NCBI GenBank assembly: GCA_032718475.1 | Contig: JAUCBJ010000865.1 | Coordinates: forward strand, 1 to 64,000 | From: Nemertoderma westbladi | Taxonomy: Eukaryota; Animalia; Xenacoelomorpha | Reading direction: 5' to 3' | DNA length: 64,000 bases | Shown: positions 1 through 64,000 of the stretch, one piece after another | Layout of the letters: each line of letters starts with the position of its first letter | Numbering within the stretch: the first letter of the stretch is position 1 | Position numbers and translations under genes: made by a program | The notes under the pieces: model-generated | What the model saw: only the letters and a program-made list of their open reading frames with translations | What the model was told of the DNA's origin: nothing | The model's database searches: none

Positions 1-718
1 GCTTATTCACTCATGAGGCTGCCAAAGTACAAGATTATGCACTGGCTGGTCCTCACGGCGAAAGCAATGTCCTGCAAAGCGGAGGCGATTTTGTTCTAGT
101 GTCAAGCTTCGGGGAACCAATGAGACACCTACAATGTTATATAGTGTCTGGTTGGAGATGTGAGCATTGTACTTGACACAATGAACCCGGCGTAGCATTC
201 TTGTGAATGTGCCATCCAGAGATTTGGTGTCCTCAGCAGTTAGAGCCCAGCATGGACTCCCATTAAGGATTACTGGAACTACTGCTGCTCTAAATAATCG
301 GACCTTAAGTTTCCGATTAATTCTTGGTGACTTCCAAATCCTGGAAAGCCTATTCAAGGCTGCCCATGCCTTTCCCTTACGTTTTCGAAGGTACTCACCT
401 GACTTCCGGATCCATGATCCCAGGTAACAGAAGTCGTCCACATGCTCAAGCATACATTCCTTTGAGATTATGCTCATCCGATCAGAGACTTGCTGAGAAC
501 TTTCAAAGTTAACTGTCAAACTTTTGGTCTTTCTGGAGTTAATAAAAAGACCAACACTAGAAGTTCTAATGAGCTGAGGAGCCGTTGGGCTCCCTCTAGT
601 GATTCTGAGAGTACTCCTAAGTCATCAGCAAAGTCTAGATCAGTTAGGTACTTGGCAGGATTTCCTCGACTTCTGGAGCCAGTAGGTGGAGTTATCATCA
701 CCCCATCATCATCATCAT
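1..718 (-). mobile_element. RTE-type non-LTR retrotransposon fragment (C-terminal RT region, frameshifted, 5'-truncated, runs off the window edge)
   Basis: ORFs 516-731 and 7-519 encode LDFADDL (RT catalytic motif), FCYLGS, LFRAAVVPVIL and RLRFAGH. Close nucleotide similarity to the copy at 21387-22646. Confidence 0.85.
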
Positions 719-951
719 ACACCAAATACAATATTTACCAGTTGTTTCGGTTTAGGTGGATGGGCGTTGTTTGGGTTAGGAGGTTGGGCGTAGTTTTGGT
801 TAAGAGGTTGGGCGTTGTTTTGGAAAAGATTGTTTTGGTTAGGAGGTTGGGCGTTTTTGGTTAGTTACTTACAATTATTATTTAACAATCCACCTAATAG
901 TGTCTTTAAACAGATTCTCGCCAACTACGTGGCTCGCCCCACACCTGAAAC

Positions 952-1172
952 ATTGGAACTAAATTCGCTTGCATTGGAACTAAGTTCGCATCCATTGGAA
1001 CTAAATTCGCATCCATTGGAACTAAATTCGCATGCATTACAACTAAATTCGTTTTCGTTTTTCCCTAGTTATTGGAACTAAGTTCGCCTAAATTGGAACT
1101 AAATTCGCCAAAATTGGAACTAAATTCGCAACCATTGGAACTAAATTTGCATGAGGCTTTAATTGGAACTAA
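952..1172. repeat. Tandem repeat, about 20-21 bp unit (TTGGAACTAAATTCGC core)
   Basis: About 10 degenerate copies visible; it produces the spurious LELNSHP ORF. Confidence 0.85.
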
Positions 1173-1403
1173 GTACGGGGAATACGTATGACCTCATGTT
1201 TACTTCTCAAGCAGTACCCACTGAATCTTAATTTGCATTCACGGATGGTGGGAAGGGTAGTCTACCATCACTTCGTTTTAGTTTTAGTTTGATTTTAGTA
1301 ACTCTTTAGAATATTATTAATATTAATAATATTTTTAATATATTTCAATAGCAACCGTAAGGTAGCTTACCACCTATAGCAAATCAATCGGAAAGATGCA
1401 GGA

Positions 1404-1479
1404 GCCTCCGTGGTGTAGTGGTTAGCATTCATACCTGGACGTTTATCGGGAGACGCGGGTTCAATCCCCGCTGGTGGCG
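1404..1479 (+). ncRNA. tRNA-like sequence (tRNA-derived SINE head or tRNA pseudogene)
   Basis: A box TGGTGTAGTGG at 1411, B box GGTTCAATCC, imperfect acceptor stem GCCTCCG/TGGTGGC, downstream T-run. The anticodon arm is not canonical. Confidence 0.6.
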
Positions 1480-1751
1480 AATTCATTTTTTCCGCTCCAT
1501 TTGCTATAGAGTTGGATCATCCTTAGTCCTGTTTAATTACTTATTAATTTTTAATATCTATTATAAATTTTTCATCAAGTCCAGATGAGTTTTACGATTT
1601 TGCAAACTTGTTCAGGTGAATTGTAAAATATGTAGGGGCCTAAACTTGAACGGAAGAGTTGAAGGAACTGGAAGCCAAATTTCAAGAATCATAAATATTA
1701 CATTTCGTTTAATTTTTGCAGACAGACTTTCTAATCCGTAATAAAATAACA

Positions 1752-1967
1752 ATGGCGTCAAAGTTGATGATACTAATGGTTGCGTTTCTAGTCTGTCAAC
1801 TATTCCATTTCCAATATACAAGAGCCAACCCAATCGATGAAAATCGTCTTAAAGAGAGAGCCGATTATTATCTGTTTGCTAAAAAATCGGGCGCCTCTTT
1901 CGAAAGGAGAGAAGAAGGAGAATGCCCACCTTGGAAAGATGATGAGGATTATAACTGCAAAAAATAA
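1752..1967 (+). CDS. Small secreted peptide precursor (71 aa): signal peptide, propeptide, RR cleavage site, C-terminal EEGECPPWKDDEDYNC(KK)
   Basis: Hydrophobic N-terminus MASKLMILMVAFLVCQLF ending TRA|NPI; dibasic sites; clear paralog at 24660. A TTTTTGCAG acceptor-like site lies just upstream, suggesting a 5'UTR intron. Confidence 0.75.
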   Translation: MASKLMILMVAFLVCQLFHFQYTRANPIDENRLKERADYYLFAKKSGASFERREEGECPPWKDDEDYNCKK

Positions 1968-2697
1968 AATAATGCCACGGCATCGCGTCGCAGCTGGGAC
2001 TGTGTTTCTTCTGTGGCATACTATTCCATGTGTTTGACATTTTTTAATCGGTGTTTAATTTCTCATCCTTATAATGTATAACGCGAAAACAAATCGTGAT
2101 AATAATTTAAATCAAGATAACAGAGTTGCGTTGTAGAATTTCTGGTGGTGGGATCAATAATAATTTCTAAAAGTATATGTAATATTCATTAGAATGAATA
2201 ATAATAAGACTTGATGTCCAACGGCATACAATATGCTTTTTTTTATATTTATAAACCCTACTATAACATTGTATCAGAGCCGAAGAAGTTCACAAAATAC
2301 CAGTGCACTAATATTCGCGTTATGCCTTGAGAACGTGAAATACTTCTGGAATGCACCTGAACGCATATTTGTGTTGTTTTCAAATGAACTGAGACAAACC
2401 ACTTGAAAGGTATTAGGGGTTAGGGGTCACCAAACTTGTATTACCTGTACTGGAGCCTTTCTTATAAGTTTTACACTTATAGGGCCTTCGCAAAGCACGT
2501 GAAATTAACTTTTGTTAAGAGCCAACTCGAAAGAATTATAAGCAAAATGTAAGTTAAATAAAATAATAAAATCACGGATATATGAGAAGTTTGTAACGGC
2601 CGACTAGAGAACTGCAGACGGAATAGACTCCTTTGAAAGACACATATAACGACATAGTACATATTGTGACACAGAAGCTCAGGTACTCTGACCTTAA

Positions 2698-3070
2698 GCC
2701 CCGTTCACATCCAACGGTGCGTGAGCGGTAAAGTAGTCTGGCGGTATTAAATCGGTAAGCCAGCGGTACACTACTACCCGGAGCCCGTTCACCCCCAACG
2801 GTACCGTTGGGGGTGAACGGGCTCCGGGTAGTAACTCCGGTAACTGATTGTCTATCTGTCGACTGTGAATTCAACAATAAATTACATTAATTGTTTTAAC
2901 ATTGTTTAAATGGGCTGCGGTAGGCCTAAACCGCGCGGTTTAGCGCACAACTACCTTTTGGATCGTTCACAGTCAGCGGTGTACCGCTGGCCCTGCGGTA
3001 CTCTGCGCGGTGTACCGCTGGCCCTGCGGTACACCGCGCGGTGTACCGTTCCGTTGGATGTGAACGGGCC
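2698..3070. mobile_element. MITE with TIRs GCCCCGTTCACATCCAACGG / CCGTTGGATGTGAACGGGCC and TTAA flanks
   Basis: 20-bp imperfect TIRs, TTAA on both sides, internal palindromes. Superfamily uncertain (Kolobok- or Harbinger-like). Confidence 0.75.
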
Positions 3071-3942
3071 TTAAAGTAACAGCGGACCTATCGGCTAAGG
3101 TATACTAGAGTGAAACAGGAGGGAAGTACAAATACATAAATATGTAAATACATACATATAGTGCGGCCAGGTGATATTAATTAAATAATGCCGAACCGTG
3201 GGTGTTCAACCCACGGTGACGTGGTGCTTACTCAATTTTTCCATTCTGAACAAACCCAAAATATTACATCACATCATTAATTACATTTGCATTAACAGCT
3301 CAACTCCAATTTATTTCACTTACAGAATGATGTACCTATAAATTATATTGAACTCGAACAAAGTGGAGTTTTTTAAATAACAACAACTGTTTGGAGAAGA
3401 TCGATAACTATTATTCCAATTGCTCATTTAACCAATATTGCAGTTACACAAAGGGTTCGTAGCTGCAGGACTCAGTGATTCACTTGATTCACTAATGTAC
3501 ATCTCCAACTATTGTAGGTCTACATCTATAAAAGTATTGAAAGAAACTACCCAAGCCTGACATCTGTTGTAGAGGCTTACAAACAAAGAGTATTACTAAA
3601 GTCTAATGTTTCATAAAGGAAATCAATAATTATCTTCATAGAATTATGTTTAGTAACTCCCCCCCCCCCCCCCCTCAGTTATATTTGAGACATTTTTATA
3701 AACATTCGTTTAATTTTGTCTTTGACGCGGATGAGATCGTAGCAGTTTTACATAATATTTTTGTAATTTCATTAATAATATATTTTATTATTTATTATAA
3801 CATTGTAATTAAATGAATGACGTTTAGTTCAAAATTTTACCGGCGATATGTAAGGATACCAATTACCGATTTTACAATGTAAATAAGACAATATGACAAT
3901 GCTCTATAGCGAAAAATATCAACCGGCCCTATTGGGGCTCGT

Positions 3943-3986
3943 ACCCGGTACCTAGGTTTCAAACTTCTGGTTATCATCAGCTGGGT
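3943..3986 (-). ncRNA. Minimal type I hammerhead ribozyme (degenerate)
   Basis: Minus strand reads ACCCAG-CUGAUGA-UAAC cagaa GUUU-GAAA-CCUAGG-UA-CCGGGU. The core is intact, helix III is palindromic and helix II is weak. Confidence 0.6.
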
Positions 3987-4100
3987 GAGTGTACTGAGCT
4001 ACCTGGCCGGATGAATATTTCGCTATGGAGTGGGAGATCATATTTAGGCCAAATATACATATAACGAAATATTCATCCGATCTGGTAGCTCAGTACACTC

Positions 4101-4144
4101 ACCCGGCCGATGATAACCAAAAGTTTGAAACCTAGGTACCGGGT
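4101..4144 (+). ncRNA. Minimal type I hammerhead ribozyme (degenerate, CCGAUGA core variant)
   Basis: ACCCGG-CCGAUGA-UAAC caaaa GUUU-GAAA-CCUAGG-UA-CCGGGU, with a perfect 6-bp helix I. It lies between A box TGGTAGCTCAG and B box GGTTCGAGCC. Confidence 0.55.
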
Positions 4145-6168
4145 TCGAGCCTCAATAGGGCCGGTTGATATTTTTCGCTATGGAGAGCATTATCATATTG
4201 TTTTATTTACATTGTATATTTAATACACCGCGTCACTCACCCCACAACAATTCACTTATTATTATTAATTACCGATTTTGTTTTAACTTAAATTTTATCA
4301 TGTGATCACCCTCCAATAGTCCAAACATTCATAAACATATGAGTCCGGGCTAGGGAATTGACCCCCGCCCCCAAAGCAACTGCGCAAATTGAAGAACAAC
4401 AACGTTTACGATGTGTTTATTACACTATAATGGGATAAACAGTAAAAGCATAAGAAGGGGGAAATGGTAGATAAGAGAATTAATGTCTCGTCTCATGTTA
4501 AATTATTAATTCAAGGTAAGGAACAGATTACAGTGGCGCGTTAATCTAATTAAAACAAAAAAACTAAAGTCAATATAAGTTTACCGTTTATTTTTTGGAT
4601 TGGGAGTAATCTACTGTTATTTGCGTCGATTTTCCCCTGTACAGTAGAGGGAACCCTAGACCCCTGCACAGTACCGCTATGTACTGTAGAGGGAAGAATA
4701 TTGATTGCAGAGCGAATGTCCAATTGGGAATGAGCGAGTGGAAATTTCATCAGGGGAAAATACCTTTCTCTAATATAGTTAAAAACTCATACAAAATTCA
4801 TACATAAAACTTAATTGACTTACCATCTCAATCTATGAAAAATATCAAGATAAACAAAATGAAAAAAAAAACAGGAATATTTCCAAAACTAAAAATAGTT
4901 TATCATAGTATATTAGTGAACATAAATCTAAATAAAACGAAATCGTAAAATATCCATAACGATTGCGATTATGGCCATACAAATTTCGGATTAACGGTAC
5001 CTACAGTACACTATAATACAGTAACTATAGATCATTAAAATTAGCCTACATACATGCAGTGTACGGGTACCGTGGTGTTTTTTAAATAGTTTCATTCCAA
5101 AATTATTGGCCCCGCAACGATTAATCACGCAAATTATCAGCAGATGCTATAGTGATAGTCTGACTGTTTCAATATACAGTAGGTTAGGGTTCACTGTCCA
5201 GTTTTTAAGTGATTAATTAAAAGAAATAAAGTTTCATATTATTAAAACTTTTTAAAGTAAAACTATACGGCATCATTTCGTCCTACTGGACTAAAGAGTT
5301 TATACCTGTGGCTGACAAGGATGCAGGACAATTCGGTCCCGGACAATTCGGTCCGGACAATTCGGTCCCGCACAATTCGGTCCCGCACAATTCGGTCCCG
5401 CACAATTCGGTCCCGCACAATTCGGTCCCGCACAATTCGGTCCCGGACAATTCGGTCCCGCACAATTCGGTCCCGCACAATTCCGTCCCGGACAATTCGG
5501 TCCCGCACAATTCGGTCCCGCACAATTCGGTCCCGCACAATTCGGTCCCACTAATTTTGTGTTTTGGGACCGAATTTTCCGGGACCGAATCGTCCGGATA
5601 CTGACAAGGACAATTCGGTCCCAAAACATACATATTAATGGGACCGAATTCTCCGGGACCGAATTGTCCGGGACCGAATTGTCCGGGACCTAATTGTCCG
5701 GGGCCGAATTGTCCGGGACCAAATTGTCCAGGACCAAATTTAATTGATACTATATAATGGTGAATGTTTTAGAACCTTAATAGATATTATTATATGGTAG
5801 CTAGTGTTTTTTTTACTAGCTACTATTTTTTTGAAAATAAAAAAATTTTACTTTTTTTTGTTAACATTATTAGTTATGGTAGCTATGGTGTTTTTATGGA
5901 GCTTGTGAATTATTTACTAGCTAGTAATAGTATGTATTTAAAATTTTAAAACTGATTTTTTTTATATATTGCGTATGTATGTGTTGTTTGTTGGTTAACA
6001 AGCCTAAATTTTTATCCTAGATAATAGCTGGATCTCATTCAGGGACTGTTATAATACAGTATCATCAATATTTTTGATTATTGATAGTAAGAATGTGTTG
6101 GCAAGCTGTATTTTTCGAGGTGTTTGTTATCTCGGCTTCCGCCTCGAGGTCCCAGGTTCGAATCCGAC

Positions 6169-6211
6169 ACCACGCTGATGAGACCCAGTAAGGTCGAAAC
6201 GCGTACGTGGT
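6169..6211 (+). ncRNA. Minimal type I hammerhead ribozyme, copy 1
   Basis: ACCACG-CUGAUGA-GACC cagtaa GGUC-GAAA-CGCG-UA-CGUGGU: perfect helices I and II, palindromic ACGCGU helix III, predicted GUA cleavage after 6205. Confidence 0.85.
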
Positions 6212-6517
6212 TTGGAGAGATATGAGATATTAATTTCAAGAAAAATTACGCGATTCCTAAATTTGTACACTACCCGGTTAAAAAAGTACGCATGTGATGG
6301 GATTAGTCCTACAATTGCGCCAATAAAAGATAAGTTATTTTCGGTAAAATAAACTTATCATTCGAGGTTAAGACCCCTAGATCCCTTCCTATAATAAATG
6401 TATAATAACAAACACCTCGAAAAATACAGCTTGCCAACACATTCTTACTATCAATAATCAAAAATCAGGGGCTAATAAAATGGCAGCTGTCTTTGAAATT
6501 AATTCTCCATATCTCAA

Positions 6518-6585
6518 GAACCTGTGGCCTAGTGGTTGTAGTCTCGGCTTCCGCCTCGAGGTCCCAGGTTCGAATCCGACACCAC
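6518..6585 (+). ncRNA. tRNA-like Pol III promoter unit directly upstream of, and overlapping, the hammerhead (second copy 6938-7005)
   Basis: A box TGGCCTAGTGG, B box GGTTCGAATCC, TCC triplet in the anticodon-like loop; the acceptor stem does not pair. Confidence 0.65.
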
Positions 6586-6623
6586 GCTGATGAGACCCAG
6601 TAAGGTCGAAACGCGTACGTGGT
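6581..6623 (+). ncRNA. Minimal type I hammerhead ribozyme, copy 2
   Basis: Identical to 6169-6211. Confidence 0.85.
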
Positions 6624-7000
6624 TTGGAGAGATATGAGATATTAATTTCAAGAAAAATTACGCGATTCCTAAATTTGTACACTACCCGGTTAAAAAAAAA
6701 AAAAAGTACGCATGTGATGGGATTAGTCCTACAATTGCGCCAATAAAAGATAAGTTATTTTCGGTAAAATAAACTTATCATTCGAGGTTAAGACCCCTAG
6801 ATCCCTTCCTATAATAAATGTATAATAACAAACACCTCGAAAAATACAGCTTGCCAACACATTCTTACTATCAATAATCAAAAATCAGGGGCTAATAAAA
6901 TGGCAGCTGTCTTTGAAATTAATTCTCCATATCTCAAGAACCTGTGGCCTAGTGGTTGTAGTCTCGGCTTCCGCCTCGAGGTCCCAGGTTCGAATCCGAC

Positions 7001-7043
7001 ACCACGCTGATGAGACCCAGTAAGGTCGAAACGCGTACGTGGT
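7001..7043 (+). ncRNA. Minimal type I hammerhead ribozyme, copy 3
   Basis: Identical to 6169-6211. Confidence 0.85.
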
Positions 7044-9741
7044 TTGGAGAGATATGAGATATTAATTTCAAGAAAAATTACGCGATTCCTAAATTTGTAC
7101 ACTACCCGGTTAAAAAAGTACGCATGTGATGGGATTAGTCCTACAATTGCGCCAATAAAAGATAAGTTATTTTCGGTAAAATAAACTTATCATTCGAGGT
7201 TAAGACCCCTAGATCCCTTCCTATAATAAATCAATATTTTTGGTACTTAATATAATCTGCAACAGTTTAGGCCTAATTCTGAAATATCAATGTTTTCACA
7301 AGTTTTTTTATAATTTCAAGAAAATTCTAGCTAGTAAAAAAAAACTAGCTACCATAAAAAAATATCTCTACTAATATTCTAGAACATTCACCAATATTAA
7401 AAACGCACTCAAAAGTTGCTATCAGGAACCGGACAATTCGGTCCTACGACAATTAGCTCCCGGACAATTCGGTCCCATTTATTTAGTGTTTTGTGCGAAC
7501 CGAATTGTCCGGACCGAATTGTCAGGGACCGAATTGTCCGGGACCGAATTGTCCTTCATCCAGCTGACAAGCAGCCTGGCTTTGTTTCTGAGAATGCTGG
7601 TGATCCACGATAAAAGGCCAGATAGTGACGCACATTGATCGCAAGTGGGAAAAGTGATCATCATTGGTCATATTTAAAACATAGTTTTGTTTATTGTTTT
7701 GGTTAGCACACACCGACATTGTAAACTTACTCCTTTCCTTTAATGTTTTAAATTAAATTAAATTTGTAGGCAATAGTTGGTGTTTGCGGTACATTTAAGC
7801 TATTAACAATAAAAGGCAAGCTGATCCAACATACTGTAATATAATAATATAATATTATTATTATGCATGTATAGAATTGTAAGGTAAATATTATAATTAC
7901 CTAAACTGACAGTGTAAATTAGTTTTCAATAAACCATTAGAAATTTGGCAACCAACATAGCACAGACGTGGCTTATTGAAGATCTAAATCCCCCCCATAA
8001 GGTAAGTCCTACTGTAGTACATGGTGTACGTCAATGAAGTGAAAAAGTCCCTATTGTATTGTGGGTAAAGGATTGGTTTCATATAATCTTATCTGCCTAG
8101 CATACATAGTTGGTCCCTCGTGTAAGCAGATCCCGTCGGTACTGGATACCCTGCTAACGATTCTCTATGGTTTAATCTACCACTACTGGACCCTGTACCA
8201 CCTTGTCTGTGGCTCGCCTACACCCAGTTCTCGGTCAGGGGTCCTACTTTCGGGACAGAATCCCAGTCGAGGGTTTAACATGGATAACAGGGGAGTTCGG
8301 TGAAATATATGAATTTATTTTTACGAAATATAGTGGGTCCAATAAATATAGCATCTCAAGTACAGTACGTCGAGGATAGTGTAATAAATTAAAGAATAAC
8401 CAATAATATCAAGTCCACGTAAAGGGACATATGGTCGCCAAGAGAGGTAAGGTTTGATGTACCGGTACTGTTAAGTAAACACATGGAGATAATAATTGAA
8501 TGATAAACCACCAGTTATATAGTGATACAGTAGATCCAATATCTATGTTTATTGTTAATTTTCGCATATTGCTACGGAAACTAGCTAAAATTATAATCGT
8601 ATAATTTTAAAAAAATGTTCTATAATTGTTGTATTATACCATTTTTTCCTAAAATTATACTCTTTTCTTAGAAATTGCTCTGTTACGGGATTCTAGAAAT
8701 TATATGTTGCAGTATATTCATATAATTTTATGTATCTGTGTATTATCCTATGGTACACCAATATACTAAACTTGCTACGGTTTATTTCAATAATATACTA
8801 TAGCTAAATATTTCACATTAAGCAAAATGACCATCTCAATATGATTGACAGATTGGCACTTTAAATTCTACTCCAGTATTCGTAAGAATTATAACTCTTA
8901 TTACAAACTGACCTCACCAAAAGCCATGCGAGTATCATTAAATTAGATAGAAACGGCATAAAAATATCTTAAGATCTTTTCGTTGTTTGCCATCTTATAA
9001 ATTTCATTAAATTTTACGGGGGGGGGGGGGGGGGGGGGGGGGGTACTAGTGTAACAAGTGTCACTATTATTCTGCCTTTGTACTGTATAGCTGTTTTGGC
9101 TGTTGATTTATGTTCTGGAACATATTTCCGACTCGGTACATGTTTAATTTTTATGGTAGCTAGTGTTTTCAATGGTAGTTAGTGTATTCATAACAATGGT
9201 ACAGTAGCTAGTGTTTTTAAAAATACCAACATATCGTATTATTATTATGAATATCCATATTAAATTTGGTTTATCTTTATTTATTTATCAGAGAAAAGAG
9301 CCTAGTATTGAAGAAAATAAAATAACGTTATTTCTGCAACAATTTATTAAATAGATAATGAAAAAAATCTACAGTAGTTGCACAGATTCGGTCGTCCTTA
9401 CGACTCATTTCCAGTATAGACCCCACAGAACTATACTCCTTACAGGCAAAGAGATATCTGGTGCCGGTACTCATTTAACGACCATTTAATTAACAAAGCA
9501 AATATGCGAGCGCCCTGGTTTGGTTAGTCCCTTTAAAGCATTTGTGCCAAAACGAAAACTACCCTGGCCCGCCTGCAGGGGTAGAACCCCACGACCTCTG
9601 GAGCGATATTAATTCAAGGAAATGGGTTTAAATGCTACGCAGGGCTTGGAAAAATTGAATATGCGTGTTTGTATTAGAACACGATCCTTAAAAATACAAA
9701 GTAAGCTGTCATGTTGTTCGTTCAATATGCTCAAATTAACA

Positions 9742-9991
9742 ATAAACACAATATTGCAATGTTCTAGAGTTAATATACGGAAATAAAAACCTTCAGCGAA
9801 TAAAACTGTAATAATCACTTCTGCCTTATCCTTCAGCAAATTACCCTAATATAATAACCTCGGCCTGCGGCCTCGGTAATTATACAGGTTAATTTGCTTC
9901 TGGAACGGCATCAGTGATTATTCAGTTTTATTCGCTTCAGGTTATTATTTCCGTATATTAACTCTAGAACATTGCAATATTGTATGTTTAT
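9742..9991. repeat. Palindromic MITE-like element (about 110-bp imperfect arms around CCTCGGCCTGCGGCCTCGG)
   Basis: CAATATTGCAATGTTCTAGAGTTAATATACGGAAATAA is mirrored by TTATTTCCGTATATTAACTCTAGAACATTGCAATATTG. Confidence 0.7.
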
Positions 9992-10705
9992 AACATCTAA
10001 TAATACAATACAATAATGTGTTCCAATATCTCCACCTCGTCACGCTGTTACAAAATGCCTTGGAGCTATAGGGGCCTTTATCAATGAAATTTCTGGCCTC
10101 AACTTCTACCATACAGTAACATATTGCACATCCTCGATGATCCTAATCCTCGATCATCTAATCCTCGATGAAATCTAAACAAAATTGGTAGGGTGAGTGA
10201 GGGAGACTTGAACCCCAAAAGTTATAATCGCTCTAAAGAACAGATAAATAAATTTTTCAATGCCGTTTTAACTTTTTCACATTACATTTATGATTCTATA
10301 ATTATGTGAGAGTTTGAGAATTTCAACTCTTAAACTTTTTTAATTAAACCAATTATTCGTATTTTCGAAAAAGCGTCAAGTCTCCCTCAATGGGGGGAGA
10401 CTTGAACCCCACCCCGCTTACTTGTAAATTCGTTCAAAAATGCAGAAGAAGTGTAATAATTACATGTTCAACATGTCTATTTTCTAGAATAGAATCAAAA
10501 TTTTAAAAAATGCGATTGTTAAATTGTTAAATTATTATCCAAAATTTTATACAAATTTAGGTGGTCGTTCACATGGTTCTCCCAATAAGAACTGAATAAA
10601 TAATAGTTCATCAAAACCGCATTAAAATTTAACGCGGGAAGGTACTTTTTATTAATGAATATCTTGTATAATTTTCAATCCAGGCACATATTAATTGTTT
10701 TCCTA

Positions 10706-10900
10706 TGGGGTGAGCCTTAGCGTAGGGGTACCATTAATCAACCTGTCGTTCTGTCGTTCTGTCGCGTTTTTTTTTCAGTATTTTATTTTAAACGTTAATA
10801 ACTCGGCCAATCCTTGATGAAATCTATCCAAACTTGGTACACATGTTGTTTGGCAAAAGTTTGAAAATTTTCCAAGTAGAATTTGCGTGGGGCCTTCGTG
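10706..10900 (+). repeat. Dispersed short repeat family (HINE/DINE-like); further copy about 24295-24500 (-) and split copy about 10140-10190 plus 12974-13035
   Basis: Shared TTAATAACTCGGCCAA...GATGAAATCTA...AAACTTGGTACACATGTTGTTTGGCAAAAGTT, CTGTCGTT microrepeat and GGGGCCTTCG end. Family assignment is inferred. Confidence 0.5.
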
Positions 10901-11565
10901 CAGCATCATCAGTGTAACTGTTATTGCAGTTATAATAAATTTATTTATCCAAATTTAAAATGCGTTAAATTATTATTACTGTAGGATAAATCAGCTGGGT
11001 TTCTGACAAATTTTGCAATACATTGGGGCTGTCTGCCAATCTGCATGTACCATGTGTACCGGTACTGTCAGGCAGTACTCAATCCCTGAATCGAGAATCC
11101 TGCAATCAGTCAATACTGCAATACTGGTCAGCCGGTACCATACACTGCAGACATGCCATATCATGTAATCTAATTAAACATGGCCCCGGCAACCCTTGCG
11201 GTGATTATAGTTTAGGCCTAATTAGCCCAGTACCGGCACCGGTAATAATAATATAATAGTTTAGATAGTTACCGCTAATCATTCAGTCATTGGCACGGTA
11301 CACCGTATTGCTGTACTGCCGTTGTAGTGCGCACCGTAGGTACCACCCTACTACCGGTACCGGCTGACCGGTGACACTTCAGCACTTACACAGCAACAGC
11401 ACTACCGGCGATACACAGGTTGGAATTTATGTAGAGTTTGCTCAACAGTACAGATATAAAATAGTTATCTAAATTATATATATTACTATTGACAAGTATT
11501 GAAATATATACCGTTATTCGTGTTATCAGTATTTGCAACATCTGACATTGAAGAGGTGAGAGAAG

Positions 11566-11907
11566 ATGAATACCGGCACTCAACAAAACCAACGCTTATC
11601 ACAGGTCGGTATGGTTACCTCGAAACCGGCGCGACTGTCCACTCGAATACAACTTCAAAACACAAACGCCAACAATAAACTGAAAGCGAATCGAACGTCT
11701 TCAGAAGAATCTGTCATTGGGACGAAGAAAAGGAAGCCGAAGCCACGGGAATGGACCACAGCTAAGATTGAATGCTCCCATTGTCAGAGTTCCTGGACCG
11801 AAATTGAAACACCAATTGCCGATGGGCTTGATCTCTCAAACCAAAACTTCCTCTGCGGGGTTTGCGTGGCAGTAAAGATTGAAAGTCTGGAAGCTGGCAT
11901 CCCTAGG
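11566..11907 (+). pseudogene. Fragment encoding a PHD-like Cys motif (CSHC...W...FLCGVC), probably the N-terminus of a LINE ORF1
   Basis: Basic N-terminus followed by CxxC...CxxC, then an abrupt change to AT-rich sequence. Confidence 0.35.
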
Positions 11908-13879
11908 TATTATTATTATAAAGAGCGTCAGCCTGCGTTTAATAAATATATTTTAATACAAAACAGGTCGAACGCAAAGAGGCTTATAATGAAGACGAGT
12001 ACTGCATTGATTATATTCCTATAAACCACCTGGCTTTGCATATTGAACGTGCGTTTGGAAATAAGTTCGTGCTACCCTTCCGTGGGTGGTAGATGTCGCG
12101 GTTATGTATTGGTGGGTGGGGGGAGGGGGGGGTGCAGATTAAAAGGGGTGAACACGTACTGTCCCCCTTTCTTTGATTAATTGGTGGTGTGGGTTAATCT
12201 CTCATAACCTGATTTTGTGATACAGTCGCACAATTTTAATTTGTATCTCATAACTGGGCCTCGTGCTGCGCGAAGGCCCCACGAACGTGTAATTCTATTG
12301 ATGCGTGCCGCTTTCTGACGAAGTGGCATCTTGTTTAAGCTGTCAATCACCCAACTACATTGCAAAGAGGGAAGGAAGAATTGGTTGGCTTGGCTTGGCT
12401 TGGCTGGGTTTATCAAGGCCTCTCTCTCTCTCTCTCTCTGGCCACTCCATTGTATGCACATTCCATTGATAGCTTGGTCTGTGTAAGTGCCGATCAACTG
12501 GTTGGAGTGCCCTGGTGTAATGGTTCTCTACGTGGGTGTATCTCTAGGTAGACGTCAGCATTGAAGGCTTCAAGTCTCCTCCCTCACACTCATGCGTCAT
12601 TTCTCCCCACATGGGCTTTTTTTATATTAATTGATATAATTTCAAAACGGCTGAACCAAAACTGGAAAATAATATATGGCAGGATAGTGCAATAATTAGT
12701 CAACACATGCTGTGAATTACAATTAACATACAGTAAAATAAGAATGCGATTTTTCATTCGTTGTAAAGGGAAAAAATTTACTTTTGAACCCAGAAAACGG
12801 TTATTGACAATAAAACAAAAAATAACCAAAAGGTAATAAAACATTGATGCGCGGGTGTTCCCAACATGTTTTTTACACATTTTTGTGTGGTATTGTTATC
12901 TAATTTACAATAGTTTTTTGAGTTATTAAAAAAAATCAAGTCTCCCCTAAAGTCAAGTTTCCCTCACTCACCCTACACATGTTATTTGGCAAAAGTTTAT
13001 AAATTTTCCAAGTATAATTTGTGTGGGGCCTTCAGAGTACGAGGTTTAAGGAAATTATTTTGAGACAAAATACGACGAGCGCAACGAGGCTAATGAAGTA
13101 GATGAGTATTGTAGAACTTAAAATGTCATACTTAACTTAAATAGCCCTTGTTAGTAGGTTTACAAATGGCAGTTAAAGCGTGTAAGGGCAATCTGAAATG
13201 GACCTCTGTTTTTTACAACCAGTTTAAAAGTCTGAAAGTCACTCAATTGATATAGTATATTTAGGCATGACGGTTTTCGCATATCTAATAGAGATTAGTA
13301 CACTTTCTTAAATAGGCTGTCGTGCTGCGCGAAGGCCCCACATTGTCAATACCAGCACACAGTGATTTATTCTGTTCAACACACTGTTTCCCGTTTGCAC
13401 ATACTATTCCTGTATACTGACACACCTTCCCTTATAATTAATCACAATCACGCCGTATATTGTATACCTCTAAATATCCTTTTATTGCATCCAAGGATAT
13501 AATAACTCCTTTCTGCTAATAGCCTGGTTATATTGGTCACACCGCGTTCTCAAATATTATCGTTGATCCTCCTCGAAGGAGGCCATTGAAACTCAAGGCT
13601 TTCCGTAAAATTTGATTAAAGATTCCTTTGGATTTCTTGGCAAAGAATTCACAATATCTTCAAGAACAAAGCCAGCATTTCAGAAAGAGGCGGCTTTTCC
13701 GCATCCGCATTCACAGTCTTTGTGAAAATAAAACTAAAAAAACTATGGCTTTTAGAAGACTATAAACCAATTAGAGTAGAGCGCCCCCACTCCCACCCTA
13801 CCTACCTACAATAGAGTAGACATGCTGCCTTGCAGCAGCATTATATATATATAATATATTGAAATTGCAAATTGGTGTG

Positions 13880-16132
13880 CCGGTGTGACAGGCTAAAATG
13901 TCCCCCGCATATTTTGCCCGGGGGCAAAATCCGCTAGCAGATTTTGACCCCCTTACGACCAAATCTGCTAGCAGATATTGTCCTTCACGCAGATTATGTC
14001 CCCCCTTAAATCTAATCTAAACTACCTGACTGATGAATAACCTACCGACAAAAATACAGTAACTTATAAGGTTGACGATATTGGTGATCATCGCATAATC
14101 GCTTCCTTCTAGAATTGGCTATGAGAATACAGTATCAGTCCCGGACAATTCGGTCCCGGACAATTCGGTCCCGGACAATTCGGTCCGGACAATTCGGTCC
14201 GGACAATTCGGTCCCGGACAATTCGGTCCCGGACAATTCGGTCCGGACAATTCGGTCCGGACAATTCGGTCCCGGACAATTCGGTCCCGGACAATTCGGT
14301 CCCGGACAATTCGGTCCGGACAATTCGGTCCCGGACAATTCGGTCCCATTTATTTTGTGTTTTGGGACCGAATTGTCCGGATACTGACTAGGACAATTCG
14401 CGCCCAAAACATGCATATTAATGGGACCGAATTGTCCGGGACCGAATTGTCCGGGACCGAATTGACCGGGACCGAATTGTCCGGGACTAAAATTAATTGG
14501 TACTATATAATGGTGATTGTTCTAGAACCTTAATATATATTATTATATGTTAGCTAGTAGTATTTTTTCCTAGCTAGTATTTTTTTGAAAATAAAAAAAA
14601 TTTTACTTTTTTTTTGTTAACATTATTAGTTATGGTAGCTATGGTGTTTTTATGGAGCTTGTGAATTATTTACTAGCTAGTAATAGTACCGGTATGTATT
14701 TAAAATCTTTATAACTGATTTTTTTTTTATATATTGCGTATGTATACTGTATGTGTTGTTGGTTGGTTAACAAGCATAAATTATTATCCTAGATAATAGC
14801 TGGATCTCATTCAGGGACTGTTATAATATCATCAATATTTTTGATAATTAATATAATCAGCAACAGTTTAGGCCTAATTCTGAAATATCAATGTTTTCAC
14901 AAGTGTTTTTATAATTTCAAGGAAATGCTAGCTAGTAAAAAAAAACACTAGCTACACCTTAATAAATAATATATAATAATGTTCTCGAACACTTACCAAT
15001 AATAAAAATTAAAAAATACAGTATTTTTAAAACACTAGCTAAAACAAACACTAGCTACCATAAAAAATATCTCTAGGAATGTTCTAGAACATTCACCAAT
15101 ATCCAAAAAGCACTAAAAAGTTGCTATCAGGAACCGGACAATTCGGTCCCGGACAATTCGCTCCTAGGACAATTCGGTCCTAGGACAATTCGGTCCTAGG
15201 ACAATTCGGTCCCATTTAGTTAGTGTTTTGGGACCGAATCGTCCGGGACCGAATTGTCCGGGACCGAATTGACCGGACCGAATTGTCCGGGATCGAATTG
15301 TCCGGGACCGAATTGTCCGGGACCGAATTGTCCTACATCCAGTATTAATAACTACTGAATATAAAGAGAACCTATCATCGGTATATAACGCTGGCTGATT
15401 CAGTACGTTAAACTATATACTATAAATCTCAAGGGTATTTATATGTTAGGCTGATATACCGATATCGGTATATTGGTATATAAAAGTAACGGCGGACTTT
15501 TCTAAACCAAAACAATAAACGATATTTGTTACCAATTGAGGGCAAGGAACAGGTTACAGAAGCAGGGTTTTCTAACCAAAAGAATATACGATATTGTTAC
15601 CAATTGAGGGAAAGGAACAGGTTACAGAGGCAGGCTTTTCTAACCAAAGCAATAAACGATATATTTCTGTAGTACTGTATTGGTATTGTATAGTCTGATA
15701 TTATAATAGAGCCTACTGCTGTACTGTATTGTACCGTAATGTAATAAAATATCTCAATATCAAGCACTCAAGTATCGTGAAGACTGTCTAGAAGTCTACT
15801 CCATACTTTTACAGACTGACATATAAGTAAACTTACGTACAGTATGTTTGTTAATGTATGTCATGTTCATGTAGCAGAAGGCTGTTAGCAACCGGTAGTG
15901 ACCTACAGTAGTCTAATGCAGACGACTGACATCAAATCGAGTGAAAAAAAGGGATAAATGGGGGGCCGAATCTGCGAACACCGGACAATATCAGCTACTG
16001 TAATAGATACTAACCCCCTTAGGACAATATATGCTAGAGTATTTCGCCCTGGGGCTCATAATACGCTAGCGGATTTCATCTGGGGTGGGGCATACTGTAA
16101 TCATCAGGGGGCAAAATATGCTGTAACACTGG
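13880..16132. mobile_element. Degenerate DNA-transposon-like element hosting the second foldback copy
   Basis: Imperfect TIRs CCGGTGTGACAG / CTGTAACACTGG with subterminal GGGGGCAAAAT and GCTAGC repeats; no clear TSD. Confidence 0.5.
14138..15340. mobile_element. Second copy of the GGACAATTCGGTCCC foldback element (without the retrozyme insert)
   Basis: Same 14-15-bp arrays and internal sequence as 5319-7561; right terminus AATTGTCCTACATCC; left terminus truncated. Confidence 0.8.
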
Positions 16133-16691
16133 CTTATCAAGAAACTTGCACCGCCACAACTCCATATCAGCCAGACTTTATTATCATCATTATTATTATT
16201 ATCCGCATTTTCATGGCCAGCGTTCTTTTTTCATCCCAAGAAAGTAATTGGCTGTCCACCATACTGATTCTTTCTATGAGGCTGCCAAAGCCTCATAGAA
16301 AACACCGCCGCTTTACGACGGTGTTTGTGTGGGGTGGGTATTGAGTTGTTTACGTTTGTGTTGGTATAGGCCTACATGTACAGTAGTTAATTTTGATTAT
16401 TGTAGGCCTACATTATAAAATAAAACTGCTACTGTAACATTTATTAAATATTACCGGCTGCGCTGGATACAGTATAATCATGGTAAGGACCCCTCCCCCC
16501 TCTCCACCTTACCCATACCTAGCTGCTGGTATTGGTCCTTGGCTAGTTGGCTACCATACCGTTCGTAGGGCCTTCGCGCAGCACCAGTCTTAGTTATGAT
16601 ACGTAAATTAAAATTGAGTGATTCTATCACAAAATCAGCATTTAAGAAATTTTACCAAACCGCCAATAAATCAAAGAAGAGGGGAAGGGGG

Positions 16692-16957
16692 TGTAGGTGC
16701 GCTACGGATCCGTATCCGTAGCGTCCCACTTTGTTAACAGTGAAATACATACAACAATTATATCATTATAATTCGGCAATTCAGAGTTCGCATTTATTAC
16801 AGTCTCACAGTGCACAGGTGTAATACCGTAATAGCAGTAAGTCGAAGTGGGCCTACTACGGTACAACGTCTGGCTGTCTTTGGGGCGAGCCATGCAGTCA
16901 TCGAGATTCTCGCGTGGGTATATCAGTATAAGTTCCTGTCCATGGTGCTCCGCTACA
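16692..16957 (-). repeat. 3' LTR (266 bp) of a Ty3/gypsy element
   Basis: TGTAG...CTACA termini, AATAAA on the minus strand, and a poly-G polypurine tract (16961-16975) immediately upstream on the minus strand. Confidence 0.75.
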
Positions 16958-19900
16958 CTACCCCCCCCCCCCCCCTAGTGATAGACCCAAGGTATTTGAG
17001 TTCCCGTGTAGTACCTAGGTGGTTTCGAAACGCGCCCGGAACGAGTTGAAGTGTTGGACCGTACCTGTCGCTGTTCGTTTTGTTTGGGTACACATGGTGG
17101 GGTGTTAGGATTGGGGGTGGGGGTTGGAGGGTCGTCGGTGAAAGCTGGTTTCAGACGATCGACTGAAACGTTGGTGGTTCGGCCATTGACAGACAGGGAG
17201 AAATATTTTTCTGCCCGTTCTAGAACCTTGAAGGGGCCGTCGTACTGACACTGCAGGGGTCCCTTGTGCGCGTCGTGACGTATGAAAACGAAGTCTGTAT
17301 GCTGCAGATCCGTAGGGAGGTAAAACTGGTGGGATCCGTGGCAGGTGGTCGGAGTCGCGCAGAGTTGACGCATGGTCTGTCGAAGGCCGGTGATGAACTC
17401 ACTGGGGCTGGTGTGAGGGTCATCTGCTGGGCCACTGGAAGGAAAGAAGTCACCTGGTAGTCGGATGGTGGTCCTGTAGAGTAGCTCGGCCGCTGTGCAG
17501 GCGAGATCTTCTTTGGGAGTATTTTGTATTCCCAAAAGAACTAGAGGGAGTTCATCCACCCAGTTTGGGCTGTGAAGACGAGCTTTAAGGGATGCCTTAA
17601 GCTGCCGGTGGAAGCATTCCACTATGCCATTGGACTGGGGGTGGTAGGCGGTTGTGTGGTGGGACTGCGAACCGAGCAACTCGTTGAGAGAGGTCCACAG
17701 TTCGGATGTAAACTGGCTGCCTCTGTCTGACGTAATGTTGGAAGGGACTCCGTAATGGGCCACGCAATGTGAGAGTAGAGCGCGGGCGCATGAGGTGCTG
17801 GTGGCGTCGCCCATTGGGATGGCCGCAGGCCACCGGGTGAACCTGTCCACGATAGTGAACAAGTAAGTTGCGCCTTGGGAGGTTGGAAGGGGACCCACGA
17901 TGTCGATGTGGATCTTCTCGAATCGGCAATCTGGGAGGTCGAATTTCTCCAAGGGGGCCGATGTGTGTCATTGAGTTTTAGCTCATTGGTAGTCTACGCA
18001 CGCCTTTGCCCACTTCCCAACATCGCGATGTAAGCCGTGCCAAATAAATCGTTTGGCGATGAGTCGACGTGACGACCGGATGGAAGGATGGGACAGGCCG
18101 TGTATTGAGTCAAAGACTCTGCGTCGCCACTGTTCCGGAAAAATCTGTCGTGGGTTGGTAGTCGAAACATCACAGAGAACGGTGAACGCACCATTTCCAA
18201 AAGGGATGTCTTGGACGATGAGGTTGGTTATAGCGGTGCGGTATGACTGAACTCCAGGATCAAGGTGTTGGTCTTGGGACAGTGCGGCGTAGTCTATGTA
18301 TGGGTATGAGAGTGTCATGTTGAGTTCAGGTTGGTTTGCTGTTTCTACTCGGGAGAGGGCGTCGGCGACGAAGTTTGACTTCCCGTCGATGTGCCGGACG
18401 TTGGTGGTGAATTCCGACACGAAAGCGAGATGGCGCTGTTGCTGTGGCGACCACCGCTCGGAGACGCTACAAAACACAAAGATTGAGGGGTTTGTGATCT
18501 GTGTAAATATGAAAGTTACGTCCCTCGAGAAAGTATTGGAAGTGCCTAATCCCCAGATACAGTGCAAGGAGTTCGCAGTCGAAAGCGCTGTATCGGGTTT
18601 CGGCGGGACGCAACTTCTGGGAGAAGAAAGAAACGGGTTTCCAGGAGCCATTGAGAAACTGTTCCAGGACACCACTGACCGCCTTGTCGGAGGCATCAAT
18701 GGTGAGGTTAGTGGCAGCGGTGTGGCTCGGGTGGACGAGGAGAGTGACAGAAGCCAATGCGGACTTGGCGTTATCGAACGCTTTCTCCATGGCGGGGTCC
18801 ACATGAGGGACCTTGTAGTGGAAATGAGTGCGTTGTGGAGTGGGTGAAGCAACTCAGCGGCATGTGGGATAAACCTATGATAGAAGTTTATCATGCCAAG
18901 GAATTGTTGGAGGCCTTTCTTATCGGAAGGGTGGGGAAAACTAGAGATGACCTCAACCTTCTCTGGAATGGGTTCGGCGCCGGCGATGGATATTCCGTGG
19001 CCCAGGAAAGTGAGTGTAGGGACACCGAATACGCACTTCATCAGGTTGATGATGAGTCCGTGTGAAGCGAGGCGATCGAACAGCAGCCGGAGGTGTTCGA
19101 GGTGTTCTTCGGGGTTCGAACCAGTATGTCGTCCAGATATACGAACGCAAACTGAAGGCCCCGACAGACATCATCCATGAGTCTCTGGAAGGACTGAGCG
19201 GCGTTGCGTGTTCCAAAAGGCATTCGAACAAATTCGAATAACCCGAACGGGGTAATTTCCGTGGTCTTCGGGATGTCCTCTTTGGCAACCGGGATTTGGT
19301 TGTATCCCTGGACAAGGTCAATCTTTGAAAAAATTGTGGTGCCCGCGAGTTGGGAGGAGAAATCCTGCAGATGTGGGATAGGGTACCTGTCGGGGGGTTG
19401 TCGCGTCGTTAAGCCGGCGGTTGTCGCCGCATGGGCACCAACTGCCGCTTGGTTTTGTGGCGAGATGGAGTGGGGAAGCCCAGGTGCTGGACAAGCGACG
19501 GATTATCCCCATTTGTTCCATCTGCTCAAATTCGTGCTGCACAATTGCGAGTTTATCTGGTGATAGATGGCGAGGTCGGGCGTAGACCGGCGGTCCTTTC
19601 GTGGGTATATGGTGCTCGATGCCGTGTTTAGTTGTTGGTTGGGAGAAACACGGCTTGGTGAGAGCAGGATACTCGGAAAGGAGTTGCCTGTATGTGTTGT
19701 TGGATTGGTCTACGGTGTGGAGACCGGGGGTAGTCGTATCAGCAAGACGTGCCGGAATACTGGCAAAGGTTTCCGCATCAATGAGTCGTTGGCCGTGGAT
19801 GGCGATGAGCAGACCGTTCTCGCTAAAGAAATCCGCGCCGAGAATTGGTTGTGAGACGTCGGCGAGGGTGAACTTCCAGTTCATCCGGCCGAGGTTTATG

Positions 19901-20765
19901 TTCAGGGGAATATCTCGAGTTCCGTAAGTACGTATTGTGCTGCCATTCGTGGCAACCAGTGGGTCAGTCGGTGGGGCTGAGGGGGAATGCCTATCTCAGG
20001 AGGAAGCGGGAAAAACCACTGACTTTGGCCCCGGAGTCAACGAGGAACCGTAGGCCGGCGTTCCGGTCCCAGACGTAGAGGAGGCGACTGGTGCCGCTCA
20101 GACCAGCATAACTCGTCGCAGCCAGTGGCTGGTCGGGGCGTTTCCCGAGAACGTACACGGTCCCCAGCAGTTCTTCGCTTTGGCGCCGTACTTAGCGTGG
20201 TACCAACATAAAGTAGAGTCACTGTCTGGTGTTGGCCAACCTCGGTGGCGGTTTATCACGGCGAGGTGGGCGGCTAACTCCGAACGTCGGGGTTTGCTGA
20301 GCTCTCGCTTCCATGACGGCGTCGGCAGCCTCTGCGATTTCACATGCGTCAGTGAGTTTAAGTGCTGACACCGTTACTCGGACGTCGTCGGGTAGCTGTT
20401 GATGGAACAGCTGGAGGAACAGGTCATCGACGGGGTTGTTGCCGTGCAAATCTAGCATGTGGTCGAGTAGTTCCGTTGGCCTTTGATCTCCGAGGCCTGG
20501 GAGATTCAGCAGTTTGGCAGCCTTTTGGTTGGGCGTCAGGCTGTATGAGCGGAGGAGCGCGGCTTTCAGAAATTCGTATTTACCTGTTGTAGGTGGGTTA
20601 GAGATGGTTGCACCATCCGACTTGCCACATTCTGGTCGAGTGCAGCAACTACGTAATAGTACTGCGTTTCATCTACCGTGGTGCTGCGTGTGGTGAACTG
20701 AGCCTCTGCCTGGAGGAACCACACGTTGGGTTCCAGAAGCCAGAAACTCGGAAGTTTCAATGTGA
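16692..20765 (-). mobile_element. Degenerate Ty3/gypsy LTR retrotransposon (gag-PR-RT-RNaseH-IN), multiple frameshifts, 5' LTR missing
   Basis: gag KLPSFW..W..QAEAQF; PR PILGADF; RT MPFG.RNA and YLDD; RNase H TIDAS and TDHKPL; IN HIDIVGPLP, VDRFTRW, SDRGSQF, HPQSNG and GPF. Confidence 0.92.
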
Positions 20766-21386
20766 CCGTAAAATAGACTTTAATAACTTAATTGGCACGT
20801 AACACTTTTTAAATTTTAATGTTGTTCAAATTTAAACGTATTTCTGTCATTCAAGTATCGTTTAAAAGCTATTTTTTGCTCTTTAACAGATATAAATTTG
20901 CAAAATTGTAGCACATATTTAATTATACCAAACATGAGAATGTAAATCCCAAAATACATAAAAACTAGTCTTGTCAATAAAATTTGTGTTGTTTTGGAAG
21001 AGGTGGCGTCATAATAATATATCGAAAATGAAGAATTCAAATCAAGTGTATGCAAATATATTACATACCTATGTGATTCTCATATAATTTACAGTTCAGT
21101 AAAACTACTTGCAGTACATTTGCATAGATTTTATCGCGACAGGAAACCCAAGTATGAAGAGTAAGGAAATTCTATGTGTCGAAAAACCTCTGTAACCTCT
21201 TCTTTGCATAAAAAATTACATCCTGAAATTTCAGAATTATAGGCCTACTTCATATGTAATTCTGCTATAACAAAATTTGATGTTGTATTCGGCAGAACCA
21301 TCCAAAATATCATATCTATAAACGATATGAAATTGGGATAAAGTTTATTACAACTACACGAAATATAGAGACAGGCTGTTCCTTGG

Positions 21387-22646
21387 TCGTGGTCCCTGGT
21401 CGTGGGACCATGGATCCCATTTTGGCACTTAGAAGGATAATTGAAGAGTTATCAAAAAAGAAAGACAGGCATCTGGCTGTTATCTTTGTTGACTTCTTCA
21501 AGGCCTTTGATTCAGTCTCTCGCTCACGTGTGTTCAGCATACTTTCATTATATGGGATTCCTGATGAAATTATTGCAGCAATCAGATCAGTATATGATGG
21601 TTCGACAACATTTGTGTCTACTGTTGACGGTGACACAGAACCATTTGAAGTGTTATGGGGCGTCCTCCAGGGAGACACACTTGCACCATTCTTGTTCATA
21701 ATTGTTGTTGACTATGTTCTACGCATGTCCTTAGATCATCATAATGATGATGGGGTGATGATAACTCCACCTACTGGCTCCAGAAGTCGAGGAAATCCTG
21801 CCAAGTACCTAACTGATCTAGACTTTGCTGATGACTTAAGAGTACTCTCAGAATCACTAGAGGGAGCCCAACGGCTCCTCAGCTCATTAGAACATGCTGC
21901 TTCTAGTGTTGGTCTTTTTATTAACTCCAGAAAGACCAAAATGTTGACAGTTAACTTTGAAAGTCCTCAGCAAGTCTCTGACTGGAAGAGCATAAGCTCA
22001 AAGGATGGTATGCTTGAGCGTGTGGACGACTTCTGTTATCTGGGATCATGGATCCGGAAGTCAGGTGAGGACCTTCGAATACGTAAGGGAAAGGCATGGA
22101 CAGCCTTGAATAGGCTTTCCAGGATTTGGGAGTCACCGAGAATTAATCGAAAACTTAAGGTCCGATTATTTATAGCAGCAGTAGTTCCAGTACTCCTCTA
22201 TGGGAGTCCATGCTGGGCTCCAACTGCTGAGGACACCAAATCTCTGGATGGCACATTCACAAGAATGATACGCCGGGTTCATTGTGTCAAGTACAATGCA
22301 CACATCTCCAACCAGACACTATATAACATTGGAGGTGTCTCATTGGTTCCCCAAGCTTGACACTAGAACAAAATCGCCTCCGCTTTGCAGGACATTGCTT
22401 TCGCCGTGAGGACCAGCCAGTGCATAATCTTGTACTTTGGCAGGCTCATGGAGTGAATAAGCATGATGGACAGCCCATGACTTTCTTGAGACGCATCTTA
22501 AAGGACACTGGCCTTGGAGATGCAGATGATCTAGCAAATGTCATGGGTGATAGGTAGTTGTGGCGGTGCAATTTTGTCTATAAGCCGGCACAGCATTCTT
22601 AAAAATGCAGCTGCAATGCAGCATGCCGATCCTAGTAGTAGTAGTA
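21387..22646 (+). mobile_element. 5'-truncated RTE-type LINE insertion (RT ORF 21383-22360 plus frameshifted end)
   Basis: FVDFFKAFDS, GVLQGDTLAP and DFADD motifs; (TAG)n tail; 9-bp TSD GTTCCTTGG at 21378-21386 and 22647-22655. Confidence 0.9.
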
Positions 22647-24659
22647 GTTCCTTGGAAATCAAAATTCAAGGCTATAAAAAATTCAGAGACTATCCTTGAA
22701 AATCCCGTTATGCTTCCACGACTACACATAGTGTTAAGCTTCAGATGCAATAAGTGCCATATTTTTAATGAACTGTAGTTTGACTACAGGAGCTAGAATT
22801 TTCAAGACTATTATTAAAAAAAGCCTTGTCAACATAGACTTGTCAAATATTGCGTGGTTTGACCCTAAATATAGTAGTCTTGTAACAAAAACTTCGTAAA
22901 TACTGTAAATCGTTGGACAATTACGCATATTTTCGTGACAATTTAAATGGGTGACTACAAAACAAAAACCCAAATAATAAAGACCTGTACAAAACACATT
23001 TGTTAACTTTCGTTTATTGTTTTGGTTCCTCCAACACGCCTCTGTAACATGCTCCTTTACTAACCTGCTCATTTAAATGGAAATGGGACCTAACGTTCTT
23101 TGGGACCTCGCGACTTTACCTCTTTGTCTTGTACAGGTCACACAGGTCTTGTACAGGTCTTTATAATTGGTCTTAGGTCTTTGTTTTGTAGTCACCCCAA
23201 GTTACATATGAAATGCGTAACTTGTCCACAATTATAGTCCCTGTTTGCACTAATTGTCCTGAGGCTGACGGTTAGGCCTTTGATTGTTAATCAATTTTAA
23301 AGTGTAGACCTAATTCTGTAATGTACTTTGAATGTTAATGGATATTGAAAGATCTAGTATACTGAAAGCTAATTTCAATATGTCGTATCATCTATGTAGA
23401 GCCTGTTTCGTTAGCGGTTTGATTTAGGCTAATCAATAATAGTGTAGCGAATGAACAGTAGGTGCGTAAGGCCAAAAAGGCAAGGTACATTGAGATTCAA
23501 AGTCGTCACCAGAATCCGGAAACAAATTAATTGAATGGAAACGTGCAAAAAGCGCTCAAATCCAGAGTAGGCATACTACAAAAGTTACAATGAGACCAAC
23601 AAGCAATACATGATAAAGAAACACCAAATGGAAAGATAAAATGCGACGATTGACAAGTTAAAGGAAATGAGAGCCAGAGCATTGATGGCTGAGTGCAACC
23701 AGTTCCCGCTTTGCCGGATAATAAAATAAATCTGATTACTTGATTCATTCATCTTTTGCCTTTTATGGGACATGTGATATTCCAACATAAGCAAATTCCA
23801 AGGTTACAATGTAGTCTTAGTCTTGTAAGTTCTACCAAGACTACAAATGAAGTCTTGTTAAGCGTAGACATGTCTGTTATTTGTAGTCTGGGAGACGGAT
23901 TTTAAAAATTTCCCGCATATTATTTTTCAATTTGTCCTGTTTTAATTAGCTTTATCTCTGATTAGCACTAAAAAAAGAGAAAATTCTGAGCTGTCGAAAT
24001 ATTTATATGTCATGCTTTTGAAAACGTTATGTTTCGACCACTTTTTCTCGGCTTAAAGTGTTAAGTGCCAATTAAGGTAAGATCAATTATAAACACATTT
24101 CTTAAAGCAAATCACTTGAACTAATTAAAAACTATAATGGAAGGGGGTATGGGGATTACAACTGTATAATTTTTAAGTATAATTATTTAAATATTATCCT
24201 AGAAAATAATTAATTAATTAATGGCAAGCATAAAAATGCTGTTTTTTACCGTAATCAACTTAATTAACAAATTAAAGGCTATTATCTTAGCTTCTCGAAG
24301 GCCACACGCAAATTATTTTTAGAAAATTTCTGAACTTTTGCCAAACAACATGTGTACCAAGTTTGATTAGATTTCATCGAGATTTGGCCGAGTTATTAAC
24401 GTTTAAAAACACGGATCTACAGAACGACAGATCTACAGACACACCGATTGAGATAGTGGAACCGGTATGCATAGCTCGCTTACTTTCGTGGCTCGCCCCA
24501 CAAGTGCCCATGTTGTTAGCTGCATATCGCAGCAGTGCTGAGTGCAGTAAATGGCCTGAGATTCATGGTCTAATACTGAAAGAACTGTAAACCAAGATTA
24601 ATTATAACATAATCATTTAATTGTATGCAGATAGACTTTATAAGCCTTAAAAACAACCA

Positions 24660-24869
24660 ATGGCGACGAAGTTGATGATAATAATAGCTGCTTTTCTAGT
24701 CATCCAACTATTCCTTATCCAATACACGACAACCAACCCAATCGAGGAAATTCGTCTTAAAAAGAGATCAGATTTTATGTCAGCTGAAAAATCTGACGCA
24801 TTCCTCTCTTTATTTAAACGAGGAGGGCTCTGTCCACCGTGGAAAAGTGAAGAAGGCTATGACTGTTAA
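24660..24869 (+). CDS. Small secreted peptide precursor (69 aa), paralog of 1752-1967; predicted mature peptide GGLCPPWKSEEGYDC after KR
   Basis: Signal peptide MATKLMIIIAAFLVIQLF, NPIEE motif, KKR and KR sites, C-x10-C; homologous 5' acceptor (TGCAG) and 3'UTR blocks. Confidence 0.75.
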   Translation: MATKLMIIIAAFLVIQLFLIQYTTTNPIEEIRLKKRSDFMSAEKSDAFLSLFKRGGLCPPWKSEEGYDC

Positions 24870-26234
24870 TAATAATAATAACGCGGCCACTACTGATTGG
24901 ATGGGGTCGTCTATATTTTACGAGTAATTATTGATATCGAGATGACATTATGTTTTTATGGTATTATTGGCGGCGGGATGGTTAAATATGGTATTTTCGG
25001 TGGTGGGAAACTATAAAAATAATTTGTAATATAAATTCACAGTTTAAAATTCCTTGATGTCTGACATAAAACATAATCATAAAACATTTAGTGTTATGTT
25101 TATTTAATGTACTTATTAATTTCGATAGTAATTTCCTTTCATTTAGATTTCAACCACAACTTAGTTTGAACACCAACTTGTTATCAAATTTTTCAATTTT
25201 TTGAGAAAATGTATGAATTCCAGCTACTCATTTTACCGTCCATTTTTATCGTCCCAATTATAAGGATAATGGCACTTTTGTGAAAATTAGTGATGCAGCT
25301 GGAATTAGTTGTATTATGACACACTCCACTGAGTTAGTTCCCAAACGGCAACGCATTCCAATTGATTGATGGAACTCTGATGGACCTTATCCGACATCTT
25401 AAGGCATCTAAATAAAATGGATTTGCACTGCAACGGAAAATCTAAGAAACGTAAACCCAAGACGCAATGAATACTGATGAGGTCACCCTAATCCCCAATA
25501 TAGATTACATCAGTAAACATGCGCATTAAGTGCATGTGGCACATTAATCCACAAAAAAACCCTTAAATTATACCTTCAATACAACGATAGTAAAAATAGC
25601 TTGGCCCATGGCCAACAGGTCAGAAAATTATGTATTACATTGCTTCTCTTTATTTCCGCTCTTATTTTTAAAAATAAACTTTAGATCCAGTTGATATAAC
25701 GGTTGGGGAAATAAAATTAAAATTACAAGCAAATGTCAAATAATGTATATTTCATATTTTGTCGCCTTGTACTACATTTTCCTGAAATGAAAGCTCTCTA
25801 ATTTATTTTTGGGAAATTATTGATGTTATAGTCATAAACATTTTTAATGGTTTATAAACATTACAATTCCTGAAATGAATGATTACAAAATTATGATGAT
25901 AACGGATGTAAACAAGTCTGGTAAGTTGACTAAGTCATAATAGTCATAAAAATTGTTTATCAAGTATGCAAAATGTATATTGACAATAAGAATGACAACT
26001 TCAACACAATAAATTTTACATCAGCGAGACATTAATGCAATAGAAGGTGCCTAAGTCTAAATATTGTATTATAGTTGTGTAGCACTATTAGCACTGGATC
26101 GCACATGCTAAAAAATAACTTTTATATGATATTTATATTACCAAACACTGAAAACTTAAAGGATCAAATAAAATTGCATTTAAACGAGCGACACGATTTA
26201 GTTATATGGTAATCCAACATCAACAACGCTAAAA

Positions 26235-26829
26235 GCCTTGTTCACACTCACTACTTAGTCGCCGGTACCTGATGGGAAAACACTTACTTGACAGGTGGTT
26301 TGGGACCAATAATGGTTGGTTACTATAGCGATGACCGACGCTACTATTGTGCAACCATGGCCTACTGTAGTCTAGTATAGATTCAACCTATCAAATCGTT
26401 GCTTCCTAATTTATTATAATCGAAATCGGTTATTTACATTTCGGTTAGTGACCTTTACCTCCATAGTCCATACCAGTTTCCAGGAGAGTGAGAATTGTCT
26501 ACCTAGTATGTCTATAGGTAGGTAGGAATGCAATGGGAACAAAACAATGGGTCTCTCGTGTAAAATAAATCAAGTTAAAGTTATCTTCGGCCGTTAGATT
26601 AGGAACTACTCACAAAGTCTGATTTCCAGAGTGGTCCTTCCAGAACTATACTTCCCTAAAAATACTGGTACTCATTTAGTTAACAATTAAGGATGCAAAC
26701 CAAAGATGCGTCCTGGCTAGCCCATTTAATGAAAACTGTCCTGACCCATATACAGGGATCGAACCCACGACCTCCTGATAATTGTGAATCAAGGGCAAGG
26801 GGTACGGTTTCAATGAGTGTGAACATGCC
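26235..26829. mobile_element. MITE with termini related to 2698-3070
   Basis: GCCTTGTTCACACTCA ... TGAGTGTGAACATGCC followed by TTAA. Confidence 0.5.
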
Positions 26830-27305
26830 TTAATGGAACTTTCATTAAATTTAGTTATATATTATTTTACCACCACATAAGTTGTTTGGTTTGGATTTGT
26901 TGGAAGAAAATTCTTTACTTAATACTGATTCACAAACCTACACCATGATGGTGAAATACAATTCAAATTGTTTGTAAACAATGGTTGGTGATAATAAATA
27001 GGGGTAAACACCAATAACATCAGCTATTTAATAAACATATTTAATTACTACACACACAAGGTCCATTGGGAGGATCAAATCTCTGGCGTAATTATATACA
27101 AATCACAGCGATATTTGTAGTTCTGAACCTCGTCTAAATTTTACACGAACCAAATGTCAACCTTCGGCATCGCTTAATTTGAGAACTTTGAATAGTTTTA
27201 AAAGTTTGTTGTCCAGGGAGATGAGATCATAGCTCAATAATTACCCATAAATATTGGAGAGTAAACCAGTACTGGAGTTTGCAAGAGTTAACGTGTACAT
27301 CCATA

Positions 27306-29611
27306 CTACTTGCGCTTCTGCCGTTTTTCCTTGGGAGGTTCAACTGGCCCACTAGCCGGACTGTATGCTGGACTGGAAGGGGAGTAGGATGGACTGCTGG
27401 GACTGTACTGGGGCGAACTGGGACTGTACTGCGGCGAGGTAGGACTGTATTGTGGGGAGCTGGGACTGTATGAAGCATCCCCCTGGGGGCTGGTGGGGCT
27501 GTAGGTCTGATGGCTGTCCCCAGCGGGGCTGTAGGGCCCTTGGGGGCTCGTCGGGCTGTACTTTGGACTGCTGGGAGTGTAGGAAGCAGCCTGGGGCGAA
27601 TAATCTTGGGGCGACGCCCCGTAACGGGGCGAGGTAGGGCTGTACGAGGGACTGGCCGGGGACTGATACGACGGGCTGGTGGGACTGTAGCGCGGGCTGG
27701 AGGGCGAGTAGCCCGGACTGGCAGACTGTGGGGCGTACTGAGGGCTAGAGGGCGAATACTGCGGACTCGAGGGCGAATACTTAGGAGAGCTGGGTGCGTA
27801 GCTGGGCGAGTTGGGCGAGTAACTGGGCGAAGTGGGCGTATACCTGGGAGAAGATGGGCTGTATCTGGGGCTAGTGGGACTGTACTTGGGACTGGATGGG
27901 CTGTACTTTGGACTGGAGGGACTGTATTTGGGACTGGACGGGCTATATTGCGGAGAGGATGGAGTGTATTTGGGGCTGCCGGTAGGAGAGTAGGAGGGGC
28001 TGGTGGGCGAGTAGGTTGGGCTAGTTGGGGTGTAACTGGGCGATGTGGGCGAATAACCTGGGCTGCTGGGCGAGTACTTGGGCGACACGGAGGCGCTGTA
28101 TTGCGGCGAGGTGGGCGAGTACTTGGGACTGGTTGGACTGTAACTCGGGGAAGTGGGCGAGTAGTTGGGCGACGTTGGGCCGTAGGAGGGGGAGGTGGGG
28201 GAGTAACGGGGGGAGGTAGGGGAGTATCCGCTGGGACTGGCCGGGGAGTAACTGGGGCTGGTTGGGGAATAGTTGGGGGAGGTGGGACTGTAACTGGGGC
28301 TAGTGGGACTGTATGAAGGACTGGTGGGACTGTAGCTTGGACTGGTAGGACTGTAGGATGGACTGGTAGGACTGTATGAAGGACTCGTGGGACTGTAGTT
28401 TGGACTAGCTGGCCCGTATGAGGGACTGGTAGGAGTGTATGATGGGCTGGATGGTGAATAGCTGGGGCTGGTTGGCGAGTAGTGTCTGTGGCCTCCGTCG
28501 TATTTGGGGGAAGTTGGACTGTAACTGGGCGAACTGGGGCTGTACTTGGGGGAGGTTGGCGAGTACTGTGGACTGCTTGGCGAGTAGGCGGGTGAGCTGG
28601 GGCTGTAGTTGGGTGAGTCGGGGCTGGCGGGGGCCACGAAGGATGGCGACGCGGGGCTGTACCCGCTGGGACTGAGCCCCGAGCTCGGGCTCGGCATGTA
28701 GCCGCTGCGAGCGGGACTGTCGCTGCCGCCCGGGGACATCCGGGGACTGTACCCCGGGGACAACCCGATCTCGGAGTGGCCGGCGGGACTGAACCCCGCG
28801 GTTCCGGGCGTCATCCCGGACGAGGAGGGCGACAGCCCCGAGTACATGGGCGTCGCCTGGGCGAGAGGCGTCATCTGGGGCGACAGACCGGCCTGGAGCC
28901 CGTACTGGAACGGGTACATCCCGGTGCCCTGCTCCCCGGCCAGATTCACCGGAATCTCCATTCCGTACTTACACTTCTCACCGTCCAACATAAGGTCGAA
29001 GGCCCCCGTCCCGCCGCGGGACAGCTGTCCCAACATGATGTTCTCCGAGACTCCCTTCACGAAGTCCACCTCCGAATGCGCCGATGCCTCCAAAAGAATG
29101 TCCACTGTCTCCTCGAACGAGGCTCGCATCATGGCGCCGACCTCCTGTCGGTTGATCCCGTGACGCGTGATCGCCATCAGGTGACCCCGACACGTCATCA
29201 CGTCGCATAGTAACGCAAGATGCCGGTAGTTGACGTAGGACCCGTCGAAAGAGATCACGTGATACATCTCGCGTTCCACGGCCTTACGGACTGCCTCGAT
29301 ACCGAGAACGGAGAGGATCTCGCAGATATCATTCGAGGTGGTTCGATGGCTGTCCACATCGGGTTCGCTGAGCACTTTAAGCAGAGCGACACCATCCGTC
29401 TCCAGTATCCACTCTTGGATACCTTTGAAATCGCCCTCATCTGTGATTATGAACCGCTTCTTGTCCTCTTCCTTAGGGAGATGCATGTAGACCTTGGCGA
29501 TGGAGTCGATACCTTGGAGGGTCATATCGGTTAGAATATTTGTCTCAATCATCCGTAGAAACATTTGGTCTTCCATCTTATCTACGTGTTCCTCATCGTC
29601 TTGGTCTTTAC
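27306..29611 (-). CDS. POLR2A: RNA polymerase II largest subunit, coding exon 3 (includes the CTD)
   Basis: Acceptor tatatttAG|GT AAA GAC (phase 1); [20 protein letters not shown] and YSPTSPS heptads; stop at 27306. Confidence 0.97.
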
Positions 29612-30433
29612 CTAAATATAAAACAAGTTTATAAATCTTTATTCTACAACCTCAAATACATTTCTAAATCTTACATAACTATCGCATACATATCCTATTT
29701 AGCCGCAACTAAGCTATAAACATATCCCAATCACTAAATAGTTAAAAAAAATAATCATTTTACTCAATTTTAACAGGAAACTAAAATATTCAGTTTACTC
29801 TAAAATATTATCACTGAAATTTATTAATTATCACTAAAGGGAGTTAAAATTGAGTTTAGTAATAAGTAATATTCGGTATTCTGGTGGATAAATATTTTAG
29901 TGACCAAATAACTATTTTGCTACCCCTAAAAAAATGTAACAACCAATTTATATAAGTTTGTGTTTAAAGTTACACATTTCAGTGGGCTGATCCGAGTGGT
30001 TTGCTACACGAACGAACGTAGTGAGTGAGAATCAAGTAACGAGCGTCAGCAGAACAATGTAAAGTACTTTGCAACAAGTATAAATGGACAGTCAAACTGT
30101 AGGTGGGCAGAGAGCCGATTATAATAATATGATAACTGTAGCCAATGTGTGAAGTAAAGGCCCATTATAATGTATGTAAAATAATAGACAACGGAAACGT
30201 AATAACAAGTTTCAGTTTCATATTAAAGAGTTCCTCTAAAGATATAAAGTCTCGTTACTCTACAGACTGTGCAGCTGTAATCTGATATGTTATTGTTCCA
30301 TAAGGTTATAATAATTGGCAATATAACAACACGCCGTTAATAACGGCGTTAAGTAATGTTACAATTTAGGGAGATAAAGTACTTTACAACACGTACGTCA
30401 TGTATTTTTACCCGAAATTTCTAACATCCTTAC

Positions 30434-32807
30434 CGCTATCGCTGTTCATAATCCGAATTCGCAGAACGAGTTTCTCCGCATTGTCGTCATTGAAGATGCA
30501 GTTGAGATCGTTACCGAAACCGCTGTTAATCTTCTCCGCGATCTGCTCCATGGTGAGTTTTTTATCCGTCATCTTCTTGCGATCCAGTTCGATGCGGAGC
30601 AGCCAGGGCGAGATCCTGGTGGGATCGAAGTCCGGCATCTCGTAGTAAACGTTAACGAAGTCCTGATCCTCGGCGATGCAGGTGTTCTGTGGATCCGGGT
30701 CGTAGTATATCGCCGTGTTGGCCGTTACTTTCCGCAGGGTCGTGTGCTCCAACCTACACAGAACGTCTTTGCACTTCTCAGCATCCCTCGAGGCCGACCC
30801 AGTCAGGAACACCGTCAACGACGGCGTCTTAGGATTTTTACTAACGTTGATAATTTCCTTGAGTCGCGGCACCCCGAGGGTCACGTTCTTAGCGGAGACG
30901 CCGGCGAAATGGAAAGTGTTGAGGGTCATCTGTGTGGCGGGTTCCCCCAGACTCTGGGCGGCCAGAGCGCCGCACATCTCCCCGGGTTGCGACATCGCCT
31001 GGTTGAATCGCGCCTCAACCTCCCCCAACAGCCATTCGAACGAAGCCGCGTTCAGATGGTGCTCGAACGCGACGCGGTTCGAACACAAACTCGATCGCAA
31101 CAAACAGTTGAATAAAAGCGTGGCGTTCTGTTGAGCCTCGACGCTCAACCGATCCTCCCCTTTGACTACGACCAGCCGTTTACTGAGATCCCGCACACCT
31201 TCGATCACCTTGAGGGGGTGAAGATCGCTGGGCTGCCTCGGATTCAAATGGAAGATCTTCTGGGCGTTCCAGATGAGTCGGTTCATGTTGCACGGGAGAA
31301 CCACCTTACTGTCACCCTTAGGGGAGATCATTCGGAGATCAACGCGATCTTTCGTCAACTGCTGATACTCCAGATCAATCTGTTGTTGGAGTTGTGCCGA
31401 CGTACTGATCTCCCGGACAATCTCCTCGGCGAGAACCTTACGGAGCATTCGGTCGTTGTTGACGTCAAACTTAAACTTCTTCTCGAACACTTTGTTATTT
31501 GGTTTAATAGAAGCGATGTTCTGGAATTCTACGAATTCCCCGGCCAATCCGTCCTCGCCGTATAGGAACTGTACGAGCGCGTTGTTACTGTTCCTAACCG
31601 TCCCATCATACTCGACCATGACCCCCTCCATCGCCTTTATCAACCGCCTCTGGATGTAACCCGTCTCCGACGTCTTTACCGCGGTATCGATGAGCCCCTC
31701 ACGGCCTCCCATCGCGTGGAAGAAGAACTCGGTCGGGGTGAGCCCCGCCATGTAGGAGTTCTCGACGAAACCCCGAGACTCCGGCCCGTAATCGTCCTTA
31801 AGGAAGTGCGGGAGACTCCGATGACGGAACCCGAAGGGAATACGTTTACCCTCGACGTTCTGCTGCCCGCAACAGGCGATCACCTGCGATATATTAATCT
31901 TGGAACCCTTGGAACCGGCTACCACCATCGCTTTAAAGTTATTGTAACCGGAAAGCGACTTCTGCGCAGCCCCGCCAGTTTTATCACGAGCGTCGTTTAG
32001 GATCCGGTTGACTTTATTCTCGAAGGTCTGCCGCAGCGTGTTGCCAGGCGACGGCTCTAAGTCGTCGTTATGCGCCATCTCGATTACCTCTATGACGTCG
32101 TGTTTGGCCTTCCGGATGGTCTCTTTAATCTCGTTGTAGGTCTCGGTGTCGGCGATACAATCACCGATCCCGATGGTGTGGCCCTGGATGAGGAACCAGT
32201 TGTTCACCAACTTCTGGACGTTACCGTAGAAGTACTTGGCGATCTCGTGACCTTTCTCCAGGAAGATCACGTGATTCAACGACCCAGCCGATGGGCCCAG
32301 CGACTTCTTACAGAGAATCCCGGTGATCAGCTCCCCGTCCTCTATTAGCACCTTGGTGTCCCCCGGGGAGATGTGTTTGAAGGGGCCTCGGTCTTCCTCG
32401 TCGGGGTGGGTTGAGTGCGTGCGGACGCAGTTCACGCCCGGAGGGATGAGCACGGATAGAAGTTGCTTACCGGTCCACAAAGGTTGGGGTTTCAGTATCG
32501 CTGGCTGCGGAATCCTTCCGTCCCAGTCCCCAACCCACATAAGTAGGTTCATCACGTGTCCCTTCTCTATGAACACGTCGCGTTTCGTCATCATACGGAC
32601 AGCCGCCAATGTGTCCTGCACGATCCCCATTACGGGACGGTTCGACTGCGGGGTTATCAACATTCTCGGGGTCATCATCATCTCCTGTATCTCGGCGCGT
32701 GTCTCGACGGACTGGGGGACGTGGAGGTTCATCTCGTCGCCGTCGAAGTCGGCGTTGTACGGCGTCGTGACGCTGAGATTCATACGGAAAGTCGACCACG
32801 GAAGGAC
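30434..32807 (-). CDS. POLR2A: RNA polymerase II largest subunit, coding exon 2
   Basis: Acceptor (C)nAG|GTC restores [11 protein letters not shown]; catalytic NADFDGD; bridge helix [13 protein letters not shown]; trigger loop TQMTLNTFH; donor AGCG|GTAAG. Length 2374 nt keeps the frame. Confidence 0.97.
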
Positions 32808-34224
32808 CTGGGGGGGGGGGGGGGGAGATATTAACTGGCAATGTAAGAGATAAACTATGTGGTACTAGACATGGGGTTATTACAGATAAAAGTTGTAAAG
32901 TAAAACAACATTAAACGGTTGCAACTAAATAAGGTCACATTTAAATTTAATGTTTTAAACGTCAATTTTAAGGTATCGATAAACTTTGTTGCATTTCTTC
33001 CTTGGTTCTGCCATACTGCCATACGTTCTTCATACGTTAAACATATGCGAATTAGATGAGATCTTCTAGTCCTGTTGTCTTTTGAACTTTTGTCTTGACA
33101 TAATGAATGATTTTTAATTTACTTTATTATTATTTACCTCGGGATCCCGAGACTTTATTTTTAATTATTGACGACAAAAATCAACTTCAACAAGATTAAT
33201 GTCCCGGTGCTCTATCAATGGGTGAGCATATAACTACTGGTTTTATCAACAACTGTTATATATTGAGGTCACTTTCCTTTGACACTATAAGCACGGACGT
33301 ATACTAGAGTACTTTAATACGTGATGACTGCTGACAGCAAACAACTTACCATTTGGCAGCAAGATTTGTTAATTATAAATTAATTAGGCAACATTAATAT
33401 GCATGTAATCATATTTATAGATTAATTAACTTCACCAGTGGATCATATTTTAACGTACATTGTGGTTTTATATTTTACTTTAACAAGGTGTTAAGGCAAT
33501 CTCGTGTTATTGTATATAATTACCGGTCTGGCCGTAATATTATTTAATAAATATGAAAAATGTTCACAAAGATTAAGCCACTTGTTATAAATATGAAAAC
33601 ACTTTATTTACCACAAAATCTTCGACAAAAATAAATTAAAACTTTCCGCTAAATTTAAATACTTTAAATTACTAATCTAAAATACTTTACGTTCTCTTTC
33701 AGCAAACTACATTAGAAATCAACTCACCCGAGACGGTTCGAACGGTGCTGGATATAATAATTTTCTCAAAAAGTAATAATAATAATAGATTCATCTATTC
33801 AATCTCTGAGAATGCCACCATAAATATGTGGAAATATTTTAATGTAAGCGCTTGCGAATATACAATTTTAATAATAATAATAATATTAACAGTTATTTAT
33901 AAAGCGTATTTTGCTGATCTAATGAGATTCAATGCCGCTAGACAGATAAAGACGCAAAAGATATCCACATCCCACATAATATTTTACACAATAAATTATT
34001 TGCGAACCCTATCGAATAAGCTAATGTATTTAATTGACGTTTTATTGAATCCAAATTTTAGCAAAGTCCTTGGGAGGGTGGGGGAGGGGGGAGAGGGGCG
34101 GGGGGTATCCGGGTATATCATTCATACTTCATACATACATGAAAAAACATAAAACAATATTATACTGTACAAAATAAATTTAATTAAAGATCATATAAAC
34201 TAGCTTTACAACGCTGCAACTCAC

Positions 34225-35625
34225 CTTTATTTTGTGGCCCATCATGGACATTTTATGCAACGTCGGCTGGCGATTAAACACGATAACATCCCCGTCCCGT
34301 ATGTGCCGCTCTACTTTATAACCGACATGTAGATGCAGATCTGAGGTCCGTGGATGGAACCTGAGATCGACACGGTCGCCGTTCTCCCGGATGATGTACT
34401 TGGCGCCGGGGTAGGCGTTGGCCCCCTTCTCGACCAGCTCTTGGAGGCGGTCGATGTTGAACGGGGTCACGATCTCGGGGAACGTGAGGTTGGCCGCAAT
34501 GGTGCGGGGTACACCGACCTGGTCGATCTCTAGGTTGGGATCCGCGGTAATAACAGTACGAGCTGAGAAATCCACCCGTTTACCCATTAGGTTCCCCCGG
34601 ATGCGGCCTTCCTTAGACTTTAACCGCTGTTTAATCGACTTTAAAGGCCGTCCGCTTTTCTGACAAGCTCGCGGAACTTGCGGTTGCTCGTTGTCTATAA
34701 GAGTGGCTACGTGGTATTGCAACATCTTGGCGTTCTCGGATACGAGATGGGCCGCCGCACCGTTTTCCTCGTTCCTACGCAACTCGTTGTTTATCTTGAC
34801 GATATCCGCGAGTTTGTGAGTCAAGTCGTCCTGGGAGCGCGCCGATCCGAACATGACGACCGAGGGCCGAACCTGCAACGGCGCCACTGGGACCACCGTG
34901 AGAACCATCCAATCGGGTCGACAGAACCGCACGTCGAATCCCATAACCACACATTCCTCCTCGGAGATACGCTTAAAGATCTCGTGGACTCGTTCCGGGG
35001 TCACTACCATCTTCTTCTCTTGAGTGTCCTCGTTAACTTCCTGCCATTCGCCCGTAACGTCTAGTCCGGAACGTTTGTACTTGGGCTGGAAACGACCACA
35101 CCCCTCGTGCCCAACCCGCTCCTCTGTAGTTCCGTCGAACTGCCTATCCAACGTGTCGCCACCTTCGCAAACCTTCTTCGCTTTACATAAATCATAAACG
35201 AAGTTTAACCGCCTCTTTCCAGAGCCTTTTGTTTTAGAAAGAATCTCTTTAACCTTTGGGTTAGCTGGGTCCACCCGCAGGCGACTACAGAAGAAACAAA
35301 CGCAACGCAACACTTTTACTATTTTACTTATGTATCCGACGTGGAACACCGGTTTCGCGAGTTCGATATGTCCGAAATGACCCGGACAGTCGGTCATGTT
35401 CCCCGCGCAGGTCTGGCAGCGACTGTTGCGGTCCACGCAGCCCTGTCTGGGGTCCATCAACCCGCCCAGCTTGGGCTTCCCGCCCTCCTGGGTCTCAGGG
35501 TAACGGATTCCGCCGTCCACCGTAACGCTCATGTATTTCGTCTCCTCCGGGGAAAGTAGACCGAATTGGACTCGTTTGACGAGTCGTATTGGAGCGGAAG
35601 AATCTACCGGGTACTGATACGCCAT
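34225..35625 (-). CDS. POLR2A: RNA polymerase II largest subunit, coding exon 1
   Basis: [17 protein letters not shown] zinc site, [21 protein letters not shown]; donor AAG|GTGAG (phase 0). The joined CDS is 6081 nt (2026 aa). Confidence 0.97.
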
Positions 35626-36724
35626 AATGATGGAGTCCTAAACAGCTAACAGGCTAAGCGGGGAAGATAGGCCTAATCATATAGTGATAGACCACGTCAC
35701 TTGATTGCAGCCAGGCAGCCAACATTATTTATCAATATAAACAATTACAGCATTACTGCATTACGGTATTATGGTATTACCATAAACCTGTAAAAACAAC
35801 AAACTACAGAACTATGTAGGCCTATTCAAGAAGTCATGTACTGCATTCCTATTAAATGCAGGTTTAAACAAACCAGTACTGCAGTAAGAAATGTAGGAAC
35901 AGAATAACATGCCTATGAATTTGGTATTTAGGCAGGGGAAAAATGTACGGTAGTGTAAAATCCAGGGGATTGATTGGATTAATGATTATTGTATGAATGA
36001 GGAGGGTACAAATTTTATCACTAATAGGTTGGTTGCAGCCATAATGTCGTCATTGTCTACGTAGGTATGGGTGTCTCTAGTTTTGCCTTATATGTACATC
36101 CCTACCATTTAGTTTATTTTAACTTTGAATGTAATAAGGGGCAACGGCAACCCATCGAACATTTCAGTACAACATTGGTGGACAGTGTGGGTCCCCATGC
36201 AACCCACCCATACCAAACCTATGACACTAACTGTGTTCACATTTTAAAATAATAATATTTTGCTAACTGTACCAATCCAATGTACGTACAGTACACGTAC
36301 ACGACACGTTCAGGTTCACACGTCCGCATGGCATCATGAAGGCTCTTATTATTTAGAATTATATAGGAAGGGTCATTTCCTTACATTCGAGAGGCCATGA
36401 CTTAACCGAGGTTTACAATAAATTAGTTATTTAAGCTTCTTGCAGTTACAAGTACACAAGTACAGGCACTGTACCTCAAATTACAATTAAAGTATTCTAA
36501 GTAATCTCAACCGCAACACACACATAATAAATAAATATGTGGTTAATATGTAATAAAAATGTTTTTAATTCCATTGGCTTCCAATCCGTGTAGGATTGAT
36601 TACTAATGACATATAAAATGCAAAACCGAATCATCAACATAATATTAGTATTAAAAATCAATATGTATAAATACAAAATAATGTACAACTGTTTTACTTT
36701 ATATCTGCTGTACAGTATCCATGG

Positions 36725-39061
36725 CTACAATATAACAAAGTTAGACTTGGAGTCTGGGTAACGGCTACTCCACGCAGTAATATTGCACAATGGCGTACCG
36801 GTGCAGTTAATGTGAGGGGAAAATAAACACAGTCCTGAAAAATTCCACTGGCTAAATACCAGATAGTCTATCCACTTCGCTAGACTGTCTCCAGTAGCAG
36901 ACCGCCATGGAGGTACTTCCGGCTTCAGTTGTAGAAATTCCGCTAAATCCGTCCAGTTCCGATCCGGAGTGGCTGCATCCCCATTGGTTGGCCCGTTGTG
37001 TAGCAGTTCGCTTTGGGTAACAGTTAACGGGTTACCCCCCAAGTAATATTGTGGAGCGACGATAAACCCCAAAGTAGCGACGACCATCCATCGGTAGTAA
37101 ATAAGGAGACGCCATCTACCGGGAAGTAGCGGTAGTCTCAACGCAGGATCGTGGTGTATAACGTAAGGGGATTCATCGGAAACAGTCAAGGAGAAATCGA
37201 ATGAGGCCGATATTTTATTAGCAGGATCGACCCAGGTCGCTGTTACTACGGGGGATTCTCCACTCTCAATCCCCCAGAGACTCCCGTTGTTATCCCAACG
37301 CATTGCCATAGATACCGAAGACCGCGGCCCTAGCAACGGGCCGGGGTCCCGGAATCGAGACTCCTTGGCGTCCCAGCGCGCCCCGATACTCAGGTGGTCT
37401 AGGCAACGAGACACCGACTGGGACGTAGAGAGTTTGAGTAAATCCCGCGGAGTTAGAAGAACCTCCAACATTCCGTCGTCGTCCGCGGCCCGGGACAACG
37501 CGACCGCGTATCCGACGAACGCGTTGGCGCGCCAATAGGAGTGCGCGACGAGCGGCGCGTAAGGAGCCGGCAGACCCGGCAGGTTGGCCAGTCTAGCGGC
37601 CGCGTGCACCAGGGTTCGCATCAGGTCGGAGCCTTCCAGAACGTCTGTGTGTCCGTGGTAAACGTTCTCCCAGTAGAAACCGACGTGTTCGTTTCGGATA
37701 TCGAGAATGTCGCTGTCGATACGAGAAATAATCGATTCATCGATCGAAGATTCAAATTTCCGCGCGAAGAAAGTTGGCCTGATCGTGTTGAGTTTATAGT
37801 AATCTGTGTTAAGGAACACATTAGGGGAGCAGCCGCACCAATCAACGAACTCCTTGTACTGACACTGGCAGCCTTTACTGCGTTGCCAGTTGGTTACTCG
37901 TAGATTGTTATCGACTATTAGATCGCAGAACTCGCTGTGCAGCCCGAGAGTGTGGAAGAAGGACTCGAGTGGTAGCAGAGTGAATCTATAGAGTTCCTTC
38001 AACCCGACAACCAACGCATCCGTACCGTAGATCGCGTACCTTATCAGATCTACGTGTAGGGTCAGCCAATCGGAACCACCCTTAACAGCGACCCCTAGCG
38101 GTAATGCGCGAGAACCTATCTTGTACATATGCGCGTCGCATTCGATAAAGTTTTTAAGCAGACCTTGTTTCCTTAAGAACCGACTGTAATCCCCAGAGTG
38201 GCTCCTAACAAAGTTAATTCCTTTACGTTCATTAAGATAATCGACAAACTCCTCGTTGATTCTTATTGGATAATCCGTACCGCTGAGGTTTATGACGTAA
38301 TCGTACTTCCAGGCTAAGGATTCCAGCATAAACCGACAGGATTCAAGGTAAACGGTGAGAAGACTAGCCCCGCCCCAAATGGGAGCCAATCGTGCTGGAG
38401 TTACATAGATATTGGATACGTTCGTTGCCAAAGACGACAATATCCAGTGCAGATACTCGGATCTCTTATCCACGTGGAAATAGAAGAAGTGTTCGCGACT
38501 GTAGATACGGGAGAGTAAACGTTGAATCTGGCGATCCGATCTGCCATGGACGACCAGTAGATAAGCGATGCGAACTGGTGTCGTACTGTTAATAGTTAAT
38601 AATGTTTTATTCGCAGGAAAGTTACCCCTTTTAGAGTGACAGTAATTGGGTAACCGTCTCGGATATAGAGTTCCATTCTTCGCCCCACAAATTCCTTCAG
38701 CTATACGTTTCCTGCAATCTATAGATTTAGCTCGTTGCAATGCGCTCCATCCTTCTTTATCTTTTGCAGTAATATTGCATTGTAATATAAACCGATTTGT
38801 AACATTATCGTATTCCATAGTTGATGGTAACGATGGTGTTGATTGGTAGGAACGAAGTAAACTACTCCAATCTCGTCCATCCTGAACCGACTGGTCAACG
38901 TGTTTGGTTTGATGGAACGCACTAAATTTATAGACAATAAAGAGATGGCCGACTACAGCAATAGCAGTAGCTGCAAGTACATAATCATAATAACTGAAAC
39001 TGAAAATGGTCCGCAACCACCAATTATATAGAGAAAGCAATGAACGTCGTAATATAAACAT
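36725..39061 (-). CDS. XYLT: Protein xylosyltransferase (XYLT1/2 / oxt family, GT14 plus Xylo_C), single coding exon, about 778 aa
   Basis: N-terminal TM anchor; SALQRAKS, IWGGASLL, INLSGTDYP, GGSDW, NNLRVTNW..GCQCQY..VDWCGCSP and FFARKFE motifs. The first ATG is at 39061 (the ORF track starts at a TTG). Confidence 0.93.
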   Translation of the reverse strand: MFILRRSLLSLYNWWLRTIFSFSYYDYVLAATAIAVVGHLFIVYKFSAFHQTKHVDQSVQDGRDWSSLLRSYQSTPSLPSTMEYDNVTNRFILQCNITAKDKEGWSALQRAKSIDCRKRIAEGICGAKNGTLYPRRLPNYCHSKRGNFPANKTLLTINSTTPVRIAYLLVVHGRSDRQIQRLLSRIYSREHFFYFHVDKRSEYLHWILSSLATNVSNIYVTPARLAPIWGGASLLTVYLESCRFMLESLAWKYDYVINLSGTDYPIRINEEFVDYLNERKGINFVRSHSGDYSRFLRKQGLLKNFIECDAHMYKIGSRALPLGVAVKGGSDWLTLHVDLIRYAIYGTDALVVGLKELYRFTLLPLESFFHTLGLHSEFCDLIVDNNLRVTNWQRSKGCQCQYKEFVDWCGCSPNVFLNTDYYKLNTIRPTFFARKFESSIDESIISRIDSDILDIRNEHVGFYWENVYHGHTDVLEGSDLMRTLVHAAARLANLPGLPAPYAPLVAHSYWRANAFVGYAVALSRAADDDGMLEVLLTPRDLLKLSTSQSVSRCLDHLSIGARWDAKESRFRDPGPLLGPRSSVSMAMRWDNNGSLWGIESGESPVVTATWVDPANKISASFDFSLTVSDESPYVIHHDPALRLPLLPGRWRLLIYYRWMVVATLGFIVAPQYYLGGNPLTVTQSELLHNGPTNGDAATPDRNWTDLAEFLQLKPEVPPWRSATGDSLAKWIDYLVFSQWNFSGLCLFSPHINCTGTPLCNITAWSSRYPDSKSNFVIL

Positions 39062-39563
39062 TTTATTAAAATAAACAGATAAAAAAACATCCAACTGTTA
39101 AATATCAGAATCAGATTAGAAATAGGACAGTAGGACTTAAACCGTGATAAGAACGACTGAACGATGAACTGGAGCTCTGACAATTCGCCCCCTTGCGGCA
39201 GACATTGGACATGGGAACTATCTGACTATATAAGTCCTGAAGTCTGTCTGTGTGTAGAATTTCTATACCTGTGACCTGTGATACACTACACTACATGTGT
39301 ACTAAAATTGGCAACAAACAAACAACAGAACAAACAAACTAATAACATAATAATACAGTAGCTGGAGGAACCCGAGCAGTGCTCCAATGATAAAATTTAA
39401 ATTTTATTTCTTTTTAATCTCGAATTAGAATTGCATGTTTTTACTTATATAGGCCTACTGTATATTTATCTTAGCTAACTGTAGTTGTCTTTCGGGATAT
39501 TTGCAATTTTTACGTTATTATTGTATTTCATAATCCGAATACAGGAATAATAGGGCAGTATAC

Positions 39564-39650
39564 AGACGTTTCGGCCTAGGACGTTTCGGTCTAGGACGTT
39601 TCGGTCCAGGACGTTTCGGCCCGGACGATTCGGCCCGGACGTTTCGGCCC
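39564..39650. repeat. Tandem 14-15-bp GGACGTTTCGGYC array (foldback-type terminus fragment)
   Basis: About 6 copies visible. Confidence 0.7.
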
Positions 39651-39912
39651 ATGACTGTTACCGAATAAAAAGGCTAACTTGTTTGATATGATGATAATTA
39701 TTCATTAAAATTATAATTATTTCACAATAACATACAAACACTTAATAAAATATCTTTCATGAAATGGCTATTTAATTTACCTTTATTTCAAAATAAAATA
39801 AGCATTAGGGAAGTGGTGCTCTGGTTCCATAGACAATTCGCCATCAATTATGTTATGCGGCCGAAAAAATGCAAGTTAGAACAAATCTATTGGTCTCGAG
39901 TAGGGCTCGATC

Positions 39913-41965
39913 CAGGTTGGAATTTATGTAGAGTTTGCTCAACATGTGTGGCGCGGATTAAGGATCCTGGCGCGTAGTGACAGGGGCGTGTGGCGCGGAT
40001 TAAGGATCCTGGCGCGTAGTGACAGGGGCGTGTGGCGCGCATTGAGGATCCTGGCAGTCCTGGCGCGAATATGGATGTAGGGTTAGGTTAGGAGGACAGT
40101 AGGAGGTTGCGTAGCAGTGCACTAGCACAGTAGCAACACATCCCACTCTACAGCTCTATTTGAAATTATTCCATACAGCCATCATGCCATAGGTTTAAAA
40201 AGATTGAAAAATGTCCGCTCGCTTCGCTCGCGTTTATACTGTACTGTAAGCCTACTCTTAGCACTGTCTGGCTGTGGACAAATGGAAACAGACAGATTGA
40301 GCATGACCATTAAAAATATGACTTGTTTCAAAAGTTTTTCAATTGTCAGATTCTTCAAACCAATAAAACCATGACAGCCTGCATGATTCAGCAGAATTTC
40401 CGTGCTCGCTACGCTCGCAATTTAATGACATCTGCATTTCTGCATTTGAAAACAGTCGGTTTGCCTACTTTAAATGCTGAAATGTTAAAATTTTCGTGCT
40501 CGCGGGTCCTACTAAATACTACAAAAAGCACAAAACAAGCACAAAAAAGCACAAAAAAGTCAAGAAAAGCACAAAAAAGCACAAAAAAAGCACAAAAAAG
40601 CACAAAAAAGTAAAAAAAAAAGCACAAAAAAAGTAAAAAAAAAGCACAAAAAAACATTCTCACATCAAGAGAGATGGGGGGGGGGGGGGGGGGGCGAAAA
40701 TATGAGAGATATTGTTACAGACACCCCCTTCCCCCCCTGACATATAAGATAAGTACGCATGAACTCCTAAACAACATTGCAAACAATCTGGCAGTTATAG
40801 AAATTTCAAAGTATACAGTAGTGTTACAACAGCAGTGGTTAAACCCAGGCAGGAACTGTGTTTCCAACAGACGCAGATATCGTAACCAAGGCAGTTCCGA
40901 CCTAAGCGAGATTCTTGCAAGTATGACTATGACTAATATCATCATACTTGTCCTCAGACGTTATCGATCGCCCACTGGAGAGGTTCGGGCAGACCGTGAT
41001 GTGATATAATTCAGTAATTGTACAGTATGTCGATTTATCGGTGAATAAAGGCATTCCAATAATAGAATGATCGCGATTTCGGTCAACACTGACATATCCA
41101 GTTTACAAGCGCCTATGCTGCGTCGCTACATCGTTACAAGTAATTAACCAGAACGCTGATAAGTTGACATAATGTGACAAGACAATAACAACGTCTACTA
41201 CAGTATTATAAGTTCTATCCTGATATTTGAATTGAACCATCTTTACATACTGACATTAGCCTGATATTGCACTATGGTGCTCGTGGTAGGGCTGTACCTT
41301 AAGTGCTCGTGCTGGTACTCACCCACTGGCAGCTATATGACATGAAAGCATACTGGACATGTGATTATCCTTCCGGTAGCCTAGCACTACTGCACTACAT
41401 GATATTGCTTCTATCATCTGTTCTATTACAAGCTCAATAAACATCTATCAGTTTGCTTTTTTGTGCTTTTTTTATACTTTTTTGTGCTTTTTTTTACTTT
41501 TTTTGTGCTTTTTTGTGCTTTTTTTGTGCTGTTTTGTGCTTTTCTTGACTTTTTTGTGCTTTTTTGTGCTTGTTTTGTGCTTTTTGTAGTATTTAGTAGG
41601 ACCCGTGCTCGCTACGCTCGCATCTTGATCACATCTGCATTTAAAAACAGTCAGTTGACGTTGACCTACTACTAGGCCTACAACTACCAGACTACAGCAC
41701 TATCTGACTATTACTGTCAGTGGTCAGACTGTATTTATGTTTAACATAATTGGAAAATTTCCTTGCTCGCTACGCTCGCATTTTAATGTTAAAATACTGT
41801 AGGGCTGCAGCATTATAAACTGATAAATTATTAAAATTAAGCAATTACAACAAAATTTCATAGTCAATTGTTGGCTTGGCGCGCATTAGATATGGCTGTA
41901 TGGCTGGCGCGATTTTCGTTTAACCAGAACGCGTGTGGCGCGCTTTTTGTCAGTATTCCATATAG
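39913..41965. mobile_element. Element inserted in the hAT left TIR with a 10-bp TSD (Mutator-like)
   Basis: GGGCTCGATC duplicated at 39903-39912 and 41966-41975; the left terminus CAGGTTGGAATTTATGTAGAGTTTGCTCAACA also occurs at about 11416; 43-bp tandem repeats at 39945-40070. Confidence 0.6.
40504..41604. mobile_element. MITE with long AAAAGCAC-rich TIRs and an 8-bp TSD
   Basis: GGGTCCTACTAAATACTAC...GTAGTATTTAGTAGGACCC; perfect TSD GTGCTCGC at 40496-40503 and 41605-41612. Confidence 0.8.
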
Positions 41966-43386
41966 GGGCTCGATCGGAGTTGGGATTTGGCCGGAGCCGG
42001 AGCCGGAGTTGGCCAATTTGGCCGGAGCCGGAGCCGGAGTTGGCCAATTTGGCCGGAGCCGGAGCAGGAGCCGGAGTTTTTCAAAAATTTTAAAAATTTA
42101 ATTATTTTATTTAAAAAAAAATAAAATATGGTTATCGTTCGCCAATCGCTCATAATCAATCATACTGCTGTACTTACTGTAGGTCTATTTAATTTCATAA
42201 TTTATAAATTTACGAATTTTCAATTTAAAATTTAAGTAATTAATTTATCACGGACAGACGGCCTGACGCTGACGGCTAAAAATTACCTACAGTACCTAAC
42301 TCACTAACTGTCTAACTGTGGTAGAGGTGTGTACTGTAGGTAGCCTACCGCTGTACCGTACGTGTACCAGTACTCCAGTACATTATGCTGGCATGACAGT
42401 CAGTAAACAGTAAATGGCTGCAGTGGTACAGTGTACAATCATAGCATTTACAACAATTTTTTACAGTAGGGCCTATCTGTACAGCTGTAACAGTCTGCTA
42501 GTCAGCCAGCTGGCCAGTACCAGTACTGCAGTACAGTCAGTTCAGTCATTAACTAAGTAAATACTGCAGTATTATGCTTGATATTGAAGCTGTACTACAG
42601 TCTGACAGTACTTATAGTGTAAATAATTGTTCAGATTAGAATATGCACGAAATATAATACTTTATTAAAAAATTAACTCCGGCAATATTTTTACCGGAGC
42701 CGGAGCAGGAGCCGGAGGTGCCAAAATGGCCGGAGCCGGAGCCGGAGGCCGGAGCTCCGATCGAGCCCTAGCCTCGAGTACCACATTGCTAATATACACT
42801 ACTCTGGTACTGGTACTATCAAAGTGAATCAATTTCACGAACCATGTAGGGCTTAAATCTCGTCTGATCGATATATTTTGGAGATACTTCATTAATTTTA
42901 AACATTACTCAATTGATAATTCTTGTAGCTGGACAGTGTATTGCAGCTATGTCTTAATGATCTGTCTGCCCAGCAAATACATATCCAGCGATTAGCACGC
43001 TAATAGCGGGATGTACCATCCTGCTAATATCCCGCTATTTTCATAAGATAATATCCGGATAATCGCCGTAAAAGTGGTCCCCGCTATAGCGGTGTTTTTA
43101 GCGGGATAATTATCCGGTTTTTAGCGGTTCCTTAGCGGCACTTTAGCGTGGATTTAGCGGCATTTGTAGCTGCCCAGGTTAAAAAAAATTCGCTTTGTCC
43201 AATCACATTGGATAGAGGAGGGGGGGGGGGGGGGAGTGGTTAGCCTACCATACCTACCATATGCCTACACCTACACCCTGCGGCCCTACACCTACAATAC
43301 TCTATACAAACTGAGATGTAATCGTTTGAGTATAATAAGAGAATATATAATGCATTAAGACTTAGGAGTATCCTATATAACTTTAA

Positions 43387-43867
43387 CCCTATCCATACCG
43401 GGGGGGGGGACTTTTGGAGACGCACTTTATTTGATTGCTTGGTTCAAAGCCAAACTACATTTATTGCAAGTGAAATTCCGTTACTTTTCCTAAAATTTAT
43501 TATTCTTTATCTTAAAACAAAAATTTATTTTCATATTATTATTTATGACCATGAAAATGACTCGTAAACTGACCTGTCTCTGAAACTGTCATATTATTGC
43601 TGAACTATTGTAGGAGGGAAATTTAAAATTCAATCAATTTAATATCAATTTAAAATCAATTTAAACATAATTATAGTATATAAATATTATATTTGAGTAT
43701 TAGTGTGTGGCATATTTGGATAGAGGAATAAATTTTGTATCTAAAACTTTTTACTTTAAAGTAATATCATCACACCACACAAAGTTATATGCTTCCAAAC
43801 TTTACGTCCCCAAAAGTCCCCCCCCCCCGGTAGTTTGAGCGTCTAAAATACCCCGGTATGGATAGGG
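43387..43867. mobile_element. piggyBac-type MITE
   Basis: TTAA|CCCTATCCATACCGGGG ... CCCCGGTATGGATAGGG|TTAA. Confidence 0.85.
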
Positions 43868-44149
43868 TTAAGCGATCATCAAAAAATATTAATTCGATTA
43901 TTAAAATCTATACATTTGATCTTATTTACAATCATATTAGATAATTCATAATTATGAATTTATTAAAAATAATAAATTGTAAACTGTTTCTAATCGATTA
44001 TTCGAAGACAAGAAACCATATATCTATCCAATAATTTCAGTTTTCTGCAAATTGAGGTAGTGTCGGGTGGTTGGGGTTGGTGGTTTATGTAAATGCAGTT
44101 TAATTTTTGACAGTTTAATATTTGTTGTTGGGATGTTGTTGGTTGTTAG

Positions 44150-45956
44150 TATAGAATTATATTCCCTAAATGCCGTGGATTTTCAAAATTTTATTTTATT
44201 CGAATTAACTTTGTAAAGATTGCTTTGAGTTCTCATTAGTATTGGTTCTATCTATTGTGTATCTATCGGTCAAGTGGTTCAGTAGCTCAGTTGGTAGAGC
44301 GTTGGAAATTATATGTGTAGTAGGTATCGAGTTCGAATCCTAGTAAGTGCGAATTATTTTTTGTGCAGAATTTCAACTCATTTAAATTAACCGCTACAAA
44401 TTAATTGCATTTGTCTGTACCAATAAGGCTGTAGTTATTTGATTGTAACCAATGTCGTGCAAGTTATATATTAGCTGGACCAATAAGCTATCTTTAAAAC
44501 CTTGTTAGAACCCATAGAACAATCGAGAATTTTCTCGATTGATTGCGGCACAAATTTGCTATATAAAGGTGCGATTTGTTCATTAGTTATCAAAACTTAT
44601 TCACATCTTATATCTCAATCTTTCACAGATTATCTTATCAATATTCTGTCGTGCTTAGTTTATTCTCAGATTACATTGTATTATAATTGTGTCTTCTGTA
44701 ATAAAGTCAGAATATTCTCTCAGCTTTTCTGTTTTACTATGAATTCACTACGGTGAACAAACTCAGGGACAGGATGGCCGGCTAAAGATCGGGCCGCAGC
44801 AATGAACGGGAACATCACGGGAATGTAGACGAGAGACAACCCGCAATACCATTTAGAGTTATTCGCCCATCGCCTGAAAGGTTAGACAGCGTTCGATCCT
44901 TGCTACCTAAGTATAAGACCAAAAGATCAAAAGGTAGACGTAGTGACACGCTGCAAGCCTAAAATTACATCATAGGGACTGTACTGTCTTGATTCAGGAA
45001 AACCCACAGTAGACCTTCACATTCCTACGGGGGAGGGAGAGAGAGCAGATACTAGTACGCAGATAGGACGTAGGCACACCGGTACAAGGCATACACATTG
45101 GTTAGGGTGCAGCAAACTGTACGCTTAACTCTTGCTAAGTACAGGTGCGTGTGCGACTATTTGCAGTACGACAGTGTCCATTGCATCAGAACTTGTAGGC
45201 TAAGGGGGTTGCTGTGTTTTCACCTGAATTGGGATTGTGCCGTTCAGGCGGTAGGGCAGTTTACGCTAGGCGCAAATAAATTGAGGCTATCAGGGATATA
45301 CTAACATCTACCGTGTCCCCGCCAACGCCCTGATAGGAAGTTACCTGGACTACCTGGGTGACTAAAATTCTAGATAGGAGCCAGGATAGCTATTAGTACC
45401 CGTACGCCTACAGTAGTAAACTAACACATCTCTTCTTAGTATCAGGGACCTGGTACCTAAAATTGCCGAATTCTGGGCGTAGTATTAACCTTATGCCTGA
45501 ATTTGAGTCCTGGAAATACGCAAGAGGGGAAGGAACCTTATCATTCGTAAGTATTGGACCTACAAGTTACAAAATTAGAATATTCGTAAAATGCACACCG
45601 TACCCAGTAATTATATATGTGAAGGAGCAAAACTGTTTTGACCGTTCAGAATTAACACACGCGCGTTAGAAATTATTTACACCTCGAAATATATAAAATT
45701 AACTTTGTCCGTACTGTGCTTTGCCCGCTAGTTAGACATCTCCAAATCTGCTCTATACCTAGCTAGCGTCCCTTTGCCCAACCATATAAATCACACCGCG
45801 GCAAAGTATACGAGCCCCTTAGTCCGTCAGTGAGTCAGCCTGATTTTAGGATTCGCTGCGCGGGATTTTGTTTCATCGAAGTTTGTCTGCTCGTAGACTG
45901 TTTTCTGCCTCACTGGTTATAAGAGATCGATACTGCAATATATTCGCTTACTTAGA
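44150..45956 (+). repeat. 5' LTR (minimum extent; may continue to about 46390)
   Basis: Matches 62194-64000 with only about 2 substitutions seen by eye. It begins TATAG rather than TG. A possible end is CTCAACA at about 46390, before ACTTTGGT. Confidence 0.9.
44276..44352 (+). ncRNA. tRNA-like Pol III unit inside the LTR (second copy 62320-62396)
   Basis: A box TAGCTCAGTTGG with D-stem GCTC/GAGC, B box GTTCGAATCC, T6 terminator. Acceptor and anticodon arms do not pair, so it is not a functional tRNA. Confidence 0.6.
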
Positions 45957-46884
45957 GTTTACTGTTTTGGTGAGAAGGTCGGATTTATGATTTGATTTAC
46001 AAATTTTACAGTAAGATATTGCAGGTATTGTTACCGTCTCTTCCAATAGTAGGAATAGGCGTATCTCTTCAATTAGTAGGAATGTGTTTTACTGAACTAC
46101 GGTTCGGTAGGACTAAAGTTATTTGAAAATTTTGTATTTTGAGGTAAAAGTTTGTATTTGATTAGCTAAGTGCTAATTTTTTGAAATAAAATTTGATTTG
46201 AACCGCGTGTAAAATATTTTTGGAATTAAATACCGGTGTTTAAAAGGGTTTAAATACCATATTGTACCGGTACAAAAATTTTCGTAAAGTAAAACCTAAC
46301 TCTTTTGTTTTTCAGGATTCAGAACTCATTTCTAGACTGTAACGGGAGCAAGACCGTGTTTAGCAAGTTTGGGAGATAGATAACTCAACAACTTTGGTTG
46401 GGAAAATCGCGTTTCGTCCGCAACGTTAAAAACGGAAAGGTTCACGTTCGGTTTGTATCTGGGAATCTGTTTTTCTGGAGAATTATTGGAGTGGGTGAGT
46501 TCGAAAAGTTGCATAAATAAGTTAGGCATTACCGTATTAGTTAAAATTATTGTGGGTTCCACTGTCTCAAGTATTTATGCATTCCGTATGATTTCTTTGT
46601 TCATTGCTGAATTAGTCCGTATTATTGTATTTAATTTACCTTTTGATAACGCATATCGTTATCCGATTTATTTGTTATAAAATTGGCCGCTAGGCTAATT
46701 TTATTATATACTTATTCCGTGACATTTATTTGCTGTAAAATTGGCCGTTTAGGCTAATTTTATCCATCTGCTATAAAATCGGCCGGTAGGCTAATTTTAT
46801 AAGACTGTAATTAGTACCGTTTAGATATAAATACGGTAAACTCGATACTTTGACACTCACTTTACTTGACTTACAACTACCGAA

Positions 46885-49800
46885 ATGAGTGACAAACAAG
46901 ACTATACGAAGAACACACAAACCGACTATGACTCATGTGACGCGGATAAGTCAGCAGCGGAAGAACAACAGGGGAAGACTCGCGAGCCTACCGAACCTAC
47001 ACCGTGTGCGTCACCAGTACATCCAACGGGAGTACCGGATGCCGTAGTACGAGGCGACGGCAGGACCGAGGACTTTCTAACTGTTCCGCAACCTAGATAC
47101 AGGGAAACGGAAATGGTAAGTTCAGCAGGAAGTACAGAAAGTGTGGTTAGAAGCGTCGGAGGTTACATGGCGCATATTACCAGGAGTATTGGAGAAGGCC
47201 AACGCATATTAGACGGGTTGACCGCTCCGATGTCTCGATTCGAGTTCTACACCCTCCAGGTTAGAGTACAGAGTAAAGTATATAAGTCCGTAGATAATCT
47301 AGTTGGCCTACAAGATCTAGCTAGACAGAGACAGGACATGGATACTCAACTTAGAATCCTCGAGAAACTAATGATCACTAGAGAGAAACTGATTCAGTTT
47401 AAGTCGACGATTAGACAGATACAACAGGAACAAGCGGACCAGTTGTTAGGTGAGTCAGTTTCGGACGAATTATTACAACCCGAGGAAGAACAGGAACTGT
47501 ACCGACTGGATGGACAATTAAAACACCTGACGGACCACTTACGTATGTGCGGCGAAGACGTCGGAGATTGGGAAACCGTGCCGGAATATACGAGGGAAAC
47601 TTCACCCGTACAAATCGAATCAGCACCGGGAATACTGGACCAATCGTTGGTAAGTATTCGTAGCGAAATCTGCGAGGGAAGTATAGTCACGTCAGAAGTT
47701 GCTCGACAACAGCAAGAATTCCACCGACAACGACAAGAAATGGAAGAACAAGCTCAACTTCTAGTGATGCAGGCAGCAGTAGAGGAAGAGAAGCTACGCG
47801 TTGCGAATATAGCAAGAATCTCTCATCTACAGGAACAAGCTGAATTAGAAGCAGCTGAAGTAGAAAGGTTAGAAGTAGACATTGCCCGACAAGCGGCAGC
47901 GGCAGCGGCCGAGGTAGAGCGACGAGCGGCAGCGGCCGAATTAGAGCGACAAAACGCAGCGGCCGAGTTGGAGCGACAAACGGCAGCGGCAGCGGCCGAG
48001 GTAGAGCGACGAGCGGCAGCGGCCGAGTTGGAGCGACAAACGGCAGCGGCAGAATTACAACGAGAAAGGTTAGTTTCGGAGGCGCGGGCCGAAATGAAAA
48101 CACGACAAATAAAGGCTCAATCCGCTATACGACAAGCGGAGTTTGAGGCGCAACGACAACAAACGGAACAACGAGAGAAGACAGCTAAACTTCATTTCGA
48201 ACTCGAGAAGAAGGCGAGAGAATTAGCGAACGCTGAGGAAGATCTGGATCAAAAGGCCCGCGATAGATCGATGAGATCTCGTGACGGACATGATTTGGAC
48301 CAGTTAGAGGTAAGACATCGCCAAATTCAGGAACGGAAGAAGGAAGGAAGCGTAGGAGCACCCGGACGGGAACGACAATTAGTAAAAGACGTGTGTCAAC
48401 GATTCCCACAGGTAACTCATATGTTTGCACCGGTTACGACTAAGGAACCTGTTTCGATTGCGGGTAGTAGTGATATTTCTCCTATCCATGGTGCGACGGA
48501 ACACAGGTTTGTTATTCCGGACGAGTTTATACCGCCAAGAGCGACGTCGTCGCCCATTCCGAAAGTCAAGGTAAGTAACCCACCGATTACGGATCGTAGT
48601 AGTTTATTGACCGGACCCGCACTACTGACGACAAAACAGGTGAGTCCACCTTTGACACCTAAACCCGTAACACATTACGCTTATCCAATGACGTTTCGAC
48701 CTACAAGGCCCGTTGTTTCAAATGCTGTCATTCGCCCACCGAACCAGTTTACATCGCAATCTACGACTTCGAGGAAGACTTGTGAGCCTACCGAACAACG
48801 GAGAACAGTGGAGACGCGACCACCGAACCAGTTTACATCGCAATCTACGACTTCGAGGAAGACTTGTGAGCCTACCGAACAACGGAGAACAGTGGAGACG
48901 CGACCACCGAACCAGTTTACATCGCAATCTACGACTTCGAGGAAGACTTGTGAGCCTACCGAACAACGGAGAACAGTGGAGACGCGACCACCGAACCAGT
49001 TTACATCGCAATCTACGACTTCGAGGAAGACTTGTGAGCCTACCGAACAACGGAGAACAGTGGAGACGCGACCATTCAACCAGTTTACATCGCAATCTAC
49101 GACTTCGAGGAAGACTTGTGAGCCTACCGAACAACGGAGATCAGTGGACGATGTTCCGAAACGGAATGTTAGAATTCGAACGACGCAACGGACGCGAGCA
49201 CGTCGACCTCCATATCCAGATGATAGTAGTACTTCGAGCGAATCGGATTACCCGAAACGCGAGGTATTTAGAACAGGGGCGGCTGATGAATATAAACGCG
49301 AGCGTTCAGACAACTCCTTTGCAGATAATCCTCCACAGAATACACCAACACAGAAGGCGTTACAACCAACGGACGCAATTAGTACACAACAGTTCGCCGA
49401 CATTCTGCGACCAGTTGTTAATAAGTTGGCTCAGATCGAGGAACGTCTGGAGGAAGGTTACACCGACAGTTCGAGAAATTCCGAATTCGAACACAATAGA
49501 CACCCGAAGGAACCACAAAGACCGGTACCTTCAAACCCCATATCGTATCAGGGAAAAGCGCCAAGAAGGGATATCAACCAGTGTACCAACCAAGGACGCG
49601 AAACTCTGAACGTTGCCGAGGAGATAGCGAAATTCGCAGCCAGACAGGGATTGCCGGTACAACAACCACCGAAGTTTTCCGGTAGCTCAAAACACTGGCA
49701 TACCTTCGTAGACTATATCGAATCCCAGATCGCCGTGTGCGCCTTTACATCACGGGAGAAGTTCAATTACCTGCTCCAAACGTTGTCAGGAGAACCTAAA

Positions 49801-50826
49801 CGTTTGGCGGAGACCTTCGTTGGTGTACCGGACGCTTTCGAACTAGCGTACGATCGTTTGACTTCGATATACGGAGGTACAGTGAGTATGGCCAGGTCAG
49901 TAATAGAGGAACTCTGTAAGGGAGGGGCTATCACTAAACCCGTCGACTTACTAAAACTGGCTGACGAGATTAAGAACGCTATCACTACCTTAAGATCAAT
50001 TGGACAACTTGATTACGGGAATACCCCTACAGTTCTATTAAAGATAATAGGACGACTCCACCATCGACTCCGTCGGGAGTGGAGGAAGGTCGAATACCAG
50101 CGAGAGGAGCGAGGGGGATTCCTAAAATTAGAAGATGTGTACCTTTTAATATCCAGGGAGGCGGTAGTAGAAACTCGATCTAACTATACCGACCAGCACA
50201 TCGTGGCAGAAGGGATCACACTGCCATCCTCCAACCGACAAAAACCCCAGACAACATCCACAAAGACGGCCACTTACGCCACACCGACGGAATCACGACA
50301 ATTCTCAGACGGTAATAGAGTATCTGCGCCCATTGGGACGAAACAGACGAGACAGCAACTCAGCACCGACTTCAACGGCTGCCAATACTGCGAACATCTA
50401 GGTAAGCGGTATATTGGTCACAAGTTACGAGGTTGTCGACAATTTCGCGAGTTGAACTCGGAAGAACGACGGCTGCAGATACGGCCACTGGACTCTTGTT
50501 GGCGGTGTACGCGACACGGACACGTCCGTAAGGATTGCCCAAATACCGACACTTGTCCATCCTGTGGACGCAACCACGACGGTCTGCTCCACACAGACAG
50601 CCACACGCCGACGAAACGCTTCGCCAGGGAACACCCGGAAGCAGCAGCGAGATGTGATGCGGCTTACCGAAAACGAGAATCGAAAACGACTCCAACCTTC
50701 GTGACCCATATTGAGGATTGCTTCTCAGAACAATCCGGATCGTCGGACGAAGAATCAGAAGACGACGATGTATATTCCAATGGAGACGAACAACCGTCGA
50801 TACCTAAAGAGGTGAGGTCTCTATAG
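46885..50826 (+). CDS. BEL/Pao Gag, 1313 aa
   Basis: Long coiled-coil region; DUF1759-like PKFSG..W..F...EKFNYLLQTLSGEP; triple knuckle CQYC..H..C, CWRC...H....C and CPSC...H...LH. Confidence 0.9.
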   Translation: MSDKQDYTKNTQTDYDSCDADKSAAEEQQGKTREPTEPTPCASPVHPTGVPDAVVRGDGRTEDFLTVPQPRYRETEMVSSAGSTESVVRSVGGYMAHITRSIGEGQRILDGLTAPMSRFEFYTLQVRVQSKVYKSVDNLVGLQDLARQRQDMDTQLRILEKLMITREKLIQFKSTIRQIQQEQADQLLGESVSDELLQPEEEQELYRLDGQLKHLTDHLRMCGEDVGDWETVPEYTRETSPVQIESAPGILDQSLVSIRSEICEGSIVTSEVARQQQEFHRQRQEMEEQAQLLVMQAAVEEEKLRVANIARISHLQEQAELEAAEVERLEVDIARQAAAAAAEVERRAAAAELERQNAAAELERQTAAAAAEVERRAAAAELERQTAAAELQRERLVSEARAEMKTRQIKAQSAIRQAEFEAQRQQTEQREKTAKLHFELEKKARELANAEEDLDQKARDRSMRSRDGHDLDQLEVRHRQIQERKKEGSVGAPGRERQLVKDVCQRFPQVTHMFAPVTTKEPVSIAGSSDISPIHGATEHRFVIPDEFIPPRATSSPIPKVKVSNPPITDRSSLLTGPALLTTKQVSPPLTPKPVTHYAYPMTFRPTRPVVSNAVIRPPNQFTSQSTTSRKTCEPTEQRRTVETRPPNQFTSQSTTSRKTCEPTEQRRTVETRPPNQFTSQSTTSRKTCEPTEQRRTVETRPPNQFTSQSTTSRKTCEPTEQRRTVETRPFNQFTSQSTTSRKTCEPTEQRRSVDDVPKRNVRIRTTQRTRARRPPYPDDSSTSSESDYPKREVFRTGAADEYKRERSDNSFADNPPQNTPTQKALQPTDAISTQQFADILRPVVNKLAQIEERLEEGYTDSSRNSEFEHNRHPKEPQRPVPSNPISYQGKAPRRDINQCTNQGRETLNVAEEIAKFAARQGLPVQQPPKFSGSSKHWHTFVDYIESQIAVCAFTSREKFNYLLQTLSGEPKRLAETFVGVPDAFELAYDRLTSIYGGTVSMARSVIEELCKGGAITKPVDLLKLADEIKNAITTLRSIGQLDYGNTPTVLLKIIGRLHHRLRREWRKVEYQREERGGFLKLEDVYLLISREAVVETRSNYTDQHIVAEGITLPSSNRQKPQTTSTKTATYATPTESRQFSDGNRVSAPIGTKQTRQQLSTDFNGCQYCEHLGKRYIGHKLRGCRQFRELNSEERRLQIRPLDSCWRCTRHGHVRKDCPNTDTCPSCGRNHDGLLHTDSHTPTKRFAREHPEAAARCDAAYRKRESKTTPTFVTHIEDCFSEQSGSSDEESEDDDVYSNGDEQPSIPKEVRSL
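48733..49149 (+). repeat. In-frame 84-bp tandem repeat x about 5 in gag (28-aa unit)
   Basis: RPPNQFTSQSTTSRKTCEPTEQRRTVET repeated almost identically. Confidence 0.95.
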
Positions 50827-51763
50827 GGGTGTCGACAGCAGGCGGCGGCGGACTCGTGAGGGTCTGGGGGCACGTTAAATTGTTGTTATAGTGCAAGGGA
50901 GTCACTGAAGGCCCTCGTGTCTAACGAACCATGAATTGCCATGGTGCCGTGGTATCGCCTAGTCGGCCTGTTGCCGTACTGCCAGTCCTGTACACAGTAG
51001 GGGTGGTGGCATGGTGTGATTTGTGGTTCATGTGGCGTGGACTATGTTTTGTATGTGGGCGATCAGTGGCAGTTTGCTTGGGGCTTGGATGGTTCCATTG
51101 ACCGTCAGCTGTTCCGTTTTTTTGATACTATATGTTATTGTCTCCATGTTCAGCTGATTGGTCTTTGGTGGCATTGGAATAAACCGTCGGGTCTTGAGCT
51201 TTCTGTTACTGTGGGTACGTGAGTACACGTGATTGTATGTGTGGCCACTGCGAGTGGGTATGGGAACCCTTGCCAGTTGGACAAGACGCCGCTGGTATTA
51301 GTAGGACCATACTTTACTGCACCCCAGCATACTTTGTGCACACAAAGTTATTTTACCCTGTCGGTAAAATAAGGTACTCTCGACTCTTTTCGAGTTTCAG
51401 TCGATACAATTTTGTCCCCTCTGATTTTGTCTTTCTCGATTTTGACCCCGATTTTGTCTTTACCCGATTATGTCATCTGTGTGTGCATGGTATGCGTCAG
51501 ATTTGTGTTTACCGTAGTGTACTTGATTTCGTGAACATCTGTTGAGTACACGTGTACAGGACGGGTAAGTGGTTACTTGTTCCTAGCTTTCGAGCTAGTC
51601 AGTATTGTTGAGGAACGGTGTCCCCTCAATACTGCCGGCGAGGCAGGTGAAAACGTGTCAAAATTCCAATGTTGGGTAGCACAAGCCCACGTGGGACAAG
51701 ACCGTCGGTTAGGCCCAAGGGCGACCTTGGTGCTCGATCGCTATCGACTGGTCCACCTGCCGG

Positions 51764-54700
51764 TTGACTCTTTGTTATACTTTGAGTTGGCTCAATGTAC
51801 AGTCAGGCCACAGTAAGTTGACAGTAGCCGCCCATCTGGCTACACGTTCGACGAGCTGTGCTGGTGTGATCGGGGGACCGAAAACAGAACCCGGGAAGCA
51901 TCAGGCCACCCTCCGGCCCGGTCTGATAATAACATCTGTCGGACTGGCCCCAAGGGTGGTGGAAACACGTCCGCCTCGTGGGTGCGCCTCCGGGAGGAGC
52001 CCAGAAGGACGAAAGCGCGCGCTTCTAACCACTGACCAACTGAAGGGATTCAGTGTAATCCCGATTAAGATCACTGGCACAAAGGGGAGTAAGAGGATCT
52101 ACGCGATTCTAGATTCAGCCTCATCTCACAGTTACGTGGATGAAAAGATAGCTGACGTCGTAACGGATCTCAGACAAGGTAAACACGTCAGTTATACAGT
52201 AAGTAGTATGCACGGCCAGCGTGCAATACCAGTGACACGAGTTAAGTTGGACTTAGACTCTCTTCTTCCAAAATCGCAACACAGCGAGAGGGAGAGGTCT
52301 TTGTTGCCCTTTAGAGATTTAACCTTTGCGGCCACGAAGGACTTTAGTAACCTACTAGGTCCAGTGCCGGAACAATCTCTGGAGGACCGTAAGTATTTCA
52401 GACACCTTGGTGTACCCGAATGTCCTGTCAATTATAGATCGGTAGCAATGCTGATCGGGACGGACCAATTCAACCTACATCAGGTGTGGGAAACCAGACC
52501 ATCGGCAGTTGTAGCAGGAAACGCATACGCCTGCAGAACGCCGATAGGGTGGTATACTCGAGCGCCTGTGCGCACACTAGACGTAAGTGACGAGGAAGAC
52601 GATGTACAGAGTACATGCAGTTTATTAACTACAAACTCAATTCATTCCTTTTCACACGACGTGAACCATACTACACTACAGTCGACAAAACATGACAGAC
52701 GTGTAACTAGTATGATAAGTCACAAGGAGCAGCTAACCCACCAGGTGAGTTTAGAACTTGGGGAGAAGACGAATCAGCTAGAGATTCCATCGACGACAGA
52801 TGATAGGCTTGCGAGTCTACCTACCCCAATAACCTCAACAGTGCCCGTCGATATCGACGATGACGCGTTGAAAATTCATCAGTTGGAACAAGCCGCCTTG
52901 GACAAAGAATTAACGGAGAAGACTATCAGGTGGTTAGAACAAGATACAGCTGAACCTGGTAGCTACGAACCTTGTATGTCGGAACAGGAGAAACAATCTC
53001 TGAAGATCATGGAAGAGACTATCCGACAGACGGAGGACGGACATTACGAGGTGGGTATGTTATGGCGTAGCCAAAGTCCTAAACTTATAAATAACTACCC
53101 ACTGGCTTTAAGACGTCTACACTCAATACGACAACGTCTATTAAAAGACGAGAAAGCCCATCTGCAGTACAACACTCAGATGGAGACGTATTTGACTGAA
53201 GGATACGCTATCCGAATGACTAACCCGGAGCGAGTGACCGACCAGACATACTACCTGCCACATCACTATGTGAGACACCCCGACAAACCAGATAAAGTAC
53301 GCGTAGTCAATGACTGTGCGGCTCTATTTGAGGGAATGTCCCTCAATAGTGAGTTGATGGATGGACCGAACATGAATAATTATCTTATGGGGGTGATTAT
53401 GCGCTTCTGTCAGCGTCAAGTAGCCTTTACTTGCGACGTTGAAGCGATGTTTCACCAAGTAAAAGCGTTAGAGCGAGACAGAGACAGTTTGCGGTTTCTC
53501 TGGTATCCGGAAGGGGACTTGAGTCTACCACCAGCGACTTACCAAATGCAAGTTCGCGTTTTCGGTGCCAGAGACAGCCCAAATTGTACGATGTACGCCT
53601 TGAAGCAAGCCGCTAGAGATCAGAAACATCTGTATGACCCAGAGATAATTAGAATTGTAGAACGTGACTTTTACGTTGATGACGGATTACAGAGTTGCGA
53701 CACAGTAGAACGTGCTACAACAGTAGCACATCAATTACGGGACTGCTTGGCGGGCGGAGGTTTTAACCTCACCAAATTCGCCTCAAACAGTGCCGAATTA
53801 GTTGACTCATTCGGAACTACTGAGCGTGGAGGTGGTGACATAGACCTAGAGTTCGAACCACTACCGACGACTAAGGTGTTGGGACTCTTTTGGGACCCAA
53901 ACACAGACAACTTTCGAGTGAAGGTGAGACTGGACAGTCAAGGGAACACGCTGACCAAGAGATCATGCTTGTCAAAATTGAGCCGATTGTTCGATCCGTT
54001 AGGATTCATCAGTCCAGTGATACTGCAAGCCCGCATTTATATGCGCAGTATATGGAAAGATGGACTAACATGGGACGAGCCGATCTCATCAGACCAAGTG
54101 GACTTATGGAAGACCTGGGAGGCGGAATTATCTTCGCTAGAGGATTATTTCATACCCAGGGTTTACTTTCCATTACAGAGTACATTTCCTGACAACTTGG
54201 AACCACACTGTTTTTCTGACGCCAGTGACAACGGTTTTTGTGTGGCAGCGTATTTGCGCAGACAAGTAGAATCGGACGAGTTCGATGTTTCGCTCATTAC
54301 TTCTAAGGCTAAGACCATGCCTACTAAGTATATGACGACACCACGAGCCGAGCTACAAGCCGCGACCCTGTCAACCACCATCGTGAACCTCATACAGACA
54401 GAACTACAGTCGAGTTTACAGATATTTTATTGGACTGACGCGACGTTGGTTTTATTTTACATAAACAACGACACACTCGAATTCAAGACATTCGTAGCTA
54501 ACCGTCGCGCGGAAATTCTAGACCGATCAATAAAAGAGGATTGGCGACATTGTCCCGGACCACAAAACCCAGCTGATATTGCGTCGCGAGGAATGATGCC
54601 TGAGGAATTCTGTAAACCGGAGAACAAAGAGTTTTGGCAACACGGACCCCAGTTCTTGCAGAAATCGACACAAGATTGGCCTCCGTTATACGACAACAAG

Positions 54701-56905
54701 TCCAACACCATTCCTAAGGACGCCGAAATCAAGAAACCAAAAAAGGGGAAGACAAAGAAAAGGACGACAGCGACTAAACTCAAGAAAAAACCGAAGGCGA
54801 AATGGAAGGATATAACTTCAAAGGTTAAGAGAGGAAGACTTGCGAGCCTTTCTAAACCAGACATATCGCCAGACGGTCAACCAGATACGTTACCAGACGT
54901 ATCGCCAGACACATTACTAGACAGTCGACTAGACACTAGTAACGTACTGACGAATAATAAAGCCGCAGTTTCCCTATTGGAGCGGCCTTGTATTGACAAA
55001 CTACCAATTTTGACGCACTTGAGCAACCATAAGCATGGTGAAACCTCATGTATTACAGATGTGGGTAGTACCTACGCTAATGTAAATACAGGTGTTACTT
55101 TGCGCTCAAGAGACATACCGAACTTACAACCTATAGTGAGACCTGGGATTAATGTCGGCAGGAAAATAAGTTTACCGAAACCTGCTGACCCCATAGAGTT
55201 CAAACCACCATTAACGATCGACTTACAAAGTACCGACAATCAAGGTAAGAGGACAAAGGGGGACAAATTACTTGTAGACCCGGACGGATCAACAGTCAAC
55301 AAGGGAATACTTACCGGCGGACCCGTGGGCCCTTCTAGTAATTCAAAACCTTCCAAGTTCTCCATTGACTTACCTGATGACGTCACAAATACTTACGTCG
55401 ACCGTATCGTAAACTTAACAGACTCTTGGTCAAACGCTTGCCGAAAATTAGCGTGGATTGTACGTTTCGTACAATACGTTAAAGGCAAACGAGACTTTAC
55501 ACGTCGACTTACATTGGCTGAGATTGACAGGTGTGAGATTAAATTAATTCGCCATTACCAACTGCGATATTTCGCGCGCGAATTCACATCTATAAATCAA
55601 GGTCAACCAATCAAGTCGTCACCGATACTGAGTTGGAGTCCGATTATTTATAATGGCTTGATTTGTCATAAATCTCGGCTTCAAAACATTGACTTTAACA
55701 CGAACTTTAGGTACCCAATAATAATACCGCAACACCACGAACTACAACGTGCAATGATATTGGACGCACATTTACATCTGAAACACGCTGGAAGACATCA
55801 CTGTCTTTCCTACTTACGTACTAGATTTGTATTAATTAGACCCAGTAAAGCATTAAGTTCCGTGACACGTACGTGTATTATTTGTAAAAAGGTACATTCT
55901 AGAATAGGTACCCAAGAAATGAGTGAACTACCACAAGCACGACTTCAAGCATTCAAACCACCTTTTACAGAGACTGGAATTGATTGCTTTGGTCCCATAC
56001 ATACGAAACGTGGACGTATACTAGTAAAACGCTGGGGACTGATTTTCACATGTATGTCCAGTAGGGCAGTTCACATTGAACGTGTGATGGATCTTTCCAC
56101 CAACGCGTTTATACTAGCACTGCGGCGATTTATCGCTAGACGCGGACTAGTAAAATGCTTGTACTCAGACCAAGGGACAAACTTTGTTGGTGCTCGGAAT
56201 GAAATTGCCAGAGCCTTTAAGAAATTAGATCATGATCAAATCTCAAACGAACTGCAACCTCACAAGATTGTTTGGAAGTTCAATCCTCCAGATAGTCCTT
56301 GGAGAGGCGGAGTCTGGGAGAGACTGATTAGATCTATAAAGACAGCAATGGCAAAGGTCATTCCAGTAAACCACATATTAACAGACGACCAACTGACAAC
56401 ATTGTTTGTTGAAATCGAGGCAATACTAAATACTAGACCAATAGTATTAGTACCCGATGACAAACAATCTCAGTTTGCTTTGACACCGGCACACCTGCTA
56501 ATGCAGGCACCGACCACATTGACGCCGATTTCCATTCCAATGGAAAGCGATAGCTACGGTAGAAAAGCGTGGAAAATCACGCAACTACTAGCTAACAAAT
56601 TCTGGGAAATATGGCAAAACCATTATTTGCCCTCTATTTCTGCCAGAACAACTTGGTACAATAACACCCGCGCATTAAAGCCGGGAGATCACGTGCTGTT
56701 GGCAGAAGTGAATCTAAAAAGACGCTTCTGGATAACAGGTGTCATTTTAGCCACACATCCATCTATGGATGGAGTGACAAGAACTGTGACAGTACGGACA
56801 ATTGACGGTCGTACAGTAGACAGACCGACTCAACGTCTCGTACTTCTTGAAGAGACTCGTAACGAGTCTGGAGACTACAAATCTCCACCTAATACTAATA
56901 AATAA
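51764..56905 (+). CDS. BEL/Pao Pol (protease-RT-RNaseH-integrase), intact; true start unknown
   Basis: AILDSASSHSYV protease; YYLPHH, KVRVVND, DVEAMFHQV and FYVDD RT; FSDAS, PRAEL, YWTD and NPADIASRG RNase H; H..H..CIIC, GIDCFGP, SDQGTNF, GGVWERLI and C-terminal DGVTRTV integrase. Confidence 0.93.
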   Translation: MTLCYTLSWLNVQSGHSKLTVAAHLATRSTSCAGVIGGPKTEPGKHQATLRPGLIITSVGLAPRVVETRPPRGCASGRSPEGRKRALLTTDQLKGFSVIPIKITGTKGSKRIYAILDSASSHSYVDEKIADVVTDLRQGKHVSYTVSSMHGQRAIPVTRVKLDLDSLLPKSQHSERERSLLPFRDLTFAATKDFSNLLGPVPEQSLEDRKYFRHLGVPECPVNYRSVAMLIGTDQFNLHQVWETRPSAVVAGNAYACRTPIGWYTRAPVRTLDVSDEEDDVQSTCSLLTTNSIHSFSHDVNHTTLQSTKHDRRVTSMISHKEQLTHQVSLELGEKTNQLEIPSTTDDRLASLPTPITSTVPVDIDDDALKIHQLEQAALDKELTEKTIRWLEQDTAEPGSYEPCMSEQEKQSLKIMEETIRQTEDGHYEVGMLWRSQSPKLINNYPLALRRLHSIRQRLLKDEKAHLQYNTQMETYLTEGYAIRMTNPERVTDQTYYLPHHYVRHPDKPDKVRVVNDCAALFEGMSLNSELMDGPNMNNYLMGVIMRFCQRQVAFTCDVEAMFHQVKALERDRDSLRFLWYPEGDLSLPPATYQMQVRVFGARDSPNCTMYALKQAARDQKHLYDPEIIRIVERDFYVDDGLQSCDTVERATTVAHQLRDCLAGGGFNLTKFASNSAELVDSFGTTERGGGDIDLEFEPLPTTKVLGLFWDPNTDNFRVKVRLDSQGNTLTKRSCLSKLSRLFDPLGFISPVILQARIYMRSIWKDGLTWDEPISSDQVDLWKTWEAELSSLEDYFIPRVYFPLQSTFPDNLEPHCFSDASDNGFCVAAYLRRQVESDEFDVSLITSKAKTMPTKYMTTPRAELQAATLSTTIVNLIQTELQSSLQIFYWTDATLVLFYINNDTLEFKTFVANRRAEILDRSIKEDWRHCPGPQNPADIASRGMMPEEFCKPENKEFWQHGPQFLQKSTQDWPPLYDNKSNTIPKDAEIKKPKKGKTKKRTTATKLKKKPKAKWKDITSKVKRGRLASLSKPDISPDGQPDTLPDVSPDTLLDSRLDTSNVLTNNKAAVSLLERPCIDKLPILTHLSNHKHGETSCITDVGSTYANVNTGVTLRSRDIPNLQPIVRPGINVGRKISLPKPADPIEFKPPLTIDLQSTDNQGKRTKGDKLLVDPDGSTVNKGILTGGPVGPSSNSKPSKFSIDLPDDVTNTYVDRIVNLTDSWSNACRKLAWIVRFVQYVKGKRDFTRRLTLAEIDRCEIKLIRHYQLRYFAREFTSINQGQPIKSSPILSWSPIIYNGLICHKSRLQNIDFNTNFRYPIIIPQHHELQRAMILDAHLHLKHAGRHHCLSYLRTRFVLIRPSKALSSVTRTCIICKKVHSRIGTQEMSELPQARLQAFKPPFTETGIDCFGPIHTKRGRILVKRWGLIFTCMSSRAVHIERVMDLSTNAFILALRRFIARRGLVKCLYSDQGTNFVGARNEIARAFKKLDHDQISNELQPHKIVWKFNPPDSPWRGGVWERLIRSIKTAMAKVIPVNHILTDDQLTTLFVEIEAILNTRPIVLVPDDKQSQFALTPAHLLMQAPTTLTPISIPMESDSYGRKAWKITQLLANKFWEIWQNHYLPSISARTTWYNNTRALKPGDHVLLAEVNLKRRFWITGVILATHPSMDGVTRTVTVRTIDGRTVDRPTQRLVLLEETRNESGDYKSPPNTNK

Positions 56906-57561
56906 TTAGGAGTTTACAAATAGATTTCCACGTACCTGTACACCGTAGTAAGGACAGCGGTAGATTTCCATTGTCTTTATATGTGAACATTGAGGGTAGT
57001 ACCCTTATGTGTCACATAGGAGCGGGATTTGTAGGTATAAGAAATGGAATTCTACTTGGAACTCACAATATTGAGACATTTTCGAAATTTTAGACAATCC
57101 ATTTGGATTTGAAAATTTTTAAAATTTTCTCCAGTGAATAGATTTCAGGGTACAGTCGGGTGGAACTTAAAATTAGAGAAACAAGAGAGGAAGACTTGCG
57201 AGCCTTTCTTAAAATTTTAATTAAATTTTACACGGTCTTGTTTCAATAAGTTACGTCAAAATAGACTCCCCTATATTTATTACTAATTCTTGATTGCTTA
57301 TTTTCTGATAATAGTTTGGGATCAAAAAGTGAGTATTTTAGACTCACAGCCAGTTTAGCCCAAATTCGTTTTACTTCGGCAAAAAATTTTAGATAAGAAG
57401 CAGCGTGTCATTAAAGAAACCCTAGATCTTAGGCTATGGGTAGGAGGTTAGAGCGTTGTCGAGCCCAAAGGGCAGACGAAACTCTCACGTCTCCTCACAA
57501 CTAACTACAAACTCTGTTGTATTCCCTCTAGTAGTAATGATTATGTAACTACACCCTAATT

Positions 57562-60500
57562 ATGGAGAAAGGGATACAAGGAGAGCCGAGATGGGGATAT
57601 GATATCCAAGAGGAGGCAGCAGCGCCATTCGAAAGATTTGGAGCCAAGGATTACACTATATTTGGTATAAAAGAATTATCGGAAAGTACAGCGAAACTCG
57701 CGAGAACTAAATATGACTCGAATGTATTAAAGAGAAGGCAAAACGCATTAAACGAAAGAATCGAAAGTTTGCGCCAAACCTTCAACGAACTTTACCCGTA
57801 CGATGCTTTGTGTGATACGGGAGACATTAGCGAAGACCCCGATACTGAAATTAGTCGTTTGTATCATACCATGCAATACCTAAAGGCGCACGAACCTATG
57901 CCCGCGGTACGCGATGAATTCGATGGAATGCATCTTTACAGACGAACTCGAGGGGACGATAGAGAAACCAAGGAAGCATTTTCAGTTTATAAACTTTATT
58001 ATCAATGCGGTTCTTGTATGCGCGAACAACGAAATGCGATTCCGATGCGTTTGAATAAGGAAAATCCCGAACCGATATTGGCGAGGTGTTCGAATCATCA
58101 ACAACTACGCTACCAGGAAGGAGGGTATCCTTTATCAAATCCATATCATTCATTTGCTATGACCGGACCAAAGGCGGGAGAAACTGTCATTTACCCACCT
58201 AAGGTTGTTGAACCCGATGTATTTGAACTTACGCTGGACGAGGCGAATCAGTCAACCCGCGAAAAGAAAGAAGCTCTTAGCCTATACAGAGCCTACAAGG
58301 CTTTCGAGAAAGGTGAGATGGAAGAATGGGGTGGAAGACTCGCGAGCCTACCTTGCCATTGGACGTCACACGATCAAACTTCAGCTAAGGAGATGACACC
58401 GGAAGTTTTCGAGAGCATAAACTTTGCTCAAAACGTTATTCAGAGACTACAGATTGCATCCCCGGAGAGGCCAAGAGAAATGCAACCGTATAGTACTTCA
58501 GCTACGAAACCATTGAGTACGACACTCAATTTCCCTATTAGTATACCAGTCCGACAGGATACGACGTACGAAATACCCATCGTGGATCATCCAGAAATCA
58601 TTTCAAACTTGGAGTTTCTTCCTGCAGTTGTTTTCAGCGATATGAGTAAGATATATGATTTACGTAGACATATTACTCAAAAGGTCGTGAACAACGTTCC
58701 ACCTCATATCCAAGATTTTAAGGAACTGGATAGAGCTGGTGCCGACATAGCTCCGAGTAATCTGAAAGGATATCTAACCAAGACGATTCGTTTATGGATT
58801 GGAATCGGAACCTTCGAGTCGGATACAGATATTGCCGCAGATTGGCGAGGTAAGGTTATTCGTTTCGATGAGGATAAGGATATAGAGAAGATTTGGCAAC
58901 CTTCGGAAGAATTGTTGGACGAATGGACTAGGACGTTTAGATCGTTTCAGGAAAACGGTTATATGTTTTACGATAACGAGGGCGGCAGTCATCAGCAGAG
59001 TTTGACTTCTAAGACTATACAGATTAGAGCGGCGGACGGAGTTCTGCACGTTTTCAGTAGACAGAGGAGCGACAAACGAATGCCGATACCTCCAGCGAAT
59101 ACAAAGCGACACCATCTTATCACCGATATAGTAAAGAAGATGGACCAAGCTTGTAATATTGACGCTAGAATGCTACCGAAGATGGTAAGAAACATGATTT
59201 TAGATAAAACTGTTGTAAAGGTTGGATCAGGAGTAAGGGAGGATTTAATTAGCGACTTCGCCGGCATGACGGACAGCGATGACCGACTACCGACACCATA
59301 CGTCGACACTCGACCTCTTATTCTGTGGTCTATAGAACAGGGATATTTTCGTGAGTATAATACTCAGAAGACTGGAACTGGATACATTTCCTACCTGTTA
59401 TTCAATTGGGATTATAAGGAAGGTAAAAGAAACAAGTATATTGAAACTTATGGAGAAGGTGATACTCCAGATATGAGTGAGTTTGAATCACAGCTTAAAT
59501 GGAGAGGGTGCGTGTATTGGGCTATTACGTCACCTCCAAGAGCGGTCTTACAATATTATTTAGCAATAGAGTCGTCAGTGAATGTTTGCCTAATCGCCGA
59601 CATCGTGTCTCGGACTCTCAAAAGACATCCACTTTGTCTCGGAGAAGATCATACGTTCTACATGGAAGGGAGAATTCGTACCGACGTGTTTAGACGATTC
59701 CTTGAACCCTTCTACAACTCCGACGCTCAGTGTAATGCCTTTACTCGAGCAGGATTTAGTATATTTCGAGACGTGTATCTTCGCTGTGCGGGATCTCTTA
59801 TCGAAAGACCATCTATGTTTACATTGTTACCCTATGAAGGAGAACGTATTGTGGAAATTACGGATGAATCACGGCAGACGCGCGCGCCTATCGGTCACCT
59901 CGGTGATGATTTCAACGTAACTACTACGATCGCCGACGATCCTTTAGAGGAACTTCTTGAAATAGAAAGGAACCTCCCGAAGAAATCTCAGACGGAGATT
60001 CGACAACTTGAAGCAACAGATGCTATAGTTTGTATACAACCTTCAGAAACCTACCAACCCATAGACCCAGATGATTACGATTATAGTATGGGAGGAAGCG
60101 CTCGACCGATTGGAGATCTTATATACGAACGAGTGTGGTACCCTGCTAATACGATGTGTAGTAAATGTGGCGTCGCTGGACATCATATGGCAAAGTGCAG
60201 TGGAAAGCACATTACTACGACTCAGCTAATCTGTGGATGGTGTGGGGATCAAGGGTCTCATACCTTTTATACTTGCTGGAGATTTATGGCTCAATGTACT
60301 TATTGCAATATAAAGGGACATCGAGCATCTGAATGCCAACTAAGAGACATACCTTATGAACACGAATCTGTAAAACTCGTGAGGAAGTTATTTGATGAGT
60401 GGGAAGATTTAGCCGATGAACATGTATCAGCACAAAGAAGACGGTTTCCGATGAGAGCGCATCTCGGATTTTGGGCGGTAAATCCCCAGACGATGATGTC

Positions 60501-61287
60501 GGAAGGATATATCTCCGCTATGCCCCAATATGACGAACTTATCGAGGTTGTCGATATTTTGCCCCACGACAGCGGATTCCGAGTGGTGCGAGAGTATCTG
60601 TTACAGATTCACCCAGATAACAAAAACACGTGGAATTTTCAGAAAGTCGTTAATCGGATTACGTATGGTGAATTCGATCGTTTCCGAACTGAAAAGCGGA
60701 ACAAGGGAGCTTGGTTAACCGTCGCATGGGCGTACCGGGCCGCGTTTTACCACAAACGTATACGAGCGAGCGTATTCGAGGAAGAAGAGGTCCTAGAGGC
60801 GACGAATATACCAGCCACTCCGGTTGCGCCGTCTGCACGTCACCCTCGGGAGGACGGGCAGGGTAGGATCATACGGGTCCAGAAAGTGGGCCAACAATTG
60901 AAGAAAATTATTAATGTAGAAGAACGCAAGGGAGTTGAGCCGACTATTCGAGTTACTCGGGATACGGTATCACTTCCAAGAGAACCGGTAGGAGGATCGG
61001 GACATACACCAGCTGATCAACAGGGGGCGCAAGCTACTCTTGGGTCTGCGTCGTCCGCTTCTCACGCGTTCCCAGACGTTCTACCAACTGTAGTGACGAC
61101 TGATCGGTCACGAGGAATTGGTCGAGGTTTTGGGATGCCAAATAGACGAATTTGCGAGGAAATAGTTGCACCGTCTCTCAACGTCCCAAGTAAACCAGTG
61201 ACTCGCCCCATTAGTCCCATATCGCGAGCAAAGTCACCTGTGCGCAGTTTTCGAGGACGCGGCAGGGCTCGATCAACTAAGCGATAA
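57562..61287 (+). CDS. Element-borne ORF3, 1241 aa: DEDDy 3'-5' exonuclease-like domain, 3 CCHC zinc knuckles and RG/basic tail
   Basis: Intact ATG-started ORF between pol and the 3' LTR. Motifs FYDNEG, TIQI, LP..V..MILD..VVKVGSGVREDL, YVDT and YLAIE; knuckles CSKCGVAGHHMAKC, CGWCGDQGSHTFYTC and CTYCNIKGHRASEC. Confidence 0.75.
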   Translation: MEKGIQGEPRWGYDIQEEAAAPFERFGAKDYTIFGIKELSESTAKLARTKYDSNVLKRRQNALNERIESLRQTFNELYPYDALCDTGDISEDPDTEISRLYHTMQYLKAHEPMPAVRDEFDGMHLYRRTRGDDRETKEAFSVYKLYYQCGSCMREQRNAIPMRLNKENPEPILARCSNHQQLRYQEGGYPLSNPYHSFAMTGPKAGETVIYPPKVVEPDVFELTLDEANQSTREKKEALSLYRAYKAFEKGEMEEWGGRLASLPCHWTSHDQTSAKEMTPEVFESINFAQNVIQRLQIASPERPREMQPYSTSATKPLSTTLNFPISIPVRQDTTYEIPIVDHPEIISNLEFLPAVVFSDMSKIYDLRRHITQKVVNNVPPHIQDFKELDRAGADIAPSNLKGYLTKTIRLWIGIGTFESDTDIAADWRGKVIRFDEDKDIEKIWQPSEELLDEWTRTFRSFQENGYMFYDNEGGSHQQSLTSKTIQIRAADGVLHVFSRQRSDKRMPIPPANTKRHHLITDIVKKMDQACNIDARMLPKMVRNMILDKTVVKVGSGVREDLISDFAGMTDSDDRLPTPYVDTRPLILWSIEQGYFREYNTQKTGTGYISYLLFNWDYKEGKRNKYIETYGEGDTPDMSEFESQLKWRGCVYWAITSPPRAVLQYYLAIESSVNVCLIADIVSRTLKRHPLCLGEDHTFYMEGRIRTDVFRRFLEPFYNSDAQCNAFTRAGFSIFRDVYLRCAGSLIERPSMFTLLPYEGERIVEITDESRQTRAPIGHLGDDFNVTTTIADDPLEELLEIERNLPKKSQTEIRQLEATDAIVCIQPSETYQPIDPDDYDYSMGGSARPIGDLIYERVWYPANTMCSKCGVAGHHMAKCSGKHITTTQLICGWCGDQGSHTFYTCWRFMAQCTYCNIKGHRASECQLRDIPYEHESVKLVRKLFDEWEDLADEHVSAQRRRFPMRAHLGFWAVNPQTMMSEGYISAMPQYDELIEVVDILPHDSGFRVVREYLLQIHPDNKNTWNFQKVVNRITYGEFDRFRTEKRNKGAWLTVAWAYRAAFYHKRIRASVFEEEEVLEATNIPATPVAPSARHPREDGQGRIIRVQKVGQQLKKIINVEERKGVEPTIRVTRDTVSLPREPVGGSGHTPADQQGAQATLGSASSASHAFPDVLPTVVTTDRSRGIGRGFGMPNRRICEEIVAPSLNVPSKPVTRPISPISRAKSPVRSFRGRGRARSTKR

Positions 61288-61389
61288 AAGGGAGGGCAAG
61301 GGTGGACGGAAGACTCGTGAGCCTTTCTTATGATTTGTGATTTATTTGAATTATATGTTTTATATTTAGAAAGTTTTGTATTCTGAAAG

Positions 61390-61960
61390 GGACTCATATT
61401 TAGTAAAAACTTATATTTTATATTTGTGCTTATTCCAAACTTATGCAATTTGTATTGTTCCGAATTTATGAAATTTAGAAAGTTTAGAAGGAACTTATAT
61501 TTGAAAGATTTATGTTTCATATTTGAGATGCAAAGGTTTATATTATTCTAAACTTATGCAGTTTATATCTATATTTAGTAAGACTACCCAAAAGAGAGTT
61601 TATATTTGTAAGAATTTATATTTATATTTGTAATTATTCCGAACTTATACAATTTATATTATTCCAAACTTATGCAATTTGTATTGTTCCGAATATTATG
61701 CAATTTATATTTTATAAGTAGTATTTGTACCTAAAGAGAAAGTTTTATAGACAGAAAATTTTGTGCTCAGAAAGACTCATATTTGTAATTATTCCAAACT
61801 TATGCAATCTACATTTAGGTACGAAAGTATTTGTAATTACTTGAATTTATGCAATATTTGGGATGCAATAGTAGATGGAAGACTCGCGAGCCTTTCTTAT
61901 TGTTTTCATTTATTTGTATTTGTAATTGTTTGAATTTATGCAATATTTGAGATTCAATAG
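61390..61960 (+). repeat. Degenerate AT-rich tandem repeats in the element 3' UTR
   Basis: Recurrent ATTCCAAACTTATGCAATTT and GACTCATATTTG units. Confidence 0.6.
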
Positions 61961-62193
61961 ATTTATATTGGTGAATTTAATTTAGATTTATATTGTACTT
62001 ACTTAGTAAAACCTTAAATACGTAAAGTTTGAATTTGTAATTATTTTTGTATCGAATCATTACGTAGAAAGGAAGTATTGTTTGAAACTTAATTGTAAAT
62101 ATGTAAGTACGCCCTAAGTATTCTATAGTTTGATTGATTATTGGTGAAAACCGTATATTTTATGCACGATAATATCCTGTTTTCATGGAGCGG

Positions 62194-64000
62194 TATAGAA
62201 TTATATTCCCTAAATGCCGTGGATTTTCAAAATTTTATTTTATTCGAATTAACTTTGTAAAGATTGCTTTGAGTTCTCATTAGTATTGGTTCTATCTATT
62301 GTGTATCTATCGGTCAAGTGGTTCAGTAGCTCAGTTGGTAGAGCGTTGGAAATTATATGTGTAGTAGGTATCGAGTTCGAATCCTAGTAAGTGCGAATTA
62401 TTTTTTGTGCAGAATTTCAACTCATTTAAATTAACCGCTACAAATTAATTGCATTTGTCTGTACCAATAAGGCTGTAGTTATTTGATTGTAACCAATGTC
62501 GTGCAAGTTATATATTAGCTGGACCAATAAGCTATCTTTAAAACCTTGTTAGAACCCATAGAACAATCGAGAATTTTCTCGATTGATTGCGGCACAAATT
62601 TGCTATATAAAGGTGCGATTTGTTCATTAGTTATCAAAACTTATTCACATCTTATATCTCAATCTTTCACAGATTATCTTATCAATATTCTGTCGTGCTT
62701 AGTTTATTCTCAGATTACATTGTATTATAATTGTGTCTTCTGTAATAAAGTCAGAATATTCTCTCAGCTTTTCTGTTTTACTATGAATTCACTACGGTGA
62801 ACAAACTCAGGGACAGGATGGCCGGCTAAAGATCGGGCCGCAGCAATGAACGGGAACATCACGGGAATGTAGACGAGAGACAACCCGCAATACCATTTAG
62901 AGTTATTCGCCCATCGCCTGAAAGGTTAGACAGCGTTCGATCCTTGCTACCTAAGTATAAGACCAAAAGATCAAAAGGTAGACGTAGTGACACGCTGCAA
63001 GCCTAAAATTACATCATAGGGACTGTACTGTCTTGATTCAGGAAAACCCACAGTAGACCTTCACATTCCTACGGGGGAGGGAGAGAGAGCAGATACTAGT
63101 ACGCAGATAGGACGTAGGCACACCGGTACAAGGCATACACATTGGTTAGGGTGCAGCAAACTGTACGCTTAACTCTTGCTAAGTACAGGTGCGTGTGCGA
63201 CTATTTGCAGTACGACAGTGTCCATTGCATCAGAACTTGTAGGCTAAGGGGGTTGCTGTGTTTTCACCTGAATTGGGATTGTGCCGTTCAGGCGGTAGGG
63301 CAGTTTACGCTAGGCGCAAATAAATTGAGGCTATCAGGGATATACTAACATCTACCGTGTCCCCGCCAACGCCCTGATAGGAAGTTACCTGGACTACCTG
63401 GGTGACTAAAATTCTAGATAGGAGCCAGGATAGCTATTAGTACCCGTACGCCTACAGTAGTAAACTAACACATCTCTTCTTAGTATCAGGGACCTGGTAC
63501 CTAAAATTGCCGAATTCTGGGCGTAGTATTAACCTTATGCCTGAATTTGAGTCCTGGAAATACGCAAGAGGGGAAGGAACCTTATCATTCGTAAGTATTG
63601 GACCTACAAGTTACAAAATTAGAATATTCGTAAAATGCACACCGTATCCAGTAATTATATATGTGAAGGAGCAAAACTGTTTTGACCGTTCAGAATTAAC
63701 ACACGCGCGTTAGAAATTATTTACACCTCGAAATATATAAAATTAACTTTGTCCGTACTGTGCTTTGCCCGCTAGTTAGACATCTCCAAATCTGCTCTAT
63801 ACCTAGCTAGCGTCCCTTTGCCCAACCATATAAATCACACCGCGGCAAAGTATACGAGCCCCTTAGTCCGTCAGTGAGTCAGCCTGATTTTAGGATTCGC
63901 TGCGCGGGATTTTGTTTCATCGAAGTTTGTCTGCTCGTAGACTGTTTTCTGCCTCACCGGTTATAAGAGATCGATACTGCAATATATTCGCTTACTTAGA
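62194..64000 (+). repeat. 3' LTR (truncated by the window end)
   Basis: Near-identical to 44150-45956; preceded by a short purine-rich GGAGCGG. Confidence 0.9.

Follow-up and report, generated by a model that had tools for sequence, protein, structure and literature searches.

The window analysed here, a 64,000-nt stretch of DNA from Nemertoderma westbladi, contains a head-to-tail array of hammerhead-bearing units whose sequence conforms to that of the sequence-defined non-LTR retrozyme class. This retrozyme copy was probably made from a circular monomer RNA and inserted in trans by a Penelope-like reverse transcriptase/endonuclease. The coordinates of all features are given in Table 1.

The hammerhead spacing of 412 and 420 nt given in the initial annotation was borne out by the lengths of the first two units, which differ solely by an A6 versus an A14 run, and the third, incomplete unit matches them fully over 270 nt. 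The unit has a GC content of 39% and is non-coding, with a longest ORF of 36 codons. A self-comparison of the element found no terminal direct repeats other than the tandem unit. The 5' truncation of the direct array falls between the A and B boxes, and its 3' end lies in the proximal end zone of the family, with the last 2 nt common to the right TSD. Several of the features by which non-LTR retrozymes are defined, namely tandem units of ~150–450 bp with a complete type I hammerhead in at least two consecutive ones, a non-coding sequence with a GC content below 50%, a TSD of more than 4 bp and a mobile, multi-copy family, are found here.

Table 1. Features of the retrozyme insertion, in coordinates of the window.
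Feature	Position	Strand	Remarks
Host element, foldback-type repeat with 15-nt tandem subterminal repeats	5320..7561	.	array inserted mid-element
TSD, left copy, 13 bp ATCAATATTTTTG	6064..6076	+	last 7 nt match unit 6459-6465, other strand
Inverted tail	6077..6130	-	reverse complement of unit 6405-6458
Direct head-to-tail array, 2.7 units	6130..7231	+	units 6130-6541, 6542-6961, 6962-7231
B box, copy 1	6155..6165	+	A box lost by truncation
Hammerhead 1	6169..6211	+	type I; predicted cut after 6205
Long-stem arm extending helix I	6217..6238	+	predicted fold; pairs with 6494-6515
Sole T4 run per unit	6338..6341	+	also 6758-6761, 7170-7173; possible leaky Pol III terminator
A+C-rich tail, 59 nt, 68% A+C	6400..6458	+	between two preferred 3' end zones; second copy 6820-6878
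Partner arm of long stem	6494..6515	+	predicted fold
tRNA-type promoter elements, copy 2	6525..6577	+	A box 6525-6535, B box 6567-6577
Hammerhead 2	6581..6623	+	predicted cut after 6617
tRNA-type promoter elements, copy 3	6945..6997	+	A box 6945-6955, B box 6987-6997
Hammerhead 3	7001..7043	+	predicted cut after 7037
TSD, right copy, 13 bp ATCAATATTTTTG	7230..7242	+

The insertion interrupts a host element that has an uninterrupted sister copy at ~14135-15343, in which the TSD sequence is present once, near 14831-14843. In the DNA runs, further copies of the host element likewise lack the insertion, with joints 6056>7230 and 6049>7233 across its site. The 13-bp TSD and the empty sister site reported earlier are thus both confirmed, and insertion of the array as one unit is supported. 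The 5' inverted segment described with them is present as well, since positions 6070-6130 are a 100% reverse complement of unit 6405-6465 with 7 nt common to the TSD; its nature, however, is that of the distal 3' tail of the element. The 7-nt match between TSD and unit represents microhomology at the distal priming site, and the inverted tail begins at the preferred distal 3' end of the family. It meets the direct array through an imperfect overlap (8/11) at 6120-6130. The inversion is not interpreted as a 66-nt deletion, because from the tail side a gap of only 5 nt suffices and the family ends are matched.

Family members were found in 1,494 contigs of X1 and 2,009 contigs of X2, two DNA runs, with most at least 95% alike. 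Both runs bear one species label, so their insertions are not independent. The family is abundant, young and non-coding, and resides in an invertebrate animal. For a xylosyltransferase, the best of 7,990 scored candidates are vertebrate and echinoderm proteins of ~40% identity, as expected of an animal with no near relative among those listed. The 3' ends of its copies cluster in two zones approximately 60 nt apart, 6801-6823 and 6878-6885. Ends at 6878 occur in 19 of 355 partly aligned contigs in X1 and in 19 of 365 in X2 (p<1e-15 for 19 ends at one place under a uniform null), and the sequences that flank them are AT-rich and unrelated. At least 24 ends in X1 and at least 20 in X2, among those listed, fall at 6801-6823; the end mapping lists 18 of 494 loose-end rows. 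The window copy uses both zones, with the direct array stopping at the 6819 equivalent and the inverted piece starting at the 6878 equivalent. Five other single contigs also carry an inverted tail, of 21–43 nt, joined to a 5'-truncated direct copy (6097>6448, 6101>6384, 6109>6370, 6119>6375 and 6113>6335).

The two end zones and the inverted tail match the Penelope 'tail' signature. The copies show two adjacent 3' ends bounding a tail (longer here than the printed 30–40 bp), together with a partial tandem with an inverted 5' piece, as in the window copy and the five joints, and AT-rich flanks at the target. The cited portion of PMC11167929 describes two adjacent internal reverse transcription start sites bounding a tail in an AC-rich region, and AT-rich targets; excerpts of PMC3846280 and PMC8557442 describe an inverted copy, a tail and a TSD of 8–10 bp. 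Priming in this system appears to involve 7-nt and 2-nt microhomology, unlike the non-homologous priming in vitro described in the same portion of PMC11167929. No partner Penelope ORF or GIY-YIG domain was found in the 11 window ORFs scanned. Mobilisation by Penelope, as first proposed, is probable, and is backed much more strongly by the family-wide end mapping.

All window units and the inverted piece carry four family-rare alleles (6444, 6490, 6504 and 6553), which have no counterpart in 97–100% of the family depth in X1 and X2. These common alleles point to a single monomer as the template of all window units. Later tandem duplication could also account for them, because two of the four (6490 and 6504) would be in a single-copy part of a 1.7-mer. 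None of the listed runs is recorded as RNA. In run X5 (labelled organism B; RNA by guess), one 441-nt contig with a depth of 13.8 contains the 411-nt unit and repeats 30 nt of it at its two ends, as a closed loop would; it carries the five majority alleles. It was not counted as evidence for a circle, since tandem DNA loops alike, and missing host-flank cover in X5 was rejected as a control because DNA ratios predict a depth of just 0.8–1.2 there. Searches with the B-box-plus-core pattern gave four loci in metagenomes and none in viral contigs. Inspection of the four showed neither a hammerhead fold nor a palindrome, and two of them are bacterial-type tRNA genes followed by chance words.

The three hammerheads have identical CTGATGA cores, which lie at 6175, 6587 and 7007; helix I begins at 6169, 6581 and 7001. 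In hammerhead 1, helix I contains 6 bp, helix II contains 4 bp with a 6-nt loop, and helix III is the palindrome ACGCGT. Their description as three identical ribozymes holds; the term 'minimal' does not, because these dimensions fit the 'canonical' type I of PMC4209133, which in the portion cited has a 6-bp helix I, a 4-bp helix II and a helix III of 1–2 bp with a palindromic loop. A structural descriptor produced three matches in the window versus none in 200 dinucleotide shuffles, on both strands. In the Infernal/Rfam check suggested by the initial annotation, the best match of the hammerhead clan was Hammerhead_HH9, whose 26.6 bits fall short of the gathering score of 52; E is 0.022 when the whole window is scanned and 7e-05 when a 201-nt stretch is. 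Weaker, overlapping matches of the clan may include RF00163. Helices I and II are predicted with p=0.76–1.0, and helix III with p=0 as a monomer; a palindromic duplex is possible. Cleavage only as a dimer, as had been supposed, is not established for type I hammerheads, as most invertebrate retrozymes cleave efficiently according to PMC7229834. The covariation check found no compensatory helix changes among the listed family variants, in a family too uniform to reveal any. Ribozyme changes are listed only in decayed copies (X3 record 19 and X4 record 21) and break pairs or core bases. None of 13 common variant sites is inside the ribozyme and boxes, which occupy 65 of 412 nt (p=0.11), and core and boxes are intact in the family majority.

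The coordinates confirm that A and B boxes precede hammerheads 2 and 3 and that a B box alone precedes hammerhead 1. The A..B box pattern has two matches in the window versus none in 200 shuffles, and just 3 nt separate the B box from helix I, placing the boxes directly 5' of the hammerhead as in Sm-alpha. The A/B-box element is likely a tRNA-type promoter. The unit has a tRNA-related head with A and B boxes, as tRNA-derived SINEs do. The head is not a tRNA, with no Rfam tRNA match at E<=10, no ARAGORN call and no cloverleaf. The T4 run, which is present in the family majority, is located between ribozyme and tail in each unit, and a full monomer therefore needs Pol III read-through. At most one T4 run was obtained in 2,615 of 5,000 shuffles; this depletion is not significant and lends no statistical support to Pol III. 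Predicted cleavage would give a 412-nt monomer (6206-6617) with the A box at nt 320 and hence the promoter at the 3' end, so that a linear copy of it could not drive its own transcription; the cited portion of PMC6765202 reports the same for Sm-alpha. The earlier claim of monomers carrying their own internal promoter is correct as to the boxes being in the unit, and needs correcting in that the promoter would be 3'-terminal after cleavage.

The circular fold predicted for the unit has z=-4.3, and none of 100 shuffles is equally stable; 2 of 25 control tiles match the unit in stability. Substitution of the majority alleles shifts this fold by just -1.3 kcal/mol. The tRNA-like head (6516-6574) is predicted to loop out from the partner strand of the long stem, and the tail is not predicted to form a stem-loop. 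In the proposed cycle, Pol III would quite probably start near 6515 in a tandem copy, pass the ribozyme and occasionally read through T4 into the next unit. Two hammerheads would then likely cut after GUA to give a monomer with its ends held by the predicted stem of ~30 bp, which a host ligase may well close into a circle. Very probably, as judged from the footprint, the two strands of an AT-rich target are nicked 13 bp apart by a Penelope-type protein, which starts cDNA synthesis from two internal positions ~60 nt from each other. The cDNA on one strand would comprise the tail alone, from 6458 back to ~6405, the other would start at 6399 and run for 2.7 laps, and the two would meet head to head through the short imperfect overlap. 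In the observed product, the TSD copies enclose the inverted tail followed by the tandem array, and a promoter once more precedes two ribozymes and a tail.

The same Penelope-type insertion could have used an uncleaved linear multimer RNA, from Pol III or Pol II read-through of a uniform array, with a slow or dispensable ribozyme and no circle. The insertion covers three intact cleavage sites, the direct array begins just 17 nt past the A-box start, near the expected Pol III start, and the inversion joint of one further contig (6730/6962) coincides with this start of the array. The cited portion of PMC11167929 has unprocessed RNA as the main substrate, with no RNA ends at the cut site, and an Anolis element whose ribozyme is dispensable for insertion in vitro. 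Among the 18 of 494 loose-end rows listed, no cluster is seen at 7037/7038, which equally fits a circle. A Pol III transcript would nevertheless have to pass three T4 runs, and a source array of units sharing the rare alleles still requires a monomer-to-multimer step, and this route appears unlikely. Twin priming, known from L1 work, would explain the inversion if the element were an ordinary tRNA-headed SINE retroposed by a LINE; the 13-bp TSD, the 7-nt primer microhomology and the 5-nt gap (6400-6404) at the inversion would suit it, and LINE-type reverse transcriptase fragments are present in the window. This origin is very unlikely, given that a head-to-tail unit has two recurrent zones of internal 3' ends and that the 3' end shows neither poly(A) nor a simple repeat; nor is a LINE-shared 3' end seen, as BLAST of the array against the window gave no match in the LINE fragments, whose 3' ends may be missing.

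Even less probable is a satellite-like repeat amplified mostly at the DNA level, with boxes and hammerhead as relics and an array grown by local duplication after insertion. Such a repeat could account for the covariation not seen in the listed variants, and only one of nine predicted Xenopus elements was cleaved in vitro according to the available text of bioRxiv 10.64898/2026.07.22.740005. It is at odds with the TSD and empty sites, the dispersal of copies among unrelated flanks, their preferred ends, and the intact core and boxes of the family majority.

The likeness to Schistosoma (blood fluke) Sm-alpha noted initially is supported by the promoter-then-hammerhead layout. In the passages cited, Sm-alpha has a tRNA-derived, apparently Pol III promoter with a type I hammerhead directly after it, tandem copies at high copy number and a promoter at the 3' end of the cleaved unit. 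Those accounts describe no mobilising enzyme, Penelope tail, fixed ends or inverted piece. The unit also resembles metazoan non-LTR retrozymes as described in excerpts of PMC7229834 and the same preprint, with tandem 150–450-bp units each with a type I hammerhead, a GC content below 50%, a TSD of more than 4 bp, no ORF, a self-paired predicted circle and Penelope as the proposed partner. In these excerpts, PMC7229834 does not mention Pol III or SINE and the preprint does not contain 'tRNA'; both argue for Penelope from co-occurrence and pLTR homology, rather than from insertion ends as here. Circles have been demonstrated for the other invertebrate retrozymes in PMC7229834, whereas the circle is predicted here. 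In common with Penelope/Poseidon elements and their pseudo-LTR, as described in the portions cited, the unit has a hammerhead and a downstream AC-rich tail between two start sites, partial tandems, an inverted 5' piece overlapping the direct copy, an AT-rich target and a variable TSD. It differs in the absence of an ORF, a tail of ~59 nt versus 30–40, a TSD of 13 bp versus 8–10 bp in rotifer examples, and tRNA-type boxes in place of TATA/Inr-like motifs. The TRIMp3 elements Cassandra, Helenus and Ajax are likewise non-autonomous, with an acquired small-RNA Pol III promoter and a non-LINE partner, in the available text of PMC10886601; they are LTR elements, whereas here no LTRs are found and a hammerhead is present.

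Since the promoter and hammerhead layout is already known from Sm-alpha, it holds limited surprise. What this copy adds is the insertion-footprint evidence for Penelope mobilisation, which earlier work, in the portions cited, proposes or infers by co-occurrence or homology. The excerpts of PMC7229834 and the preprint name no promoter for animal retrozymes and propose Penelope elements as the source of the inserting enzyme. Here, 412 nt hold a candidate promoter, a ribozyme and a mapped pair of priming sites, with a known insertion target site, and thus the questions of circle versus linear template and of Penelope versus LINE become directly testable. Tentatively, the element may be to Penelope what SINEs are to LINEs. 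It would be a Pol III retrozyme that drives its own transcription, carries its tRNA-derived promoter as a side hairpin in the extended helix I of the ribozyme, makes its own circular RNA through a single leaky T4 and serves a Penelope enzyme as the template for rolling laps of cDNA from two fixed starts. In that case, Sm-alpha would represent the earliest discovered member of a broader class, and the unit a minimal parts list (promoter, ribozyme and tail) for an in vitro cycle.

By the sequence criteria of PMC7229834 and bioRxiv 10.64898/2026.07.22.740005, the array is a non-LTR retrozyme. The outline given in the initial annotation was largely right, with corrections, and the feature is real. 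The window is part of a repeat-rich animal genome, in which the closest relatives of one host gene reach only about 40% identity. The insertion consists, in order, of a target site duplication (TSD), an inverted piece, the direct array and the second TSD copy. Units 1 and 2 differ solely in an A run (6 versus 14), and the partial unit 3 is identical. The proposal that the array was inserted as one block is borne out by the 13-bp TSD, the empty site in the sister copy of the host foldback element, which is uninterrupted and holds the TSD sequence once, and contigs in the DNA runs that bridge the insertion site in other copies of this element. The foldback repeat, which has high copy in the DNA runs, has short inverted repeats at its termini and, in subterminal position, tandem repeats of 15 nt. 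The coordinates of these and other features are summarized in the table.

Features of the retrozyme insertion and of the surrounding window
Feature	Position	Strand	Remarks
LINE-type RT fragment	7–621	−	related to 21281–22360; weak DUF6451
tRNA-like sequence	1404–1479	+	followed by T6
MITE-like inverted-repeat element	3902–4185		arms 125 nt
Host foldback repeat, interrupted	5320–7561		9-bp direct repeat on either side (5311–5319, 7563–7571)
Insertion	6064–7242		
13-bp TSD	6064–6076 and 7230–7242		single copy in sister host foldback element
Direct array	6130–7231		2.7 units
3' end zone	6801–6823		at least 24 contigs in X1 (355 partly aligned), at least 20 in X2 (365 partly aligned)
3' end zone	6878–6885		at least 19 contigs in X1 (355 partly aligned), at least 23 in X2 (365 partly aligned)
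MITE-like inverted-repeat element	9748–9983		arms 61 nt
Host foldback repeat, sister copy	about 14135–15343		uninterrupted
LTR-type retrotransposon	16975–20668	−	fragmented, RT and integrase pieces; read as Gypsy-like by domain order
LINE-type RT fragment	21281–22360	+	related to 7–621; weak DUF6451, RVT_1
RNA polymerase II largest-subunit gene	27306–35637	−	three long frames; named from translation, heptad repeats visible
Xylosyltransferase	36725–39097	−	apparently intronless
BEL/Pao-type retrotransposon	46870–56905	+	two long frames
Open frame	57541–61287	+	1,248 codons, several CCHC-like motifs, directly 3' of the BEL/Pao element; no Pfam match at E≤0.01

In each unit, helix I of the hammerhead spans 6 bp and helix II, closed by a 6-nt loop, spans 4 bp; the place of a stable helix III is taken by the palindrome ACGCGT. 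Searching with a structural descriptor gave three hammerheads in the window, as initially annotated, versus none in 200 shuffles. The label "minimal" does not hold, since PMC4209133 keeps that term for motifs without helix III and calls this geometry "canonical". The best Rfam match, Hammerhead_HH9 (26.6 bits), is below the gathering score of 52; internal loop 1 of that model is shortened in the window sequence. In the predicted fold, helices I and II form with p=0.76–1.0 and helix III with p=0 in the monomer, but the palindrome could pair between two copies. Most invertebrate retrozymes cleave efficiently, and amphibian ones depend on dimers (PMC7229834). Decayed unit copies with changes that break the ribozyme were found in two further runs (X4 record 21 and X3 record 19); the X4 copy has a depth of 401 and so seems amplified within another repeat.

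The head carries motifs that match the consensus of an A box and a B box; the second starts 42 nt after the start of the first and ends 3 nt ahead of helix I. This arrangement was found at two places in the window and in none of 200 shuffles, in agreement with the tRNA-type boxes first noted ahead of the hammerhead. An actual tRNA is ruled out, as neither Rfam nor ARAGORN called one in the head and the predicted fold is a single long hairpin. In the predicted fold of the whole monomer, helix I is lengthened by about 25 pairs (6212–6216/6575–6579, then 6217–6238/6494–6515), with the head looped out where the opposite strand continues unbroken. The circular fold of the unit has z=−4.3, with 0/100 shuffles as stable, but two of 25 control tiles (drawn from 74 eligible) fold as well. 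T runs in the unit are not depleted versus shuffles; thus, it is the boxes alone that point to Pol III use. Each unit contains one T4, 133 nt downstream of the predicted cut and upstream of the tail; in human cells, T4 acts as a minimal and incomplete terminator (PMC5725217). The separate tRNA-like sequence at 1404–1479 scores above the Rfam gathering score (34.2 bits), with no anticodon assigned by ARAGORN, and is probably a pseudogene or SINE head; BLAST found no match between it and the retrozyme head.

One unit matched 1,494 and 2,009 contigs in X1 and X2, respectively, two DNA sequencing runs under the same species label, most of them at least 95% alike; read depth in these runs does not give a copy number. 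Among the 18 loose-end rows listed of 494, all X1 and X2 3' ends fall within two zones, and the few 5' ends are scattered. The flanks beyond both zones are AT-rich and mutually unlike. The window copy uses both zones, with the direct array ending at the 6819 equivalent and the inverted piece starting at the 6878 equivalent. The 59 nt between the zones, the tail, are 68% A+C versus 54% across the unit. Of all 59-nt windows, the six richest in A+C begin 4–9 nt inside this tail. An inverted tail (21–43 nt) joined to a truncated direct copy was seen in 4 of the 15 joints listed of 100, and in one further joint, each as a single contig per run. A 441-nt record of the unit with the family's majority alleles is present in X5, a run whose label names another organism, and may represent contamination, a mixed sample or a shared element.

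These ends resemble the products of a Penelope mechanism. In work with a purified protein of the Penelope type, AT-rich DNA was nicked on both strands and reverse transcription began at a pair of neighbouring internal sites, located 3' of the hammerhead in an AC-rich region; the sequence between these two sites is the genomic tail (PMC11167929). Penelope insertions have been described in which copies stand in partial tandem, the direct copy is overlapped by an inverted one on its 5' side, one end bears a tail, and the TSDs measure 8–10 bp (PMC3846280, PMC8557442). The window insertion can be read as the product of priming at two points of a single RNA that lie 59 nt apart; its joint between inverted piece and direct array has a 5-nt gap and an 8/11 overlap. 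Unlike described Penelope insertions, the window family has a longer tail with no predicted stem-loop, and the window copy has 7-nt and 2-nt microhomologies at its putative primers. A GIY-YIG domain, the sign of a partner Penelope, was found in none of the 11 ORFs scanned in the window.

Four positions set the window copy apart: at each, every unit in the window has a base absent from 97–100% of family depth in X1 and X2 (66–100% in the thinner run X4), and so does the inverted piece wherever it spans the position. Because these rare bases are shared, one diverged monomer multiplied after mutating. Rolling reverse transcription on a circular RNA would give uniform units in one step, and would require only one T4 read-through. 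Alternatively, the template may have been a linear RNA read from an array whose units were already uniform, and later local duplication may account for two of the four positions. In vitro, insertion did not need the Anolis ribozyme (PMC11167929). Of the runs found to contain the stretch, none is catalogued as RNA. On the boldest view, which we offer tentatively and consider somewhat doubtful, the element is a Penelope-driven, circle-based counterpart of SINEs.

The tandem promoter-then-hammerhead layout is common to the unit and Schistosoma Sm-alpha (PMC6765202, PMC2770079). A search of the literature, with most subscription papers and Repbase outside its scope, found no single element in which a hammerhead and a tRNA-type head occur together with Penelope tail footprints. 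The main value comes from mapping the ends: this connects a Pol III-type retrozyme with the Penelope mechanism and opens the cycle to testing. Elsewhere in the window, the RNA polymerase II largest-subunit gene and the xylosyltransferase form an intron-poor pair.

Follow-up and report, generated by a model that had tools for sequence, protein, structure and literature searches.

A 20-bp motif recurs at nine independent sites between the LTRs of a giant BEL/Pao retrotransposon lying in the window (the whole stretch of DNA analysed, 64,000 nucleotides). We tentatively read it, at somewhat below even odds (about 0.45), as a set of dispersed recognition hairpins in the element RNA, putatively bound by the element's own CCHC knuckles, those of Gag or ORF3. 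The motif appears family-specific and likely acts in RNA, where it is predicted to fold into a small imperfect hairpin with a YGYG loop for binding by the Gag or ORF3 zinc knuckles.

The carrier element and its ORFs

The carrier is a BEL/Pao LTR retrotransposon of more than 19.8 kb, with DUF1759 gag, Pao Peptidase_A17, integrase and DUF5641 in the domain order of that group. Its direct LTRs (44149-45956 and 62193-64000) are 99.89% identical and, with 2 mismatches in 1808 bases, the element is young. The left boundary of the 5' LTR is uncertain, the sequence common to both LTRs beginning GTATAG without a common TG. Homologues of pol numbered 637 at E<=1e-30, with best local identities of 31-42% among the 120 listed. 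Sister families are represented by contigs of about 81-82% identity. A xylosyltransferase gene, 36-41% identical to its best matches, adjoins the element.

44149..45956, plus strand: 5' LTR, visible part; true right end at or beyond 45956; motif copies, 0
46885..50826, plus strand: gag ORF; DUF1759 and two CCHC-type knuckles (50380, 50497); candidate motif reader
51713..56905, plus strand: pol ORF (stop to stop); protease-like region, RT, Pao RNase H/Peptidase_A17, integrase, DUF5641
57562..61287, plus strand: ORF3; DEDDy-like 3'-5' exonuclease domain at about 58966-59570; candidate motif reader
62193..64000, plus strand: 3' LTR; continues past the window end; motif copies, 0

ORF3 (1241 residues) also carries three CCHC knuckles (60157, 60232, 60295) and an Arg/Gly-rich tail; the whole element encodes five CCHC-type knuckles. 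By its motifs the protein looks like a DEDDy exonuclease with three knuckles: D-x-E and D align with two relatives, the ExoIII motif reading Y-x3-E against the canonical Y-x3-D, and an Atlas match of 0.92 was obtained to the DNA_pol_A_exo1 cluster (50% of members). A Pfam search gave no match for the exonuclease domain, and PDB searches returned weak knuckle and EXD2 matches alone (best E 0.038). None of 5506 candidates of similar length matched ORF3, and comparison with 1.84 billion representatives produced four weak matches, two of them knuckle-only. The ORF3 AlphaFold model (pLDDT 30) was left out of the evidence.

Motif copies and constraint on the nucleotide sequence

All 11 plus-strand positions named in the sequence-only reading proved to be exact matches of GGAAGACTYGYGAGCCTWYC, and its inverted copy at about 52803 was found at 52802-52821 with 2 mismatches. 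Allowing up to 3 mismatches gave 16 matches at 13 distinct sites (shuffle mean 0.01, maximum 1 in 100 shuffles). The 12 dispersed copies it counted are real but represent just 8 independent sites, as 48773-49109 form one 84-bp tandem array; a ninth, which it overlooked, is a degenerate copy at 59873 (3 mismatches). Its self-complementary core has to be narrowed likewise, since the perfect palindrome CTCGCGAG occurs in just 3 of the 11 exact copies. For the partial copy at about 50850, the GACTCGTGAG core is present at about 50846 but scores like background (5.2 bits) against the weight matrix. Two more CTYGYGAG octamers (57697, 60376) were left uncounted, their arms being missing.

46973..46992, plus strand: motif copy 1; CGCG loop; gag codon 35 (KTREP)
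48736..49148, plus strand: 84-bp tandem array in gag; five copies (48773, 48857, 48941, 49025, 49109); TGTG loop (KTCEP)
50846..50865, plus strand: partial copy; GACTCGTGAG core alone; gag-pol interval; membership doubtful
52802..52821, minus strand: inverted copy; pol linker insertion; predicted sense-strand hairpin with UGCG loop
54833..54852, plus strand: pol copy; RNase H-integrase linker insertion (GRLASL); TGCG loop; long complementary flanks
57189..57208, plus strand: non-coding copy in the pol-ORF3 spacer; position 9 (57197) T/C polymorphic among sister copies
58333..58352, plus strand: ORF3 copy (GRLASL); CGCG loop
59873..59892, plus strand: degenerate ORF3 copy; 3 mismatches; two-sided T-A to G-C change in the upper stem
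61308..61327, plus strand: 3' UTR copy, 20 bases past the ORF3 stop; CGTG loop
61877..61896, plus strand: 3' UTR copy; CGCG loop

The nine independent sites lie about 1-2.5 kb apart, inside and outside genes, six of them in coding sequence, and no copy was found upstream of gag codon 35, the leader included. They occupy dispensable linkers and UTRs. The strict sites are spread more evenly than random placement would give (P 0.03-0.04). Even spacing may merely reflect one copy per inter-domain linker. Absence from host DNA and from the visible LTR, as first reported, was borne out by 0 copies in 44,148 host bases and 0 in 1808 LTR bases. A scan of viral contigs likewise gave 0 matches. In metagenomes 29 loci carried one exact match each, one of them with a second at 3 mismatches; they were judged to be chance, none having a tblastn match to the element proteins. 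Forward-frame motif peptides occur in none of the 120 pol homologues listed (at most 42% local identity), a single reverse-frame 5-mer being present in homologue P0122. An Rfam covariance-model search of 44000-64000 at E<=5 returned no match, and a literature search, covering mostly open-access main texts, turned up no such motif in a BEL/Pao element.

The earlier claim that constraint acts on the nucleotide sequence is supported by copies in two reading frames and in non-coding DNA: its translations KTREP/KTCEP in gag and GRLASL in pol and ORF3 were verified, and three exact copies are non-coding. Constraint at this level is supported too by where both pol copies lie, namely in lineage-specific insertions missing from 40 of 40 homologues (residues occur in at most 1 of 40 across these stretches), and by strong conservation around 57189 in sister copies. 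Across 57120-57290 (171 non-coding bases) one substitution reaches 1% among sister contigs, against 8-9 expected at 5%, and it falls at motif position 9, a tolerated Y. This conserved zone is far wider than the motif, and its measure stands without a matched short control stretch.

A reverse-transcriptase pause or template-switch hot spot could copy itself with insertions and be homogenised by conversion, leaving the motif as a by-product with no selected function. Short exact runs past the core are indeed common to 54833/57189, to 46973 and the array, and to the three non-coding copies, and copies lie within lineage-specific insertions and flank ORF3. We nevertheless consider this reading improbable: homology between copies ends within 8 bases of the core (no longer flank homology at P<0.02 in a shuffle test), yet, two Y positions aside, all 7 independent exact copies have the same 16-base core; variation is depleted near 57189 and spacing is over-dispersed. 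Under the recognition-hairpin reading, copies would have spread as short patches of 20-30 bases during reverse transcription and been retained where the protein tolerates them. Purines make up 77 of the 108 left-flank bases (P 0.0002), which, with the sense orientation and 2-kb spacing, could point to central polypurine tracts from which plus strands are primed internally on a very long genome. That role is very improbable, because the conserved part is not a purine run and is unlike the sequence preceding the 3' LTR, and one copy is inverted.

Signals for a proposed hairpin and the rival readings

Several signals, each modest, speak for a hairpin in the sense-strand RNA whose loop reads YGYG. 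The predicted stem comprises G1-C20, G2-Y19, A4-U17, G5-C16, C7-G14 and U8-A13 around an invariant A6.C15 mismatch, and copy-specific flanks would extend it in some copies. Six of the eight stem pairs are kept paired in 8 of 8 sense copies, G2 pairing with C or U. In copy 59873, U8-A13 becomes G-C with both sides changed. Loop changes, read on the sense strand and with the inverted copy included, are C>T in all five counted events, while in the variation among sister copies as a whole C>T does not outnumber G>A (P ~0.02). This is unlikely to be due to methyl-deamination, since CpG o/e is 0.99 in the host and 1.14 in the element, and we likewise rejected methylation-driven decay as source of the Y positions, CpG being depleted in neither.

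The flanks were compared by a swap test, designed after they had been inspected: in 7 copies, left flanks pair better with the right flank of the same copy than with one taken from another (P 0.014-0.006 with flanks of 12-20 bases), a result equalled by 1.7-4% of 300 nearby-flank controls. The value is P 0.03-0.04 without 57189, and 8-base flanks give no significant difference (P 0.12-0.23). The folding advantage of sense over antisense is equalled by 0-2% of 300 controls. Sense orientation of the copies themselves would be expected from template-switch copying, whatever their function.

The main rival, which we hold to be fairly unlikely, is that a dimeric protein, either a VANC-like product of the element or a factor of the host, binds the motif as double-stranded DNA and so keeps the long element open to transcription, with sites a couple of kilobases apart. 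The near-dyad symmetry spanning all 20 bases fits such a dimeric target, and even spacing would suit a spreading chromatin effect. The motif is also element-specific, of one orientation and partly tandem-amplified, like the VANC motifs (PMC5735166). Hairpin energies are weak: stability against shuffles is ordinary (z better than -2 in 1 of 10 copies), and 9-27% of controls fold as stably as the motif copies. A symmetric site, however, should take G>A as readily as C>T, yet all five loop changes on the transcribed strand are C>T; the two-sided change of 59873 would weaken both half-sites but preserves a hairpin. Flank pairing and sense bias are not required for DNA binding, the visible LTR holds no copy, CpG is not depleted, and no recognised DNA-binding domain was found in gag, pol or ORF3. 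Copies are mostly coding, and dispersed rather than clustered. Of the two roles that the sequence-only reading had offered, RNA hairpin or protein site, the former gains modest support, and the latter, in its VANC-like DNA form, fits less well.

In a 120-base context two registers compete, the upper stem having a probability below 0.25 in 5 of 7 sense copies tested. In the alternative register, G1-C16 and G2-C15 close a 12-base loop in which purines precede a self-complementary octamer, and this fold dominates at 54833 and 57189 (probability 0.8-1.0; 2 of 8 copies tested). Copies might pair mutually, through kissing loops or duplexes of 20 bases, and in this way bring about dimerisation or folding of the long RNA, as retroviral dimer-initiation hairpins do; each C>U variant would still be self-complementary through G.U, as G>A variants would not. 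We regard such pairing as a long shot. The amplified array variant self-pairs at -0.8 kcal/mol against -13.1 for CGCG, the A6.C15 mismatch is never repaired, and the 12-base-loop register leaves conserved positions 17 and 20 unexplained.

The search for cis-acting RNA signals in LTR retrotransposons usually concentrates on sequence close to the ends. If the motif forms recognition hairpins as proposed, the 20-kb genomic RNA would carry handles at intervals of 1-2.5 kb, by which it could be selectively packaged, compacted or exported. A bolder version, in which a near-invariant hairpin tag sits in every dispensable gap of the 20-kb RNA (at most ~2.5 kb apart) and is read by the element's own ORF3 or Gag as a mark of self RNA, would amount to dispersed, sequence-specific self-marking; we think it rather doubtful. 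A tag of this length, almost unchanging and recurring in coding sequence at more or less regular intervals, would show how an unusually large retroelement genome gets selected, compacted or protected. The motif offers an exact short target with two candidate readers, and makes the function of exonuclease-knuckle accessory ORFs directly testable.

Comparison with known systems

The closest in layout are the dispersed packaging signals of ssRNA viruses (MS2, parechovirus, the HBV pregenome), where many sites with a common motif lie along the genomic RNA, coding sequence included; those are short, degenerate stem-loops that bind coat protein (PMC6281560), whereas here a 16-base core is nearly invariant at about nine sites of an LTR retrotransposon and the stem-loops are predicted. 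In Rous sarcoma virus, NC binds G residues of the UGCG tetraloop of Psi SL-C via a zinc finger, a likeness to the predicted UGCG/YGYG-loop hairpins and element-encoded CCHC knuckles described here; that loop contributed to NC binding, with no clear effect on Gag specificity or on packaging (PMC5035970). Psi is a single 5' leader region, whereas the motif runs from gag codon 35 to the 3' UTR with none in the leader. The retroviral dimer-initiation hairpin is similarly a single 5' leader site, unlike the present copies, none of which precedes gag codon 35.

The VANC motifs of Arabidopsis VANDAL elements are also family-specific, same-orientation, partly tandem repeats beside an accessory ORF. 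They are DNA sites of 8-9 bp that crowd the non-coding parts of a DNA transposon and act against DNA methylation (PMC5735166), in contrast to a 20-bp near-palindrome, mostly coding, in a retrotransposon of a genome without CpG depletion. Dense non-coding clustering of this type was not seen, 6 of 9 sites being coding and their spacing over-dispersed, and a CpG o/e close to 1 offers no hint that the genome is methylated. In bdelloid Juno/Vesta LTR elements and Terminons, too, the third ORF of an LTR retrotransposon encodes a DEDDy-like exonuclease; ours is BEL/Pao with a 1241-residue ORF3 and three CCHC knuckles, and the part of PMC5408684 consulted mentions no dispersed motif. By role there may be a likeness to CERV of C. 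elegans Cer1 and to HIV Rev/RRE, as LTR-element accessory proteins that could handle unspliced genomic RNA; the part of PMC10309623 consulted describes no repeated cis motif.

Copies of the motif and the element that carries them

The sequence-only reading had described 12 copies of a 20-bp quasi-palindrome dispersed along a BEL element regardless of reading frame. All 11 plus-strand positions exactly matched the pattern GGAAGACTYGYGAGCCTWYC, and the inverted copy carried two mismatches; an additional copy, unlisted there, was found at 59873 with three. Allowing up to three mismatches, the motif gave 16 matches at 13 sites (shuffle mean 0.01, n = 100 shuffles). Five of these copies are units of a single 84-bp array, so that nine independent sites remain:

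46973, plus strand: copy in gag
48773-49109, plus strand: five-unit array in gag
52802, minus strand: inverted copy in pol
54833, plus strand: copy in pol
57189, plus strand: copy in the pol-ORF3 spacer
58333, plus strand: copy in ORF3
59873, plus strand: degenerate copy in ORF3
61308, plus strand: copy 3′ to ORF3
61877, plus strand: copy in the 3′ UTR

Six sites fall in coding sequence, where they occupy two phases, and the other three are non-coding. A partial copy proposed near 50846 keeps the 10-base core and nothing beyond it. As claimed, the motif was found neither in 44,148 bases of host DNA nor in the visible LTRs. Overall, the observation was confirmed and extended. Viral contigs gave no matches, and a metagenome scan gave 29 loci with a single match each and no link to the element. 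Motif-derived forward peptides were absent from all 120 distant BEL proteins listed, Rfam had no match to the motif-bearing element, and searches of the available literature turned up no description of a comparable motif for BEL/Pao elements.

The element exceeds 19.8 kb, and Pfam assigned its gag and pol to BEL/Pao. Its LTRs (44149 and 62193) differ at only 2 of 1808 visible bases, which indicates a young element; best local identity of pol among the 120 homologues listed was only 42%. Both LTRs start with a tRNA-like stretch (44275-44370, 62319-62414) carrying RNA polymerase III A (44283) and B (44331) boxes followed by a T run, called by neither ARAGORN nor Rfam and possibly serving as a Pol III promoter or an insulator within the LTR. 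Four sequencing runs of one organism contained 62–67% of the element's words. The host carries many and varied members of this family (44050-64000): some 1370 places vary at 5% share, and contigs about 81–82% identical point to sister subfamilies.

ORF3 (57562-61287), taken whole, had no Pfam match. It is alignable to two orphan proteins, P0125 and P0127, across a DEDDy-like domain and three CCHC knuckles; the layout (domain, acidic linker, knuckles, conserved tail) is the same in all three, which form a small orphan family. Its middle part resembles a 3′-5′ exonuclease cluster in Atlas (0.92; family label on 50% of members).

The host DNA holds a 420-bp tandem repeat (6130-7231, 2.7 copies) without gathering-level Rfam match; its core CTGATGA...GAAA (6175, 6587, 7007) we take to be hammerhead-ribozyme-like and the repeat retrozyme- or Penelope-like. 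MITE-like inverted repeats and 15-bp palindromic tandem arrays occur at 40503-41605, 5328-5740 and 14138-15333. Genes for the RNA polymerase II largest subunit (three large exons) and a xylosyltransferase, apparently intronless and with best matches only about 40% identical, lie in 27306-39097. Remnants of a further LTR element, with RT and integrase, and of an RT with DUF6451 (16975-19995 and 21281-22360) both lack the motif.

Spacing and conservation of the sites

Gaps between sites (1800, 3693, 2031, 2356, 1144, 1540, 1435 and 569) were more even than random (P 0.03). The gag stop and pol frame are separated by about 0.9 kb (50827-51712), and contigs in all four runs compared represent sister copies in which some 1.2 kb of the gag-pol interval is missing; the extra segment carries the partial motif copy, filling the otherwise largest gap. 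Spacing was again more even than random in these shorter copies (P 0.004); separately, counting the partial copy, a post hoc choice, gave P 0.0007. Part of this evenness may be imposed by domain lengths. Both pol copies lie in stretches gapped in essentially all 40 aligned homologues (occupancy 0–0.02), and hence sit where the protein tolerates them. Between the last two copies, the 3′ UTR (61396-61830) contains AT-rich repeats of 25–37 bases with length variants among sister copies.

Variation around the spacer copy (57120-57290) was compiled from 210, 3, 51 and 0 aligned contigs of runs X1, X2, X4 and X5. A single substitution reached at least 1% share, T>C at 57197 (motif position 9), together with five indel rows, all outside the motif. 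The element-wide rate at 5% share, used as reference rather than a motif-free short stretch, predicted 8.3 (X1) and 9.4 (X4) substitutions, or 5.4 and 6.1 counting the inner 111 bases only (P 0.0003–0.016 over both countings, X1 and X4 drawing on the same family). In a diverged 393-base contig, assumed to be one record across two analyses, 5 substitutions fell in 129 bases around the motif against 20 in the preceding 174 (P 0.02). The conserved stretch extends beyond the motif itself.

Evidence on a proposed RNA hairpin

Folded as a simple hairpin, all eight sense copies form six of the eight pairs. Position 19 alternates between C and U opposite G, U8-A13 is replaced by G-C in copy 59873, and the A6.C15 mismatch never varies. 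On the sense strand the inverted copy, too, reads as a hairpin, with a UGCG loop. Sense-strand loop variants were C>T in 5/5 events counted (two of them in the array, one common to 54833 and 57189, and one each at 61308 and 52802), while family-wide G>A occurred no less often than C>T (P about 0.02 for the loop bias); CpG was not depleted.

Flanks paired better with their own partners than when swapped (P 0.006–0.014 for seven copies and 12–20 bases; 0.03–0.04 for six copies), without significance at 8 bases, and 1.7–4% of 300 nearby controls equalled this advantage. The folding advantage of the sense strand over the antisense was reached by 0–2% of controls. On the other side, absolute stability was ordinary. 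At 54833 and 57189 an alternative register, with a loop of 12 bases, dominated, and neither fold appeared in three of the seven sense copies in 120-base context. The supporting tests are each modest and mutually non-independent. A rival explanation holds the motif to be a dimeric DNA site of the VANC type (PMC5735166). Pairing of motif copies with one another as RNA, another alternative, is weakened by the array variant, which self-pairs at just -0.8 kcal/mol.

Proposed role and known systems

Of the interpretations first offered, which are partly supported, the RNA hairpin leads. The likeliest reading makes the motif a recognition hairpin in the RNA, with a YGYG loop that would present two guanines to CCHC knuckles. 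Adjacent to the core, copies have short stretches in common, of up to 6 bases on the left and 8 on the right. This suggests that the motif spread in small patches, with template switching the probable route. Two further rivals are that the motif is a neutral copying hot spot, or that its sites serve internal priming. As a recognition hairpin, a handle every 1–2.5 kb could help to select, compact or export the 20-kb RNA.

DEDDy ORF3s are known in bdelloid LTR elements (PMC5408684). The predicted hairpin recalls the RSV UGCG loop, which presents guanines to NC but is reported as not clearly required for Gag specificity or packaging (PMC5035970). A role in export would resemble that of accessory proteins exporting RNA, such as CERV (PMC10309623), and the repeated handle would resemble the packaging signals that RNA viruses carry dispersed along their genomes (PMC6281560). 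The motif behaves like such a dispersed signal, for packaging or recognition, and is a candidate member of that class, subject to the predicted binding.

Follow-up and report, generated by a model that had tools for sequence, protein, structure and literature searches.

The window, a 64,000-nt stretch of Nemertoderma westbladi DNA (contig JAUCBJ010000865.1), carries a BEL/Pao retrotransposon whose third open reading frame, ORF3, is an intact and integral gene other than env. The middle of ORF3 most likely adopts a very divergent DEDDy exonuclease fold of the WRN/EXD2 type and is followed by three zinc knuckles (Table 1). ORF3 may be regarded as an accessory gene of a young element, likely expressed through a spliced subgenomic RNA, and its predicted product is likely a 3'-5' exonuclease.

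Table 1. Positions of the element, its genes and the repeated motif in the window.
Feature	Position	Strand	Basis or remark
5' LTR, ~1.8 kb	44149..45965	+	LTR-LTR identity; begins GTATAG rather than TG; right end approximate
Primer-binding-site-like stretch, begins TGG	45968..45985	+	inferred from position
Candidate branch point, pyrimidine tract and acceptor 5' of gag	46270..46315	+	YAG-site filter
gag: DUF1759, knuckles, 84-bp tandem repeat (~48730-49150)	46888..50826	+	ORF and Pfam
20-bp near-palindrome GGAAGACTYGYGAGCCTWYC, gag copy	46973..46992	+	
Five motif copies, one in each 84-bp gag tandem unit	48773..49128	+	
~1.2-kb stretch splitting gag from pol in this copy	50800..52017	.	contigs join across in 4/4 runs
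pol: protease, RT (YVDD), Pao Peptidase_A17 region, integrase, DUF5641	52019..56905	+	ORF and Pfam
Degenerate motif copy in pol	52802..52821	.	minus strand scores better
Motif copy in pol	54833..54852	+	
Motif copy in pol-ORF3 spacer	57189..57208	+	
Candidate branch point CTAAC (57501-57505) and splice acceptor AG (57530-57531)	57500..57531	+	YAG-site filter
ORF3, intact, 1241 aa from ATG	57562..61287	+	ORF reading, without internal stop
ORF3 N-terminal ~440 aa	57562..58878	+	no family, no homologue; missing from P0002
Motif copy within ORF3	58333..58352	+	
Likely WRN/EXD2-type DEDDy exonuclease domain	58906..59625	+	homologue and profile tests
Predicted catalytic residues D471, E473, D561, Y666, E670	58972, 58978, 59242, 59557, 59569		
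Three CCHC knuckles: CX2CX4HX4C, CX2CX5HX4C, CX2CX4HX4C	60157..60336	+	motif reading
P/S/G-rich tail, basic at end, four RG, no RGG	60862..61284	+	composition
Motif copy 21 nt 3' of ORF3 stop	61308..61327	+	
Motif copy in 3' UTR	61877..61896	+	
3' LTR	62193..64000	+	LTR-LTR identity; runs past window edge

The class of the element was established from its Pfam signature domains DUF1759 (E 2.4e-11), Peptidase_A17 (E 2.9e-40) and DUF5641 (E 1.7e-20) and from the order protease-RT-RNase H-integrase, which is the BEL/Pao arrangement; the RT, which gave no Pfam match, was assigned by its YVDD motif. The long direct terminal repeats (44149-45956 and 62193-64000, both on the plus strand) differ at two of 1808 bases (99.9% identical), and the element is young. 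BEL/Pao LTR retrotransposons have TG...CA termini and a target-site duplication (TSD). Here the LTR-LTR identity opens at GTATAG, and since the 3' LTR runs off the window, its terminus and the TSD lie beyond it. No tRNA was called by ARAGORN within the element and Rfam gave no match across 43.5-64 kb. A search for a TSD, terminal inverted repeats (TIRs), a long ORF or an Rfam match at the stretch that separates gag from pol found none of them. This break, the candidate splice acceptor and the repeated 20-bp dyad are three features absent from the first-pass annotation.

ORF3 lies inside the LTR pair, 3' of gag and pol, and is the only open frame over its span, the other five containing 49-83 stops each. 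The first-pass annotation had described an unbroken frame in the env position lacking a signal peptide or membrane segment, and the ORF reading and hydropathy bear this out: there is neither a signal peptide or hydrophobic N-terminus nor a membrane helix (best 19-residue hydropathy 1.38). Insertion of ORF3 as an independent unit bounded by its own repeats had also been considered there, and comparison of the two flanking spacers gave no sign of it, with no TIR or TSD, a longest inverted match of 10 bp and a longest direct match of 14 bp that belongs to the element-wide motif. Contigs 81-84% identical (~82%) cover ORF3 in two of four runs, and one of these sisters spans ExoI to ExoII with 57 differences and zero gaps over 334 nt. 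None of the 12 indels listed (of 101) falls in ORF3; among the 40 substitutions listed (of 1236) only one, synonymous, lies in ORF3, the synonymous fractions being 24/26 in gag and 3/8 in pol. Absence or decay of ORF3 in other copies is seen in part: the sisters at ~82% identity keep it, but some copies have lost the exonuclease by internal deletion (57701-59734, 57721-59846), and others carry deletions in pol. These deletions, together with the youth of the element, which has left little time for decay, would agree with ORF3 being a recently captured host gene or a second mobile element carried as a passenger without benefit. Such an origin is highly improbable, given a frame open over 3.7 kb and kept in the sisters, the element's own motif inside it, the lack of TIR and TSD in the spacers, and a search of 1.84 billion protein representatives that brought up no cellular protein closely related to it.

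The candidate acceptor, placed 31 nt 5' of the ORF3 ATG, is one of only two among 504 YAG sites between the LTRs to pass the filter, the other being at 46315, and donor-like sites occur near 46015 and 46030. These signals make it probable that ORF3 is translated from a spliced subgenomic RNA.

The exonuclease motifs named in the first-pass annotation were all recovered (FYDNEG at 58966, TIQI at 59014, KVGSGVRED at 59218, YVDT at 59299 and YYLAIE at 59554). All 64 alignment settings place the predicted ExoII aspartate D561 in register, and 31 of them do so for the ExoI D-x-E pair (D471/E473); both assignments are supported at the level of sequence. ExoIII is probably formed by Y666-x3-E670, with glutamate where aspartate is usual, although its alignment is unstable (on the ExoIII aspartate in 20 of 64 settings); the predicted acid pattern is D-E-D-E.

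The search of 1.84 billion proteins returned three matches, two of which (P0001, P0003) shared knuckle similarity only and were dropped. The third, P0002, is a remote homologue (E 1.6e-5) with the same exonuclease-plus-knuckle layout, in which DTE, D and YLRGD align with DNE, D and YLAIE of ORF3. The exonuclease pair scores 128; the best of 1000 shuffles scores 63, and none equals the pair. The block C-terminal to the knuckles is not significantly similar on its own (105/1000 shuffles). Each of the ten Atlas structure rows retrieved with P0002 is a cluster that carries PF01612 and lies below the naming bar, two stand-alone domains giving TM by target of 0.73 and 0.70; feature scores are all below 0.9, the top match (0.87) being a euglenozoan PF01612 plus zf-CCHC cluster. 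A predicted RNase H-like DEDD fold is supported for P0002 by these matches. A profile built from 33 WRN/EXD2-like proteins of bacteria matches ExoII of ORF3 (P 0.0012, 0/500 shuffles as high), and profile-profile comparison places ExoI and ExoII in register (P 1.4e-4, 0/100 column shuffles); RNase D and Pol I give P values of 0.66 and 0.12, the three profiles being of unequal depth (33, 5 and 31 sequences). The fold is also favoured by the NCBIfam DnaQ epsilon profile, which falls on ExoI at E 0.042, short of its threshold.

Other searches gave little. The PF01612 profile, whose use the first-pass annotation had advised, matches neither ORF3 nor P0002 up to E 10, and ORF3 gave no HRDC match. 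In the PDB sequence search no exonuclease match was better than E 1.2, the value for EXD2, the sole exonuclease among the eight sequences matched. Word-based protein searches returned nothing for ORF3 and only itself for P0002, and none when the alignment of the two sequences served as query. No related locus was seen in the metagenome and viral contigs searched, phage tblastn had no useful match and PHROGs none. An AlphaFold model of ORF3 from the single sequence has no usable fold (pLDDT 31); a guided model matches DEDD folds, a circular result because the input alignment was chosen to contain such proteins. It is very unlikely that the resemblance to exonucleases arose by chance in a domain of some other fold: no curated profile rises above threshold and the single-sequence fold is poor, but the P0002 alignment, the Atlas structures and the two profile tests, each in its own way, single out one and the same set of residues. 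The annotation of a Mut-7/WRN/EXD-type enzyme is supported as regards a DEDDy exonuclease on the side of WRN/EXD2; Mut-7/Nibbler would be one candidate relative among several, Nibbler, EXD1, WRN, RNase D and Pol I all falling within ~2 Z on the guided (circular) model. Relative to the EXD2/WRN/Nibbler/EXD1 group (PF01612), the motifs of ORF3 from ExoI and the second strand to ExoII and beyond are in register with WRN/EXD2-like proteins; ORF3 differs in its identity of at most ~20%, two insertions of 25-35 aa, the glutamate at ExoIII, the three knuckles and a 440-aa N-terminus of no family.

The three CCHC knuckles that had been read after the exonuclease are confirmed by their spacing at 60157-60198, 60232-60276 and 60295-60336, two being exact CX2CX4HX4C and one having X5; the zf-CCHC profile does match, but at 17.7 bits, below its cut-off of 20.8. 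The RG motifs were likewise found (RGIGRG at 61111, FRGRGRAR at 61249), but RG content is low (seven dipeptides in 1241 aa, four of them in the last 141) and RGG is absent. The knuckles may feed single-stranded RNA ends into the exonuclease active site. Such a use of CCHC fingers is described for trypanosome RND, an RNase D-like DEDD nuclease (PMC9181182), which resembles ORF3 in combining both modules; RND is a cellular mitochondrial enzyme with four fingers and serves here as an analogy.

An active nuclease could instead work in the life cycle of the element, where it would trim the element's RNA, primer or cDNA at the 3' end in the particle, with the knuckles as a second nucleocapsid. The same fold evidence (P0002, structure rows, profile tests) agrees with this somewhat unlikely possibility, as does the weak similarity of the knuckles to retroviral nucleocapsid. 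Against it, most BEL elements replicate without any known exonuclease gene, ORF3 forms a frame apart from gag-pol, and blastp at E 1 gave no match between the ORF3 knuckles and the Gag of this element. Own-cycle roles have been proposed for rotifer ORF3 (PMC5408684) and for Dada transposon exonucleases (PMC3706591).

A 20-bp near-palindrome, newly described here, is repeated along the element, with copies in gag, pol, the spacer, ORF3 and the 3' UTR. Its exact 17-mer occurs 11 times in the element (seven independent sites, one in ORF3; 0.19 expected); none was found in the other 44 kb of the window or in viral contigs. CpG decay is a doubtful source of its C/T variation because CpG o/e is ~1 across the window, and a stable RNA hairpin is not supported, with sense-strand energies of only -0.4 to -4.2 kcal/mol and z < -2 in one of seven. 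The motif leaves room for ORF3 to be an adaptor that binds RNA or DNA and has little or no nuclease activity, comparable to Egalitarian, EXD1 or, in its logic, Rev. Such an adaptor would read the motif and help the nucleic acid of the element to be transcribed, exported, transported or protected. Besides the motif, the fourth acid (E, against D in P0002) speaks for an adaptor, and the Egalitarian I-factor RNA complex is among the structure matches listed; the exonuclease-like domain of Egalitarian is described as binding stem-loops without its catalytic residues (PMC13186709). A further precedent is found in VANC, anti-silencing proteins of VANDAL DNA transposons reported to bind motifs that share one orientation and have been multiplied by tandem repeats (PMC5735166). 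The adaptor is nevertheless unlikely: although ORF3 and P0002 are only 28% identical, they have three acids and the tyrosine in common, which suggests catalysis, the motif hairpins are weak, and the binder could equally be a host transcription factor or insulator protein, the link between ORF3 and the motif being hypothetical. Catalytic activity despite the glutamate at the fourth acidic position is somewhat more likely than not.

The likeliest function, put forward tentatively, is counter-silencing, in which ORF3 might break down silencing RNAs that the host directs against the element. Mature piRNAs are methylated and Piwi-bound, hence poor nuclease substrates, which counts against it. In its favour, Lassa NP is described as a parasite DEDD nuclease serving counter-defence (PMC3429428), and DEDDy ORFs recur in retroelements with different copying modes (PMC5408684), which would point to a role outside replication chemistry. 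A two-part, sequence-specific form, in which ORF3 would recognise the dyad spread through gag, pol, ORF3 and UTRs, is a distinctly doubtful extension. The likeness to VANC as described (PMC5735166) lies in an element-encoded accessory protein and a short one-orientation motif repeated partly through tandem units; VANC differs in belonging to a plant DNA transposon, in being an unrelated protein and in its 8-9-bp non-coding motifs, while the motif here is a 20-bp dyad, also in coding DNA, and a candidate target only. If this extension were true, the nuclease would clear silencing RNAs or protect transcripts only at motif-bearing copies, a first in an animal LTR retrotransposon and an RNA-level counterpart of plant VANC.

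DEDDy ORF3s are already known from the bdelloid Juno/Vesta LTR retrotransposons and Athena/Terminon elements (Rodriguez et al. 2017, PMC5408684), where they are typically expressed from spliced messages and their function is described as undemonstrated; no clear link to copy number is reported there, a point against counter-silencing. The rotifer and present ORF3s are both separate DEDDy-type frames 3' of pol, in the env position and without membrane segments. The rotifer elements, however, are Ty3/gypsy-like or Penelope-like, the motif given there is D-E-E-D, whereas ORF3 has D at ExoII, and the triple knuckle does not figure in that description, on which the comparison is based. No BEL/Pao element with a DEDDy exonuclease ORF3 was found in print, and the occurrence in this group, beyond the rotifer gypsy-like elements of PMC5408684, would be new.

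The means by which transposons of animals withstand silencing by small RNAs are still largely an open question. With the domain limits, the predicted catalytic residues, the D-bearing P0002 and a candidate target motif in hand, it becomes directly testable in vitro. The present case adds another retroelement group with DEDDy cargo, here apparently of another branch of exonucleases, an indication that such cargo has been selected for more than once.

The 57562-61287 frame, annotated at first pass as an unbroken 1241-aa third ORF (ORF3) inside the LTRs of a BEL/Pao element, is open over 1241 codons between pol and the 3' LTR, with 49-83 stops in each of the remaining five frames. The sequence check found every motif named in that annotation in its place. 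The RG motifs are present but few (7 RG), and RGG is absent. As had been claimed, no membrane or signal segment was found, and ORF3 is therefore not env.

The proposal that ORF3 is a Mut-7/WRN/EXD-type exonuclease joined to zinc knuckles draws support from a homologue and a WRN/EXD2 profile, but not from curated profiles, which make no exonuclease call besides one weak DnaQ match at ExoI (D471/E473; E 0.042). A full search of 1.84 billion representative proteins returned three matches, two of them to knuckles only and the third a true homologue (P0002), 28% identical to ORF3 and with the same order of exonuclease and then knuckles. In the alignment DTE, D and YLRGD of P0002 pair with DNE, D and YLAIE of ORF3, which none of 1000 shuffles equalled. 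P0002 is an unnamed 558-aa protein from a 7.5-kb contig, with the D-E-D-D-Y set intact plus knuckles, and may mark a wider undescribed family. In the ESM Atlas, PF01612-bearing clusters provide its top three feature matches and 10/10 structure rows, and PF01612 is the best named match of the ORF3 domain (0.85, on 50% of members), all these matches lying under the tool's family-naming bar.

A WRN/EXD2-like profile (33 bacterial proteins) matches ORF3 at ExoII (D561) better than 500/500 shuffles, and neither RNase D nor Pol I profiles matched ExoII above all shuffles. When profiles are aligned with each other, ExoI, the strand that follows it and ExoII all line up (P 1.4e-4, 0/100 shuffles); over 64 alignment settings ExoII stays in register in 64 and ExoI in 31. 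The ExoIII assignment (Y666-x3-E670) is less secure, with E670 aligned to the catalytic aspartate in 20 of the 64. The acids of ORF3 read D-E-D-E, plus the tyrosine. Unguided modeling of the domain gave no usable fold; the guided model (block pLDDT ~70-85 in core parts) matches EXD2, NrnC, EXD1, Nibbler and WRN, and indicates compatibility with an exonuclease fold only, since its alignment was author-chosen. The domain very probably has this fold, and the call is very unlikely to be wrong.

ORF3 does not look like an independent insertion: no terminal inverted repeat is common to its two flanking spacers, whose longest direct match is a motif present element-wide. Contigs of three DNA sequencing runs, whose depth is not copy number, cover it together with gag and pol. 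In 2/4 runs contigs are 81-84% identical across ORF3, one of them spanning ExoI-ExoII over 334 nt with 57 differences and 0 gaps. Pieces of comparable divergence are present for the pol end and spacer, with no contig connecting these to the ORF3 pieces. None of the 12 indels listed (of 101) and one of the 40 substitutions listed fall in ORF3. On the other side, some copies have lost the exonuclease by deletion, as others have lost parts of pol.

The element-wide motif is a 20-bp near-palindrome, GGAAGACTYGYGAGCCTWYC, recurring in gag, pol, spacer, ORF3 and 3' UTR as 11 exact 17-mers (7 independent sites, one orientation) plus two degenerate copies; 3 of the 16 rows listing it are reverse readings of the same sites. 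The remaining 44 kb of the window contain none, and 0.19 matches are expected by chance at three mismatches. Variation is confined to the two central Y positions and the WY. Within ORFs the motif occurs in codon phases 0 and 1, and it is present outside them as well, which marks it as a nucleic-acid signal. Because sense-strand hairpins are weak, it is at least as likely that a dimeric protein would bind the motif as a dyad or that RNAs would pair through it. ORF3 might be a non-catalytic adaptor binding this motif, in the manner of Egalitarian (available text of PMC13186709) or VANC (likewise PMC5735166), which we consider unlikely. The copy within ORF3 shows that ORF3 and the element share a history; a passenger gene is a most unlikely explanation.

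DUF1759 in gag and Peptidase_A17 and DUF5641 in pol (Pfam) place the element in BEL/Pao. The LTRs are identical at 1806/1808 bases, compared as far as the window end, and the insertion is therefore recent. In the LTR (~1.8 kb; positions 44149 and 45960-45967) the shared sequence opens GTATAG, not TG, and ahead of the 3' LTR no polypurine tract is evident. Both LTRs carry a tRNA-like A-box/B-box pair (44283-44340 and 62327-62384), without a tRNA call from ARAGORN or Rfam, which might serve as an insulator or as a promoter for Pol III. Between the RNase H region and the integrase, pol has a long stretch of low complexity, rich in K, P and S (54600-55400), with one motif copy inside. A 1.2-kb stretch (50800-52017) with reversed AT skew splits gag from pol in the present copy and is not common to others; contigs of 4/4 runs join across it, it is nevertheless well covered itself, and no TSD, TIR or Rfam match was found.

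Among 504 YAG sites between the LTRs, a branch-point match and strong pyrimidine tract occur together only at the two tabulated acceptors, both spotted by eye before the filter was set. A three-codon frame with two ATGs separates the second from the ORF3 start. ORF3 is likely produced from a spliced subgenomic RNA, typical of ORF3s (available text of PMC5408684). Donor-like sites and a strong acceptor in the leader ahead of gag (46000-46315) suggest alternative splicing of gag-pol RNA too. The neighbouring host genes are consistent with an animal host.

Features located in the window
Feature	Position	Strand	Remark
Candidate splice acceptor	46315	+	upstream of gag
Candidate splice acceptor	57531	+	31 nt before ORF3 ATG
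Motif copies	46973, 48773-49128 (x5), 52802, 54833, 57189, 58333, 61308, 61877		
RNA polymerase II largest subunit	27306-35637	-	host gene; heptad repeats
Xylosyltransferase	36725-39097	-	host gene; single open frame
Gypsy-like pol remnant	16975-19995	-	frameshifted
Non-LTR fragments with RT (two)	7-621; 21281-22360	-; +	mutually inverted
MITE-like elements	5300-15350		15-bp subterminal repeats

By analogy, ORF3 would be an RNA 3'-5' exonuclease whose own knuckles feed the substrate, as modeled on trypanosome RND (PMC9181182, in part), and its nuclease would target host silencing RNAs, the counter-defence being proposed because of the Lassa NP precedent (PMC3429428, in part) and because DEDDy cargo turns up repeatedly among retroelements that differ in their chemistry. 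This combined reading is the preferred one but tentative, quite possible yet short of probable. The literature search found no paper linking piRNA anti-silencing to an exonuclease encoded by a transposon. That ORF3 processes RNA or cDNA of the element itself is rather doubtful.

DEDDy ORF3s are described in the bdelloid elements Juno, Vesta and Athena/Terminon (accessible portions of PMC5408684, PMC6431247, PMC5718144, PMC6338049), and Dada DNA transposons carry a DEDDy domain (PMC3706591, likewise); the rotifer ORFs read D-E-E-D, whereas the present one reads D-E-D-E. No BEL/Pao case emerged from a literature search that included the accessible part of PMC8220671, with most subscription journals and Repbase outside its scope. 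The ORF3 observation is real and well formed; its new points are the host group (BEL/Pao), the WRN/EXD2-like exonuclease branch, the triple-knuckle layout common to ORF3 and one orphan homologue, and the unexplained dyad motif throughout the element.
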